A stretch of 64,000 nt of DNA, taken from assembly GCF_006345805.1 (NCBI RefSeq), contig NC_042998.1:185690001-185754000 (forward strand), in the 5' to 3' direction. Below are positions 1 through 64,000 of the stretch, piece by piece; position 1 is the first letter of the stretch, and every line of letters starts with the position of its first letter. Source of the stretch: Octopus sinensis. Its lineage: Eukaryota. Under the pieces are notes generated by a model. The model did no database searches. It was given only the letters and a program-made list of their open reading frames with translations, and was not told the origin of the DNA. A program made the translations under genes and the position numbers.

Positions 1-1421
1 TGCCAGTGTCATTCCTCTGTTCAAGAAGGGCGACCGCACATCACCTGTCAACTATCGCCCAGTCAGTCTCACTAGCTGTATTGCAAAACTGATGGAATCG
101 TGTGTCAGAGAAACACTTTGGAACTTCTGGAGCTCACACAGTCTCATCCGACCCTCACAATATGGATTTGTCCCTAACTCCAGCTGCAGTGATCAGCTTG
201 TCGAGTTCCTTGAGGACATTACTCAGATCACTGACAGTGGCTCATGGGTGGATGTTGTCTACCTTGACTTTGCTAAGGCTTTCAACTCTGTGCCACACAA
301 AAGGCTTATGGTGAAACTCTCTGCAATGGGTGTGGGGGATGACCTTTTTAACTGGTTGAAATCCTTCATTCTCAACCGAAAGGAGGTAGTCACAGTTCTA
401 GGACAGCATTCTACACCATATGAGATGACATCGGGTGTACCACAGGGATCTGTCCTTGGTCCCCTCTTGTTTGTGGCATACATTAATGACATAGATGCAA
501 ATTTAAAGAATGCCACAGTATTAAAATATGCAGACGACATCAAGCTGTACCTTGAAATCAAGAGGACAGATCCTGTTGTCTACAGCTCTTTCCTGCAATC
601 AGACCTGGACACAATGCAGCAATGGATCACAGACTGGCTAACTGAAACTGGCTGTGGACAAGTGTACCACCATGCATTTTGGGAGAAAAAACCCTGCGTC
701 CACATACTCCCTCCACAACACTGATATCAAGAAATCCTCTTGCGAGCGTGACCTAGGCATCACTGTCAGCAGTGATTTGCGTTGGACAAAGCATATCTCT
801 AAAATTGTCAAGAAGGCCGAGGGTGTCTTGGCATCACTCAGCAAGACTTTTGTTAGCCGCTCTCCAGCCATCTATTTAAAACTGTATACAGCTATGGTAC
901 GACCACACTTGGAATTCGCATCATCAGTTTGGAACCCCTATCTTGCTCAGAACATTGACCTCCTGGAATCTGTTCAGAGACGTGCAACAAAACGCATACC
1001 CTCCATCAGACACCTACCATATTCTGAGCGCCTTGTTTCCTGGGCATGGATTCACTGAAGCTCCGGCGTCTGGCGACGGACTTGGTAAACGCCCACAAAG
1101 TTGTCAACCACCACCTCACCAATAACAACACTGAACACCTTTTTGATCTCCATGTGTCTAACACACGTGGACATGCCTACAAAGTCAGAAAACAACACAG
1201 CTCCCATGACTTTCGGAAACATTTCTTCACACTCAGAGTTGCTGAAGCATGGAATAAACTGCCTGCGTCAGTTGTTGACTGCCATGACTCTGCATCCTTT
1301 AAGGCCCTCATGCTTTCCGAAATCCGTCGAAACTACACCTGATTATATATACACTTTCGATGAGTTGTAGTGCACCTGAGCACTGTACACAATGTTTATT
1401 ATTATTATTATTATTATTATT
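1..1421 (+). mobile_element. CR1/L2-like LINE, 3' part of ORF2 (RT) with 3' UTR and (TTA)n tail; two frameshifts; runs off the window's 5' edge
   Basis: Motifs NYRPVSLTS, VYLDFAKAFNSVPH, GVPQGSVLGPLLF and YADD, plus a CR1-type C-terminus (FFTLRVAEAWNKLP). These are spread over ORFs 92-724, 654-1058 and 1046-1342. The tail lies at ~1395-1421. Confidence 0.9.
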
Positions 1422-1824
1422 TACTTAGATATCAATTCATGAGTGATACATGAAAGATCAGAAACATGTTTTGCGTGTGTGTGAAACTTGACGTAAAGTA
1501 CTAGTGAATCATCTTCCATTTACTCATCAATATAAACCCTACTGAATGCAGTGAGTGCCCTTTCGCCTGCAGTCATATGTCCACACAAGCGCGCGCATGT
1601 ATGAACTGTTACAGCTAGCGTTTCAACCTCAGATCATTACCAAGAGCACTTAATGACGTGAGATCCTATCATGTATTATGTTAATTTAGTAATTTTAAAA
1701 CTTCAAAAATTTATACTATTTTCGGCTATTTTTTTATATTTAATATTACCTACTCTTTTTTTAAAAAAAAAGTATGGTAAAAAATCAGATTACTGAGAAA
1801 CAGCCTTTTATATTGTTTAACCTT

Positions 1825-1830
1825 CAACTT

Positions 1831-1911
<81 letters not shown>
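1825..1911. repeat. (ATCT)n microsatellite
   Basis: Long perfect tetranucleotide array. Confidence 0.95.
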
Positions 1912-2850
1912 AGTCTGTCTGCTTGTCGGTCTGTCTGAAAGTCTTTAAATACACTTAAGACTGTCTTACCTTTTGCTCCAAATAGAGCTGCGTAGCATGG
2001 TTTATTACAGTAAGGCTTGCCTTCGTGCTAAAATGAAAATAGAAATAAAAATAAGATTAAATAAACAAAAAAACAACGACAAAAAACAAAAAGTAGACGT
2101 TCCCTTTATGCAAAGCTACGTTTCCTTTTGACAGAGCTACTGTAACTTTATAGAATTGTAACAAAACGAAAGTACAATTAGAACTGTGATGTTGAAATTG
2201 CAGTCAAAAGGCAACAACATTGTATACAGAAAAGATGTAGTGTAAAACAAAGACTGTGAATTCTTCGTTTGTATGCAATAAATACATTACGGGAATTCAC
2301 TGCATTTAGACTCTTGTAGGAAAATGTTGCCCTTAGTAGCTAAAAGTTTGGGTAAACATGGCATATATTGTAGAGAACTAATTCAGAACTGTTTTATGTT
2401 TTTAAATTTAAATACTGCAGGGACCGAGTTAAATTTGCTTCCAAAGAACATGGTACTAATATTAATAAATATAATGTACTTGAGCCGATTCATTTGATTT
2501 TACTATACCTTCCTCCTTTTTAAATCATACGTATCAAATCATACAAATTAAAGGTGAACATCTTAATTCACTTTTCGAAAAATAGTTTTCTTCCTTGCAG
2601 AAATGTTTGAGGGGTGTATCTCGAGATTTGAAAGCATCAAGAAGATTTCAGTTGAATTATGAAACATATAGATGCATATCATTATACCATAGTTGTACAT
2701 GAAATGGTAATAGGAAGTTGTACAGTAAGGTTTATTACATTTTATTAGTTATTCATCACTGAAACTAAGTATCTTTTTGTTAATCAAAACTGGAACGATT
2801 TGTTTGAATTGGTTTGACTAAAACTAAACCGCGAATATTTTTATCTGATT

Positions 2851-4335
2851 TTAAAAAATCAGAGTCTTCTCATTTTCTTCTTCTAGCTTCAGAAGGTTAT
2901 ATTTTTTCTCATCAGAAATGCATTCAGTCAAGTGTTCATCATAATCATTGTTGTCTGATAACTTGCAATCTTCATGAATGCCGGTAGCAACAAGCACTGC
3001 ACAATTCAATGTCTCGTGGAATTCCTTTCCTGAAAAGTTATTATTTTGATGTAATTCCTCTATCGAAGGTGGTGAAGAACGTCTTGGTTGAAAGAAACTT
3101 TTAGTTGGACTAGAACTGAAACCTTCTCTTAAAGTACCATCAGACCGATCGATCTTCATATTTGTTGTATTTGAAGAGGATGATGTGGAATAGTGAACGT
3201 CTGGTTCAGCAGTAGCACTCGCCAGAGGTTCGGTGTCTGTAAAATGATGTTGTGAAAATTTCGAGGGTGAAGACCTTTGAAATTCCAGAAGTTGTTGCAG
3301 GTTAGTTTGAAAATCCGGAATTGCATTATATTGTAAAGAACGCTCATTGTGATGATATTTCGTTGTATCGGAATCTTGTATATACGTTTGAGAGTTAATA
3401 GATGGTTCAGCAAATAATTTAATTGGTGGTATATGATTTCTATAAGCAATCTGCCTTTCATTGTTTTTGTCAATGACGTCATTTTCTCCTCCACCTTTTA
3501 CATTAAGTTCTTTTTCAAACCATTGATTAAATGCTTCATCAAAAGGAAATTCTTTCTGGAACATTTTCGAAGAAGGCCCTTTTTGTGGATCAAGCTTATA
3601 ACTTGTTGAATTGGTTGGGTATTCTGTACAGTGACTACTTTCAAGCATTGCTTCTAAAGCTTCAAATTCCCTTAATGACACGTTTGAAATAGATTCCAGT
3701 TTTAATTCCTCTTCCTCTTCATCTTGGAAAAGGTGTGTGATTTGATTGCGAACTTGTTCGGAACCTTTAGGAGGATTATCCTCTGAAATCTGATATAAGA
3801 AATAGTCAATGGATGGTTCATTTGAAGAAAAATCACCCATAACAGATTCTAATTTTTTAGTTTTCTTAGCAAATTCGGGTCTACTTTGTAGGTCTGAAGT
3901 TACTGAAGCTTCCGCAACTTTTTTTACATCACCTGAATTATTTTGTGGATTATTTGAGGAAACATTTGACACATCAGAATAAAGAGAAACATTTATTTCG
4001 AAAAATATTTTAATCCAGCAAGTAAAGGTTAGCAATGCCCTCTGACTACATGCAATAAGTTGTTCGACTGGAATCACTTTATCCACTTTTAATACATAAA
4101 ATGCGTTCTGAAGTAGTTTATAATTGGGTAGACATCCCGACGGAGAAGGATCTAATTTGATTTTCTTCCCTGCGATTATTCCTGGGTGAATTAAATTAAT
4201 AAGCCGACAATAGGCTGCACCGTTTGACAGGTTGTTGATATCATAAAAATTTGTGCGAAGTTTGCTATTTACCCAAGTTAAGAGGCTTTTTCGACCACAT
4301 TCTGGAACGCGTTTCGGAATTTTCAAACGGTTCAT
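2851..4335 (-). CDS. Intronless 494-aa protein: N-terminal EB1/MAPRE-type calponin-homology domain plus a long Ser/Glu/Asn-rich tail
   Basis: The ORF is uninterrupted. The first ATG is at 4335 (MNRLKIPK); the track's start at 4365 is a TTG. The segment LLTWVN..NLSNGAAYCRLINLIHPG..KKIK..NYKLLQNAF..VDKVIPVEQL..WIKIFFEIN aligns by eye to the EB1 CH domain. AATAAA occurs on the minus strand at 2731-2736 and 2741-2746. Confidence 0.8.
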   Translation of the reverse strand: MNRLKIPKRVPECGRKSLLTWVNSKLRTNFYDINNLSNGAAYCRLINLIHPGIIAGKKIKLDPSPSGCLPNYKLLQNAFYVLKVDKVIPVEQLIACSQRALLTFTCWIKIFFEINVSLYSDVSNVSSNNPQNNSGDVKKVAEASVTSDLQSRPEFAKKTKKLESVMGDFSSNEPSIDYFLYQISEDNPPKGSEQVRNQITHLFQDEEEEELKLESISNVSLREFEALEAMLESSHCTEYPTNSTSYKLDPQKGPSSKMFQKEFPFDEAFNQWFEKELNVKGGGENDVIDKNNERQIAYRNHIPPIKLFAEPSINSQTYIQDSDTTKYHHNERSLQYNAIPDFQTNLQQLLEFQRSSPSKFSQHHFTDTEPLASATAEPDVHYSTSSSSNTTNMKIDRSDGTLREGFSSSPTKSFFQPRRSSPPSIEELHQNNNFSGKEFHETLNCAVLVATGIHEDCKLSDNNDYDEHLTECISDEKKYNLLKLEEENEKTLIF

Positions 4336-5039
4336 TCTTTTGTTTAATGAAGCTAAAATATTCAATTCCTTACTTTATTTCTTTTTCTTCCCTGTCATCC
4401 ACTCATTCTTTATTCTTTCTTTTTCTCACCGTCTTTCCTTATACTTTCCCTTATTCTTTTGGTTTCAATTTTTAAATATTTATTTATGACGTAAACGTAT
4501 TCTCGTTCTTCCTTAGATTTTCTCTTTTCGTCTATTTAGATCTTTATTTGCAGTACAATGTATTTATGCATTGGTTCTTGATTATTCCCGAAAAATGTTG
4601 GTCTTTTCTGTTATTGTCACCGTTTTTTAACTTTTGAAATTAAGTGGAAATTTCAAATTTGGTATATAGATGTAAATTTTCACGTTGAATCTGATTTTGA
4701 TTTTTACTAGTTCCAGGAAAATTTTTTAAAAATGTTCCAGAGGTTTAAAATTTGATAATTTTTTTTTACCCAATCAGAAAACAGGATTTGGAAGCTGGCA
4801 TTTTGTGCGTGATAGCTGTTTATGACAACATTACGACGACCAACATGTAAGAAGTTTTGAATTTTTAATAGATTTTAATGAATAAAGTTATGTGAATTGT
4901 TGGAACAGATGATTAAAATAAAAAGAAAATCCTCAGTGAATATTTTTGAGAAAAAATACAAAAATACAAACTACATTAAATTACATAAAACAAACAAAAA
5001 AGAAAAAAGAAAAGAAAACTGTAGTTCATTTCATGTAAG

Positions 5040-5360
5040 CAATTAATACATTTTTCTGTAGTAAAACTGTGGTTCACTGTGCTATGTCGAAAATAATAAC
5101 CATCAATTTCAAGAATGTGAACGCACGACCTCCACAAGTCGCTGAAAATTGCCGTTCCTTGAAAAACCGACTGACATATGCATTCTTCAAGTGCGTCGCG
5201 ATTCCGACATAGCACTGCATAACGAAAAACATACCTGGTCTAGTGACACATTCTTCCGAAAACCCACTGCTCAGGTAGCAAGTACCCTTCTTCGGTTGTA
5301 TTTACGTCTTGAGAAGACTGTTTCGTCTATCGCAACAATCTTCTCAAGACTGCCTATCAG
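5040..5360 (-). pseudogene. Merlin (IS1016/ISXO2-like) DDE transposase remnant
   Basis: Minus-strand translation gives IVAIDETVFSRRKYNRRR, then GTAIFSDLWRS..GY.FRHSTVNHS. These match the Merlin motifs EIDES.F.KRKYNRGR and GT.I.SD.W..Y..L...H.TVNH. Stops and frameshifts are present. Confidence 0.75.
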
Positions 5361-5637
5361 AATAGTTTCTCATCATCTTCTGAGGGTCATCAAAAAATCT
5401 AAACTCAGGATTGCAAGCTAACAAAGCTGTTGCTAATTTTTCCAGTTTTGCTGTGAAAATGTATAGTAATTTCTACTTAAATTCGAACCTAGTAAGTTAA
5501 GTAATTTAGCCATGACTAGACAGTGGAGCTGGCACAATACAAACCAATGACTTCTATGATACATAGGTAGTCTGGAACAATGTGGGTACGAGGGTGTGTT
5601 CTATGCTATGTTTATCTTGCATTATTTATTTAGAATT

Positions 5638-5960
5638 CTTAGCGGTATTTCGTCTGTCTTCGAGTTCTGAGTTCAAATTCCGACGAGTTCGACATTGACT
5701 TCCATCCTTTCGGGGTCGATAAAATATGTACCAGTTGAGTACTGGGGGCGATGTATTTCAGACCTTGTGCCTTTAGTAGAAAGGGTTATTTACTCAGAAA
5801 AGACAGCGAGCAAGCAGAATCGTATGCACGTCTGAAAAAATTCTTAGCCGCATTTTTTCCGGCTTCTTACATTCTAAGTTCGACTCTACCTTTCATCTTT
5901 TCGGGGTCGATAAAATAAAGCCCAAGTTAAGTAGTGGAGTCGATGGTATCGACTTAAAAC
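5638..5960 (+). mobile_element. Two degenerate SINE family A fragments
   Basis: gttcaaattcc B-box and ctttcatcctttcggggtcgataa core, as in the intact copies. Confidence 0.7.
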
Positions 5961-6144
5961 CTTAAATTTCTGACCGTGTGTCAAAATCAAAAACCATTAT
6001 TTACCCAGAAATTATTCTTTACAAAGCAGTTTTAGACAGTTCTTAAGATTTGGAAATGTCTTCATACCTTGGGAAACTATCGATTATAATAATTCTTTTC
6101 TACTAAAGGCACAAAGTCTGAAACTTGGTGGGAGGGGATAGTCG

Positions 6145-6655
6145 AGTACATGGACCTCAGTGTTTCACTAGCACTTAATTTATTGACCCCGAAAGGATGA
6201 AAGGCAAAATCAACCTCGGCGGAATTTGAACTCAGAACGTAGCGACAGACGAAATGCCTATTTCTTTACTACCCACAAGGGGCTAAACACAGAGAGAACA
6301 AACAAGGACAGACAAACGGATTAAGTCGATTACATCGACCCCAGTGCGTAACTGGTACTTATTTAATCGACCCCGAAAGGATGAAAGGCAAAGTCGACCT
6401 CGGCGGAATTTGAACTCAGAACGTAGTGACAGACGAAATACCTATTTCTTTACTACCCACAAGGGGCTAAACACAGAAAGGACAAACAAAGACAGACAAA
6501 CGGATTAAGTCGATTACATTGACCCCAGTGCGTAACTGGTACTTATTTAATCGACTCCGAAAGGATGAAAAGCAAAGTCGACCTCGGCGGAATTTGAACT
6601 CAGAACGTAGCGGCAGACGAAAAACCGCTAAGTATTTCGCTCGGCGTGCCACAAC
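6145..6655 (-). mobile_element. SINE family A, head-to-tail multimer (about 3 units)
   Basis: Repeated units joined by the junction aaagaaatag|g(t/c)atttcgtctg, read on the minus strand. Confidence 0.85.
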
Positions 6656-7493
6656 TCAGCCAGCGTGCCGTCTTAAACTATTGATTATAAAAATAATAAA
6701 ACAGCCCCTTAAAGGAAAAAAGAAAATACCCACTTTCTTCACAGATACATTAATAGAAGTGGTAAGTGTGTATAGTGCGAAGGAACTTGCAGGAATATTT
6801 CATTTTCATAATCCGTATTGTGCTTTTTAAAGACCTATTATGAGTGACCACTGTTCGCAGGTAAACATGAAAACTGGACATGAGAAGGCAGCACGATCAA
6901 TCTCATTTTTTTAAATATTTATTTTATATTTATTGGTTTGATCTGAAGAAAAGAGCTTTTCTCGTGTCATTTGCAGACACACTGAGTTCATTGAGATCGA
7001 CGCTGTTGGCATTCTTGACGATGACAGGGAATAAATGTGCAAGGAAAGAATGGCAACAAGGTAACGTTTTCGTAAAAAAAAATGTCCAGGCATAATGATT
7101 AATGCGGGACCTGAAGGGTGCACACAATATGGGTGATGATAGAAAGAGGGAGGAGTGAACTAGGGGCATCTAGATGGAGGTAGGATTAGACCTGTCATTT
7201 CTAGAAGTAGAAGTAAAAATGTAAAGACAATAAACAGCATGCCTGTAGTCCGAACGTGTTGGTGAGCGACCTCATGCCACTCAATCGAGGGGATTTTTCT
7301 CCACTGCAACTGAAACCGGAGCCAGATAAATAAAGTGTATGGTTGTTGCAGGAGGCGTTTAAATACAAGCATTTCAATAAAAATACCTTGCATTCTGATG
7401 GCTTCAAGAATACTATAAGGTATCGCACGAACATTTGTTGTAGCAATTTCCGTTCTTTTGTCATTTATTAATTGATATGTGATATATATACTC

Positions 7494-7914
7494 TTTAACT
7501 CTCTTTTACTCTTTTACTTGTTTCAGTCATTTGACTGCGGCCATGCTGGAGCACTGCCTTTAGTCGAGCAAATCGACCCCGGGACTTATTCTTTGTAAGC
7601 CCAGTACTTATTCTATCGGTCTCTTTTGCCGAACCGCTAAGTGACGGGGACGTAAACACACCAGCATTGTTGTCAAGCAATGCTAGGGGGACAAACACAG
7701 ACACGCAAACATATACACACACACACACTTATATATATATATACATATATACGACAGGCTTCTTTCAGTTTTCGTCTACCAAATCCACTCACAAGGCATT
7801 GGTCGGCCCGGAGCTATAGCAGAAGACACTTGTCCAAGATGCCACGCAGTGGGACTGAACCCGGAACCATGTGGTTAATTAGCAAGCTACTTACCACACA
7901 GCCACTCCTGCGCC
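7494..7914 (-). mobile_element. SINE family C (tRNA-like head, internal (TA)/(TG) microsatellite, 3' stem-loop, (GTAAAAGA)n tail), full length
   Basis: Head ggcgcaggagtggctgtgtggtaag..ggttcagtccc. Similar copies at 23405-23780, 25146-25606, 32515-32918, 42724-43130 and 56815-57538. Confidence 0.85.
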
Positions 7915-8044
7915 TGTATATGTATATATAATTGAAAAAATTGGAGTCAACAGGAAGGAGTATGGTTGGTCCTTTATTTTCAATCACTACAATTGTTTCT
8001 ACGCAACATAGTTCTCCAGGCGTGCAGGTACTTGATTATGCAAC

Positions 8045-8272
8045 CGGCGAGCTGCCAGAAACGTTAGCACGCCGGGCGAAATGCGTAGCCGTAATTCGTC
8101 TGTCGTTACGTTGTGAGTTCAAATTCCGCCGAGGTCGACTTTGCCTTTCATCCTTTCGGGATCGATAAGTTAAGTACCAGTTACGCACTGGGGTCGATGT
8201 AATCGACTTAATCCGTTTGTCTGTCCTCGTTTGTCCCCTCTGTGTTTAGCCCCTTGTGGGTAATAAAGAAAT
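8045..8272 (+). mobile_element. SINE family A with 19-bp TSD
   Basis: A/B-box-like head. TSD aggtacttgattatgcaac at 8026-8044 and 8273-8291. Confidence 0.9.
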
Positions 8273-8319
8273 AGGTACTTGATTATGCAACTGTTTCCCT
8301 GCATTAGGAGATCTAGTTG

Positions 8320-8352
<33 letters not shown>

Positions 8353-8781
8353 TGTGTGCGTGAGTGCGTGAGCGTGTTATGTGTTCGAACGTTAGTATGT
8401 ATACGGATGTATATGTGAACGACCATGTATATGTACATATGAATCTATTCTTAAAGGTCGGCTAAGGACAATCGCATGTGTAACCAGCCACGAAGAACAA
8501 ATCAACAGTTCAAAGAAATCAAATACCAATCCCTTTAAAACGGCAACCACTTTAACAGAAGCAGAATCACCATCCCTCTACATCTACACATTCAAAGTTT
8601 GCCAACAGTCCTTCAGCAACAACACACTTTGATAAACTCAGTGGCCACTACTAACTTCAGGTCATGTCAGACAGAGAGGATGCTCTTGAAGTCGAGAATT
8701 TGAACTTACAGAGACAATATTTACATATCGCCTGAGGAAACACAACTACATGTCTGAGTAATATTTTAGAGTTTGAAGCAC

Positions 8782-9575
8782 ATGGGCCCCAACAATGCGA
8801 ACCTGTTTGTTGGCTATGTTGAGGCCCAAGTATTCTCAAGTTTCACTGGTCCCACTCCCGAACTATACGGCTGTTATATTGACGACTGTATCGGCGCAAC
8901 CTCACTCTCCCGCGAACATCTAGACTCCTTCCTCTCTTTTGTCAAATCTTTCCATCCTGCCCGCCACTTCTCCTGCACTATCTCTGACACCTCTGTCTCC
9001 TTTCTTGACATTTCGGTCAGCATTCATCACTCCACTCTCACCATCTCAATCCACTACCTCACACTCATACCTCAACTTCTCTTCCTCCCACCCTAAACAC
9101 ACCAAGCTTCCATCCCCTATTCCCAATCCCACCATACCACACAACACTTCACATCACAATACACAACTACGCACACATCAGCACTAACCACTTCCCAGGC
9201 CCACATTTTCACACCTACACATACACACACGCACACGCACACGTCAAGATCACCAGCCCTCTTCCACACGCACATACAACCTCTCTCATACACACGCATG
9301 CGCACCTTCGTTTTGGGATCACCACTACTTTATTATCTCCCCTTCTCCCTAGCTCTCCTGTGTGACCCTTCCGTCCGGTATTCGCCATGATAGATCGCTA
9401 GCCACTACACATTCTTTATTTTCCCTCCTTGTTTCTTTCTGTGTTCCGTTCTGTGGAAAAGCGTAGGCTCGAAACGTTAAAGACTTTTTCACTTCCCGAG
9501 CGTTATACTAATACATCTGTTTGTTGTCTACACCACCTGTCTTCGTCTTTTGTTTTTGTGTGAATTCTCCATATA
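8782..9575 (+). mobile_element. Penelope-like element remnant: RT fragment plus 3' region carrying an HHR-like fold
   Basis: ORF 8773-9096 reads MGPNNANLFVGYVE..YIDD..SFHP..FSCTIS..VSFLDI, a PLE-type RT. The downstream segment is shared with 28326-28640 and 46575-46775. Confidence 0.8.
9447..9484 (+). ncRNA. Hammerhead-like fold with variant core CUGUGGA
   Basis: CUGUGGA-AAAGC-GUAG-GCUC-GAAA-CGU-U-AAAG. Stems I and II are partly decayed. Confidence 0.45.
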
Positions 9576-10289
9576 TATATATATATATATATATAGATAG
9601 ATAAACAGATAGACAGGCACATACAGATAACTGCGACCGTCACTCGGAATCAAGGATGACGTTGCCCGTAGTTGCAGGTACCTGCTAAATGTATGTTTGG
9701 TACATACATATATATATGTATATACAGATAATAGAAATACACACGCGCGCACACACCGTTGGTTACACGTACATAACAGAAAGAAAATATGTGACCTAGT
9801 TCGCATGTCCTTTAACGATACTCTGAAAATAAGATTAAAATGTTGAGTTACCATCAATGGTATTGACTTTAAGCACTTGAAGTTGTAATACTCATGCCTT
9901 TCTTAAGTCTGTAGCTGAGTAAGTGAAACAGACATAGACGAGAATCGAACCTGGATTGCAAATCAAGGAAGTTTGAGTAATTGAATCAATGATCCATTCT
10001 TACCTCAGCATGGCTTCCACAAGTGAGTGTTTTACCACATTTCTCACATTTCAAGCAAGGTCTGTGCCAATCTTTTCCCATTGAAGAAACTTTCTCGGCT
10101 GGAAAAGAGACAAAACGAAATAAAAATGAAATTTAACAACATAAAAATGGAGAATAATAAAATTTTCGGAGCTATATTTATGTATGTTCTGATGAAACCG
10201 AACCACTGCATTTTTCTTCGTCTTACAATTATCTTCCCCTCTCTCTAATCAACGCAGATCAGTTGGTCCGATAGCCCTTCCTTAAAATG

Positions 10290-11395
10290 TCAAAAATTCT
10301 GTAAAAGTAACTCCATATGAATGATAAAAATTTAATTCCAATAACTTTTAGCAGATCCATATTTCACATCCATACCTCATCATTGCAGTTATCAAATTGC
10401 ATTAACCTCATTTTGTCTTCAGTTGCAATGTTCTTGCTGCTTCTAAATCTTATCCATCTTTGCTATTTGTGTTCATTACAATTCACCTAACTATCTAGGT
10501 TTCAAGCGCTACATTCTCGTTAATTAGAGGTCCCAAGTCAGTGAATATATCGACCAATTTCACACGAATGTCATTGATTTTGATTGTATTTATGTTGGGT
10601 GAGGGCGCGTGGCTTAGTGGTTAGGGCATTCGGCTCATGATCGTAAGGTTGTGAGTTCGATTCCCGGCGACGCGTTGTGTCCTTGAGCAAGACACTTTAT
10701 TTCACGTTGCTCCAGTCCACTCAGCTGGCAAAAATGAGTTGTACTTGTACTTCAAAGGGTCAGCCTTGTCACTCTCTGTGTCACGCTGATTATCCCCGAG
10801 AACTACGTTAAGGGTACACGTGCCTGTGGAATGCTCAGCCATTTGCACGTTAATTTCACGAGCAAGCTGTTCCGTTGATCGTATCAGCTGGGACCCTCGT
10901 CGTCGTAACCGGCGGAGTCTTTAATTTATGTTGGAATCATTATTTGTTTGTTCTGAATGTTGTTTTCCTGTCGACATAACGTGACTTTTTGACAGTAATT
11001 TCCATACCGTATTTACTTAATGCAACGTCTAGTCTAACTGTGGTATTAGATAATTCGCTTTTAAAACTAGTTAATACATCAAATGTTGTCTGTAAATAAT
11101 ATATTCGTGATCATGCTTCTGTTTGTCTTCACTGCACCTCAAAATCCTTTAGAGCATACGTTATGGTGTGTTCAGGACGAAGATTAAGAAGTCCAGGTGA
11201 TAATGAGTTGCTCTGTTAAATTGCAACGTATTTCTTTTCAAATCATTGCATTGGTTCATAACTGTACAGAACTGAACAAACACTATTCTAATAAAGTTTT
11301 CACAGTACAAAGATTAGATGCTATGTTATAATTCTTCAGTATACTCCACAGTGCTTCTCTCCATACCCACTCAAAAGCATTTTTGAAGTTTACAA
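10290..11395 (-). pseudogene. Highly decayed RTE-like RT, interrupted by a SINE
   Basis: Minus-strand remnants FVNFKNAFEWVWREALWSILKNYNI, LSPGLLN and RYGCEIW, in the expected order. Confidence 0.5.
10599..10923 (+). mobile_element. SINE family B (tRNA head, conserved central domain, tail X) with 11-bp TSD
   Basis: Head ggcgcgtggcttagtggttag..gttcgattcc. TSD atttatgttgg at 10588-10598 and 10924-10934. Confidence 0.9.
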
Positions 11396-11640
11396 ATGTC
11401 GGGTATAATTGCTTTTGAATACGGCAGATATTGTATTCACCTCAATAGACGTCATTGATTGGATGAAATTGCTGAAATGCAGGAAATTAAACAACAAATG
11501 GCTTACAAACTACAGAATTTTATCAAGAAAGCCAAGAGAAAAAGATGTTTTATGTAACACACTACCAGTATACGAAGTTTAAAAGTGTTTAGTTACAAAG
11601 AAATTATTTTAAAAATCTGCCGGTCAAAGTGAAAAGATCC
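11395..11640 (-). mobile_element. Diverged partial relative of MITE family H
   Basis: Carries the ccaatcaatgacgtctattgaggtga motif and the TIR-like end ctgccggtcaaagtgaaaagatcc. Confidence 0.6.
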
Positions 11641-12096
11641 TATGTTTGTTTATATACACAAAAAGGGAAAATCTCAAATCTTAATTTGTCATTTGAACAA
11701 ATGTAGTATTCACGCACAAACAGTTACAACGTATATTTGTGTGAATGAAAAGAAAGAAAGAGAACAGACAGACATAGATTGACTAGAGATTAATTTGAAC
11801 ATATTTCTTTGAAATTTTTGAAACTTTAACATCTTGCTTTAGCGTTGTATGCGTGGGCAGTTATTGAGGGCAAAGTGTTATGATGACTCACAAACACTTG
11901 TGTCAACGGACGTCTGTACGAAGGATCAGCTAACGCAGCGTGAATAGTGTCGTTGATTCAGTACATAGTTCACACACACAGACACACACACACACGCACA
12001 CACACATACACACACAACACACACATACATACGTACATGTATGTATGTGTATATATATATACACACACACACACACGCATATATATATACATATAT

Positions 12097-12160
<64 letters not shown>

Positions 12161-12571
12161 ATAGGGCGGAGAGAGAATGAGAGAAAGAAGAGTATCTTAA
12201 TACAGCTTTTCAAACAACGAATAATTTGTTGAATAATAATGTGTCATCGTGGAAAAGAGAGGGCGTTGTTAAGCACATGCCGAGTTTATTAATGACTTAC
12301 TTCGTGAGTGTTGCTTTAAGATGCATCCGTGACATATAAAGTAACGCCCATCTACGTATGTAGTTCGTGTTTTTCAAGTATAGGAGCATTAGCCCTTACT
12401 TAGTGGTGTATCAAAACCAGAGGCATAAATTGGTCCGGCGTAGATAAAAGATCAAAAACATGGCGTACTGTGTGAACTATGGAATTGATTAATCAATTGG
12501 AATGTTATGTTTTTACTGGTTTTTAATTTGATATCATTTTGGAGTAAACAAGTACATTACAAATATGTAAT

Positions 12572-12952
12572 ACTAGCAGTATCGCCCGGCGTTGCTCAGG
12601 TTTGTAAGGGAAATAACTATAAAGCATTTTTAGAGAGTTATAGCCAAAAAATAGCCAAAAAATGGAAAAAAATGATGGTAAATTTTTTTGTTAAAAAAGG
12701 TGGAGTTGCGTCCCCTAGACAGTTTGCGGTTTGTGTTTCTGATTCTCGACCCCATGTCGAATTTATCGATTTTTTTCAGAACTGGGGGAAGTTTTCAAAA
12801 TTTTCGCTGCGTTAGTTTTGAATTATGACATTGGGCTATCTGTGTGTCAAGTTTCATCAGAATCGGTTGAAAGCCGTGGTCAGGGTGAGGGCACAAGCAA
12901 ACAGACACACAGAAACACGCACAGACAAACTGCCGTTTATATAGAGAGAGAT
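12572..12952 (+). mobile_element. Non-autonomous Helitron/Helentron-like element (Lep1-like ends)
   Basis: Starts actagc with a short hairpin (cccggcgttgctc(a/g)gg) and ends with (caga)n followed by tttatatagagagagat. Same ends at 53814-54208; 3' part at 50215-50657. Confidence 0.6.
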
Positions 12953-12989
12953 ATCTTAAAAAAAGAACCAGCCAGTTATACTATAAAAC

Positions 12990-13185
12990 ACCATCATTTA
13001 ACGTCCGTTATCCATGCTGGCATCGGTTGAACGGTTCGACAGGAGCTGGCGAGCCAGCGGAGTGCTCCAAGTATCATTATCTGCTTTAACATACGTAGTT
13101 TTTTACGGCCGAATGCCTTTCCTAACGCCAACCACTCAACAGAGTATACTGGGTACTTTTTACGTTGCACCGGGACTGATGAGGT
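12990..13185 (-). mobile_element. RTE-type SINE/LINE 3' remnant
   Basis: Minus-strand end ..ggataacggacgttaaatgatg resembles RTE 3' tails. Confidence 0.45.
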
Positions 13186-13191
13186 CATCAA

Positions 13192-13540
13192 GTACCGTGT
13201 ATACTCGGCTATAAGTCGCACTTTCCCCCCTGAAATGTTCATCTAAAGCTGGGGGCGCAACTTATAAACGCATCCTATAAAAAAATCTTCAGATATTTTC
13301 TAGGTACAAGCTACGTCTGAAGTTCTGACTCTTGGAATAACTGAAAAGGTTAAAATTTTACATTGTAAACAATGGTTTCTAAAATGTTTGGACTTAATGG
13401 GATAACGGTTGTTGTAGGTCATCCTCAGCTTACTGAAAGCTCGGTTACCGAACAACAGCTATGTCGGAGCGATTTCTAATCGAACTTTGCTCTCCAACAT
13501 AAAAAAAGTCGCTGCGACTTATAGTCGGGTCAATAAAATT
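13192..13540. mobile_element. Degenerate Tc1/pogo-like MITE
   Basis: Left end taccgtgtatactcggctataagtcgcac; inverted gcgacttatagtcggg near 13515. Confidence 0.4.
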
Positions 13541-14216
13541 GCCGATCTGAAGTCAGCTGTACGTCTGATAGGCAAGAGCGTTTTATAGTCAAGGTTACAG
13601 GTTCAATTCCTACGCTAGGTGATACATTGTGTCCTTGAGCAAAGTGCTTCATTTAACATTATTCTAGTATATTTAGCTGAGTCTTGTACCAACTGAGAGC
13701 CGGTGCAATCCTCTCTTTCTCCAGTTGTCATATCCTGGATGTTCTACTGAGTCATGAATGTTTATCTATATTTATGGCTACCTAAAGTAATTAGAGAAAG
13801 CCTTGTACATGCTACCAAGTCACGCTCATTTATGAATGACAGTTAGCCTTTTTTTTAATACTATTTCACAACTCCTGTTCGTCAAATCAAGTAAATTGCG
13901 TTTGTTCATACAAGATGAGCAAGACGAGCATACTAATTCATAGCTCATACTGTAGGAGTGATGGTTTTTATCATTAGTACAAGGCCACACGTTCTGTGGA
14001 GAAGGGCAGAGTTGATTAAATGAACTGCAGCAGTAACTGGTCAAAACTCAAAATTGATGCGATCAGGGTTTGAAATCAAAACCGTTATAGCTAAACAACA
14101 AAGTCTTTTGTCCAGCACTTTACTCCATTACCTAATATCAATAATTATGATTATCAAAATTTATTTGAGTAGAATACGCTCATCTCTGTGCAGTCAAAGA
14201 TAATATGACCATTTAG

Positions 14217-14447
14217 GGCGGCGAGCTTGGCAGAATCGTTAGCCCGCCGGGCGAAATGCTTAGAGGTATTTCGTCTGCCGCTACGTTCTGAGTTCAAATT
14301 CCGCCGGGGTCGACTTTGCCTTTCATCCTTTCGGGGTCGATTAAATAAGTACCAGTTTCGCACTGGGGTCGATAAAATCGGCTTAATCCGTTTGTCTGTC
14401 CTTGTTTGTCCTCTCTGTGTTTAGCCCCTTGTGGGTAGTAAAGAAAT
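14217..14447 (+). mobile_element. SINE family A with 17-bp TSD
   Basis: TSD agataatatgaccattt at 14198-14214 and 14448-14464. Confidence 0.9.
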
Positions 14448-15036
14448 AGATAATATGACCATTTTACAGAAAACGCCTGTCACGAGAAAGCTTCTACGTG
14501 GTCTCTCTACTTATTATAAATAGTAGCCAAACTTTTCTCAAATCACACCCCACAGATTTTTTTAAAAGGATACATTGGTTGATGTTGTTTTAGATACACA
14601 ATTTATGGGCAAAAGATGGGATTATAAAAATTGGACTACTTTTGCCAACAAGCCTATACGATTAGAGTTGACCTGGAGCTAAACAACAAGTTAGTTGATT
14701 AAAAACATTCCCTAATAAATCAAGTTAAATTATTTCTTTTCTTGTGAATAATTTAAAACTATTTCATCGCTGTCGTGATCTCATTGCCATCGTCACCGTC
14801 GTTAATGTCACCCATTGACGATGTAATGAAGTTGTTGTCTTCGTTAAGATTAAATTGCTCGTTTGTGAATCATGCAGACGAAAATCATTAAAAGAAATGT
14901 CATGATTTGTTAAACTTGACTTTAAAGAAGACAAGTGTGCAACACATGTAAGTCCTTTAGGTTCATAGAGGAATAACGTTTTGCAGGCTGGGTGACAAAG
15001 CGTTTTCAACGAATTTAATATGGTAAACTTGGACCG

Positions 15037-15112
<76 letters not shown>

Positions 15113-15589
15113 ATGTAGGTTTAAGTGGCAGCAATCTTTATAAATAAGGCAAACGATAACGAATGCTTTAGGATAATTTTAGTTCTATTGTTAAAATAGA
15201 GATTGTTTACCTTGCAGGAAAACTAAACAAATTAAGCACATAGACCGATGCTCGCCTTCTGTTATCATTCCACTAACTTTTAACATTAATATTACAAGTA
15301 TAACAAGTAGCCCATACTATGCTGGTTAAGTCGGCTGCCTCATTCGATCTTATGAAATACAGTACCAGTTGTTTTATTAATAACGTATTTTGGTGTCAGT
15401 TATTCACTGTGACACCTTCATATTTTTTCTTTCATTTGTTTTAGTCTTGTACTGCAGCCATGCTGGTGCACCACCTCGAAGTGTATAATCGAACAAATCG
15501 ATCCGCCACCCCGATACGTATGTAAGTCCTTCAGGTGCATGGAGGAATAACTTTTTGCAGGCTGGGTGACAAAGCGTTTTCAACGAAAA

Positions 15590-16186
15590 AGAGTGAAATG
15601 AGTTGGCGAGAATGGAGGGAAGAGCAGATGTCAACTCGGGATTTGCGGTTGCTTTTGGACAATTCATGAGGCACCATTTTCCACGTTTAGGAACCTTTCC
15701 AAGTTGTTGAAGATAACGATGAACAGTTGTATGGTTTGAATTAAGCTTTATTGCCAATTCTTCAACTGATAATGCAGCATTTTCTTCAAGTAATGCCTCG
15801 AGGAGCTTATCATCAAACTCAACTGGACGTACAAGGCTGAAATCTCCACTTCTGGATTTTGCAAACCATCTTCTGCAAGTTCTTTCATTCAAACATTCTT
15901 TCCCATAAACTGAGTGTATGTTTCGAGTCGTTTCGACTGCAGAGTTTCCATTTTTGTACTCATAAAGCATTATGAACCTCAAATGCTCTTTGGATACTTC
16001 CATGTTAGAAAGGGTTTTAATCAAAGAAATTTTAATTCTATTATTCTGTAAAATAATATTTAATTAATTTAAATGTACACAAATGCATAAAAATAATTTT
16101 TAATTCCATTAGACATTCTAAAATACTATTAAAATTCATTCAATTTTAAGAAAGGTAAAATCGGACAGAACTTATGGGATGAACTG

Positions 16187-16189
<3 letters not shown>
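15590..16189 (-). mobile_element. Mariner transposon, 5' half (TIR plus HTH region of the transposase), pseudogenised
   Basis: TA followed by TIR tcagttcatcccataagttctgtccg at 16189-16160. Protein reads EHLRFIMLYEYK.G.SA.ETTRNI..VYG..CLNERTCRRWF. The WVPHEL motif is broken by a 1-nt deletion. Confidence 0.85.
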
Positions 16190-16250
<61 letters not shown>

Positions 16251-16257
16251 ATGTATG

Positions 16258-16305
<48 letters not shown>

Positions 16306-16317
16306 CATATCTATGTT

Positions 16318-16512
16318 TGTCGCCCCACCATTGTTTAACCGGTGTTGGTGTGTTTGCACTCCCATAACTTAGCGGCTCGGCAAAAGAAACCGAGAAGATA
16401 ATTACCATGCTTAAAAAAGAAGTACTGGGGTTAATTCATTTGACTAAAAATTCAAGGCGGTGCCCCAGCATGACCGCAGTCTAATGAGTGGAACAAGTAA
16501 AAGATAAAAGAT
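16318..16512 (+). mobile_element. SINE family C, 3' half
   Basis: taacttagcgg..ggcggtgccccagcatgaccgcagtc..gtaaaagataaaag. Confidence 0.75.
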
Positions 16513-16789
16513 AATATATATATGAAATAAGGTTTGAAAATGCTATATTAAAAGATGTTTATTCACTTGACCGGTTTCACTTTTTTAGAAAAAGATTGTC
16601 AAAAGTAAAATGTAAAAGCTTTGTAAAAACTTTGTTGTGTTAAATACTGGTTGTCACAAAATATTACAATACATATATACATTCTTTGATAATAATAAAA
16701 AAAATGTTAAAACAGCTTACAAGGAAAAATCTTTAGAAAATATTAAAAAGTTCATATATATTTCCACTCGTTCGGTATCTTACAACTTC

Positions 16790-16867
<78 letters not shown>

Positions 16868-16900
16868 TATCTGTAAATATCATATGTGACAATTATTCGG

Positions 16901-16974
16901 TAGCCATGATAAAACTCCGAGTTTCGGATGCCGAGGTGGAAATCCACGCCGCCATCTCTTCAGTTATCCGGCCA
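16901..16974 (-). ncRNA. Type I hammerhead ribozyme fold, intact core
   Basis: Minus strand: UGGCCGGAUAA-CUGAAGA-[13-bp stem II, AUUU loop]-C-GAAA-CUCGGAGU-U-UUAUC(A)UGGCUA. All three stems can pair. Confidence 0.7.
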
Positions 16975-17538
16975 TCGGAAAAAATGCTATGAAAAAGACC
17001 GTTAAACAAAGGGAAATTACTGTGTGATTGACTGTTATTAAGACAAAAGAGCTATTTGAATGACCGCTAAGAGAGAGGAGGGAGTAAAAGTAAGGGGGGT
17101 AAAAATGTCCATAGTATTCGCGTAAGCGCGCCTATTCATACCTACACACGTGCGCCCGGACACCCACGTACAAGCGCCTAAAAGTATGCACTCGCCCACC
17201 CTCACCTGAAACGTACACATCCTCACCCGCACCATTCGCCAAATATATATATATACAAACCTTTTTTTCTGTATTGTTACCCTTAGCCCTGTTTTTTGTA
17301 CTTGGGCGTATATAGACGTGTATATGAACCTTTATTGTGCGCGTGTGTGTGCGTAGGTTTGTATATATATATATATATATATATGCACATACACACAAAT
17401 GTGTATAAATTCACACGCACTCTCAGACACATACGCACACACATAGACACGTACACATACACACATATGCATACATGCATTCATACATACATTTCTTCCT
17501 CTTTCTAATACAAATGCCCATCAATCGTTGCAGTTTCC

Positions 17539-17769
17539 TATTTCTTTACTGCCCACAAGGAGCTGCACACAGAGGGGACAAACAAGAGCAGACAAACGGA
17601 TTAAGTCGATTATATCGACCCCAGTGCGTAACTGGTACTTATTTAATCGACCCCGAAAGGATGAAAGGCAAAGTCGACCTCGGCGGAATTTGAACTCAGA
17701 ACGTAGCGGCAGACGAAATACCGCAAATCATTTTGTCTGGCGTGCTAATGTTTCTGCCAAGCTCGCCGC
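17539..17769 (-). mobile_element. SINE family A with 17-bp TSD
   Basis: TSD caatcgttgcagtttcc at 17522-17538 and 17770-17786. Confidence 0.9.
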
Positions 17770-18282
17770 CAATCGTTGCAGTTTCCGCCAACCAAATGTC
17801 TTCGTGTGTGTGCATGCGTATGTGAGTATGTTTGCCTCCAGTGCCAAAAAGTACAGTGGGCTATCAGGTTCAGTGTCCAATCAGCAGTTCCAATTCGCCA
17901 TTGTCCAAGCAATCGTGCCCAGTCGCCTCATTCCACTGTTGAGCTTGACCGTGTAAGCATTAATCATGTCTGCATTCTGCACTCCATTTTCTATTGATTG
18001 TGATAGCAAAATTCGCATAGCATACACTGTACTCTCTAACAATTTGCACTTTACTCACTGTTGTCAACTTGAATGTAAATAATACACATTGTGACCAAAA
18101 ACGTGCTATCTTGTACACACCCAAAACTGAATATACAATGTAATATAAATAAACAATATCATAAATACACACGTCGACTTACGCAAATGCACAATGTCCT
18201 ATAAATATACGTCAACATACAAAGCCTTTTATCATATCTAGATTGACACACACGCATGATCATACTCATGCACACACACACA

Positions 18283-18322
<40 letters not shown>

Positions 18323-18519
18323 TACACACATATTCACACATACATACATACACATTCATGTGTGTGTGTATGTGTATACATATATGTAAATATGTGTGGG
18401 GGTGTACACATACATTGTGATATGTATATATAGAAAAAAGATGACGCGATAAGGATAAAATTTTTTTCAAAAAATGACACACCTCAGTGGAAAACTTTTA
18501 ATAATTTGTGTGTGTGTGT

Positions 18520-19120
18520 TTCTATATCTAGGGCAGAGAAACAAAGACTGGAATAGGATACAAAGAATTTGTGACAAAGCAAACAGGGAGAACACGTGGT
18601 ATAAAACCGACAAATATCAAGGAGTGATGTTTGTAGAGGCCACAGCCCATTGCGAATTAGCCCCGTAGATTTAGAAAAGCTCTGAAGGAGACCAAACTCA
18701 ACATTAAGATTGTTGAATAGCCAGGAAACTCCGTCAGATCACAACTATTTAGGACATACCCTTTTAAGAATACTATATGCACCAATGATTGCATGGTATG
18801 TAGGATTAGCCCTGGCATTAACTGTAGAACTAGAAATGTTGTTTACAGCATAAGATTCATAGAAGGTACTTGTAAAGACATGAACATGATATACATAGGA
18901 GAGACATCTAGGAGCATTGCGGAACGACTAAATGAACATTTGGGACAATATGACGAAAAGAAAAGCAGTCCTCCATACTCTACTAACATGCCAAGGACCA
19001 ACATGGAGGCAACATGGGTCAACTTGAGATCTGCATCGTATCCAAGCACCCAAAGGACCAAACACTCAGACAAATACAGGAGTACGTCCTCATAAATGAA
19101 ACTTTCCCAATGCTAAATAG
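18520..19120 (+). pseudogene. Penelope-like GIY-YIG endonuclease remnant
   Basis: CRTRNVVYSI..C..MIYIGETSRSIAERLNEH in ORF 18793-19095. Confidence 0.8.
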
Positions 19121-19699
19121 GAAACATACACAGTAGATATCATACCTCCATACCCACAGTTTACACTGGTAGAGTAGAATAGTTAGTGGGCTGTTATGTA
19201 GATAGATGTGTGTATGTATGTGTGTGTGCATGTATGTATGTATGTATATGCACATGTATGTAAGCATATGGATATGAAAGTAAACAGATCAACATACAGA
19301 TGGACAGGTAAAAAGGTTATATGAACAGACAAGCATATATACGCAAATGAAGACTGAAATACATGACCATATATACACACAGGCTTTCAAGGACACATGG
19401 AGACACACGTCCACACATATGGAGACACACATCCATACATACAAACACGGTACATAGTTGCAACACACACACAAACATATAACACACAAACTCGAATACG
19501 CAAACACATGAATATGCAGAATACATACATACAAATGTACACACATGCATGTATACATATGCACACACACACACATACAGGCATACACAAACATGCACAC
19601 ATACATAAATGCATGTGTATGCACACATGCACACTAACCCACACACATGCGCACAAACAAACAAACAAAGAACGCAGTCTGAATAACGGACAGAGTCAA

Positions 19700-19818
19700 A
19701 TCTATTGAAAAGGTTGCAAGACACAACGAAAATTTCAGAAAAGAAATAAGTGGCAATTTTACCGGTGAGTGTCTTAAATTGTAAGGCACTAAAAGAGAAT
19801 GACTCTCCCCAGACACAA
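19700..19818. mobile_element. Half copy of palindromic MITE family J
   Basis: Matches the right half of 43560-43788. Confidence 0.7.
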
Positions 19819-19820
19819 CA

Positions 19821-19878
<58 letters not shown>

Positions 19879-19894
19879 TCCAGTTCTATATTTA

Positions 19895-20268
<374 letters not shown>

Positions 20269-20272
20269 TCTA

Positions 20273-20291
20273 GTTCGATTCCAGGCAGTGA

Positions 20292-20360
<69 letters not shown>

Positions 20361-22874
20361 GACTGGATTATACAAACTGAAGGATCCTACCAAAATTTAC
20401 AACAACAAGCATGGGAAGACATCACAATAGCAGACCTAAGAAAGGCACTCACGAAGGCCCATAATTGGAAACCCCCCGGTAAAGATAGGGTGCCGAATTT
20501 CTGGCTCGCATCGCTCCCATGCGCACACGGTAAGCTAGTTCAGCTGCTCAATGGAATTATGACAGACCCAAAGAAAACACCTGAATGGTTAGCAAGTGGT
20601 ATTACTTACCTACTCCCAAAGAATAACGAAACCAACCTTCCAAAAAACTATCAGCCTATAACCTGTCTATCCACCACGTATAAAATCCTAACATCTATCC
20701 TGGCGGAGAAAACATATGCATTCATGGAGAAGAACGATATTTTCCCCATTGAACAAAAAGGGTGCCGCCGAGGCTCATGCGGATGCAAAGATCAACTGCT
20801 AATTAATCGTATGATCCTTGAGAACTGTCACAACAAGTGCAGAAATCTCAGCTCCGCATGGATTGACTATAAAAAGGCCTTCGACAGTATACCGCATTCA
20901 TGGATCTTGAGATCGCTGGACATCTTCAAAATTTCCCCTGTGATTTCAAGCTTCCTGAAGCACAATATGTCGCTGTGGAATACGAATCTCCAATTATACC
21001 ACTCTAATAGAGTACTTGCCTCAGAAAATATAAACATCAACTGTGGAATTTTTCAAGGTGACTCACTTTCACCTTTAATATTCTGCATAACCCTAATACC
21101 CCTTACAAGTGAATTTAACAGAACAGGGTATGGGTATAAAATTGCCAATAAAAAAATAAGCCATCTATTTTATATGGATGACTTAAAACTCTGTGGTAAA
21201 GACAATAATGAACTTGAAGGCCTATTGCGCACTGTGAAAGCATTCAGCGATGACATCGGGATGGAGTTTGGACTTGAGAAGTGTGCCAAGGTCACTTTCC
21301 AGAAAGGGAAAGTGAAGACCACAAATTCAATCGTGTTAGATGTTGACACAGTCATAAGAGAGCTTGAGCAAGAACAAACATACAAATATTTAGGGATAAA
21401 TGAAGGCTCTGGTATTCAGCATGCAAGCATGAAAGAGAAGATCAGGAAGGAATGTTATAGGAGAAATCTGAACTAAATGCACGTAACAAGGTGTTAGCTA
21501 TAAATTCCTTAGCAGTTCCAGTTGTTACTTATAGCTACAATGTGTTGAACTGGAATATGAGTGAAGTAAAGAATATAGATAGGAAAATACGCAAGCTACT
21601 GAGTTGTAATAGGATGCACCACCCAAAGGCAGACAAGGAGGTTGAGGCCTGATCCAATTTGAACTAGCTTACAAAACAACCACAATTGGACTGGCCAAAT
21701 ATCTTGAAATAACGAATGACTGGATGCTAAAGCTCGTGGAAAATCACGGGAGACGAAATAAGATTCATTCTATCATAAAGGAAAGCAAAAAATTTGCTAT
21801 TGATCTCGTGCAGGATACCCAGATTGAACAACCCGAGGGAAGTACGGCAACTATTGTTGCAAAGAAGGTGAAAATAATGGCAACGAAAAAAGCGCACGAG
21901 CAATTGGCTGATAGGTGGGAGGAGAAACCTCTGCACGGCAAATATGTGGTCCGCAGCAAACAAGCTGATGTTGACCAGAAGTAAACCCATCAGTGGCTAC
22001 GGAGCTCAGGGCTAAAAGCAGAGAGCGAAGGTTTCATCCTGGCTGCTCAAGATCAAAGCCTATTAACCCGGAACTACCAGGCCAATGTGATGCAAAATGG
22101 AGCAGACCCAAAATGCCGATTCTGCAACGACATGATTGAAACAGTGGACCACCTAATCTCTGGATGTAAAGTCTTAGCACCAGAGGATGTATAAATTAAG
22201 ACATTACAGAGTTGGCCAATATCTACACTGGCTAATAAGTGGGCATTACAATATCAAAACTGCCGACAAGTGGTATAATCACCACCCTGAAGCTGTAACT
22301 GAAGGAGAAAATGTAACGATTCTGTGGGACTTTCCAGTACATACAGACCGAACCATCAAAGCCAATAAACCAGATATTGTTGTGAAAGACCAAAACAATA
22401 AAGTTTGCTTATTGATCGACATGAGCATCCCCTGTGATCATAATATCTCGGCGAAAGAGTTTGACAAGCTCAGAAAATATAAAGACCTACTCATTGAAAT
22501 TGAGAAAATGTGGCATCTCAAGGCGGTTACAATACCAGTGATCGTAGGAGCACTAGGAATGATCAAGAAGGGAACCGAAAATTATATGAGAATGATCCCT
22601 GGCTTACCATCCCTGCAAGAAGTGCAAAAGATTGTCTTAACTGGTACATCACACGTATTGAGAAGAGCATTGTCGATGTGAGAATTATTACTACCCATGT
22701 ATTTTAATTTAATTAAAAAAAAAAAAAATGAACGAACTATTGAGTTTAGTTTAATGGCCTACCAATGTATACTATGAGTTTCTATGCCCTAGGAGTCGGG
22801 AAGATACCCGGCTAGAAATGGAAGCAAATTTGAAAGAAGAAAAACAAATAATGATAATAATAATAATAATAATA

Positions 22875-22944
<70 letters not shown>

Positions 22945-22988
22945 AACAACAACAACATCGAAAAATACCTTCGGAATGAGAACCCAGG
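20273..22988 (+). mobile_element. Second SINE D copy (5'-truncated), split by the R4/Dong insertion
   Basis: B-box and (aat)n at 20273-20360. The SINE resumes after the insertion with (aat)n(gat)n aacatcgaaaaatacc..gagaacccagg at 22847-22988. Confidence 0.8.
20361..22846 (+). mobile_element. R4/Dong-clade non-LTR retrotransposon (RT, CCHC, restriction-like endonuclease), 5'-truncated, with several stops and frameshifts
   Basis: RT motifs EQKGCRRG..KDQLLIN, WIDYKKAFDS, GIFQGDSLSP and YMDDLKL; CCHC CRFC..ETVDHLISGC; RLE ILWDF..TD..I.ANKPDIV..LID. Flanked by (AAT)n on both sides. Confidence 0.9.
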
Positions 22989-23404
22989 TATTTGCAAAGG
23001 GAGATACCGAAAGGTCACAGAAAGTGTGCCTAAAGCCAGCTGGAGGAATTGTTCTCCTGGGGCTAAAAGCTACAGTAACACCCACCCTTAGTGGTTAGCC
23101 ATATTGAGATGGCAAATATACCTCACATTGTCGTGCAGTTACTGTTAATACCTCGTTCAGAGATTTATTATTTCATTTAATAGTAAAATTTTCAAAATCT
23201 GTGATAGTAACTCTTCTCTCTCTCTTTCTTTCTTTCTATCACTCTTTCTGTTTATCTATTTCTTTCACTTTCTCATGGTAAACTTTTTTCACTTTCGGTA
23301 AAAGTATACAGCTCACGCTGAGTGTGCGTGCGTTTGTCAGTGTGTGTGTGTGTGTGTGTGTATGTATACATGTGATTTGATAAAGGTATTTTTTAAAATT
23401 CTTT

Positions 23405-23780
23405 TATTCTTCTATTTGTTTCAGTCGTTTGACTGCAGCCATGCTGGAGCACCGCCTTTAGTCGAGCAAATCGACCCCAGGACTTACTCTTTGTGAGCCT
23501 GGTACTTATTCCATCACCCCTTACCCTTGCCGAACCGCTAGGTTACGGGGGACATAAACACACCAGTATCAACTGTCAAGCGATGGTGGGGGTACAAACA
23601 CAGACACACATATTCACACACTCACTCACACACACACACACACACACACATACGATGGGCCTCAGTCGCCGTCCTCCAAATTCACTCGAGTTGAAGACAC
23701 TTGCCTAAGATGCCACGCAGTGGGACTGAACCCAAAACCATGTGGTTGGCAAGCGAGCTACTTTCCACACAGCCACACCT
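23405..23780 (-). mobile_element. SINE family C
   Basis: Colinear with 7494-7914. Confidence 0.8.
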
Positions 23781-24509
23781 GCACCTAATTTATTTTGATA
23801 GTAAATATGGCTTTTCTTATACAGACACGCGCGCGTACACACACATACACACACACACAGACTCGCTTGATTTTTTTTTGTGGGGGGGAGTTTAAAGGTT
23901 TAAGTAAGATTTTTTGTTGTTGTTGCTTAAGTCCTAGCTATGGATCACCACATCATCATTCCATAAAATGTGTTTATGGGGGGAAAATATTGGAAAACAG
24001 AAACGAGGAAGGTACCAGATGGCCGTGAGATGTGTTCGAAACAACAGCTAAAATTCCTTTAAATCACACATCCTTTCGCCTGAAAATAATTTTGAAATTA
24101 TATACAGAAACAAATTGCAGATTCTGACTGACCATATTTTAAAACTGATTTTTAAATTTCAGAAATAAAAATTAAAAAAAGTAGAAATTATAGGATTTAC
24201 GGAGGGGCAGGATTAATGAAAAGTTTTAAAAAGATTTCACTCTTGTTTATAAATTATGCTTTATCTTCTCTTTCAAATTTTTTGTTTTTGACCTTCGAGG
24301 CTTCTCCTATTGCGTGGTGCAATAAAAACATTGGCCAAAATCGATACTGAGTTTAAAAAAAAAAAATTTTCATGAAACAGTTTCCCCCGCCTATCATTTA
24401 CAAGGGTGTGACAAAAAAATTAAAATTTGAAAAAGCTACGTCAAAACAGAGAAAAATCCAACTTAAGTGGGTGTGCCATTCCAAAAGTGCGCCAAGACAT
24501 TCTATTGTG

Positions 24510-24547
<38 letters not shown>

Positions 24548-24551
24548 ATAA

Positions 24552-24633
24552 AGTTAATCCAAACAAGAAAACAAAAAGACAACAACGCAAGGATGTGGAA
24601 CAAATAAAGTATTATTGGACGCTCAGGAAAGAA
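24552..24633 (-). mobile_element. Fragment of the PLE-type repeat seen at 43880-44060, truncated before the HHR
   Basis: gttaatccaaac..ttattggacgctcaggaaag is shared. Confidence 0.65.
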
Positions 24634-24642
24634 GGGAAGAAG

Positions 24643-24695
<53 letters not shown>

Positions 24696-24962
24696 TGTGT
24701 GTGTATGTATGTATGTAGTTGAAGATGTTATGACACACTCACATGCACATTATGAAAAAGAAAACAAAGCTGGTTAGTTTAATTATTTCCCAAGTCAATA
24801 ATTTATGCACAAAACTTTATATATAGAATATAATCTGTGATCTATGCATGCCTATGCATGACTGAGGGTTTCGAGTGTCCTGTCCGTGTTTATTGTGTCG
24901 TCTTCTAAGAGTTATACGTTCTTGTCCATGTTGTATTTTTCTACATACCTTAATATATATAT

Positions 24963-25009
<47 letters not shown>

Positions 25010-25145
25010 GTGGTGTGTGTGTATACTTATGTGTGTGTGTATACTTATGTGTGTGTGTATACTTATGTGTGTGTGTGTGTGTGTGCAGATAGATGTATAA
25101 GTGCGTGTATACATATATAAATATACGCATGTATAATTATGTCTC

Positions 25146-25363
25146 TTTTACTCTCTTTTACTTGTTTCAGTCATTTTTGACTGTGGCCATGCTGGAGCAC
25201 CACCTTTTTAGTCGAGCAAATCGACCCCCAGGACTTATTCTTTGTAAGCCTAGTACTTATTCTATCGGTCTCTTTTGCCGAACCGCTAAGTTACGGGGAC
25301 GTAAACACACCAGCATCGGTTGTCAAGCGATGGTGGGAGGGACAAAGACAGCCACACAAAACA

Positions 25364-25398
<35 letters not shown>

Positions 25399-25457
25399 GG
25401 TCCCGGGTTGATTCGGGGTTAACCACTCCTTCTATATAATATATATATATATATATA

Positions 25458-25496
<39 letters not shown>

Positions 25497-25606
25497 ATAT
25501 ATATATATATATACAACCACATATATATATATACACATATACGACGGGCTTCTTTCAGTTTCCGTCTACCAATTCCACTCACAAGGCTTTAGTCGGCCCG
25601 AGGCTG
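25146..25606 (-). mobile_element. SINE family C, 5'-truncated, with expanded (TA)n
   Basis: Family C 3' end and body are present. Confidence 0.8.
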
Positions 25607-25702
25607 TGTATGCATGTATGTATATGAGTGTACACATATATACATATTCATACACACAAGCGCACTCACACTCACCGTCATAATTACATATCTATCTATC
25701 TA

Positions 25703-25780
<78 letters not shown>

Positions 25781-25873
25781 GGTAGCTAGCTAGCTATCTA
25801 TACATACATACAAACATATTATTTGCATAATATACACTCATATATAAATATAAATATTATATATCTATATAGA

Positions 25874-25904
<31 letters not shown>

Positions 25905-25916
25905 GTATTATATATT

Positions 25917-25986
<70 letters not shown>

Positions 25987-26082
25987 TATTGTGTCTGGGA
26001 ATCTTGCAAACCAAATCCAAAAACGAAATATATATATATATATTTAAAGGTTTAAAAATTTATATATATATATAATATAATA

Positions 26083-26113
<31 letters not shown>

Positions 26114-26682
26114 GTATGTATGTATGTGTATGTATGTATGTATGTATGTGTGTGTGAGTGTGTGTGTGTTTACACACACGCACAGACAATACAATCAAGC
26201 GCGCACACTCACACACACGCACGTCAACCACTGCCATAACTATAAACACAATCAGTGAATTTCTTTTCGAGACAAATAAAATATCATTTAAATGCAAAAT
26301 AAAAGTATCTTACCAAAATAGACTTCCTTTTGGCATTTCGGACACTTGGGCATGTTGACAGATTTTTGTTATATTAGATGCGATAGAAAATATAATAAAT
26401 GTAGGAGATAAGTATTGCTACTGACTGTAAAAGGAGAAATCCTCGCTATATGAAAGCAGAATTTCGAGTAGTTAGGTCGCTATCAAGTCCAAACAGTCAT
26501 TGACAGATGACACACCTACGCTGTTTACGAAACTGGTCTATGAGAACGGATGATATAACAAATCTACCGTGCATAATACACGCTGATTTGGATATGAGCT
26601 AGTTGATCGATCGTTGCGTGCAGTTCTTCCATCTTTTAACCTTTTGCTTTTTCCAGTCATTAGAGTGCAGCCATACTGACTG

Positions 26683-26894
26683 TGTATGTGTGTGTGTATG
26701 TATGTATGTATGTATGTATGTATGTATGTATGTATGTATGTATGTATGTATGTATGTATATATTATGTATGTATGTATGTATATATTATGTATGTATGTA
26801 TGCATGTATTATGTATGTATGTATGTATGTATGCATGTATTATGTATGTATGTATGTATGTAGTATGTATGTATGTATGTATTATGTATGTATG

Positions 26895-26928
<34 letters not shown>

Positions 26929-27468
26929 TGTATGTATGTATTATGTATGTGTGTATGTATGCATGCATTTATGCATGTATGTATGTATGTATGTATGTAT
27001 GTATATGTATGTATATGTATGTATGTATTATGTATGTATGTATGTATGTATGTATGTATTATGTATGTATGTACGTATGTATGTATGTATGCATGTATTA
27101 TGTATGTGTGTATGTATGCATGTATTTATGCATGTATGTATGTATGTATGTATGTATATGTGTATGTATGTATTATGTATGTATGTATGTATGTATGTAT
27201 GTATGTATGTATATATGTATGTATGCATTATGTATGTATGTATGCATGTATGTATGTATGTGTGTGTATGTATGTATTTATGTATGTATGTATTTATGTA
27301 TGTATGTACTATGTATGTATGTATGTGTGTATGTATGTATATATGAATGTATGTATGTATTACGTATGTAGTATGTATGTATGTATGTATTACGTATGTA
27401 TTATGTATGTATGTATGTATTACGTATGTATTATGTATGTATGTATGTATATATGTATGTATATATAT
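26683..27468. repeat. About 780-bp degenerate (TATG)n array
   Basis: Tetramer array with TAT, TACG and TGCA interruptions. Similar arrays at 51074-51375 and 54720-55030. Confidence 0.95.
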
Positions 27469-27469
27469 A

Positions 27470-27798
27470 ATGGTGACCCCCTTCGGTCAGACACTGATCA
27501 TGGGTTTGCACCTAGAGAGTTACCCTCTGAGGCACAAGTCTGGGCAAGGTTGTTTTATGGAAGACCATGCATACCGGCCTCCCCTCTCCACGTCACCGAT
27601 GTTGTCCAAGGGAAAGGCAAGGGCCGATACAGCTTGGCACCTGTGACGTCGCAACTCATTTCTACAGCTGAGTGAACTGGAGCAACGGGAAATAAAGTGT
27701 CTTGCTCAAGAACACAACACGCAGCCCGGTCCGGGATTCGAGCTCACAACCTCACGATCGTAAGCCTGACGCTCTAACCACTGAGCCACGCGCCTTCA
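27470..27798 (-). mobile_element. SINE family B variant with a different tail (tail Y)
   Basis: Head and central domain as in 10599-10745, but with an unrelated 3' half. Confidence 0.85.
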
Positions 27799-28325
27799 CA
27801 TGCATGCATATATGTGTACAGGACATCATCAATGGTGCAAATAACATGGAATACGTAAACAAACTGGAGAAAAGGAGTGAAATATGTAAACAACGAGAGA
27901 AAATGGAAAACAGGTCAAGTTAACACAAAGAATTTATGTTGCTTGGTATTTTTATATACAATTTCTTTTTGTTCAAGTGCATGCCACTGGCCACTCCTAG
28001 TTATTTCAATAAGTTAAATTTAATTCAAATTATGCAAATGATCATAAGTGTGTTTCCGCTTGCTGGAGGCGAAGTTGGGCTATTTCTATGCTGATAATGC
28101 CTGTTGTAGCAGAAACACGTGTCTACAACTGCTCTCTTGTCTCCAAACAATCAGATTGTCTTTTCCTTAATGATATGTCAATTTTGTGGTATTTTAAAAT
28201 CATTTGACTGATGTGAAGTTGATCCCAATTACCACCAGACGATTATTTTATCTTCTCTAGAAACAGACGTAATTTTAATAAATAAGAAAGTTTATACATT
28301 ATTACATCTATGTAACATTAATACC

Positions 28326-28640
28326 ATGCTAATACTTGGATGTATGTGTATACATACGTTCATAAATATATATATAAACAAAGTTGAAATTTACAGAAAA
28401 ACAAAAGACGAAGACAGGTGTATAAACAACAAACAGATGTATTGGTTTAACACTCGGGAAGGTGAGAAAATCTTTAACGTTTCGAGCCTACGCTCTTCAA
28501 CAGAAAGGAACACGAGGAAATAAGCAAAGCGAGAATAAAAAAATCTTTTGGAGCTAGCGGTCAGTCATGCTGGCTGGCTGGACAGAGGTAGTTAGACAGG
28601 AGAGCTAGGAAGAAGGGGAGATAATAAAGTATTGGCGATC
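28326..28640 (-). mobile_element. PLE-type 3' repeat with variant HHR fold (CUGUUGA, 28472-28507)
   Basis: Minus strand: cttt-ctgttga-a-gagc-gtag-gctc-gaaa-cgt-t-aaag. Flanks are shared with 9320-9575. Confidence 0.7.
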
Positions 28641-29100
28641 CAAAAGATGCGCGTGCGTACACACATATACACATGTATGCTTCTCTCTCTCACATATATG
28701 TGTGTGTGTGTGTGTGCGTGCGTGTGTACGTGCGTGTGTGTGTTGGTAGCAGAGCATATGACATTTTTCACTATTATTATCTCTCACGCTTTTTTTAAAG
28801 CCCCACCCATTTTTATGAATGTTTTCTACGGATACTTCATATCGTTTATATAACACAAATAGAATATTTTGTGTACTAAACGAAGCAACAAAATTAAAAA
28901 AAAAAACAACTCAGAATGGGTGTTGAAAAAATAAAATTACACTGATCTTTATGGAGCTTATTATGAATCACTTAAGCCTGTTAAAATATTAACACTTGAT
29001 TTCAAGCGATTTAGGCAAACGTATGAAGCGAGAGTTATTTAGGAAGAGCGGGTGTCATGAATTTGACAACTTTTAGACTACATTAATAAGTGGGATCCTA

Positions 29101-29520
29101 CCTTAAATCCTTAAAAATGTTTTAGCCCGAAGGCCGCGGCCATGCTAGGGCACCACCGCTGAATGAGCTACACTAATTTGTGAATCCATCTCTGATATGT
29201 GGCACTTGATCAACAAGGGAGTTCGATGCTGCTGCCCGCATCCGCGTCTCCTGTCATGAGGTAGGTTCATCTGGGACTCCCGACAAGAAGAGATCCAGTT
29301 TAGTTTTAAAGAAACCCACATCCACACCATGTAAGTCTCTCAGGCATTTAGGGAGGATGTTGAAGAGCTGTGGTCCTCTGAAACCCAAGCTGTTGCAGTA
29401 TCTGGACCTGTATTTTTTCCAGATGTATATCACTGCATATCTTTCCCGCCTCCGCTCTAGGGAGAAGAGGTTTAATACCTTCAGTCTTTCCCAGTAGACT
29501 GAAGGTATTAAACCAAATAC
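29101..29520 (-). mobile_element. CR1-like LINE 3' remnant with internal deletion, terminal stem-loop and short tandem tail
   Basis: LKVLNLFSLERRRERYAVIYIWK..GPQLFNILP..FKTKLDLFL..VPDEP. The 3' end reads ggtggtgccctagcatggccgcggccttcgggctaaaaca. Confidence 0.8.
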
Positions 29521-30194
29521 CAAATACTTTTTGTAATAAAATATTTTGGAATTGTCAATAAATACCACAGAGAATTTCCATTAAATGAATATAGATGAAA
29601 ATTGTGATAACGAAACGTCAGTAGTTTCAACGAATTTGTACAATACTAACGACAAAGGACTTTATTGTACTCAAATAAAATAGGAAAATATGGAATGAAT
29701 TAGTATATTACTCTATCACTTTCTGAAAATTTGAAATGCTTTTGTTTCAATGTTTTGAAGATGAAATATTATTACAAATGCAAATATAGACTAATATATT
29801 TATCTCTATAAATATTTGGTGATCATTTGAAATGAAAAGAGTGTCAGAAAGTTAAAAATCTATTCACACTTGTTTTATGTTTTATGTTCTACCTACCCCC
29901 TCTTCCTATTTTCTTTATTCACACACATTGTCTTTTTCTCTCACTTCCTCTCACACTTTTCAACGTTTCGTATAACAGTCCGCCACCAAGTAATAAAGAG
30001 ATGTGAAGTTAAAGAATTTAAAACCAAAGAGAACAGCACAAACATAACTCTATTAACACATTCTCATTCTAGGCCTTAACTATTCATTAAGGGATTGCGA
30101 GACTCTTTCATTATATATGTATGTAGTTAAGTTTGTATCTATCTGTATAAAACAATGTTTGCGATATCTATCTATCTATCTATCTATCTATCTA

Positions 30195-30255
<61 letters not shown>

Positions 30256-30602
30256 ATTCTGTCTGTCTGTCAGTTTGTCTGTCGGCTTGTCTATCTCTCT
30301 GCCTGCCTGTCTGTCTGTTTGACAGTCTATCCATCCATCCATCAGTCCGACCGTTCTTCCGTCCATCTATCCATCTATCCATCCACCCATCCATCCGTCC
30401 GTGCCAACTATCCATCGATCAGACCATGGGGTGCACTGAAAATATTTGATCAAGGTTGTACAGGCAACACGTCTCATAAATTTAGGTTATCCTCATACCT
30501 GTTACACCTGTTACACGAAATTCTGAAATTCGGCTTAATAATAGCACGCACACGCACACACACACACACACAGACACACAGACACACACACACACACACA
30601 CA

Positions 30603-30633
<31 letters not shown>

Positions 30634-30885
30634 CGCACGCACACACTACGGTATGCGGACGATGACATTAATAATACATGCGCCTATGGCATACTCAGCC
30701 GTATAAACGTTAATGTAACGAATAAATTGTTTGTTTGGTTCATTGATTAAGTGAAATTCTCACCGTCGAAACCGACGGAAAATCAATTTGCTTTTATTTA
30801 TTCCTTTTGTGTGTGCATACAATAGCTCATACTACGTAGCTCGTGCTAAAAACATAAACAATTAGACCAACATACCATATACATA

Positions 30886-31917
30886 TGTAGAGGGTCCGTA
30901 CGTAAAGGAGATGGTGACAAAATGTCTCCTTTTGAACGCCGCACGGTCGCCTTAAAAAAGAAGCCAAAATAATGGATAAATGAATAAGAGTGCCGGTAAA
31001 GAATCAGAAAAACGACACAACCGATATATATATAAGAGAGAAAAGGTTTTATTCAGATGTTAACCTGTGGGTAGCAGAGCGTGTGTTCGTGTGTGCGACA
31101 AGTGTGTGTGTGTGTGTGTACGTGTGTGCATTATAAATAAGTACAAACAAGGTGTGTTCGTGAGTGCGACATAAGTGTGTGTCTGTGTGTTCGTGAGTGC
31201 GTTATAAGTGTGTACATAATAATAAAGAACAATAGAAATGAGTCTCTCAGGATGCTAGATGAATGTTCACACAAGATGTTGATAAATACCAGTTCGTTGT
31301 AAGACACACCATAGCAGAGGTTCTGTAACAGAGAGGTTGAGGCTACAAAGTGGAGAGCCGGTTGAACACATGTCGTGTAGCGGTTGTGGCTTCTATCCTA
31401 TGACGGGTTACTTGGTACAGAAAGTTCTCGCAGGTAGACTGGAGCTGTTAGCCTTGGTTAGTATTCACAAACAGCGTGAAGTTAAACCTGGACGAAATTG
31501 ATGTGTACATATTGTTGAAGTCCACGGTGGTGATGGCGACGGTGGAAAAAGTTCCTGAGATGCTGCGGTGGTGTTGGTGTCATCACTGTCTGTCGCAGGA
31601 ACATGGCTGAGTCGCTCGAACTGGCTGGTCTGTCGCTGGATGCTCTGTGGTCAATGGTCTAGGACCAAAGACGAAATGGTCTGTCGTGACTAGCCTTTAA
31701 AGGATTTAGGTGGCTCAAACAAGGCATTAGAAAAACAGCGTCATGGGACAGCGTCTGAAGGTTGCGATTGGTTGGTTTCCACATTGGCGCGAAATAAAGC
31801 AAGAGATAAAACTGCACCAAAACCAACCAATCAGAGCAGCGGACACAACTGGGCCTAAGCAACCGAAGGATGGCTGTCATCCGCTACGTCCGCATTTGTA
31901 TTGTATATCTCAGAGAG

Positions 31918-31957
<40 letters not shown>

Positions 31958-31974
31958 ATTTCACTAACGCTACA
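30886..31974 (-). mobile_element. Solo LTR (1089 bp)
   Basis: Ends TGTAG..CTACA, with a 4-bp TSD CATA at 30882-30885 and 31975-31978. Strand is inferred from a minus-strand AATAAA near 31050. Confidence 0.7.
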
Positions 31975-32514
31975 CATATATGGTTTACTCACTTTTTTTC
32001 TCTTGCTTAGTAGCCAAAAAATTCGCTGAAAGTAGTTAGATCGACCCGACTACACACACACATATACACGCACGCATGCACACACACAAACACGCACGCG
32101 CACACACGTGCTAACGTGCGCGTAAATTGTGTATGTTTGTATATATGTAAGTATACTTAGAGACTCAATTTACATACACTTTCCTGGCTTTTGTATTCTT
32201 CCTACATTGACACTGCTAGAGGAGAGTCCGATTCGCTTGCCGTCTAGTATCCTTTTTTACTCGTATCCTAGATAAAATTACCACCACATTTAATAACTTC
32301 AAACTCAACATTTGCCAATGCAGTATCGTTTCTATAGCCATTGGATCAGATACTGATTCAATAAAATCGTAAATATCTCATCCTCGGACGTTTAGCAATA
32401 TTATGTTAGCTAAATAGTTAGATCTCGGCTAGTTTTATGCTGTCTAACCCAGGCATTAAATATATTTTCTTCCTATCCATCTGAGACGACTATATGCTGA
32501 AGCATCGCATTTAG

Positions 32515-32660
32515 CCGACCAAATCGACCCAAGGTCTTACTCTTTGTAAGCCTAGTACTTATTCTATAGGTCTCTTTTGCCGAACCGCTAAGCTACGGGG
32601 ACTTAAACACACCACCATCGGTTGTCAAGCGATGTTGGGGGTACAAACACAGACACACAA

Positions 32661-32706
<46 letters not shown>

Positions 32707-32710
32707 TATA

Positions 32711-32748
<38 letters not shown>

Positions 32749-32918
32749 TATATATATATACGACGGGCTTCTTTCAGTTTCCGTGTACCAAATCCACTCA
32801 CAAAGCTTTGGTCGGCCCGAGGCTATTGTGGAAGACACTTACCCAAGGTGCCACGCAGTGGGACTGAACCCGGAACCATGTGGTTCGTAAGCAAGCTACT
32901 TACCACACAGCCACTCCT
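32515..32918 (-). mobile_element. SINE family C lacking its 3' tip
   Basis: Colinear with 7494-7914. Confidence 0.8.
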
Positions 32919-34399
32919 CACATTCTGAAGTTCATAGACACAAAACCCCTAAATTCTTAATTCGAAGATGTACTGCAGCAGAATACATGGAAAGCACTAG
33001 AGGAATTGAAAGCATCAATACCACCAAAGCCAATTGATAAGTTGGCAAGGAAGTTTTGTGAATCGCACATCATTCAGACTCCTAAATTACAGCAGAATCT
33101 TGTGTTCCTTTGCTAAAAGGATTTACCAAGTGTAATTTTTGCAGAATTCTTTAACTGCCTTTTCGTTTTATAGTTAATTTAAATGCCCTCACATTCACTG
33201 TCCGCTTCACTCCCTACAATACCATACAAGCTCACTCTATTCCTTTTCTCTGCCTCACCACATGTACGCAATTATTAAAATCGAAAATACATCCTGGAAG
33301 TTGCATTTCAAAAGTTTTGTGACATTTGTAGTTCTTTAATTCTCCTTCAAAAAAACATCTGCTCCCCAAAACTATCTGGCTGCATCCCTCCTCCTCCTCC
33401 TCTCTATTTTTCTCTTCCTGTCATCCATCTCATTTTTCATTTCTTGTACCAAACACTTCAACAATTCCTCCATCCCAGAACTCCAACTCTCATGAATTCA
33501 CTACGTGGTCATTTTTTTCTTGAAAACACTAACTTACAAATTCTGAACGCTTGTCGAATCAATCTAACCAGTATCGAAGAACCTGCAAAAATCATCGGCG
33601 TCTTTTCCTTTGATAATCTTACATAAAAAATATGAACACCCATTTCTCTCTTTCTTCCCCCCGCTTTCATTCCCAACTATGCAAGGGGAAAAGAAACCAT
33701 GTAAGACCTAGACTGGGATTCAAAGATTCTGCAAAAAGGAATTGATCATAATAAATGGCAAACTCTAGCAAAAAAACGACCAGCATGGAGAAAGCGGATC
33801 TAGTTAAACTGATTCATAAAATCAGCTCCCTTTAATTTTGCTCAGATTGCTTTCAGTTTGAGTGTATCGATGCAACTTTGAATTTTGATTACGATCAACC
33901 AATTATTTTATCTCGTAAATTAAAGAATCTAATGTTAATAATGGGTAATTTAGGTAATTTTAGCCAATCAACAGACAGCGAGGCATTAACAGCTTGTTAC
34001 CATGAAAACCGCACGTTGTGTTGTGTTGATTCTTCACACCACGAGATTTACTTCACCCGCGTGTTTTATTTTAATAAAAATTTATTTTATCAATTAGAAA
34101 TTTATTATAGATATTTTGCATCAATTCTCCTAATATTTTACATATTTTTCATATATATTTTACATATATTGGTGAAGTTTTTCTCTGTTACCCAGGTCAG
34201 GCCAGAATGAGTCATTCTGTATTTTTAATAAAGATGCAGGACAATATTATTTGATCATATCTTTAATTGTGGCTAGCTGAAACAGTCTTCTATAGACTTA
34301 TTATATACGAATAGTTGATGTTAAACACACGCCAAATACGAAAATTAATCTTTGCATTTATTCTGTCAACAACGCTCGAATTTAGATCACAAAGCATAA

Positions 34400-34545
34400 C
34401 GAAAATATTAAAATGTGGCTTGATAGATTCTTCAAGTGATTTCTACCATCAAGATATTGGCAAGCTTGTGGAACATGTACAAGTTATGAACAATGAAAGA
34501 GAATATATTATTTCGCTGATAGTCCATTCCGCTGCAAAATAATCT
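34400..34545 (+). pseudogene. Mariner transposase C-terminal remnant
   Basis: DFYHQDIGKLVEH..NNEREYI resembles FY..GI.KL..RW....GEY. Confidence 0.5.
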
Positions 34546-35649
34546 CAAAAATTTGAATGCAGAACAAGCTGAGAAAACAATAAACATCAGTTGTTTACAA
34601 ACTTGTACTCATTGATTGCTCAGTTACAATTGGATCGACTGAACATTGAATAATTAAATAAAATTTCTATGAAGACAGTTCGTTTACTGTCACTGTACCA
34701 GGAGAACCTAATCTGTGCTCAGAAAAATATTACTGAAAAAGAACAGGTCATTTCACTGACGCTAAACTATAAATACACAGTTTTTTTCGATTTTTAAACC
34801 TCTAATTTTTTCCTCCGATCTTTTCTCCACATCATACTTTTATAGTAATAAGAGTGGAAAACTACATTAATATAGCCGATTTTTAGATTTTTTTTACTGC
34901 CTTTTAAAAAATGCAAATTTTGTGAATCAGTTTAACTAGATCCGAGAAAGCTTATCAAGTCATGCAAACGACTAACTGCGAGTAATGTGCCTCGACCTCA
35001 AAATTAAAAATAAGAAAGTTTAAATTAAAGCATGTACGGTAAAATTATTTTTCCTTCACATTCTATGCTATTTATACTGTGCTCTTGTCCTATATTCTAT
35101 CGACAGCTGGTTCATATATTATGTGACCTTAGTCGATAATTTAAACTCTTTAAGCTTTTGTTATTCTGTATAAAGTCCTCGCGTGCGCACAGTGAGAGAG
35201 AGAAAGAGAGAGAGAGAGATGGGGAGAGAGAGAGGGAGAGAGAGAGATGGGGAGAGAGAGATGGGGAGAGAGAATAACATGTGTACGTAATTCAAGCTGA
35301 TAAGTGACTCTGTACTACTAATGACATAAAGTTTATAAATTCCTTCATGATTTTTCTTTTTCATTCTAAAGCATGCTGATAACCTGAATTATTGTTTTAT
35401 AGCAGTTGTCTCGTCTTTTAAGCAGCCCTAATCAAGCAAAATCATGGTCAAAGGTGATCTTGTTGTAATTATTGTATAAACTTAACCAATTTTTTCCTTT
35501 TATTTATCTATTTATATAAAATCGGTAGGATTTGTTTTGCGTTTGATTTGCTGTTGTGTCTAGTAGGTCGAGGATGGGTTATTCGACTGCTGAGAATCAC
35601 TTATGGTAAAGGGACCGAATAACCCACTGATACAGTTCAATATTTATAT

Positions 35650-35871
35650 CTGTTTCTTTATTGCTCACAAGGGGATAAACATAGAGGGGACAGACAGACG
35701 GATTAAGTCGATTACATCGACCCCAGTGCGTAACTGGTACTTGATTTATCGACCCCGAAAGGATGAAAGGCAAAGTCGACCTCGGCGGAATTTGAACTCG
35801 GAACGTAACGGCAGACGAAATACGGCTACGCATTTCGCCCGGCGTGCTAACGTTTCTGCCAGCTCGCCGCC
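35650..35871 (-). mobile_element. SINE family A
   Basis: Full head and body. Confidence 0.85.
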
Positions 35872-36279
35872 TTAACCAGCTCGCCATATCCGAGATATTT
35901 AACATTTAGTGGCATCGCCTATCTTATGACAAGCAGTTTCCTTTCCTCCCAAACCGGGATGGGTTGGCATGTTGAACACTGTGCAAGTAAATGAGTAATT
36001 CGTTAATTTATAGTGTCAACTCCTATTACAAAAAAACTTCAATTTAATTGATATCAGTTACTAATGTTGTTGATTTTCAACATCATAATATAAGGGTTAT
36101 TACATTAATAGATGTTTACTATTGATTAAATGTCTAGTTAATGTTAAAATATTTTTTCGGACTTTAATCTCAACTTTTGGGTGTACTTTTTGTAGTATTT
36201 ATATTTACACCGTGTTTCGACTGGTTTAATCCCCGATCGTTGTAGATCTGGCTAGGCATATTATACCAGGCTAGGAATC

Positions 36280-37133
36280 TTTATTTCTAAAAATGGAATA
36301 CTGGTCGAGCGACGTCCGGGTATTCTTTAAAGATAGTACTGTGACGGGTTGTCGTTGTTTGTAAAATAGTTGGGCAGACTGTGGCCATACGAGCGGTTAT
36401 ACCGCGCACAGTGAGCTGAGTGGTGTTGTCAACAAGTCTTCTGTGCTTGATGTCTACAAGGAGACCGAAATGATGAAGAAATCGGCTCCTAAAATAGAGA
36501 TCGGCAGTTTGGCAATGACGAATACCCACTAGAAGAGGCTGCGTAGTCTTAAGTTTAGTGTTAGGGACTGTTTACCGTAGGTTGGAATCGGTGAGTGGCT
36601 GACTGCCTGAAGGCAGACTGGTGTCTCTTTTCTGTTGCCTGAAGTGCAGTAAACAGGGATTATGCTGACTTCCGTGCCGGTGTCAACAAGGAAACACATG
36701 CTTGTTACACGATCGCAGACGTAAAATAGGCAACATTGTGAGTGAGAGCGAGGAACTTCCATCGCGTTCAGTTCTTGGCTGAGTCGTTTCCCGAGGGCAC
36801 TCGCGCTTCGTGATCGCCTACCAAATCGACGCGTTCGGTTATTACTTCGATGGGGGATACCAAACGATAGGGCTTGTACCTGCTCTGTCAGGGCCTATAT
36901 CTGTGATGCCCGCTGCACCACCAATGCATGCAAGTCAGAAATTTCCGAAACACTGGACGACGAAAGGAAAGGATTGGTGGAAAGAATCGCTGCCTGGAAT
37001 GCCATGTTGACCGTGGATGAGTTCACCGCTGGGTTGTGTTCCGGTAGAGACATAACGACTAATGGCAGCAATTTTTCAGTTCTGATTTAGTGATGTGTGA
37101 TATGAAGGCTGTCATTCTTCGTCGGGGTCACCA
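36280..37133 (-). mobile_element. Ty3/gypsy internal remnant (leader and protease region, gag largely deleted) with tRNA-Trp PBS
   Basis: PBS TGGTGACCCCGACG at 37133-37120; FLVDTGTEVSIIP. Homologous to 59040-60570. Confidence 0.8.
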
Positions 37134-38634
37134 AATCTAGCGAGAATGTGTAGCAAATGAAGAAAAGCGTGTTGGACGACATCAAAGGAAAATAATAAGG
37201 AAAGCATCGGAATAGTTTAAATAATCTATTTGATCAACACTTGCATTTACGCGTTAGTACACAAAGTTTGATTTACAAAATCAATGAAGTTACCAACTGC
37301 TTCGAGTTGGCGAAGTAAAAATCAACAGGAGAAATAGTATGTCGATGTGATGAGATAGTACACGGCATATTTTGTATGTGTGTGTGCGTTGGTCATTTGG
37401 TCGGGTCGTGTTTTTTCCAGTTCTGTCTGTTTGTGTTCTGCGACTGCTACTGTGTTGTACCGCCGGTCACTGCTTCCTCACTTACAACTCTGATGTTCCT
37501 GGAAAAGGCATGTAATTTAACAACTTCCTAATCCTGATAAAATAGTAGACCCCTATACGAATAAACTTGCTTAAAGCTAGGAAGGAAAAGAAATAAAAGA
37601 AATCCTACAAACATCCACGTTATTAACAGAGTTTTTGTTATTATCTTTAATATTTTCCACATCAGATTTAACCCATAATACAGTTTAAAGTTGTAAACAG
37701 AAGTTAATAGGAGAAACATTAGCTTGGGCGTTTAATTATTTCTTCAAGTAGTTTACAGTCGCAAGTAACATGCCAAGAATATTTAATTGTAGTTATAATT
37801 TATTGTCTAAGGAATAAAAGCATGTCTCAGTACAACATAATACGGTCGCTCTACATATTATTTTCAAACTGAAAGGTGAGTAATAAAAAAGAGGTATACA
37901 TTACAATATTGTCAAAGAGGTGTTAAGGTTGTAGAAGCAAGTTTGTATTCATACATAAGTTATTTCTCAACCAATTCCCGCCCGTCCGGACTTCATCAAC
38001 AATGTACAAGTATAATATATAAAAACATAATATATAAAAGAACCAGTTAAACTTGACATGGAAACTAGCCAAATAGGTTTATTCTAATAGCGTCAAACAA
38101 ACGACTTGGTGACCGTCGAGGTTTGTTTGGCTACGACATACTTTGAAAGTAAGTAGGACACAAATTAAACAATGCAAATTACACTGAGAACATACTGGCG
38201 GTTAGCAGGAGGGAGTAGATAGAACCATATGGCCCTTGTAACTGAAAAATCGATCAGGAATTAGAAGCAATGGAATTCAGGACCCTTTCGTTCGACCACC
38301 ACTCAACTAATTTCAATTTTAAAAATATCCGGTCGAATATATTTTGTCCCATCCGGGGATCAACTAAAGATAATTTCAGTTAATCGATTTAGTTGATTCT
38401 ACATCTCACTCTCGGCAACAGCGATTTAGTATCGACTCATATAAACTCTGTTTTATAATTAATTTGGTTTCTTTATTAATGAAAAAATGTTTAATATAGG
38501 CACAGGTCTTCATATTTTTGAGGCCTCATATTAAATCAACCTCAGTCAGTGTTTGAACACGAACTTGTTTATCGATCCTATAATAATGATAGAGCGGTGT
38601 TGTGACAGTAAACGAACTAGAACTCAGAACTAAA

Positions 38635-39073
38635 GGATCTTTTCGGTTTGAACGGCAGTTTTTTAAAATAATTTCCACATAACTAAACACTTTTAAACTT
38701 CGTATACTGGTAGAATGTGTTTATAAAACATCTTTTTCTCTTGGCTTTATTGAGAAAATTCTATAGTTTGTAAGATATTTGTTGTTTTTTTTCTTCAGTT
38801 TCCGCAATTTCAACCAATCAATGACGTCTATTGAGGTGAAAACATTCTGTGCCGTATGAATATGTCCCTCGTTTAAGAAAGAGATTGGGTTTATTTACAT
38901 TTCTGAAGAAAAAAATAGATAACCTCCCTCACCCCTAACCCTAACTAACCCTAACTCTAACCCTGACCCTAAAACTGATTGAAATGCAATAGCTCGATAC
39001 TAGGGTCATAATTATGGGTGACAATTTCATATGACACCGCTAGAAAAAACTGCCGTTCAAACCGAAAAGATCC
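38635..39073. mobile_element. MITE family H (about 28-bp TIRs beginning GGATC, 8-bp TSD), Merlin-like
   Basis: TIR ggatcttttcggtttgaacggcagtttt and its inverse. TSD gaactaaa at 38627-38634 and 39074-39081. Confidence 0.85.
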
Positions 39074-39460
39074 GAACTAAATCCCAAGCCAGCAGTATTT
39101 AGTTTTGTCCCTCTATACCCTGAGTTTAAATCCAGTCAGTGTAAAAATTCGCTCAAATAAAATAAGTACAAGCCATGCAATGACGAATATTCAACTGACT
39201 CTTATAGGCCTCTGAAGAGTTCACCGTACAGCACAATCTATATGCTTGTATGACTTCTCCTATTTCTCTTTCGTCCTTGCTTTAAGTTAGCATCTTGTCA
39301 TAGGAGCCAAACATTTTAAGAGCTCACCACACAACATAATCTGTCACCATAAATGATCAACTTGCTAGGGCATCTTTTCACCACAAACAACACACAGCAG
39401 AAGAGGCTGATCCTCGCTGCCAGTCCAATGAAACCCAAACCTTAAATAGCTGTTGCAATA

Positions 39461-39648
39461 TTATTTACATTATTTACATTTGACGGATATTTGTCCTCAT
39501 CTTGTTTGTTGTTAACACAACGTTTCGGCTGATATACTCTCCAGCCTCCATCAGGTGTCTTGGGGGAAATTTCGAACATGGGTTCTCATTCCTAAGGTAT
39601 TTAACGATGTTGTTGTTGTTGTTATCATCATCATCATCATCATCATCA

Positions 39649-39713
<65 letters not shown>

Positions 39714-40069
39714 TAGTTTTATTTTTATAGCGTGCTTTCACTTCACTACCGAGCGCAGCTCTGTGTGCCTTGGGTATGTGCTGTGATTTGTTGTGATGCT
39801 CTGATGGTTATTGTATGGAAAGTGTTCTGCGTAGGATGTGTGCAGTGCCTAGTAGTGCAATTTTCTGTGTTATATGTGTTTGTAAGTCCTGGTGTTTTTG
39901 TTATGTATTTGTCTGAATATTTTTTTATCATGCCTAATGCACCTACTATGATAGGAATTGTTTCTGTTTTCAGGTTCCACATTCTAGTTATCTCTATTTC
40001 CAGGTCTTTGTATTTTGAGAGTTTCTCTATTTCTTTTAGAGACACGTTGTCATCTGCCGGTATTGATAC

Positions 40070-40103
<34 letters not shown>

Positions 40104-40200
40104 ATTATTATTATTGTTATTATTATCATTATTCAGGTCACTGCCTCGAATCGAACCCGGAATGTTGGGGTTAGTAGCCCTCGCTTTTAATCACTACGCC

Positions 40201-40203
<3 letters not shown>
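39461..40203 (-). mobile_element. SINE D copy split by an R4/Dong 3' fragment; HHR-like fold at 39514-39559
   Basis: Head at 40130-40203, then (aat)n, the insertion, (aat)n(gat)n, and the tail at 39461-39600. Confidence 0.85.
39711..40069 (-). mobile_element. R4/Dong 3' fragment (endonuclease end and 3' UTR)
   Basis: VSIPADDNVSLKEIEKLSKYKDLEIEITRMWNLKTETIPIIVGALGMIKK, homologous to 22420-22600 but from a different family. Confidence 0.85.
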
Positions 40204-40244
<41 letters not shown>

Positions 40245-40326
40245 TAATAATAATAACAACAACAACAACAATAACAATGTTAGTGATGGTGTTAATACGA
40301 GAGGTATTTCTTAAGGGTTTCTTCTT

Positions 40327-40402
<76 letters not shown>

Positions 40403-40404
40403 TA

Positions 40405-40492
40405 TTACTATTATTCAGGTCACTACTTGGAATCGAACTCGGAATCTTGGGGTTAGTAGCCCGCGCTCTTAACCACTATGCCATATGCCCGT
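40405..40492 (-). mobile_element. SINE D head, with a plus-strand tail fragment abutting it at 40493-40527
   Basis: A-box TGGCATAGTGG and B-box GTTCGATTCC on the minus strand. Confidence 0.8.
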
Positions 40493-40929
40493 GAACAACA
40501 GACAAGGTGAGGACAAATATCCGGTTGGGGAAGGCAGCGGCAAACTATCCCAATATCTCTGTCAAACAATACTATGAGAAAGTCAGAACAAAGCAACGCT
40601 ATGGCTTCATCTGATAGTAGAACTTGCGCTTAATTGGAAAGACTTTTGTTGTAGTTTTATCAACGCGTTACGGTACATGACGCTGCCACCGTCAGCAACG
40701 AAGATGTGTGTATGTATGTATGTATGTATGTATGTATGTATGTATGTATGTATGTATGTATGTATGTATGTATGTGTGTGTGTTGTGTGGAGAGAGAAAG
40801 AGAAAGAGAGAGCCAGAAACAGAGATAGAGATGGGTGGACATGGGATGGAAAGTCGCTGAAGAGGTCACAGGTGTGCGACGAAAGATTTCCAGATATTGG
40901 ACATAAAATAAGAACAATAACGAACAAGT

Positions 40930-41480
40930 GAAGAACGTGTGTTTATTTGGCAAGGGAAAATGGCCAGCCCGAAATATAACAATATAATACCACAATCACA
41001 ACAGATATTTATTACAAAAGCACAAATACACACAAAACGCAACACCCCGTGGTGTCTAGCCAGGAAAATTTGTGCTATAGTCGACGATCCAAATATCAGA
41101 AACACACGCTTTATAGAACTCAAAGGATTTTTGCTCAAGCAAAATTACCCTCTCCTGCTTATAGAGAAAGTAGCATAAAACGAGCAAAAGAGATACCTAT
41201 AGAATAACTTAGAGCAACACACACAAAAAAGACGAACCCATCAAAGGGACACAATACCATTTTTAGTAACACACAATCTGCACCAGCAAAACATTTTTAA
41301 CATCATCAAAACAAATTTGCCAATCATAATACAAAGTGAAAAATCAAAAAAAAGCCTAAATAATAAAATACTTATCGTAAGCAAAAAGCAACCGCATAAC
41401 CTAAAGAAACTATTAACAAAGTCATTATTTAGTTTTATTTCAAGATTTCTTGCCAATAGAGAAAGAGCCGCTTTATAATC
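40930..41480 (+). pseudogene. Penelope-like ORF remnant (RT thumb and linker)
   Basis: HTKRNTPWCLARKICAIV..TRFIELKGFLLKQNYP, followed by P.NLKKLL.K. Confidence 0.7.
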
Positions 41481-41517
41481 TAGATCCAAGGTGAAAAATT
41501 GAATATTAATTTGATTA

Positions 41518-41904
41518 GGAGGCGCAATGGCCCAGTGGTTAGGGCAGCGGACTCGCGGTCATAGGATCGCGGTTTCGATTCCCAGACCGGGCGTTGTGAG
41601 TGTTTATTGAGCGAAAACACCTAAAAGCTCCACGAGTCTCCGGCAGGGGATGCTGGTGATCCCTGCTGTACTCTTTCACCACAACTTTCTCTCACTCTTA
41701 CTTCCTGTTTCTGTTGTACCTGTATTTCAAAGGGGCCGGCCTTGTCACTCTCTGTGTCACGCTGAATATCCCCGAGAACTACGTTAAGGGTACACGTGTC
41801 TGTGGAGTGCTCAGCCACTTACACGTTAATTTCACGAGCAGGCTGTTCCGTTGATTTGGATCAACCGGAACCCTCGTCGTCGTAACCGACGGAGTGCTTC
41901 CATC
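41518..41904 (+). mobile_element. SINE family B variant (second head type, tail X) with 10-bp TSD
   Basis: TSD aatttgatta at 41508-41517 and 41905-41914. The tail is shared with 10755-10920. Confidence 0.9.
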
Positions 41905-42391
41905 AATTTGATTAATACCAATTTAAAACCAGTGGTCTAGCATACTGAAAAATCTGAAGATTCAGAAAAATTATATTACATATATATAAGTGGGTTGACC
42001 ATTAAGTGAACATCCATTATGCTAGAAGTAGACCACCTATGGTCTTACCACTAAGAAAGGATTGTTCTCAAGAAAATTTAGCAAACGCCAGAACGTAAGA
42101 CAAATGAAAAGATACAAAATATAAAGATTAATCCCAAACCCGGTTTCGTTGTTATCTAATATTCAATTTTTCACACTTATTATTTTAAATTTAAATTTAA
42201 ATAACTATGTTCTCTAACCGGCAATATTCACTGCAGAGAATTATTTTCTGCAGAATTATTTCCGGTATTTTGGCGCGCCAAAACGAAGACTTTTGAAAGA
42301 TAACCCCAAATGTAATTGGTAGAACTGTATACATATTCAATATCAAGCGGACGTTCCGTGTATAGTTCTGCGAATTATATTTTGCTATGAC

Positions 42392-42453
42392 GATCACACT
42401 GATGAGTTGCGGAAAATTACGTAAGTGGTAACAACGAAATCGGGTTTGTGATT
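42392..42453 (+). ncRNA. Type I hammerhead ribozyme fold, intact core
   Basis: GAUCACA-CUGAUGA-GUUG..CAAC-GAAA-UCGGGU-U-UGUGAUU, with a 7-bp stem I. Confidence 0.75.
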
Positions 42454-42723
42454 AATCTTTATATTTTGTATCTTTTCATTTGTCTTGCTCGTTTACGTTC
42501 TAGCGTTTGCTAAATTTTCTTAAGAACAATCCTTTCTTAGTGGTAAGACCATTGGTGGTCTACTTCTAGTATAATGGATATCCACTTAGTGGTAATTCCC
42601 TCTTATATGCATGTAATATAATTTTTCTGAATTTTCAATATGCCAGACCACTGGTTTTAAATTGATATTAATCAAATTAATATTCAATTTTTCACCCTTA
42701 TTATTTTAAATTATATATATACA

Positions 42724-42937
42724 GGCGTAGGAGTGGCTGTGTGGTAAGTAGCTTGCTTACGAACCACATAGTTCCGGGTTCAGTCCCACTGCGTGGCACC
42801 TTGGGCAAGTGTCTTCTACTATACCCTCGGGCCGGCCAAAGCCTTGTGAGTGGATTTGGTAGACGGAAACTGAAAGAAGCCCGTCGTATATATATATAAT
42901 ATATATATAATATATATATATATATGTGTGTGTGGTG

Positions 42938-42968
<31 letters not shown>

Positions 42969-43130
42969 TGTGTGGTGTGTGTGTGTGTAACTTAGCGGTT
43001 CGGCAAAAGAGACCGATAGAATAAGTACTAGGCTTCCAAAGAATAAGTCCTGGGGTCGATTTGGTCGACTGAAGGTGGTGTTCCAGCATAGCCACAGTCA
43101 CATGACTGAAACAAGTAAAAGAGTATAGAG
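42724..43130 (+). mobile_element. SINE family C with a partly deleted centre
   Basis: Head ggcgtaggagtggctgtgtgg; tail gtaaaagag. Confidence 0.85.
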
Positions 43131-43173
<43 letters not shown>

Positions 43174-43499
43174 CTGTGTGTGTAGCTATTTTCCGCACGC
43201 ACTCGTATATAATGGGATTCTATATTCTCACCTTGATCTATCAGGTTTGCAGACGTCACATAGAGCTATCAAAAGTTATTGACTAAACCAGAATATTTTC
43301 ATGAAGTTATTTCTGAAATAATAACTTGAGCAAAACCGGAAAATCACGTTTTCATCATGTACAATACACTCTACTTATGACATTTTGTCATCAGCATTTA
43401 ATGACAACCCACCCTCACCATACATACATACATACATACATGCATGCATGCATGCATACATACACACGCAAGCACAAACACACAAACACACACACACAC

Positions 43500-43559
<60 letters not shown>

Positions 43560-43565
<6 letters not shown>

Positions 43566-43788
43566 GTCTGGGGAGAGTCGTTTCTTTTTGTGCCTTATAA
43601 TATAACACACTCACCGGTAAAGTTTCCACTTTTTTCTTATTTTTTATTTTTCGAAAATTTTCGTTGCGTCTAGCAACCTTTTCAATAGTCTTGACTCAAA
43701 ACTATTGAAAAGGTTGCAAGACGCAACGAAAATTGGGTGTGTTATATTCTAAGGCACAAAAAGAAAATGACTCTCCTCAGACACAATA
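43560..43788. mobile_element. Palindromic MITE family J
   Basis: Terminal IR tattgtgtctgggagagtc / gactctcctcagacacaata. Central 34-bp arms at 43656-43689 and 43701-43734. Confidence 0.8.
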
Positions 43789-43976
43789 GAATATGCTTCA
43801 ACACACGAACTCATATAAAGAATCTTGTAAACCAAATCCAAAAACGAAATATATATATATATATAATATATATATATATTGTTAATCCAAACATGAAAAC
43901 ACAAAGAGAAAACACAACAACGCGAGGAACAAGTATAGTGTTATTGGACGCTCAGGAAAGGAAAGAAAGAAGGAGG

Positions 43977-44011
43977 ATTTAACGTTTCGAGCGGAGCTCT
44001 TCGTCAGAAAC
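43977..44011 (-). ncRNA. Minimal type I hammerhead fold, intact core, inside PLE-type repeat 43880-44060
   Basis: GUUU-CUGACGA-A-GAGC-UCC-GCUC-GAAA-CGU-U-AAAU. Confidence 0.65.
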
Positions 44012-44077
44012 ATAGGAAAAGAAAGGTTCAAGGAAGAGAAGACGGAGGGAAAAAAATCTCCAACGATACACACGCGG

Positions 44078-44130
<53 letters not shown>

Positions 44131-44131
<1 letters not shown>

Positions 44132-44347
44132 GAGGTGTACTGAAAAGTTTCTGGCTTCAGCTAAAAGAAAATACAGGAGGATCAGTTAATTATAATTGTA
44201 TTCAACATATTCCCCTCTCAGATTCACGCACATATTGCAGCGGTCCTTCAGTTTTTCTAAGCCCTGTAAAAGAACTCGAAAGGTTGGGCTTCCAACCAGA
44301 CCTTTTACAACAGCCTTTAAAGCCAGGAACTTTTCAGCACCTCCTCA
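44131..44347. mobile_element. Mariner-derived MITE
   Basis: TIR cgaggtgtactgaaaagtttctggctt and its inverse, flanked by TA. Retains the RGEYVE transposase tip on the minus strand. Confidence 0.8.
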
Positions 44348-45031
44348 TACACACACACACACACATGATTTCTTTTGGCTCTTCGTCGTCCCCACCAGCA
44401 CCACAACCACCACCACCACCACCATCGTCTCTTCTTCATCGTCGTCGTCGTCGTCGTCATCATCGTCGATGAATGCATAGGTGTATGCATACATACATGA
44501 ATTTTTTTTATACTATTCAAATATTTCGCTCTTCATTGACGAAGTTCCTTCCTTACCCTGCTCAGTGGTTACAATGCAAGTTCAACATGTTCGCAGCGGC
44601 AATTTCTCTTTAACGTATTCAACAAAATAAACGTAAAGACATTTGTAAAAATTCTCGTTAAAAAAATGTTGGTAAATTTCCGCTACAATTTTCTCGGTCT
44701 TTTTCCATGTCTCCAAGCGAAACAAACAAAAGTAAAAAAAAAAAAATTAAAGTACAATACAATACTATATAAAACACCCGTTGAGTAAGTCTTGATCAAA
44801 CTTACAAAGCAATCTCTTACATTCGTGTTTGCTTATGCTGTTGCACTAAGTTTGCACTGTACTTAATAAATTGGCTAGCGACCAAGTCCAAACGACTATT
44901 ACTACAACAGAAGATTAATTGAGTTTTCTACATTCCCAACATATTATTATTATTATCATTATTATTATCATTATTATTATTATTGTTATTGTTATTGTTG
45001 TTGTTGTTGTTGTTGTTATTATTACTATTAC

Positions 45032-45067
<36 letters not shown>

Positions 45068-45086
45068 TACTATTACTATTATTATT

Positions 45087-45679
45087 GAGTGAGAGAGCAG
45101 TTCATGCCATCAAAGTGACACTGGGGTAAAATATACGAGCCCATTATACCCATCATGACTACCCGTCTGATAAAGGTACACCAGGCACATGCATCACAAC
45201 CTACGTGCGCGACATGGTGATCTCATATCAAGATAAACAGCACATGACCTTGCAGGTGGGGCCCAGTTAGAATTTTCTTTAGGTTGTAGTACCCATCCCA
45301 CTCAAACCGTCCCTGAATAAGGTTGTTTAAGGATGTTGAAAGAACCACCCATGTTTCCAGAGGGTGAACTATTCAAACCCCAAATAATCCCTCTCAACAC
45401 ATGGCTATGAGCTCCCCCCCCACTACTTCTGCTCGTGATCAGAGATGCACATATCGTCAGCCACTAGGGACATGCTCACTGGTTAAGGTCAAACAACTGA
45501 CAAGCAAATCTGTGATATTGAGCAGAATATTTGCTGTAGCCCATCTTTATACCAAGACAAAACATAACATGATACATGATAACACTTCAATCAGTTAAGA
45601 TCAGAAGCCATGAGAGCCACTCCTGCCTGGTACTGCATCAGGGCATCTATTATTATTATTATTATTATTATAGTTTATT

Positions 45680-45711
<32 letters not shown>

Positions 45712-45719
45712 CATTACTG

Positions 45720-45788
<69 letters not shown>

Positions 45789-45818
45789 ATAATAATAATA
45801 ATAATAATAACAGTAATG

Positions 45819-45865
<47 letters not shown>

Positions 45866-45878
45866 CAACAACAACAAC

Positions 45879-45933
<55 letters not shown>

Positions 45934-46202
45934 GTTCTTTTTCTTTCAACATCCTTAAACAATCCTTATTCAGGAACCTTTTGAGCGGGATGGGCTACTC
46001 GACCTGAAGAAAATTCTAACTGGGCTCCACCTGCAAGGTCATGCGCTGTTTATCTTCATATGAGATCACCATGTCGCGCACATATGGTTGTGATGCATGT
46101 GCCTGGTGTACCCTTATCAGACGGGTAGTCATGATGGGTATACTGGGCTTCGTATATTTTTACCCCAGTGTCACTTTGATGGCATGCACTGCTCTCTCAC
46201 TC
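45087..46202. mobile_element. Non-coding repeat family G: a 559-bp copy (45087-45645) and an inverted partial copy (45944-46202), both inside AAT arrays
   Basis: 45944-46202 is the reverse complement of about 45087-45343. Confidence 0.8.
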
Positions 46203-46235
<33 letters not shown>

Positions 46236-46317
46236 TTTATTAGTCTTGTTTACATGCAAGACCCTCACAACCACACACACATGCACACACATTTTTTTTG
46301 TTTTGTCTTTTACTCTT

Positions 46318-46528
46318 TTATTCTATTGCTTGTTTCAGTTATTCGACTGCGACCATGCTGGAGCACCTCCTTTAACCGAGCAAATCGACCCCAGGACTTA
46401 TTCTTTGTAAGCCTAGTGCTTATTCTATCGGTCTCTTTCGCCGAACCGCTAAGTTACGGGAATGTAAGCATACCAGCATCGGTTGTCAATCGATGTTTTG
46501 GGGGACAAACACAGACACACAAACATAT

Positions 46529-46540
<12 letters not shown>
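46318..46540 (-). mobile_element. SINE family C, 3' half
   Basis: Family C tail and body. Confidence 0.8.
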
Positions 46541-46560
<20 letters not shown>

Positions 46561-46574
46561 CTACATATATTTCT

Positions 46575-46775
46575 CTCCTATTTTTCCCTCCTTTTTTCTC
46601 TCCTTGTTTCTCCCCCTTTTTTTCTCTCCTTGTTTTTTCTCTATCCCTTTCTGTAGAAGAGCGTAGGCTCGAAACGTAAAAGACTTTTTCGATTCCTGAG
46701 CGTTATACTAATACATCTGTTTGTTTTGTACACCACCTGTCTTCGTCTTTTGTTTTTTTCGTAAACTCTCCCTGT
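46575..46775 (+). mobile_element. PLE-type 3' repeat with variant HHR fold (CUGUAGA, 46647-46684)
   Basis: cttt-ctgtaga-a-gagc-gtag-gctc-gaaa-cgt-a-aaag. Confidence 0.7.
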
Positions 46776-47039
46776 GTAACATCGTCCGTTTTCCGTCCTT
46801 GTTTTGTATATATTCGAGGCTTTCTTCCAAGGAATCTAATGCGCTTGGCTTAGATTTTCCTTTGGGGCTGCCCAGGTCGGAGCAATCTCAAGATTAATCA
46901 GCCGAAATTGCGAAGATGATCCGGTTCTTGACTGAAGATTGAAGGCTTCGAATGTCCCGTCCGTGTTTTTTGTGTCGTCTTCTAAATGTTTCACGTTCTT
47001 GTCCCAGTTTGTATATTTTTTTACTTTTACATATATATA

Positions 47040-47267
47040 TATATATCGCACTGGGGTCGATGTAATCGACTTAATCCCTTTGTCTGTCCTTGTTTGTCCT
47101 CTCTATGTTTAGCCCCATGTGGGCAATAAAGAAATATATATATATATATATATATACATATATACAACGGGCTTCTTTCAGTTTCCGTCTACCAAATCAA
47201 CTGAACCCAGAACCCAGAACCATGTGGTTGGTAAGCAAGCTACTTACCACACAGCCACTCCTGCGCC
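47040..47267. mobile_element. SINE A 3' fragment (+, 47047-47134) and SINE C 5' fragment (-, 47163-47267)
   Basis: Direct similarity to the intact copies. Confidence 0.75.
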
Positions 47268-47689
47268 TAATGTTTTTCTTTATGTAAGCCATCGTGGCTA
47301 ATATAGAAATCATTCCTCCGACTATCACTCTTCTAAAGTAGACACGTTAGACTACTTATCTAATTCCTCTACTCTCTCTCGATCCACCAATCTTTCTTCT
47401 CTTTCATTTCTGTTTGTTTCTGCCTCTTGTTTGTTATTTTCTTCCTTTCTTTCTTGTTTCCAGTCATTTTTCGACCCCTCCCAGCTTCGACGTAAGTGCT
47501 GCAATAATGGGGGACTTTTAGGAGACGAAAAGAAGCGTACAGTGAGAGAGAGAGAGAGAGAGGTGATGACAAATACTTGATAATATAGGTGTGGTTTAAC
47601 TATTCAAGACTTATATAGAGAAGTCATTCTCAAATGTGCGTTTTATCGGTCATGAAGTGGTGGAGATGGACGGGGGGAGGTAGCTGAGA

Positions 47690-47908
47690 AAAGTAGAAAA
47701 GTAGTCAGAAGAGAGAGGGAGAGAGAGAGAGAGAGAGAGAGACAGAAAGAGAGGGAAGAGAGAGAGAGAGAGACAGAGAGAGGGAGGAAGGAAGGAAGGG
47801 AGGATGGTTGTCCGAAACAGAATTATCCTGTTTCTAAATAAAAATTAAAAGGGTTGGGCTACAATTATAAATGATCGTTAATGAAAATAGGTCTTTAAAA
47901 GAACGCGT

Positions 47909-47997
<89 letters not shown>

Positions 47998-48480
47998 CAT
48001 ATATATATATATATATGACATATATATATATATATATATATATGTGACATATATATATATATATATATATGACATATATATATATATATATATATATATG
48101 ACATAATATATATATATATGACATATATAATATACTATATATATATATATAATATATATATATATGCATATACGTGTATGTGTGTGTGCGTGTGTGTGTG
48201 TGCATGTCACGAGCCACCAGACGGAAAGAGCTTGCAAAAGAGTGGAAGGTAGAGATCTGTAAATGGGAGGAAGAGAAAGTGAGAGAGAGAGAGAGGGGGG
48301 AACAAGAAGAGAGAGAGAGAGAGAGGGGGAACAAGAAGAGAGAGAGAGAGAGGGGGAACAAGAAGAGAGAGAGAGAGAGAGAAGAAAGAGAAGGAGTCAG
48401 AGAGAAGGAGAGAGAGAAGGGTGAAAGAAGGAGGAGAAAAAACAAACAAACTGAGAAAGGGACCATAGCTGCTAGCCAAG
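47690..48480. repeat. (GA)n-rich tracts, a (TA)n array with periodic GAC interruptions, and three copies of a ~28-nt GA-rich unit at 48285-48375
   Basis: Read directly. Confidence 0.9.
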
Positions 48481-48796
48481 AGAAAGAATGTGCAAGATGG
48501 GAGAGGAGACGGCTGATATCTCAATGGGTGTAATGGTTATTGTGCTGGTTCTATAATAGTTTCAGATTTAGTTGCAAGGTCAGAAGTGTTTAGTGGATAT
48601 CTTCGTCCCTAGTACTTGACTGCTACTTTATTATCCTGACATGTGCGGGAGTTCTATAATGTAAATATTTTAGACTAGCCGGTTTTGACAATCTTAAAGA
48701 AATTGTTTGCCACAAAATCAATAAGAGTCATTGCAAAAACATGATTACTTTTTCCCTTATTCTGTACAAGACTACACAACATGAAAATCAAATCTT

Positions 48797-49214
48797 GAAT
48801 CTTTTCGGTTTGACCGGCAGTTTTAAAAATAATTTCCACGTAATTAAACACTTTTAAACTTCGTATACTGGTAGAATGTGTTTATAAAACATCTTTTTCT
48901 CTTGGCTTTATTGAGAAAATTCTATAGTTTGTAAGATATTTGTTGTTTTTTCTTCAATTTCTGCAATTTCAACCAATCAATGACGTCTATTGAGGTAAAA
49001 AAAAACATTCTGTGCCGTATGAATATGTCCCTCGTTTAAGAAACAGATTGGGTTTATTTACATTTGTGAAGAAAAAAAGATACCCTTCCCCCCACCTCTA
49101 ACCCTAACTCTAAAACAGATTGAAATGCAATAGATCGATACTAGGGTCATAATTATGGGTGACAATTTCATATGACACCGCTAGAAAAAACTGCCGTTCA
49201 AACCGAAAAGATCC
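48797..49214. mobile_element. MITE family H, second copy, flanked by a 166-bp direct duplication
   Basis: Colinear with 38635-39073. Flanks 48631-48796 and 49215-49380 are duplicates. Confidence 0.85.
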
Positions 49215-50214
49215 TTATCCTGACCTGTGCGGGAGTTCTATAATGTAAATATTTTACACTAGCTGGTTTTGTCAATCTTAAAGAAACTGTTCGCCACAAA
49301 ATCAGTGAGAGTCATTGCAAAGACATGATTACTTTTTTCCTTATTCTGTACAAGACTACACAACATGAAAATCAAATCTTAAGAAGGTAAACCTACGAGT
49401 CAACGCTTATTGTTTATACATCTCTCCTAAGTTACAGAAAGTTCTGTTGCTATTGGTCCAAGTTTCGTAGGTAAAATGTAAAAATTATATGCTACTACCA
49501 TTAAAGACCCGTTGTTGCCGGGTCATAGTGCTAGTGCATGAATATATGTGTATATATAATATATGTACATATTACATGTACATCTATATATATACATCTA
49601 CACATAAAGTACAAAATACAAAGTTATATCTTGAAATCGCTAGTGGTAACAATACTCAAAATATATAACAGACTGGAATTGTTAGCCCGTCTCTTGTAAT
49701 TTCGATCAATTGTATCTTGTCCTCCCTCTTGTATAGAAGTGCGGCTACAATCCAGCCTACCTCTACTTCGGGGGGGGGGGGATTAAAAATTTTTTTCCGG
49801 GACGTCCTACGTCCCAGATATAAAGGTAAAAAAAAGATATTTCTACTTTGCAAGTTCGAGTCGAGTACTCCCTTGCACGCTCCGTTGACTCGAACCTTGC
49901 TTCTATTGTGGCAATTTTACCGCCTCTGATTAGATACCTTTCATAGTCGCACCAAGACACTTTTCGAAGGTGCTTTCCTCCATGTGTTCAAATCTTCTTT
50001 TTTCTCTACATTGTAATTTTTTATTATCCATCTGGACTATTCCATTTCTGCATGCTAATTTTATTTTTAATTTATTCCCATTCATGTGAAACCACTTACT
50101 CAAGTTCAAGTCATTGATGCAATTTTATACCAATTGCTATTTTTACTTTTTTTTTGTTACGATTATATTATACTTTAGTTTGATTTTAATTATTACTTAC
50201 TACATATAACTCAA

Positions 50215-50657
50215 TTGTTATTATCATTTTTATTGTTAAAGTGAAAGTATCTGACATAAAATAGAGAAACGTTTTTGTTTCACTTTTAACACGTAATACT
50301 GAAATAGTGGAGAAGATATGATATTGCTATGGGCTCGCTCTAGGCAAGAAGTTGAACATTTTTTTTTTTTTTGCCCATGAAACTACATGGACCCTAAGTA
50401 AGGCATGTGTAAAATTTGAATGGAATTGGTTGTGTAGTTCTCAAGTTTTAGGGAATCGTAGTGGAGAAGATATGATATTGCTGTGAGCTCGCCCTAGGCA
50501 AAAAGTTGAACATTTTTTTTTTGCCGATGACACTCCCCGGACCCTAAGTAAGGCATGTGTAAAATTTGAATGAAATTGGTTGAGTAGTTCTCAAGTTTTA
50601 GGGAAACACACAGACAGACAGACAAACAGACATTCTCAGTTTTATATATATAAAGAT
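50215..50657 (+). mobile_element. Helitron-like element, 3' part, with an internal ~150-bp tandem duplication
   Basis: Units at about 50304-50454 and 50458-50604; terminus tttatatatataaagat. Confidence 0.55.
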
Positions 50658-51122
50658 TGTATTAGGGTCAATGTTCGTTCTGATAGAATAATTTCTGTTT
50701 CGCTCTACAAAATCCAGTGTTTGATACTTGTTACAGTCTGGTGACGGACTTAATTATGTTTTGTCAATTGCTTACACGCATTCCCAGTTTTCCCATTTTG
50801 TTCACTTTACTTTTTCGTTTATTTCCTTTGATTTTTTTTCTTTTCTTTCAAGTGTAACCAGTAAGAATATTCCTCTCTGTAGTTTAGCAAATCATCAGTA
50901 TTTTATAAGAATGAACATTTTTGGACCAGTCCGACTTGGAATGAACCTTGTTAGTAGTGTATACGTATGTATGTTATCCTTTTAGTTTTAATTATTTGAC
51001 ATCTTCCTGTGAAACATCTGGTTTCTAACAAAGAAACAAAACTCCTATCGTTAGAATCAACATAGATCATTAGTGTATGTATGTATGTATGTATGTATGT
51101 ATGTATGTATGTATGTATGTAC

Positions 51123-51153
<31 letters not shown>

Positions 51154-51174
51154 TGTATGTATGTATGTATGTAC

Positions 51175-51205
<31 letters not shown>

Positions 51206-51258
51206 TGTATGTATGTATGTATTTATCTATGTACATATGTATGTATGTATGTATGTAC

Positions 51259-51289
<31 letters not shown>

Positions 51290-51389
51290 TGTATGTATGT
51301 ATGCATGTATGTGTGTATGTGTTTATGTATGTATATATGTATGTATGTATGGAATGTATTTATGTATGTATGGAATGTAATGTAATGAA

Positions 51390-52360
51390 AGACTAATGCT
51401 AGAGAAGGAGCTGAACATATTTGGCTTTGCCTGGGAAAATATGGATTTGCTAAAACCAACAGCAATGAACTGTATCCTCTGCACTTATGCAATGAATATA
51501 ATCTGATATCGACAACACTTTCTTTCGTCAAAAAATCAAGTACAAATCTATATGAAGTGCTGGACTGATCATTGATTATCAAGAATCAAGAAAAGGCTTA
51601 AAATACGCTCTAAGTTTCAGCGCAAAGCAATTACACGCAAAAAGTTTGATGTTGGCAAATTCCCGTCAAAAGAAACTGACAGTCTCTAACCTTTAAACCA
51701 GGTAAATATTTTTGAAGGATTTCAAAGAAAATATATACAATAGATCTAAGAAAACTCTGGACGTTAGAAAACAAAAATATCAAGATTGGTTCGATGAGAA
51801 TGATAAGGAAATTCGCATCTTGCTGGAGGAAAAACAAAGGTTACATGAAAGGATATTTCTTCCAAATTTGTCTTCAGTCGATAAGGAGAAAGCTGTGGAA
51901 GCATTAAGGAAGATGAAAGATGAAATCCAGAGGTATTTGCGTGGCATCCAGAATATCTGGTGGGAAGATAAAGCTTAAGCCCTTCAAAACGCACCTGTTG
52001 CTAGAAATTGTAAGGTAATATACCAGCCACTGAGAGGAATCTATGGGTCATGAGAGTCCTGTTAAGGCCAAGGATGGAAATAAGATCTTGAAGTAGCCAA
52101 ATGAAATACAGGCTCAATGGAAGGAACACTACTGTGAGCTATTGACTAGGATGACAGAGATTGGTGAATCTGCGGGAGACGAACGGTATTCAGCAGCTGC
52201 CATTAAAAGAATGTCTAGATGAAACCCGAAATCAGAAGGAAACCATCAAAGCCATAACACAAATAAACAATGGAAAATCACAAGGCACGGCCAGAAGAAT
52301 ACTTGCAGAGGCAAAGAAATGCGGAGGAGATAAGCTGAAACATTTGTTGTACGAAGTTAT
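51390..52360 (+). pseudogene. RTE (BovB-like) ORF2 remnant, endonuclease-RT linker
   Basis: KYQDWFDENDKEIRILLEEK..QNIWWEDKA, then ETIKAI.QINNGKS.G..LAE..KCGG. Confidence 0.8.
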
Positions 52361-53813
52361 CTCTCATAGGCAACATCTGAAAAGGCTTGGGACATGTAGA
52401 ACACATGTCTGCACGCTTATAAATGTAAGCCCATGTATTTACGTACGAAATAGATTATTAGTTGTTGTTTAACCTCAGGTCAATCCTTATTGACCATGTC
52501 TGTGATTGGAGACGTTCCAGCCACGATCACCTCATTCCTTTCTCGTGCATAACCATAAGTATTCATCCTTTTTAAAGATGACAGGGTGTGATATGAGGGA
52601 AAGGTGGTTGCTATTGCTAGCGTAGTTTGAGAAGATCTATAATCAAAGGCATTGCAACCATGACCAGTTCATTTTCTTCTTGGCCATTACGTATCTTGGA
52701 CTACATTATTCTATGTGTTTCTCCATTATCAAGACGTAGGGTGAAATTTGAAGGAATTTTGGAATGCTTGATGCTTTTTCCTGCAAGTCGAGCGATCGCG
52801 TACAGGTTCCATTGTTGGCTCATCCTTAATAATACGATCTTATGCCATCATTACATATTCTACTTGCTACTCTATAAAAGAAGGTCAGAATTCATGAGCC
52901 GGTGGAGAAAACCAGGACAGCATCGTTTGTTATTGTTGTCGGTTAATATCTGGCGATAGACCAAGTGCTGTGAAATAAGAATTAGCTTTCAATAGACCGA
53001 TTCAATCAGTTTTGATGTCTTATTTCATTTCACCAGCGTTACACGACCTTAGTTCTAATATCCTGTAAATTTGAAACCTTCTGTAAATAATAATAATAAT
53101 GATTTATCAATAAAAATATCTATAAAACAAGTTTGCTGTGGCAATCTAGCCTTTTAGCATTTATTTAAGCCGGTTCTATCCGGCCTAAATATTCTGCTTT
53201 ATGTTCAAATAGGCCAGATCTGGTCTTTCACATCTACCCTACAATGTCATTCTTAAAATAAAAAAGAATAAGATAATCGGAATATCAAAGCTCCGAGATA
53301 ACGCATGATCAATTCAAAACAACGTGAATAGGTTAGTATTACATTTGACAAAGAAGTTTGAATATTAAAGGACTAGAAAAGTGTTGTAGAGCTTCTGAAG
53401 TCTACACATTAAAACAATATGGGATTAAGGGGGAGCAAAAACGAGTTTGACGAGTTGTTGTTTAGTCCCAGGTGAACCCTAATTGAGCAGACCTACGACG
53501 AAAGGCATTCCATTTGTGACCATCTCATCTTTTAAGGATATGTAAGACTACATTAATGTATACTGATCGTTTCAAAGTTGGCAGGCTATGCTTTTTGAAG
53601 GAAATTTGGCTACTATTTCTAGTGTTAATAACGACAAATGAGGCAATATGCGACATACTCGACAGAGGATCAAAGATCAAAGATAGTTTAGTGATCCTTC
53701 ATATTATTACTATAATGTTATCGTATTTAGCCCTTGGTCTAAGAGTTTGTGGTCTCTAAAGTATTCTAATAATAACTGCCCTTTTTTGTTGTTTTTAAGG
53801 GGTTTATAGAATC

Positions 53814-54208
53814 ACTAGCAGTATCGCCCGGCGTTGCTCGGGTTTGTAAGGGAAATAACTATAAAGCATTTTTAGAGAGTTATAGCCAAAAAAAGCAAAA
53901 AATGCATTAAAAATGGAAAAAAAATTATGGTAAATTTTTTTTTAAATCGTCGACTCATCGTAGACATTTTTAGAGAGTTACTTCCCTTATATTAAAAAAA
54001 ATATGCATTAAAATGGAAAAAAATGATGGTAAATTATTTTTAAAATCGTAAACTCATCGTAGACGCGCGCTAATACCCAGAAGGGCTTGATATGAATCAC
54101 GACCATAAGATACCCGGTTTTGGTTAAACTGCACCGCAAAATGTGGGAGTAGTTAGGAATCTAAATCGGAGTAGACAGACACACAACCTTTCTTTTATAT
54201 ATAAAGAT
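53814..54208 (+). mobile_element. Helitron-like element with the same 5' end as 12572-12952
   Basis: actagcagtatcgcccggcgttgctcggg..tttatatataaagat. Confidence 0.6.
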
Positions 54209-55388
54209 ATTATCCCTTTTGAGGTATTTGAGAGTGATTTAGGTTAGATCCCACTGATGTTTCTACTACGTTGAGCGACTGCACTCGGGCGCCCTTTTCT
54301 GGTGTTTATGCATTGTTGTCAATAAGCATTAAAAATGAAAGTTTCGAACAACATTCTTTAACAAACATATCAAATTGAACACAATAGTTCTCGGGTCAAT
54401 CACGTAAGTGCTGGATCTGATTCCTACTACTTAGCAGAGTAACCACTTGAAAAAACCGGAACTGTAAACGTTCTATACACGCACAAGTATATATACATAT
54501 ATATATATATTATATATATATATATATTATATATATATATAGGCGGTGCTCCAGCATGACCGCAGTCAAATGACTGAAACAAGTAAAAGATAAAAGAATA
54601 TATATTATGTATATATATATTATATGTATGTATATATATTATATATATATATATTATATATATATATACAATATATATAATACATATATACATACACATA
54701 CATACATATATATGAACATGCTTACACACATGCATGCATGCATCCATCCATCCATCCATCCATACATCCATCCATCCATACATACTACATACATACATAC
54801 ATACATACATACGTACGTACGTACATACATACTACATACATACATACATACATACATACAGGCATAAATACATACATACATACATACATACATACATACA
54901 TACATACATACAGGCATACATACATACATACGTACGTACATACATACATATATACATACATACATACATACATACATACATACATACATACATACATACA
55001 TACAGGCATAAATACATATACATACATGCAAACATACTTTTAGGCAAGCACTGTAAAGGAGAGATAAGATTTCGATTTTTGTCATCATTCACATACCGGC
55101 GCCCTTGGTCAATGTGCTAAAAACATGATAGACGGTTTGTGTTCCGTCGTTCTATTATTGACACTTATGTTTTTCATGTTGAGCACAGAATTAAAACATT
55201 TCTGTGTTTAGTAATAGCTGGGAAAAGTAGTCTCCTTATCCCCTACGGTTTAAGGTAAAATGTTTTCAGCTAGTGCTTAGCAACTTCACAGAGTTAAGGA
55301 ACATCTCATAAATGCCTATTTCCTCGACTGAATCGGCAATAAGTAAAGCACTGTGTATTTATTGATCAATGTATGGAATAGCTTCAAA

Positions 55389-56518
55389 GGCGGCGAGCTG
55401 GCAGAAACGTTAGCACACCGGGTGAAATACTTAGCGGTATTTCTTCTGCCGCTACGTTCTGAGTTCAAATTCCGCCGAGGTCGACTTTGCCTTTCATCCT
55501 TTCAGGATCGATAAATTAAGTACCAGTTACACACTGGGGTCGATATAATCGACTTAATCCGTTTGTCTGTCCTTGTTTGTCCCCTCTGTGTTTAGCCCTT
55601 TGTGGGTAGTAAAGAAATAGGTATTTCGTCTGTCTTTACGTTCTGAGTTCAAATTCCGCCGAGGTCGACTTTGCTTTTCATCCTTTCAGGGTCGATAAAT
55701 TAAGTACCAGTTACGCACTGGGGTCGATGTAATCGACTTAATCCGTTTGTCTTTCCTTGTTTGTCCTCTCTGTGTTTAGCCCCTTGTGGGTAGTAAAGAA
55801 ATAGGTATTTCGTCTGTCTTTACGTTCTGAGTTCAAATTCCGCCGAGGTCGACTTTGCCTTTCATCCTTTTGGGGTCGATAAATTAAGTACCAGTTACTA
55901 GGGTCGATATAATTGACTTAATCCGTTTGTCTGTCCTTGTTTGTCCTCTCTGTGTTTAGCCCCTTGTGGGTAGTAAAGAAATAGGTATTTCGTCTGCCGT
56001 TACTTTCTGAGTTCAAATTCCGCCGAGGTCGACTTTGCCTTTCATCCTTTCGAGGTCGATAAATTAAGTACCAGTTACGCACTGGGGTCGATATAATCGA
56101 CTTAATCCGTTTGTCTGTCGCTACGTTCTGAGTTCAAATTCCGCCGAGGTCGACTTTTCCTTTCATCCTTTCGGGGTCGATAAATTAAGTACCAGGTACT
56201 GGGGTCTATATAATCGACTTAATCCGTTTGTCTGTCGCTACGTTCTGAGTTCAAATTCCGCCGAGGTCGACTTTGCCTTTCATCCTTTCGGGGTCGATAA
56301 ATTAAGTACCAGTTACTGGGGTCGATATAATCGACTTAATCCGTTTGTCTGTCGCTACGTTCTGAGTTCAAATTTCGCCGAGGTCGACTTTGCCTTTCGG
56401 GGTCGATTAAATAAGTACCAGTTACGCACTGGGGTCGATATAATCGACTTAATCCGTTTGTCTGTCTGTCCTTATTTGTACTATCTATGTTTAACCCCCC
56501 TGTGGGCAATAAAGAAAT
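55389..56518 (+). mobile_element. SINE family A, seven-unit head-to-tail array
   Basis: One full-headed unit followed by six units that restart just upstream of the B-box. Confidence 0.9.
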
Positions 56519-56814
56519 AAATATATGAAATAGCTTAGCGTCTTAATTACGTCATACCTTCTGTCGTTTAGATTTCAAAGGACTGACAAAATAGTGTGAA
56601 AAAGCGAAGAAAAAAGTGTATGAACACCTGCCAACAGCATGAATTTCACAAACAATAAAACTATGTTTAGATTACTAAATAAATATGAGACCTGTTGGTA
56701 TTTGTTTCAACCCGATAAAAAAAAATGAAAAAAGAAAAACATTCCTAAAATTACTTATATTCAAAGGCATTTCTATGCTTGATCCTATTAACAGTCGGTT
56801 TACACAAAACATTC

Positions 56815-57538
<724 letters not shown>

Positions 57539-57997
57539 TATTTTTTAGCAAAAGCATTTTCTACTTTAGCGTTAAGAATTTAGAACATAGCCTACTTCTC
57601 TTTGTTGGGTGGGAGCTCATCTATGAAAAAACAAACATTTTTAATAATTATTTTCTTCATTCTGAACTTTGTAATAGTTAAAATAATTCGAAATATGGTT
57701 TCAATTCTCAGTTGTATATATTTGTAAAAACTAACACTTCTTTCCTCCAAACTTAGATTCGAAACCGAATCTAAGGATTCTTGCTCGTCTGAGCCACCAC
57801 GAAGGAATAGGCGCGAAAGAAAATTTCTTTGTCCTGTTAAAAAATTATAAATCTTCTCCTTTTGACCTACGACCTCAGCCATGTCAAGCGAAGTTCGAAA
57901 TAACAGGAGCTGGCTTATTTAGACACAATCTCTCCACCCGTATGTCTGTCCTTCTAGCTGCCACGGCTGTTATAAATACTGTGGTCAGCAAAGGGAC

Positions 57998-58030
<33 letters not shown>

Positions 58031-58036
<6 letters not shown>

Positions 58037-58700
58037 CTTTATTCACCATAAGGTTGAGAAAAAGAGGGGACAATACGAGGACAGACAAAACAAACATTGG
58101 GGTCAGGGTATCGAATGAGACGAAACGTATGAATAAACAAACAATTAAAATATATACAATTAAATGAGAATGAGTGATTAACAAAAAATGAAGCGGAGGA
58201 CGCGGTTGACCCCACAAAACACATACTCACACTGAAGACTTTGCTTTCTCCTTTTTTACATTCTCGATTAAACAGGTTCTTTCACTCGCAACATACTTGC
58301 TATATACTTCCATCTTTTACGAAACACACTTTGCGACAGGCATTTTCTTCTCCAGCCTTATTTTCCGTTTCATGTGGAAAACGAAAAAGTCGATTAGCTC
58401 GAGACTGGAGATGAACATGCCTGTTGCAATTCCTTTCACTCTCGTCTTCCATACTACTCCTTTCGCCACAGCAACTACCGAGGGAGAACAGGCTCGCTCC
58501 TCCCTATTCAGGGAGGTCGGCGGAACGATCTTAATTACAAATTCGCTCGAAAGTTGTACTCTTTTCGAATGCGACAGCCGGTGTTCGACATAAGCCCAGA
58601 GTTCAGTCACCTTGGGGCATTGCACAATCGCGTGCAGGACAGTTTAGAGGACAGAGAAAGGCCCTGGACGAAGAGACAACTCACGAGATCGTCGACTATT
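58031..58700 (-). mobile_element. Tx1/L1-like LINE 3' fragment (CCHC C-terminus, 3' UTR, AATAAA) ending in (TC)n
   Basis: TVLHAIVQCP.V.ELWAYVE..AKGVVWKTR..FF.FH.KRKIRLE; minus-strand end aataaagaaatac(tc)n. Confidence 0.65.
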
Positions 58701-58716
58701 TTCTCAGATGAACGTT

Positions 58717-58754
<38 letters not shown>

Positions 58755-59039
58755 CACACACACACACATCACACACACACACACACACACACACACATAA
58801 TCAGTTCTAACACATCACATCCACAGATGTACCTCGTTTTTATTCCTCTCAACTCGTAGTAGTTGACAACAAATTAATGTAGAGAAAAACCTGTGTATAC
58901 CGACAGCAAATGCAAGTCCAGTAAATAAATTATTTAAACTATAAATCGATGTCATTCAATTATTTACTTCGGAGGCATCCACATGCCTATCGCACCTGTT
59001 TACCTCAACACATTCTGATACACCTTAAACCAGTACATT

Positions 59040-61453
59040 TGGTGACCCCGTCAAAGAATTGCAGCCTTCCCTTGAACCAGCTTCACCAACTTAATTGCAT
59101 TTGGAAAATAAAGACATCTTTTGTACTGCGGTTAAAATTTTCCATTTCGGCACTGCATTTCGCGATCCCGTCAAAGAATCACAGCTTGCACATCACCCGG
59201 CAATGAAACAGAACTGAAAACTCCTGCGATTGATTGGCTCATAATGGCTCTCCCAGAACAGAACCCAGCGGCAAACACATCCACAGTCGACATGGCATTC
59301 CAAGTGGAGATTATGTTGAGGATTACCCCATTCTAGACGCACGGCCCTACATTATGGTTTCACCATTTACAGGCCCAGTTCTCTTCCAACCGAATAGTGA
59401 GCGATGCGTCCTGACTAACGCATCTGATCGGTTCCTTATCGCCAGAGATCACGAACGTGGTCCCTGATCTCATTATGGCACAACCAGGTTCTGTGTCATA
59501 CGACACTTTCAAAAACCACGCTAATCACTAGAACTTCAGAGTCCCAACAAAAGTGACTTCACCAGCTCCTTACATAGGAAGAATTGGGCGATAGAACGCC
59601 TTCCCGGCTTCTACGCAGAATGAAACCGCTTCTTGGAGATGAGATCCTCCCCGAAAAAATTTTTAAGCAGCTTTTTCTCCAGCGTCTGCCCTCCAGCACG
59701 CAGGTGGTCTTCGCTTCCACTCGAGAGTCTACTTCCATTGAGGAACTGGCGGAGCTAGCTGACAAAATAGCCGAGGTACCACACACGTATTCAACGATAT
59801 CGACGGTAACGCCAGCCGTTCCTCCTACAAATCCTTCTGCGAGTTCTTCCTAATTTTCGGACTTGCGCTCATTAATGATGCAGCAAGCAGCGCAGATACA
59901 GGCCTTCACAACTCAGATACAGGCCCTATCGCCTGATACACCGTGTCGAAGCAACAGCCGATCGTGTCATTTTGGTGAACGTTCCCGAAACCCGAGTGCT
60001 ACCCGCAGCTCGCATGAGACGTGTTGGTACCACCAAAAGTTCGGAACACGGGCACAGAAATGCACGATCCCATGCTCGTTTTTCAGCATCCAGTTCGGGA
60101 AACGACACAGCCAGGAATTGAACGTGACGGAAGTTCCTGGCTCTCACCCAAAAAGTCGCCTGTTTTTCGTTTGCGATCGGGTAACAGGCACACGTTTCCT
60201 TGTTGACACCGGCGCGCAAGTCAGCATAATCCCTGTTTCCAACACTTCAGGAAAAAGAAAAGAGACACCAGTCTGTCTTCAGGCAGTTAACCACTCACCC
60301 ATTCCAACCTACAGTGAACAATTCCTAACGTTGAACGTCGGACTACGCCGCCCCTTCCATTGGGTATTTGTCATAGCTAAACTGCCGATTTTCTGCATCA
60401 TTTCGGTCTCCTGGTAGACATTACACACAGGAGACTTGTCGACAGCACCGCACAGCTCACTGTACGCAGTATAGCCGCTCGTATGGCCACAGTCAGCCCA
60501 ACTGTTTTGCTAACAACGATAACTTACCACAGTGCTATCCTGAAAGAATATCCGGACGTCGCTCGACCAGTATCCCATAGGCAGCCGATCAAATACAAAG
60601 TTACCCACCACATCAAAACCAGCGGTACACCCGTTGCTGCAAGACCCAGAAGGTTACCACCAGATCGTCTCAAGGCCGTCAAGCAGGAATTCCAGCACAT
60701 GCTCCACCTTGGAATCATCCGCCCGTCCAGCAGCAACTGGTCCTCTGCGTTCCAAAAAAATCATCGACCGATTGGCGAGTTTGCTGTGATTATCGATCGC
60801 TGTAAGTGATGCATATCCTGTACCCTATCTACAAGACTTTCCTAGCTCGCTGTATGCAGCTCGCATCTTTTTATAGATTGACCGTGTGCGAGCATACAAC
60901 CAAATCCCCGTGGAACTTGCGGACATCCCGAATATAGTAGTTATGACACACTTCGGAATGTTTGAATTCCTGCGTATGCATTTCGGTTTACGCAACGCGG
61001 CACAGACATTCGATACGGTTACCAGATGTTTGCCTTTCGTCTATGTTTACATAGACGACATTCTCGTGACCAGTAGCTCAGACAAAGAACATGATCAACA
61101 TTTGCACCTGCTATTCGAACGCCTGCGCGAATACGGTATTTTTATCAACCCCCAGCAAGTGTTCGTTCGGAGTTGCTTCCCTTCATTTTCTCGGGCACAT
61201 TCGTCCTCTTCCCGAGAAAGTCAAGGCCATCGTGGATTCTCCACCATCCACATCTCTCCGCAAATTAAGAGAGTTTCTCGGTTTAGTGAATTTTTATAGG
61301 AGATTTTTACCCCACTTCGCTGATACAGCACAACCGCTCACGGATTTGCTACGGCGGCGAACATGCAAAAACACGAATATTGCCCTTAGTGAAGATCAAC
61401 TTGCTTCTTTCGCCTCCCTGAAAAAAGCGTTCTCCAACGCTAGCATGTTGGTG
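59040..61453 (+). mobile_element. Ty3/gypsy internal region (PBS, gag, protease, RT), frameshifted and truncated before RNase H
   Basis: PBS TGGTGACCCCG at 59040-59050 after ..TACA; LFLQRLP; CWYHQKFG..AQKCTIPC knuckle; FLVDTGAQVSII; FGLRNAAQTF; VYIDDILV; FLGLVNFYRRF. Confidence 0.9.
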
Positions 61454-61455
61454 TA

Positions 61456-61522
61456 GGGTTCTTATAGTAGTGTACCTGGTGGTCTCTACAATATTTCAGT
61501 AAGTACACTATTATAAGAACCC
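61456..61522. mobile_element. 67-bp TA-flanked mini-MITE
   Basis: 20-bp TIR gggttcttatagtagtgtac (19/20 match), with TA on both sides. Confidence 0.65.
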
Positions 61523-61667
61523 TACAGTTTTGTTTTGGATAAATATTAACTAGCCCTATTTACAATAAGTGCTATTCTCTTTCTAGACATGTTAGTAATT
61601 TTTCTTGTCATATTTTAGTACTAACTTCATTTCACAACTTTTCAAACATTTCACAAACTTTTCAAAC

Positions 61668-61891
61668 ATACAATATAAACAAAAGGAATGGGAGAAAGGA
61701 AAGAAAACATGGCTTAGACAAATAGTCTAGAAGCCCAATATATTAAGTGCACATAGCGTCATTTCGAATATATTAAGAGCACATAAATCCGGATGGTGAA
61801 TAATTATGTGCACTTAACATATTGGGCTTCTAGACTATTTGTCTAAGCCATGTTTTCTTTCCTTTCCCCTATTCCTTTTGTTTGTAGTGTA
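61668..61891. repeat. Foldback hairpin with about 76-88-bp arms
   Basis: 61680-61755 pairs almost perfectly with 61805-61880. Confidence 0.9.
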
Positions 61892-62281
61892 TAATCTTGT
61901 TTCTCACCCTGATGAAGATCTGTTGCCTTAATTTGAACGCCCTATGAAGATGAAGAATTTTATTCTCGCATTTATGTATAGTCTGAATTCTGGTAATCTG
62001 ATTAGAAACAGCTGTTAGTTTTGTTATGTCCTGCATTGTATCAATAAACAAGCTTTAAAATGTGGTCCAATCGATGTGCTGGTTAATCTGTTTTTCTCCA
62101 TTTTCTAATTATTTGCATTGGTTCCTAATAGACTTTTGTTTATCCTATCCTATTGTTACCTGCGCTCGATGTATATGGTGTCCCTGCACACCCTTGCCCG
62201 GGTATAACACAGGTAACGGATACTGATAGTATATACGCATATTTTATCCATTAGTCGGTTACAACTACTAACTCTCTCCCC

Positions 62282-62324
<43 letters not shown>

Positions 62325-63591
62325 CGAGGGGCGTTCAATAAGTAATGCCCCTGACCCACTTCCCATAGCAGTAGAGCAACGAAACTTGGGCACAGTTATT
62401 AGTCTTTTTCTACATAGGAACCACCCAGAGTTACGCATTTCTCCCACCGTTGATGCCAGCTCTGGAGACCGTTTTTTTAGGAGACCCCAGCTTGGGTCTT
62501 CCAACCTGAACGTGACTTCAGAAATCAAGGCTGCATCATCTGGGAAACGCTTTCCTTTCAAAAACAACTTCATGACTGGGAAGAGGTGAAAATCAGAGGG
62601 TGCAGGTCAGGAAAGTAGGGGATGGGGGAGGAGTTCATAGCCATACGCCTGTGCTTCTGATCTGGCGACAAGCGAGTTGTGGACGGAGCGTTGTCCTGGC
62701 AGGAGGAGGATGTCTTTGCTGATCTTGCCCCGCTCTTGATTTGATAACTTCTCTTAATTTCCTCATAGTGAAGCATAATAGGCTCCTGCAATTGTGGTAC
62801 CCTTTGCCAGGAAATCTGTCATCACTACTCCGTCCTGGTCCCAGAAGACTGTGAGCATGACCTTGCCAGCGGAGGGCTGCACCCTGCCTTCTTGGGGGGG
62901 TGAGTCAGGTGCTTCCACTGCATTGACTGGGATTTGGTCTCTGGATCATCGTGATGGACCCAGGTTCATCCGTGTAATCAGTCTTTTGATAATTTTGACT
63001 CATCTTCTTGGCACAGCTCCAAATTCACCCTCAAGCACTCGACGCGTTCTTGCTTCTGGAAAGGCGTGAGCAACCTGGAAATCCATCTGGCAGACACCTT
63101 TTGCATATGCAAATGGTCATGAATGATAGTTTCCACAGACCCGGTACTAATCTGACCTCATGGGCTATTTGGCGAATAATTATGCGTCGTCTTCCAAAAT
63201 GGCAGCCTCAACTTGACGGACAGATGCCTCATCAATGGCAGAAGGGGCGACCAGATCTGGGAGCTGTTTCCACAGAGTCCGACCATGTTTGAATTCACGA
63301 TGCCAGCGTTTTACAAGGTCATAATGATGGGGCATCATTACCATAAGTTACTTTCATTTCATCAAAGTCTCCCGTGGGTGTGCGCCCTTTCAAATACAAA
63401 AAACCGGATCACTGCTCGACATTCAACAGGCTCCATTTCACACTGACTCGGTTCAAACACCTGTATCAGAAACCACAATTCAGAGCTGTATTTGCCACTT
63501 ACTCTATAAGAATAAATGATTGCACATGCAAAATTCAGCTAGATCAAACAACTGCAATGGGTCAGAGGCATTACTTATTGAACGTCCCTCG
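62325..63591 (-). mobile_element. Full-length mariner (1267 bp) with a dead transposase at about 62399-63436
   Basis: TIR cgaggggcgttcaataagtaatgcccctgacc and its inverse; TA TSD; MEPVECRAVIR..APRSGRP..QDNAP..YFPDLHPSDF..YVEKD*. Multiple frameshifts. Confidence 0.92.
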
Positions 63592-63873
63592 TATATAATA
63601 TATATATAGTAGAAATCTGTTACAAAAAGAAAATATAAAATACACGTTGAAATGTAAGGGGAAAATAAGAAAAATCAACGAAATGCACATTGTAAATAAA
63701 AAAAAAGGCTTTTTATGAAAGGTAACGACAGATATATACATTTAGAAAGACTGAGGGTAGTAATAAAAGTCATAAAAGTCATATTATGAGATGATTAAAA
63801 AGTCAGAAACAAAGCATACCATGGTTTCGTCAAAGCTATTCATTGCTTTGAATAAACACACACACACACACAC

Positions 63874-63927
<54 letters not shown>

Positions 63928-64000
63928 TATATATATATGTATGTATATATAATATATAAGAAAAAAGGTTTGAAAATGCAATTTAAACGATGTTTATTTA

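What the first reader, a model, noticed from the sequence alone, without database searches (positions are those of the whole stretch)
2851..4335. Intact intronless EB1-like CH-domain gene that appears to lack the EB dimerisation domain
Seen: a 494-codon open frame in a window where every TE ORF is broken, with poly(A) signals about 110 nt downstream. Known: EB1/MAPRE proteins pair this CH domain with a short linker, an EBH coiled coil and an EEY/F tail. Here the CH domain is followed by about 380 aa of Ser/Glu-rich, probably disordered sequence ending EEENEKTLIF, with no recognisable EBH. Inference: a retrocopy-derived, neofunctionalised microtubule binder (possibly a monomeric plus-end tracker or germline-specific).
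Basis: partly seen in the sequence, partly recalled or inferred. Interest (0 to 1): 0.7.

Follow-up and report, generated by a model that had tools for sequence, protein, structure and literature searches.

The report
Octopus EB-like microtubule-binding gene without dimerisation domain
This is a real, selectively maintained, intronless octopus gene that sits inside an intron of a CRIP-like gene and encodes an EB1-type microtubule-binding domain fused to a long acidic disordered tail; it belongs to a small divergent clade that has lost the EB partner-docking domain and changed the residue EB proteins use to recognise growing microtubule tips.

Summary
Window 2851-4335 (minus strand) is an intact 494-codon ORF in Octopus sinensis. 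Residues ~8-120 are an EB1/EB3-type CH domain. Residues 121-494 are acidic and mostly disordered, with no EBH domain, no EEY tail and no match to any known domain.

It is a real gene, not a decaying copy. Orthologues exist in O. bimaculoides (89% identity), in an unnamed relative (80%) and in a much more distant lineage (CH ~52%). In that lineage the gene sits in the same sense-nested position, between exons 2 and 3 of a CRIP-like LIM gene. dN/dS is below 1 throughout (CH 0.04-0.34, tail 0.36-0.66), and all CDS indels are in frame.

With tandem-CH paralogues (including one from Argonauta) it forms a monophyletic, intronless clade far from canonical EBs. All eight CH domains replace the near-universal tip-sensing Gln (EB1 Q102) with Arg/Lys and carry extra positive charge.

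The "retrocopy" reading is plausible but unproven: no parent affinity, poly(A) relic or target-site duplications, and an old origin. "Plus-end tracker" is disfavoured. I infer a lattice-binding adaptor analogous to Drosophila Mst27D. Expression, oligomeric state and microtubule binding are untested.

The parts
2851..4335 (-). Complete single-exon CDS, 494 codons plus TAA stop, encoding the EB-like CH protein (P0001; Octopus sinensis GCA_006345805.1, chromosome CM016860.1).
   Evidence: The ORF is intact in orthologues P0002 and P0003. dN/dS is 0.60 against L001, and the only two CDS indels are 3 nt each.
3976..4314 (-). EB-type calponin-homology domain (residues ~8-120).
   Evidence: Pfam CH E=1.3e-8. 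EB1/EB3 CH in PDB at E~1e-17. AlphaFold2 pLDDT 96-98. Foldseek places it on EB1/EB3 CH at E~3e-8, rmsd 1.1 A over 105 columns, while other CH types score E>=1e-2.
4288..4317 (-). Clade-specific N-terminal motif PKRVPECGRK (consensus PKR[VIF]xxCGRKxLxxW) that precedes every CH domain of the clade.
   Evidence: Alignment of eight clade CH domains: P7, K8, R9, C13 and K16 are invariant. Canonical EBs have no such motif.
4030..4050 (-). Altered tubulin-H3-contact segment, residues 96-102 (CSQRALL). It is the equivalent of EB1 G99-F105 (GKFQDNF). Q102 becomes R99, K100 becomes S97 and N104 becomes L101.
   Evidence: Column-by-column comparison of 148 canonical EB CH domains with 8 clade domains. 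The functional meaning of Q102/Mal3 Q89 and of K100 comes from PMC3368265, PMC5042579 and PMC10199041.
2854..3975 (-). Acidic Ser/Thr/Asn-rich tail (residues 121-494), predicted mostly disordered with a few short helices.
   Evidence: pI 4.8, 64 D+E against 37 K+R, GRAVY -0.97. pLDDT is below 50 except for helices 221-233, 265-276 and 342-354. No Pfam or PDB match. dN/dS is 0.66 in the octopus pair and 0.36-0.42 in the distant lineage.
3634..3678 (-). Short amphipathic helix SLREFEALEAMLESS (residues 220-234). It is weakly conserved with the distant orthologues (PLNEVQLLKEILAED).
   Evidence: Alignment A5. Helix with pLDDT ~68. The similarity is not statistically significant on its own (E=0.69).
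2890..2931 (-). C-terminal motif LTECISDEKKYNLL (residues 469-482). It is the only tail segment clearly shared with the distant orthologues (LAECIANGRKYDLV).
   Evidence: BLASTP of tails: 7/14 identical, 12/14 positive, E=0.028. L469, E471, C472, I473, K478 and Y479 are invariant in six sequences.
2731..2746 (-). Two AATAAA poly(A) signals, 105 and 115 nt downstream of the stop.
   Evidence: Signals at similar distances occur in L001 (+111, +125) and L002 (+106).
4336..4803 (-). Conserved 5' flank, the putative promoter and 5' UTR. It includes a CRE-like half-site ACGTCA (window 4487-4492) at -157 and an in-frame TAA at 4375-4377.
   Evidence: 92% identity to L001, higher than the CDS (89.5%) and the 3' flank (86%). 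The ACGTCA at -157 is conserved in L001. The distant orthologues carry GA[CT]GTCATGATTTGTGACGT[CA]A about 80-90 nt upstream of their start.
10004..10099 (-). Exon 2 of the host CRIP1-like LIM gene ([32 protein letters not shown]). It is the upstream boundary of the intron that holds the CH gene.
   Evidence: tblastn E=2.6e-15. Splice sites and phase (ends GAG|gtaaga, phase 0). The database gene call records a 76-aa LIM product spanning the locus.
1968..2027 (-). Exon 3 of the host CRIP1-like gene ([20 protein letters not shown]). It is the downstream boundary of the host intron.
   Evidence: tblastn E=9.5e-9. ttttag|CAC acceptor. The same arrangement is seen in L005 and L002.
26315..26353 (-). 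Exon 1 coding part of the host CRIP1-like gene (MPKCPKCQKEVYF).
   Evidence: tblastn E=2.6e-4. ATG context and G|gtaag donor.

Best explanation
SHOWN. Window 2851-4335 (minus strand) is a functional single-exon gene of Octopus sinensis. It is nested in the sense orientation in intron 2 of a CRIP1-like LIM gene. It encodes an EB1/EB3-type CH domain followed by a ~375-aa acidic, largely disordered tail. There is no coiled coil/EBH domain and no EEY/F tail. The gene is under purifying selection. It has positional orthologues in other octopuses and in a much more distant lineage. With tandem-CH paralogues it forms a small monophyletic clade that is far from canonical EBs.

INFERRED MECHANISM. The CH domain still binds microtubules. 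The fold, the alpha-tubulin-contact lysines K76 and K89, and K59/K60 are kept, and net positive charge is raised. It no longer reads the GTP-cap state. The conserved Gln (EB1 Q102 / Mal3 Q89) and its neighbours, which contact beta-tubulin helix H3, are replaced by Arg/Lys and hydrophobic residues in every clade member. The protein should therefore decorate the lattice rather than form comets.

Without EBH/EEY it cannot act as a +TIP recruitment hub. I propose instead that short conserved motifs in the tail, chiefly LxECIxxx[KR]KY[ND]L near the C-terminus, bind a partner or mediate self-association. That would make the protein a microtubule-to-partner tether or bundler, functionally analogous to Drosophila Mst27D. 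The acidic tail may also damp or autoinhibit the basic CH domain.

The confidence given (0.55) is for the whole statement. The shown part alone I rate at about 0.9, and the inferred lattice-binding adaptor mechanism at about 0.45.
For: Reality and constraint:
- The ORF is far beyond chance.
- Orthologues P0002 (89%) and P0003 (80%) are intact.
- Against L001, dN/dS is 0.34 for the CH domain and 0.66 for the tail, at dS 0.17.
- The CDS has 2 indels, both 3 nt. The flanks have 11 indels in 1186 nt, mostly frame-shifting.
- Only 0.15% of neutral substitution simulations keep the frame open, and P(no frameshift) is ~1e-5.
- In the distant lineage, CH dN/dS is 0.04-0.14 and tail dN/dS is 0.36-0.42, at dS up to 0.71.

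Orthology and independence from the host gene:
- The same order, CRIP exon 2 - CH ORF - CRIP exon 3 on one strand, is found in L005 and L002.
- The start M-[NS]-R-L-x-[ILV]-P-K-R is conserved, with in-frame stops upstream.
- Joining CRIP exon 2 (phase 0) to the only nearby acceptor gives CTT CAT TAA, an immediate stop.
- The 5' flank is conserved and carries a CRE-like element.

Domain identity.

No EBH.

Clade:
- HMM scores are 137-205 bits within the clade against <=88 bits for canonical EBs.
- NJ monophyly is 98/100, with 25-33% identity to human EB1 against a canonical median of 54%.

Residue logic:
- One search shows which residues are kept and which are replaced.
- Mal3 K63D and K76D weaken binding. 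Q89E abolishes tip tracking. Q89A gives whole-lattice binding (PMC3368265).
- EB1 K100E/Q102E impairs binding (PMC5042579).
- This Gln is described as conserved in EB1s of all eukaryotes (PMC10199041).
- Net charge of the CH core is +5 to +9, against a canonical median of +3.

Precedent: Mst27D is a retroposed, spermatid-specific EB-family protein whose similarity to EB1 is limited to the CH domain. It binds along the microtubule lattice and uses its C-terminus to dimerise and bind Nup358 (PMC10359004). The tandem-CH paralogues P0004 and P0005 fit the idea that the clade needs two CH domains, in cis or by association, once the EB coiled coil is gone.
Against: - There are no expression data. 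The Logan and ENA contigs look genomic because they include host intron and exon sequence.
- Microtubule binding is untested. Several conserved EB surface residues are changed (K34D, E36N/S, K98A/D, K100S/N, N104L/I, E106T), which could abolish binding rather than retune it.
- Drosophila EB1 and Mst27D CH domains alone do not bind microtubules without dimerisation (PMC10359004). No convincing coiled coil is seen here.
- Tail conservation across the deep split is marginal (E=0.028 for one 14-aa motif).
- Octopus-lineage dN/dS of 0.6-0.66 indicates weak constraint on the tail.
- Low pLDDT in the tail may reflect the shallow alignment rather than disorder.
- The AlphaFold CH model was built from an alignment full of EB sequences, so its EB-like fold is not fully independent evidence.
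- The Arg/Lys-for-Gln effect is extrapolated from Ala and Glu mutants.
Confidence: 0.55

Rival explanations
1. It is a canonical-style autonomous plus-end tracker that works as a monomer. The CH domain would still recognise the GTP/GDP-Pi cap, and the acidic tail would merely sharpen tip-versus-lattice discrimination.
For: The CH domain is EB-type and K59/K60, K76 and K89 are kept. An acidic C-terminal region also exists in EB1, where it has an autoinhibitory role (abstract of PMC6023887). That monomeric mammalian EB fragments can track ends is from my own knowledge (Komarova 2009, cited within PMC10359004) and was not checked here.
Against: Q102 becomes R/K, K/R100 becomes S/N, N104 becomes L/I and E106 becomes T or a hydrophobic residue in all eight clade domains. 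Mutating the equivalent Gln removes tip specificity. K100E/Q102E impairs binding. Fly EB1 CH alone does not bind microtubules.
Confidence: 0.12
2. The CH domain has been repurposed away from microtubules. It might bind another filament, nucleic acid or a protein. The EB resemblance would then be historical only.
For: Many canonical EB surface residues at the tubulin interface are changed. The domain and its PKR...GRK extension are very basic. The distant orthologues carry a strongly basic, NLS-like linker, KNKERFRRKERTGKRRKK.
Against: The lysines shown to contact alpha-tubulin are retained, and CH dN/dS is low at 0.04-0.34. In Mst27D a similarly divergent EB-like CH domain still binds microtubules. 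Fold similarity to actin-binding CH types is far weaker than to EB.
Confidence: 0.2
3. The ORF is not an independent gene. It would be an alternative, for example terminal, exon of the host CRIP-like gene, or be expressed only from host read-through transcripts.
For: It has the same strand as the host and lies inside host intron 2 in two deeply diverged lineages. A TTTTAG acceptor-like site lies 17 nt upstream of the ATG.
Against: An in-frame stop lies 12-13 codons upstream in the three lineages checked. Host exon 2 ends in phase 0, so joining it to that acceptor reads CTT CAT TAA. The acceptor-like site is not conserved in L002. The Met start is conserved, as is the upstream CRE-like element. 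The ORF has its own poly(A) signals.
Confidence: 0.08
4. It is a decaying processed pseudogene or a chance-preserved ORF without function.
For: The gene is intronless and surrounded by TE debris. Octopus-lineage tail dN/dS is fairly high at 0.66.
Against: The ORF is intact in at least six sequences from two deep lineages. All CDS indels are in frame while the flanks have many. Neutral simulations almost never keep the frame open. CH dN/dS goes down to 0.04. Synteny is conserved.
Confidence: 0.02

Closest known systems
EB/MAPRE family (EB1, EB2, EB3; Mal3; Bim1)
   Same: The N-terminal CH domain is of the EB type. PDB phmmer gives E~1e-17. Foldseek gives rmsd 1.1 A to EB1/EB3 CH. The structural core and K59/K60, K76 and K89 are conserved.
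   Different: There is no coiled coil/EBH (PF03271) and no EEY/F tail. The H3-contact motif K/R100-F-Q102-D-N104-x-E106 is replaced. Identity to human EB1 CH is 25-33% against a canonical median of 54%. The CH domain is preceded by the clade motif PKRxxxCGRK. The gene is single-exon and nested in a CRIP intron.
Drosophila Mst27D (spermatid-specific EB1-family protein, PMC10359004)
   Same: The architecture and logic match. It has an N-terminal EB-like CH domain, and similarity to EB1 is restricted to that domain. Its unrelated C-terminal region provides partner binding. It reportedly arose by retroposition. It binds along the microtubule lattice rather than as comets.
   Different: This is an independent origin in insects rather than cephalopods. 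No sequence relationship of the tails was tested. Mst27D has a predicted coiled coil and demonstrated dimerisation, and neither is shown here. Its partner (Nup358) and its testis expression are known for Mst27D and unknown here.
Plasmodium EB1 (lattice-binding EB, PMC10199041)
   Same: It is an EB-family member that has lost tip tracking and decorates the whole lattice. This shows that the EB CH scaffold can be retuned.
   Different: Plasmodium EB1 keeps the conserved Gln, the coiled coil and the EB1 domain. Its lattice binding depends on the CH domain together with a microtubule-binding linker. The octopus protein changes the Gln and lacks EBH.
Tandem-CH paralogues of the same clade (P0004 from ENA ERZ21867824; P0005 = Argonauta hians GAB1598528.1)
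   Same: They share the clade-specific CH features: the PKRxxxCGRK motif, R/K at the Q102 position, no EBH, and a single exon.
   Different: They have two CH domains in one chain and no long acidic tail. They are 415-443 aa long. Their loci are different, and no CRIP exon was found in the files I scanned.

Membership tests
EB/MAPRE end-binding protein family | N-terminal EB-type calponin-homology domain | tested here: met
   phmmer against PDB: EB1/EB3 CH at E~1e-17, residues 14-116. Pfam CH E=1.3e-8. Foldseek: EB1/EB3 CH at E~3e-8, rmsd 1.1 A.
EB/MAPRE end-binding protein family | C-terminal coiled coil plus EB-homology domain (Pfam PF03271) | tested here: not met
   No PF03271 hit at E<=10. 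phmmer --max with human EB1 residues 186-268 gives no hit in any of the six clade proteins, while 92 of the 150 sequences in the set (6 clade proteins plus 144 other top hits) have it. No EBH-coding sequence is found in the window.
EB/MAPRE end-binding protein family | Acidic C-terminal EEY/F motif that binds CAP-Gly domains | tested here: not met
   The octopus proteins end ...LEEENEKTLIF. The terminal Phe is present but is not preceded by EE. The distant orthologues end ...EEHVKCQS.
EB/MAPRE end-binding protein family | Conserved beta-tubulin H3 contact residues, including the tip-sensing Gln (EB1 Q102 / Mal3 Q89) | tested here: not met
   In 148 canonical EB CH domains, Q102 is 74% conserved and N104 93%. 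In all eight clade domains Q102 is R/K, N104 is L/I and K/R100 is S/N.
EB/MAPRE end-binding protein family | Autonomous tracking of growing microtubule plus ends | not testable with these tools
   This needs TIRF reconstitution or live imaging.
Processed retrogene (retrocopy) | Absence of the parent gene's introns | tested here: inconclusive
   The CDS is one uninterrupted ORF here and in L001, L002, L003, L005, L006 and L007. The intron structure of an octopus MAPRE parent could not be fetched for comparison.
Processed retrogene (retrocopy) | Poly(A) tract relic and flanking target-site duplications | tested here: not met
   No 15-mer with >=12 A occurs in the 823-nt 3' flank. No direct repeat brackets the gene. 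Both features would be expected to erode in an old insertion.
Processed retrogene (retrocopy) | Identifiable parent gene in the same lineage | tested here: not met
   The nearest canonical EBs are from insects, a tick, Seison and Capsaspora at 32-39% identity, with no molluscan affinity.
Mst27D-like EB-derived microtubule linkers (functional class, not a homology family) | EB-like CH domain plus an unrelated partner-binding or dimerising C-terminus, with lattice binding | tested here: inconclusive
   The architecture matches. Partner binding, dimerisation and lattice binding were not testable. Tail homology to Mst27D was not tested because no sequence was at hand.
Actin-binding or other CH-domain classes (calponin, alpha-actinin, parvin, CAMSAP, NuMA/HOOK) | Best sequence or fold match to those CH types | tested here: not met
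   CAMSAP_CH scores E=0.0064, below the gathering score. Foldseek hits to fimbrin, parvin and actinin CH domains are at E>=1e-2, against 3e-8 for EB.

The most novel reading that the evidence does not exclude
Cephalopods may carry a lineage-restricted clade of EB-derived proteins in which the GTP-cap sensor has been naturally converted into a constitutive lattice binder. The evidence for that conversion is Gln to Arg/Lys at the H3 contact together with extra positive charge. The lost EB coiled coil would be compensated in two ways: by tandem CH duplication in one paralogue, and by a partner-binding or self-associating acidic tail in the other. The tailed member has stayed locked inside the same CRIP intron, possibly since before the octopus-decapodiform split. 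It may build a cephalopod-specific stable microtubule array, for example in the spermatid manchette or in neurons.
Probability: 0.3. Interest if true: 0.6.

Novelty: new variant of a known kind. Interest (0 to 1): 0.4.

Why it matters
EB proteins are the master hubs of microtubule plus ends. Their CH domain is the textbook sensor of tubulin nucleotide state.

A naturally occurring, selectively maintained clade that keeps the EB CH fold but replaces the near-universal sensing Gln and drops the hub domain would be useful in two ways. It would be a ready-made evolutionary experiment on what makes an EB read the GTP cap. It would also be a second, independent example, after Drosophila Mst27D, of an EB CH domain being recycled into a lattice tether.

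The find also gives a clean case of a gene conserved in a sense-nested position inside a host intron over a deep divergence.

It is not a new kind of system. The protein is already present in public annotation as an uncharacterised CH-domain protein.

Tried and rejected
- A word-indexed homologue search with the clade CH alignment (A2) returned only oomycete and unnamed EBs and not even the query. It was uninformative.
- AlphaFold2 with a 5-sequence alignment gave mean pLDDT 31 and was discarded.
- Literature searches for the run and assembly accessions (SRR11869384, SRR9969974, ERR3431203, ERZ21867824) and for UniProt A0A0L8HFJ8 found nothing useful. The species behind P0003, P0006, P0160, P0161 and P0004 therefore remain unnamed.
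- The O. bimaculoides orthologue's DNA was not retrievable. Its dN/dS and synteny could not be computed.
- The tail alone matched nothing in PDB at E<=10 or in Pfam.
- An SxIP motif was sought by eye in the tail and not found.
- A CRIP-CH fusion through the TTTTAG acceptor was rejected on reading phase.
- Retrocopy hallmarks (A-tract, target-site duplications) were searched for and not found.
- tRNA and Rfam scans of the window were empty.
Full report
OBSERVATION

The ORF is real. It lies on the minus strand, with ATG at 4335 and stop at 2853-2851, and has 494 codons. An in-frame TAA lies 13 codons upstream. At the local composition an open frame of this length has a chance probability of about 3e-12 for the whole window.

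Pfam finds one domain, CH (residues 14-104, E=1.3e-8). It finds nothing for the EB1 C-terminal domain even at E<=10. Against PDB sequences the ten best hits are all EB1/EB3 CH domains at E~1e-17, followed by Bim1 and Mal3.

Two AATAAA signals lie 105 and 115 nt after the stop. The tail is acidic, with pI 4.8, 64 D+E, 70 S+T and GRAVY -0.97. Neighbouring TE ORFs are fragments. Only the strand was left unsaid.

SOURCE AND CONTEXT

The protein is identical to a gene product on Octopus sinensis chromosome CM016860.1 (GCA_006345805.1). The database records a 76-aa LIM-domain gene spanning the locus on the same strand.

All three have good splice sites. The CH gene therefore sits in the sense orientation in the ~8-kb intron 2 of a CRIP1-like gene.

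IS IT A LIVE GENE?

Orthologues exist in O. bimaculoides (UniProt A0A0L8HFJ8, 89% identity) and in an unnamed species from a Logan assembly (P0003, 80%). Both are full length.

The Logan contig L001 is collinear with window 2133-4803. Nei-Gojobori estimates against it are as follows:
- dS = 0.17.
- dN/dS = 0.60 overall, 0.34 for the CH domain and 0.66 for the tail.

Indels and flank conservation point the same way:
- The CDS has only two indels, both 3 nt.
- The 1186 nt of flank have eleven indels, most of which would shift the frame.
- The 5' flank is more conserved (92%) than the CDS (89.5%) or the 3' flank (86%).

Simulated neutral substitution at the observed divergence keeps the frame open in 0.15% of trials. 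At the flank indel rate, the chance of no frameshift is ~1e-5.

DEEPER RELATIVES

An exhaustive HMM search of 1.84 billion representative proteins gives three relatives far above the rest, at 137-205 bits. About 1200 ordinary EB proteins follow at <=88 bits.
- P0006 (632 aa) has one CH domain and a long tail.
- P0004 (443 aa) and P0005 (415 aa, Argonauta hians GAB1598528.1) each have two CH domains in tandem.
- A further search adds P0160 (90% to P0006) and P0161 (60%).
- P0161 and the tandem-CH protein P0004 come from the same ENA assembly, so one organism carries both types.

All of these are single uninterrupted ORFs in genomic contigs.

The key point is position. In L005 the order is CRIP exon 2, CH ORF, CRIP exon 3, CRIP exon 4, all on one strand. 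L002 has CRIP exon 3 about 840 nt after the CH stop. The tailed gene is therefore a positional orthologue of the octopus gene, despite only ~52-54% CH identity and an almost unalignable tail.

Within that lineage the constraint is clear:
- P0006 against P0160: CH dN/dS 0.04, tail 0.42.
- P0006 against P0161: CH dN/dS 0.14, tail 0.36, at dS 0.71.

The true start is conserved as M-[NS]-R-L-x-[ILV]-P-K-R, with stops upstream. A CRE-like palindrome pair (GACGTCATGATTTGTGACGTCA) lies ~80-90 nt upstream in L002 and L005. A conserved ACGTCA half-site lies at -157 in the two octopus sequences.

Host exon 2 ends in phase 0. Joining it to the only acceptor-like site upstream of the ATG would read CTT CAT TAA. 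A CRIP-CH fusion is therefore unlikely.

THE CH DOMAIN

With a 150-sequence alignment, AlphaFold2 models residues ~8-120 at pLDDT 96-98. Foldseek superposes the model on EB1/EB3 CH structures at rmsd 1.1 A over 105 columns (E~3e-8). Other CH classes score E>=1e-2. One caveat applies: the alignment is dominated by EB sequences.

I compared 148 canonical EB CH domains with the eight clade domains column by column.
- Kept: the structural core (W23, N25, G41, Y44, C45, N74, L78, Q79, F82, P92, F107, W110, F114, N118; EB1 numbering) and the basic residues K59/K60, K76, K89 and K112.
- Replaced in all clade domains: K34 to D; E36 to N, S, T or Y; K98 to A, D, G or E; K/R100 to S or N; Q102 to R or K; N104 to L or I; E106 to T, V, L, M or I; Q109 to C, S or N. 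Q46 is replaced in seven of the eight (R, H or L).
- Added: a clade-specific N-terminal motif PKR[VIF]xxCGRK.

The net charge of the CH core is +5 to +9, against a canonical median of +3.

The literature gives these positions meaning:
- In Mal3, K63D and K76D (EB1 K76 and K89) weaken binding. Q89E (EB1 Q102) abolishes tip tracking. Q89A binds the whole lattice more strongly (PMC3368265).
- EB1 K100E/Q102E is used as a binding-impaired mutant (PMC5042579).
- The Gln is described as conserved in EB1s of all eukaryotes (PMC10199041).

The clade is monophyletic in a neighbour-joining tree (98/100 bootstraps). Its members are 25-33% identical to human EB1, against a canonical median of 54%. Its nearest canonical EBs are taxonomically scattered. 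No molluscan parent can be identified.

THE TAIL

- It has no Pfam or PDB match.
- No EBH is found by a maximally sensitive phmmer search.
- No EBH-coding sequence exists anywhere in the window.
- pLDDT is below 50 except for short helices at 221-233, 265-276 and 342-354.
- Across the deep split only one motif stands out: LTECISDEKKYNLL against LAECIANGRKYDLV (E=0.028; invariant L, E, C, I, K, Y). A weaker helical segment, SLREFEALEAMLESS, is also shared.
- The C-terminal ...EKTLIF is octopus-specific and is not an EEY/F motif.

INTERPRETATION

Shown: this is a conserved, independent, single-exon gene for an EB-type CH domain plus a disordered acidic tail. It lacks every EB hub feature.

Inferred: the protein is a lattice-binding microtubule tether or bundler rather than a tip tracker. 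The basis is the retained alpha-tubulin contacts, the replaced H3-contact Gln, the raised positive charge, the existence of tandem-CH paralogues, and the precedent of Drosophila Mst27D.

Mst27D is a retroposed, spermatid-specific EB-family protein. Only its CH domain resembles EB1. It decorates microtubules along their length and needs C-terminal dimerisation. It links microtubules to Nup358 (PMC10359004).

It is unsupported by hallmarks, and any such event was ancient. "Monomeric plus-end tracker" is disfavoured. "Germline-specific" is untested.

LIMITS

- There are no expression data.
- The species names of four source samples are unknown.
- dN/dS is pairwise Nei-Gojobori only.
- Tail disorder is inferred from a shallow alignment.
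- The effect of Arg/Lys at the Gln position is extrapolated from Ala and Glu mutants.

VERDICT

This is a genuine and moderately interesting gene. It is a new variant of a known kind: an EB-family CH domain in a non-EB architecture, belonging to a small clade seen only in octopods (Octopus, Argonauta) and four unnamed samples. It is already present as an uncharacterised entry in public annotation. Interest 0.4.

Noticed in passing
window 26315-26353, 10004-10099, 1968-2027 (minus strand): Three coding exons of a CRIP1-like (cysteine-rich LIM) gene. The fourth exon must lie beyond the window start. The CH gene is sense-nested in its intron 2, and this nesting is conserved in loci L005 and L002.
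   Followed up: yes
L003 10001-11332 (P0004); L006 10001-11248 (P0005, Argonauta hians): These are intronless paralogues with two EB-like CH domains in tandem and no tail. Each domain is preceded by the PKRxxxCGRK motif. This may be an in-cis substitute for EB dimerisation.
   Followed up: partly
L002 ~85-110; L005 ~9990-10015; window 4487-4492: A CRE/ATF-like element lies upstream of the CH gene. In the distant orthologues it is GA[CT]GTCATGATTTGTGACGT[CA]A. In the two octopus sequences an ACGTCA half-site lies at -157. In L005 the gene caller started the ORF inside this element, adding 31 spurious N-terminal residues to P0161.
   Followed up: partly
window 6140-6626 and 55436-56466: Tandem arrays of a ~184-nt unit (117-364 nt periods) occur in opposite orientations. 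The unit contains a tRNA B-box-like GAGTTCAAATTCCGCCGAGGTCGAC segment and looks like a tRNA-derived SINE arranged in tandem. ARAGORN calls no tRNA.
   Followed up: no
window 92-1342 (+), 20490-22681 (+), 59863-61299 (+), 15404-16024 (-): Broken transposable-element ORFs are present. Reverse-transcriptase (RVT_1) fragments lie at 92-724, 20490-21476 and 60886-61299. A Mos1/mariner HTH_48 transposase N-terminus lies at 15404-16024.
   Followed up: partly
window 26683-27466, 51074-51372, 54658-55037, 47912-48165, 45648-45932, 20076-20203: Long microsatellites, (TGTA)n of up to 200 copies plus (AT)n and (TTA/TAT)n, generate the spurious Cys/Met/Tyr/Val-rich 'ORFs' in the ORF list.
   Followed up: no
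P0006/P0160/P0161 residues ~130-160 (L002, L007, L005): The distant orthologues have a strongly basic, NLS-like stretch just after the CH domain (KNKERFRRKERTGKRRKK). The octopus proteins lack it and have only AKKTKKLES. Linker charge, and possibly localisation, therefore differ between lineages.
   Followed up: no

What the first reader, a model, noticed from the sequence alone, without database searches (positions are those of the whole stretch)
20273..40203. R4/Dong elements inserted twice into the internal (AAT)n array of the same SINE family
Seen: a 2.5-kb Dong element (20361-22846, plus) and a 359-bp Dong 3' fragment from a different family (39711-40069, minus). Each lies between the head and tail of a SINE D, inside its AAT array and co-oriented with it. 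Known: Dong elements target TAA repeats. Inference: the SINE disperses Dong target sites, and head-Dong-tail chimeras might be transcribed from the SINE Pol III promoter. This would be a three-way SINE/PLE/Dong interaction.
Basis: partly seen in the sequence, partly recalled or inferred. Interest (0 to 1): 0.78.

Follow-up and report, generated by a model that had tools for sequence, protein, structure and literature searches.

The report
Dead Dong retrotransposons nested in SINE microsatellites
Two broken copies of a known microsatellite-seeking jumping gene (Dong) sit in AAT repeats carried by a short tRNA-like repeat (SINE); this fits Dong's known habit, and nothing here shows a special partnership with the SINE.

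Summary
20361-22846 (+) is a 5'-truncated, frame-broken non-LTR retrotransposon. Its RT sits in a 100/100-supported clade with reference R4 and Dong elements, and its C-terminus folds like the R2 restriction-like endonuclease. 39711-40069 (-) holds the last ~84 codons plus 3'UTR of a second Dong family (63% aa identity).

Both lie in (AAT)n arrays of a composite SINE: tRNA-like head, then (AAT)n(ATG)n(AAC)n, then tail. Leaving out the second insert restores a complete SINE, 92% identical to an intact neighbour. The first insert is flanked by only 24 nt of head and 45 nt of tail.

- Co-orientation follows automatically from strand-specific (TAA)n targeting.
- About half of the window's AAT-array bases are SINE-borne, so two of two hits has P of about 0.21-0.28.
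- The free arrays host another (AAT)n-embedded retroposon, which I call X.
- Chimera 1 lacks an A box and has T4/T5 terminators. Chimera 2 could in principle be read through, but nothing supports this.
- No PLE or hammerhead signal was found.

The genome-wide test could not be run because no octopus genome was available. Verdict: ordinary nested insertion with a plausible but untested ecological hypothesis.

The parts
19905..20075 (-). SINE D copy 1 (intact), tail. It ends in TGTAAATAA-type repeats.
   Evidence: 89.6% identical over 164 nt to the tail at 39460-39623. The TGTAAATAATGTA motif occurs without mismatch only in SINE D tails in this window; one 1-mismatch match lies elsewhere, at 11091.
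20076..20203 (-). SINE D copy 1, uninterrupted internal (AAT)n array of 128 bp.
   Evidence: TRF period 3, 42.7 copies, 98% matches.
20204..20271 (-). SINE D copy 1, tRNA-like head.
   Evidence: 88-94% identical to the heads at 40134-40204 and 40416-40500. A-box-like and B-box-like strings are present.
20272..20295 (+). Head fragment of chimera 1: 24 nt of the 3' end of the head, B-box part only. It is inverted against the 5' end of copy 1.
   Evidence: 23/24 match, E=6e-6. No A-box string. The two head pieces form a hairpin that Rfam scored as a spurious mir-344 hit.
20296..20360 (+). (AAT)n, 65 bp, upstream half of the split array.
   Evidence: TRF, 100% matches.
20361..22846 (+). Dong element 1: 5'-truncated and degenerate. 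RT 20361-21473; further open pieces 21461-21649 and 21646-21981; CCHC knuckle 21985-22191; RLE 22178-22678; 3'UTR to 22846.
   Evidence: Pfam RVT_1 4e-28. 43% identity to Bombyx Dong, and a 100/100 clade with R4 and Dong references. RLE fold: pLDDT 86, best Foldseek hits R2Tg and R2Bm. Collinear with P0001 residues 360-1134.
22847..22944 (+). (AAT)n(ATG)n(AAC)n, downstream half of the array, with the same microsatellite order as SINE D copy 2.
   Evidence: TRF; alignment of the joined flanks.
22945..22989 (+). First 45 nt of a SINE D tail. The sequence beyond this point is unrelated to the canonical tail.
   Evidence: 91% identity, E=4e-13. The local alignment stops at 22989.
39440..39625 (-). 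SINE D copy 2, complete tail.
39626..39710 (-). (ATG)n and (AAT)n on the SINE sense strand, the 3' half of the split array.
   Evidence: TRF rows 39624-39652 and 39651-39710.
39711..40069 (-). Dong element 2: the last ~84 codons (one frameshift) plus the 3'UTR of a second Dong family.
   Evidence: 63% aa identity to element 1. Matches P0001 residues 1051-1134.
40070..40133 (-). (AAT)n on the SINE sense strand, the 5' half of the split array.
   Evidence: TRF.
40134..40204 (-). SINE D copy 2, head. A box has one mismatch; B box reads GGTTCGATTCG.
   Evidence: 87% identical to the other heads; motif scan.
40416..40500 (-). Third SINE D head, followed by (AAT)n then (GAA)n and no recognisable tail.

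Best explanation
Two independent, dead copies of Dong-type (R4 clade) non-LTR retrotransposons, from two different families, integrated by target-primed reverse transcription into (TAA)n/(AAT)n microsatellites.

The element's restriction-like endonuclease nicks the TAA array. The 3' (TAA)n end of the RNA pairs with the nicked strand. Reverse transcription stops early, which gives the 5' truncations.

In both cases the array hit happens to be the internal microsatellite of a composite tRNA-related SINE: head, then (AAT)n(ATG)n(AAC)n, then tail. The SINE contributes nothing beyond carrying a TAA array. Co-orientation follows from strand-specific targeting combined with the fixed polarity of the SINE's array.

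Shown here: element identity, domain content, truncation, nesting and flanks. Inferred: the TPRT mechanism (from the R2 and Dong literature) and the order of events.
For: - Clade: the RT is 43% identical to Bombyx Dong and 32% to Ascaris R4, against 28% or less to R2, NeSL, HERO and Utopia. The ML tree places it in a 100/100 clade with R4 and Dong references (references from PMC5678591 supplement).
- Endonuclease: the C-terminal domain is modelled with confidence (pLDDT 86). Its best structural matches are the R2Tg and R2Bm proteins, followed by other PD-(D/E)xK nucleases.
- Truncation: the pieces are collinear with a full-length relative from residue 360, and from residue 1051 for the second copy.
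- Target: both copies are flanked by (AAT)n on both sides. Relatives in O. sinensis (L001), another animal (L002) and a coral (L003) also end in TAA-type repeats. Dong is documented as TAA-specific (PMC3812793).
- Nesting: joining the flanks restores a SINE 92% identical to the intact copy.
- Chance: the expectation for two of two is 0.21-0.28.
- Other arrays: free AAT arrays host another 5'-truncating retroposon, X, with a constant 3' end followed by (ATA)n. A Dong in O. sinensis sits in an array with no SINE D head or tail around it.
Against: - Two of the four SINE D arrays in the window are occupied by Dong, which looks high. The window was, however, selected for exactly this feature.
- The flanks of the first insert are only fragments of the SINE (24 nt and 45 nt), so some rearrangement beyond simple nesting has occurred there.
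- No genome-wide frequencies were available.
Confidence: 0.85

Rival explanations
1. First reader's model. SINE D specifically promotes Dong: its dispersed arrays are preferred landing pads beyond their share of TAA sequence, and head-Dong-tail chimeras are transcribed from the SINE Pol III promoter.
For: - Both Dong copies in the window lie in SINE D arrays.
- Chimera 2 keeps a head with A-like and B-like boxes and has no T run of 4 or more over its 765 nt.
- SINEs (11.6% of the genome) and Dong-R4 (1129 recent insertions) are both abundant in O. vulgaris (PMC13282606).
Against: - P(two of two) is about 0.21-0.28 from array content alone.
- Free arrays also take TAA-embedded insertions.
- Chimera 1 lacks an A box and has T4/T5 terminators at +469 and +778.
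- Co-orientation is forced by the targeting rule.
- No expression or multicopy data are available.
Confidence: 0.08
2. The head-(AAT)n-Dong 3' fragment-(AAT)n-tail unit at 39440-40204 is itself a transposing SINE subfamily that captured a LINE 3' piece, not a one-off nested insertion.
For: - SINEs are known to acquire LINE-derived bodies (PMC5786205 abstract).
- The unit is compact at 765 nt, has a complete head and tail, and has no Pol III terminator.
Against: - Only one copy was seen.
- The Dong piece has the ordinary structure of a 5'-truncated insertion flanked by the two halves (64 + 60 bp) of an array of normal total length, against 128 bp in the intact copy.
- No second copy was found in the window, in L001 or in the public collections scanned.
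Confidence: 0.04
3. The arrangement arose by recombination or replication slippage between AAT arrays, joining unrelated head-array and array-tail pieces around Dong elements, rather than by insertion into an intact SINE.
For: - The flanks of chimera 1 are only fragments (24 nt and 45 nt).
- The region is an inverted head-to-head structure.
- All three heads have inverted SINE-like or array sequence at their 5' ends.
Against: - The flanks of chimera 2 rejoin into a complete, collinear SINE.
- The (AAT)n(ATG)n(AAC)n order downstream of Dong 1 is exactly that of SINE D copy 2.
Confidence: 0.03

Closest known systems
Dong (Bombyx mori) and DongAg / DongBg, R4 clade of RLE-bearing non-LTR retrotransposons
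   Same: - RT is 37-43% identical and falls in the same 100/100 clade.
- RT is followed by a CCHC knuckle and a C-terminal restriction-like endonuclease.
- Insertion is in (TAA)n with a TAA-type 3' end (PMC3812793).
   Different: - These are cephalopod families: the closest database relatives are 52-71% identical in the RT and up to 84% in the endonuclease piece.
- Both copies are dead fragments.
- The arrays hit are internal to a SINE rather than free or rDNA-spacer microsatellites.
R2 elements (R2Bm, R2Tg), solved TPRT complexes
   Same: - Same RT family: best PDB sequence matches, E=5e-20.
- Same endonuclease fold: TM 0.55-0.67 normalised to the query.
- Presumably the same TPRT mechanism.
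   Different: R2 targets 28S rDNA. Identity is only 23-28%, and R2 falls in a different clade in the tree.
SINE- and LINE-seeded microsatellites, e.g. Alu/L1 A-rich tails giving TAA/GAA/CAA repeats (reviewed in PMC3812793)
   Same: A retroposon carries and disperses a microsatellite, and microsatellite-specific LINEs can then use it.
   Different: Here the array lies between the head and tail of the SINE, not at its 3' end. The link to a TAA-specific LINE is seen directly, but only twice.

Membership tests
R4/Dong clade non-LTR retrotransposon | RT groups with R4 and Dong references, apart from R2, NeSL/Utopia, HERO and CRE | tested here: met
   43% identity to Dong_pol and 32% to R4, against 28% or less to the others. 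IQ-TREE gives a 100/100 clade, with the window RT on the Dong side of R4.
R4/Dong clade non-LTR retrotransposon | C-terminal PD-(D/E)xK restriction-like endonuclease after the RT | tested here: met
   AF2 model pLDDT 86. Top Foldseek hits are R2Tg (E=2.8e-5) and R2Bm, then viral cap-snatching PD-(D/E)xK nucleases. KPD...D string at 22178-22678. The sequence-only PDB profile search was marginal, E=0.1.
R4/Dong clade non-LTR retrotransposon | CCHC zinc knuckle in the linker between RT and RLE | tested here: met
   CRFCNDMIETVDHLISGC in piece 21985-22191. Pfam zf-RVT E=1.3e-4, 23 bits, below the 27.5-bit cut-off. The piece aligns to P0001 residues 906-973.
R4/Dong clade non-LTR retrotransposon | Dong-type target: insertion in (TAA)n with the repeat in sense at the 3' end | tested here: met
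   Both window copies have (AAT)n on both flanks. L001 and L002 relatives end in TAA-type repeats.
R4/Dong clade non-LTR retrotransposon | Intact single ORF, i.e. a potentially active copy | tested here: not met
   Element 1 lacks about 359 N-terminal residues and has three frameshifts plus one in-frame stop. Element 2 is 359 bp. These are dead copies of the family; this does not argue against membership.
tRNA-derived SINE ('SINE D') | Head with internal Pol III A and B boxes of tRNA origin | tested here: inconclusive
   TGGCATAGTGG (perfect A box in head 3) and AGTTCGATTCC / GGTTCGATTCG (B-box-like) are present. ARAGORN and Rfam call no tRNA.
tRNA-derived SINE ('SINE D') | Multicopy unit with the same head-body-tail order in different flanks | tested here: met
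   Copies at 19905-20275 and 39440-40204 are collinear and 92% identical, and similarity ends at the element borders. A third partial copy surrounds Dong 1. Only three copies were seen.
tRNA-derived SINE ('SINE D') | Tail shared with a partner LINE; target-site duplications | not tested
   No partner LINE 3' end was found in the window. The tail ends in TGTAAATAA-type repeats, not TAA, which suggests a partner other than Dong (inference; compare UnaL2 TGTAA repeats, PMC3747384). TSDs are not discernible.
Penelope-like element / hammerhead ribozyme association | Hammerhead ribozyme or PLE RT/GIY-YIG sequence in or beside the SINE | tested here: not met
   No Rfam hit at gathering score in the window, nor at E up to 10 in the two SINE regions. 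By hand reading, the CUGAUGG...GAAAC string in the tail has an extra or changed core base and lacks the helix III / cleavage-site arrangement. No PLE domains were found in the ORFs tested.

The most novel reading that the evidence does not exclude
SINE D's internal (AAT)n arrays are the main reservoir of TAA target sites in octopus genomes, so the SINE expansion fuelled the unusually large, recently active Dong-R4 population. In addition, units such as head-Dong 3' fragment-tail (39440-40204) may be Pol III-transcribed and retrotranspose as a new SINE subfamily.
Probability: 0.1. Interest if true: 0.55.

Novelty: new member of a known kind. Interest (0 to 1): 0.25.

Why it matters
If the ordinary reading holds, this is a clean, annotatable example of nested transposable elements: cephalopod Dong families in TAA arrays. 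It is useful for repeat curation but not surprising.

If SINE-borne arrays turned out to dominate the TAA target pool, it would be a concrete case of one mobile element creating the niche of another. That could help explain why Dong-R4 is among the most active LINE groups in Octopus (PMC13282606). Settling this needs a genome-wide count that could not be done here.

Tried and rejected
- **tRNA and ribozyme calls.** Rfam at gathering score over the whole window, and at E up to 10 on both SINE regions and on element X, gave no tRNA, hammerhead or other credible family. The only notable hit, mir-344, is the hairpin formed by the inverted head pieces. ARAGORN found no tRNA.
- **Endonuclease by sequence.** A sequence-only PDB search with the RLE piece found nothing. 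The profile search was marginal, E=0.1. The fold search settled the question.
- **More copies from the same genome.** Two searches of the 5.8-billion-protein set and one of the 1.84-billion representatives found no relative above 84% (RLE piece) or 71% (RT) identity, and only one Octopus protein, P0199.
- **Contig look-ups.** These gave one O. sinensis locus (L001), one unrelated animal (L002), one short contig (L013, 885 bp, too short to reach the 3' junction) and one coral locus seen in many Tara samples (L003-L012).
- **Pattern scans.** Exact-pattern scans of metagenome and viral contigs for the SINE head-array junction returned zero.
- **Names.** Cluster-member names were uninformative.
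- **Rejected: the tail is a hammerhead or PLE piece.** No model hit, and the core does not fit.
- **Rejected: 40271-40320 is a diverged tail.** The alignment score is no better than shuffles.
- **Rejected: Dong is the SINE's partner LINE.** There is no similarity between the tail and either Dong 3'UTR, and the tail ends in TGTAAATAA-type repeats.


Full report
**What is in the sequence**

The window is AT-rich (37% GC) and full of microsatellites and interspersed repeats. A 560-bp repeat at 45088-45647 is 94% identical to an Octopus sinensis contig (L001 from GCA_006345805.1). The source is therefore an octopod or a close relative; this is an inference.

At both places named in the finding I read the same building blocks:
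- a ~70-nt tRNA-like head;
- an (AAT)n array, followed in two of the three copies by (ATG)n, and then by (AAC)n;
- a ~165-nt tail ending in TGTAAATAA-type repeats.

An intact copy lies on the minus strand at 19905-20275, with an uninterrupted 128-bp array. BLAST within the window finds three heads (88-94% identical), one 24-nt head fragment, two full tails (89.6% identical over 164 nt) and one 45-nt tail start. Similarity stops at the element borders, so head-array-tail is a multicopy unit.

Head 3 has a perfect A box (TGGCATAGTGG), and all heads have B-box-like strings. ARAGORN and Rfam do not call a tRNA.

**The two inserts**

Element 1, 20361-22846 (+):
- It translates in five open pieces. 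These are an RT (Pfam RVT_1, E=4e-28), two linker pieces, a CCHC knuckle and a 167-aa C-terminal piece.
- The pieces are collinear with residues 360-1134 of a 1134-aa relative.
- The copy therefore lacks about 359 N-terminal residues plus the 5'UTR, and carries three frameshifts and one in-frame stop.

Element 2, 39711-40069 (-):
- It encodes the last ~84 residues of a related protein, with 63% identity to element 1.
- It matches residues 1051-1134 of the same relative.
- Its 3'UTR is unrelated to that of element 1, so it belongs to a second family.

Both are 5'-truncated. Both end in, and are preceded by, (AAT)n on their sense strand.

**Is it R4/Dong?**

Among solved structures the RT is closest to R2 proteins, E=5e-20.

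I took labelled reference sequences from the alignment published with PMC5678591. Identities to the window RT are as follows:

| Reference | Identity |
|---|---|
| Bombyx Dong | 43% |
| DongAa | 40% |
| DongAG | 37% |
| Ascaris R4 | 32% |
| R2, NeSL, Utopia, HERO | 28% or less |

A maximum-likelihood tree puts the window RT inside a 100/100 clade with R4 and the Dong references, on the Dong side.

The C-terminal piece was modelled with pLDDT 86. Its best structural matches are the R2Tg and R2Bm proteins, followed by other PD-(D/E)xK nucleases. It is therefore the restriction-like endonuclease.

Dong elements are documented to target TAA microsatellites in a moth, a mosquito and a snail (PMC3812793). 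Some HERO families also target microsatellites (PMC4640811), which is why the phylogeny was needed. The Dong label stands.

**Nesting**

Leaving out 39711-40069 and joining the flanks gives a complete SINE, collinear with the intact copy and 92% identical to it. Its array is 124 bp against 128 bp in the intact copy. This is a plain nested insertion.

For element 1 the joined flanks give only three things:
- the last 24 nt of a head;
- a 130-bp array with the same (AAT)n(ATG)n(AAC)n order as copy 2;
- the first 45 nt of a tail.

Beyond that the sequence is unrelated to the canonical tail. The 24-nt head piece abuts, in inverted orientation, the 5' end of the intact SINE. 'Between the head and tail of a SINE D' is therefore fully true for the second insert and only fragmentarily true for the first.

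**Is the SINE context more than chance?**

Within the window, AAT-type arrays split as follows:

| Class | Array bases |
|---|---|
| SINE D arrays | 391 bp |
| Ambiguous | 54 bp |
| Free arrays | 401 bp |

If Dong lands in proportion to array length, two of two in SINE arrays has P of about 0.21-0.28. The window was also chosen because of this feature.

The free arrays are not empty. They hold two copies of another element, X (45088-45647 minus; 45934-46202 plus). A third X copy lies in O. sinensis. All three share a 3' end ...CTCTCTCACTCA followed by (ATA)n, have variable 5' ends, and have (AAT)n upstream in sense. X behaves like a TAA-array-specific, 5'-truncating retroposon.

In the O. sinensis locus, a Dong 76% identical to element 1 ends in an AAT/AAC/ATG array region that also holds X, with no SINE D head or tail. 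Generic microsatellite targeting explains everything seen.

**Orientation and Pol III**

Every Dong 3' end examined has the TAA-type repeat in sense: two in the window, plus L001 and L002. The coral L003 has (TAC)n then (TAA)n. The SINE always carries (AAT)n in sense. Co-orientation is therefore forced and is not extra evidence.

- Chimera 1 has no A box. It contains T4 at +469, T5 at +778, and further T4 runs at +897 and +2431. A Pol III transcript from the SINE promoter is excluded.
- Chimera 2 is 765 nt with a complete, though the most diverged, head and no T run of 4 or more. Read-through is possible in principle, but nothing supports it.

**PLE leg**

Rfam finds no hammerhead. By my reading, the CUGAUGG...GAAAC string in the tail does not fit the hammerhead core or its helix III. 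No PLE coding sequence was found among the ORFs tested. The tail ends in TGTAAATAA-type repeats, found without mismatch only in SINE D tails here. This points to a partner LINE other than Dong (inference; compare UnaL2, PMC3747384).

**What could not be done**

No octopus genome is reachable with these tools.
- Protein searches found nothing closer than 84% identity, and only one Octopus protein.
- Pattern scans of metagenome and viral contigs for the head-array junction found nothing.
- The normalised frequency test and the search for multicopy chimeras therefore remain to be done.

**Verdict**

These are two dead Dong copies from two families, nested in SINE-borne TAA arrays. This is a known behaviour in a new host and context. 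The facilitation idea is reasonable: SINEs make up 11.6% of the O. vulgaris genome, and Dong-R4 has 1129 recent insertions there (PMC13282606). It rests on two events that chance explains. Interest is low to moderate.

Noticed in passing
window 45088-45647 (-), 45934-46202 (+); L001:7032-7523: Element X is a non-coding retroposon of at least 560 bp. It has a constant 3' end (...CTCTCTCACTCA followed by (ATA)n) and variable 5' ends, and is always embedded in sense (AAT)n arrays. The window copy is 94% identical to an O. sinensis copy that lies just downstream of a Dong. X is possibly a non-autonomous passenger of the Dong machinery. It has no Rfam head.
   Followed up: partly
window 20272-20295, 40205-40270, 40491-40523: All three SINE D heads have inverted SINE D-related or inverted-array sequence abutting their 5' ends: a 24-nt head fragment, an (AAT)n(AAC)n array, and a 33-nt tail-like stretch (30/33 matches, 0 of 300 shuffles as good). 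This head-to-head pattern is reminiscent of twin-priming-type inversions, but the sample is too small to judge.
   Followed up: partly
window 6140-6626 and 55436-56466: Tandem arrays (units of 117-184 bp, 2.6-4 copies) of another SINE-like sequence with a B-box-like GAGTTCAAATTCC string. The two arrays are in opposite orientations, about 49 kb apart.
   Followed up: no
window 38636-39075: A MITE-like element with ~30-bp terminal inverted repeats (GGATCTTTTCGGTTTGAACGGCAGTTTTTT and its complement). It encloses a degenerate (CCCTAA)7 telomere-like run at 38933-38972.
   Followed up: no
window 2854-4365 (-): An uninterrupted 504-aa ORF with a calponin-homology domain (Pfam CH, E=1.4e-8). It may be a host exon or a retrogene.
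   Followed up: no
window 2-1421 (+), 15407-16024 (-), 60886-61296 (+): Other mobile-element remnants. One is a different LINE RT (RVT_1 E=6e-26, 23% identical to the Dong RT) whose 3' side runs into (TTA)8 at 1396-1421. Another is a mariner-type HTH_48 ORF. The third is a further RT fragment.
   Followed up: no
L001:4390-5163: In O. sinensis, a fragment of a second Dong-like RT from another family directly abuts the 5' end of the Dong1-like copy, with no array between them. It is preceded by a 20-nt match to the SINE D tail end in reverse orientation.
   Followed up: no
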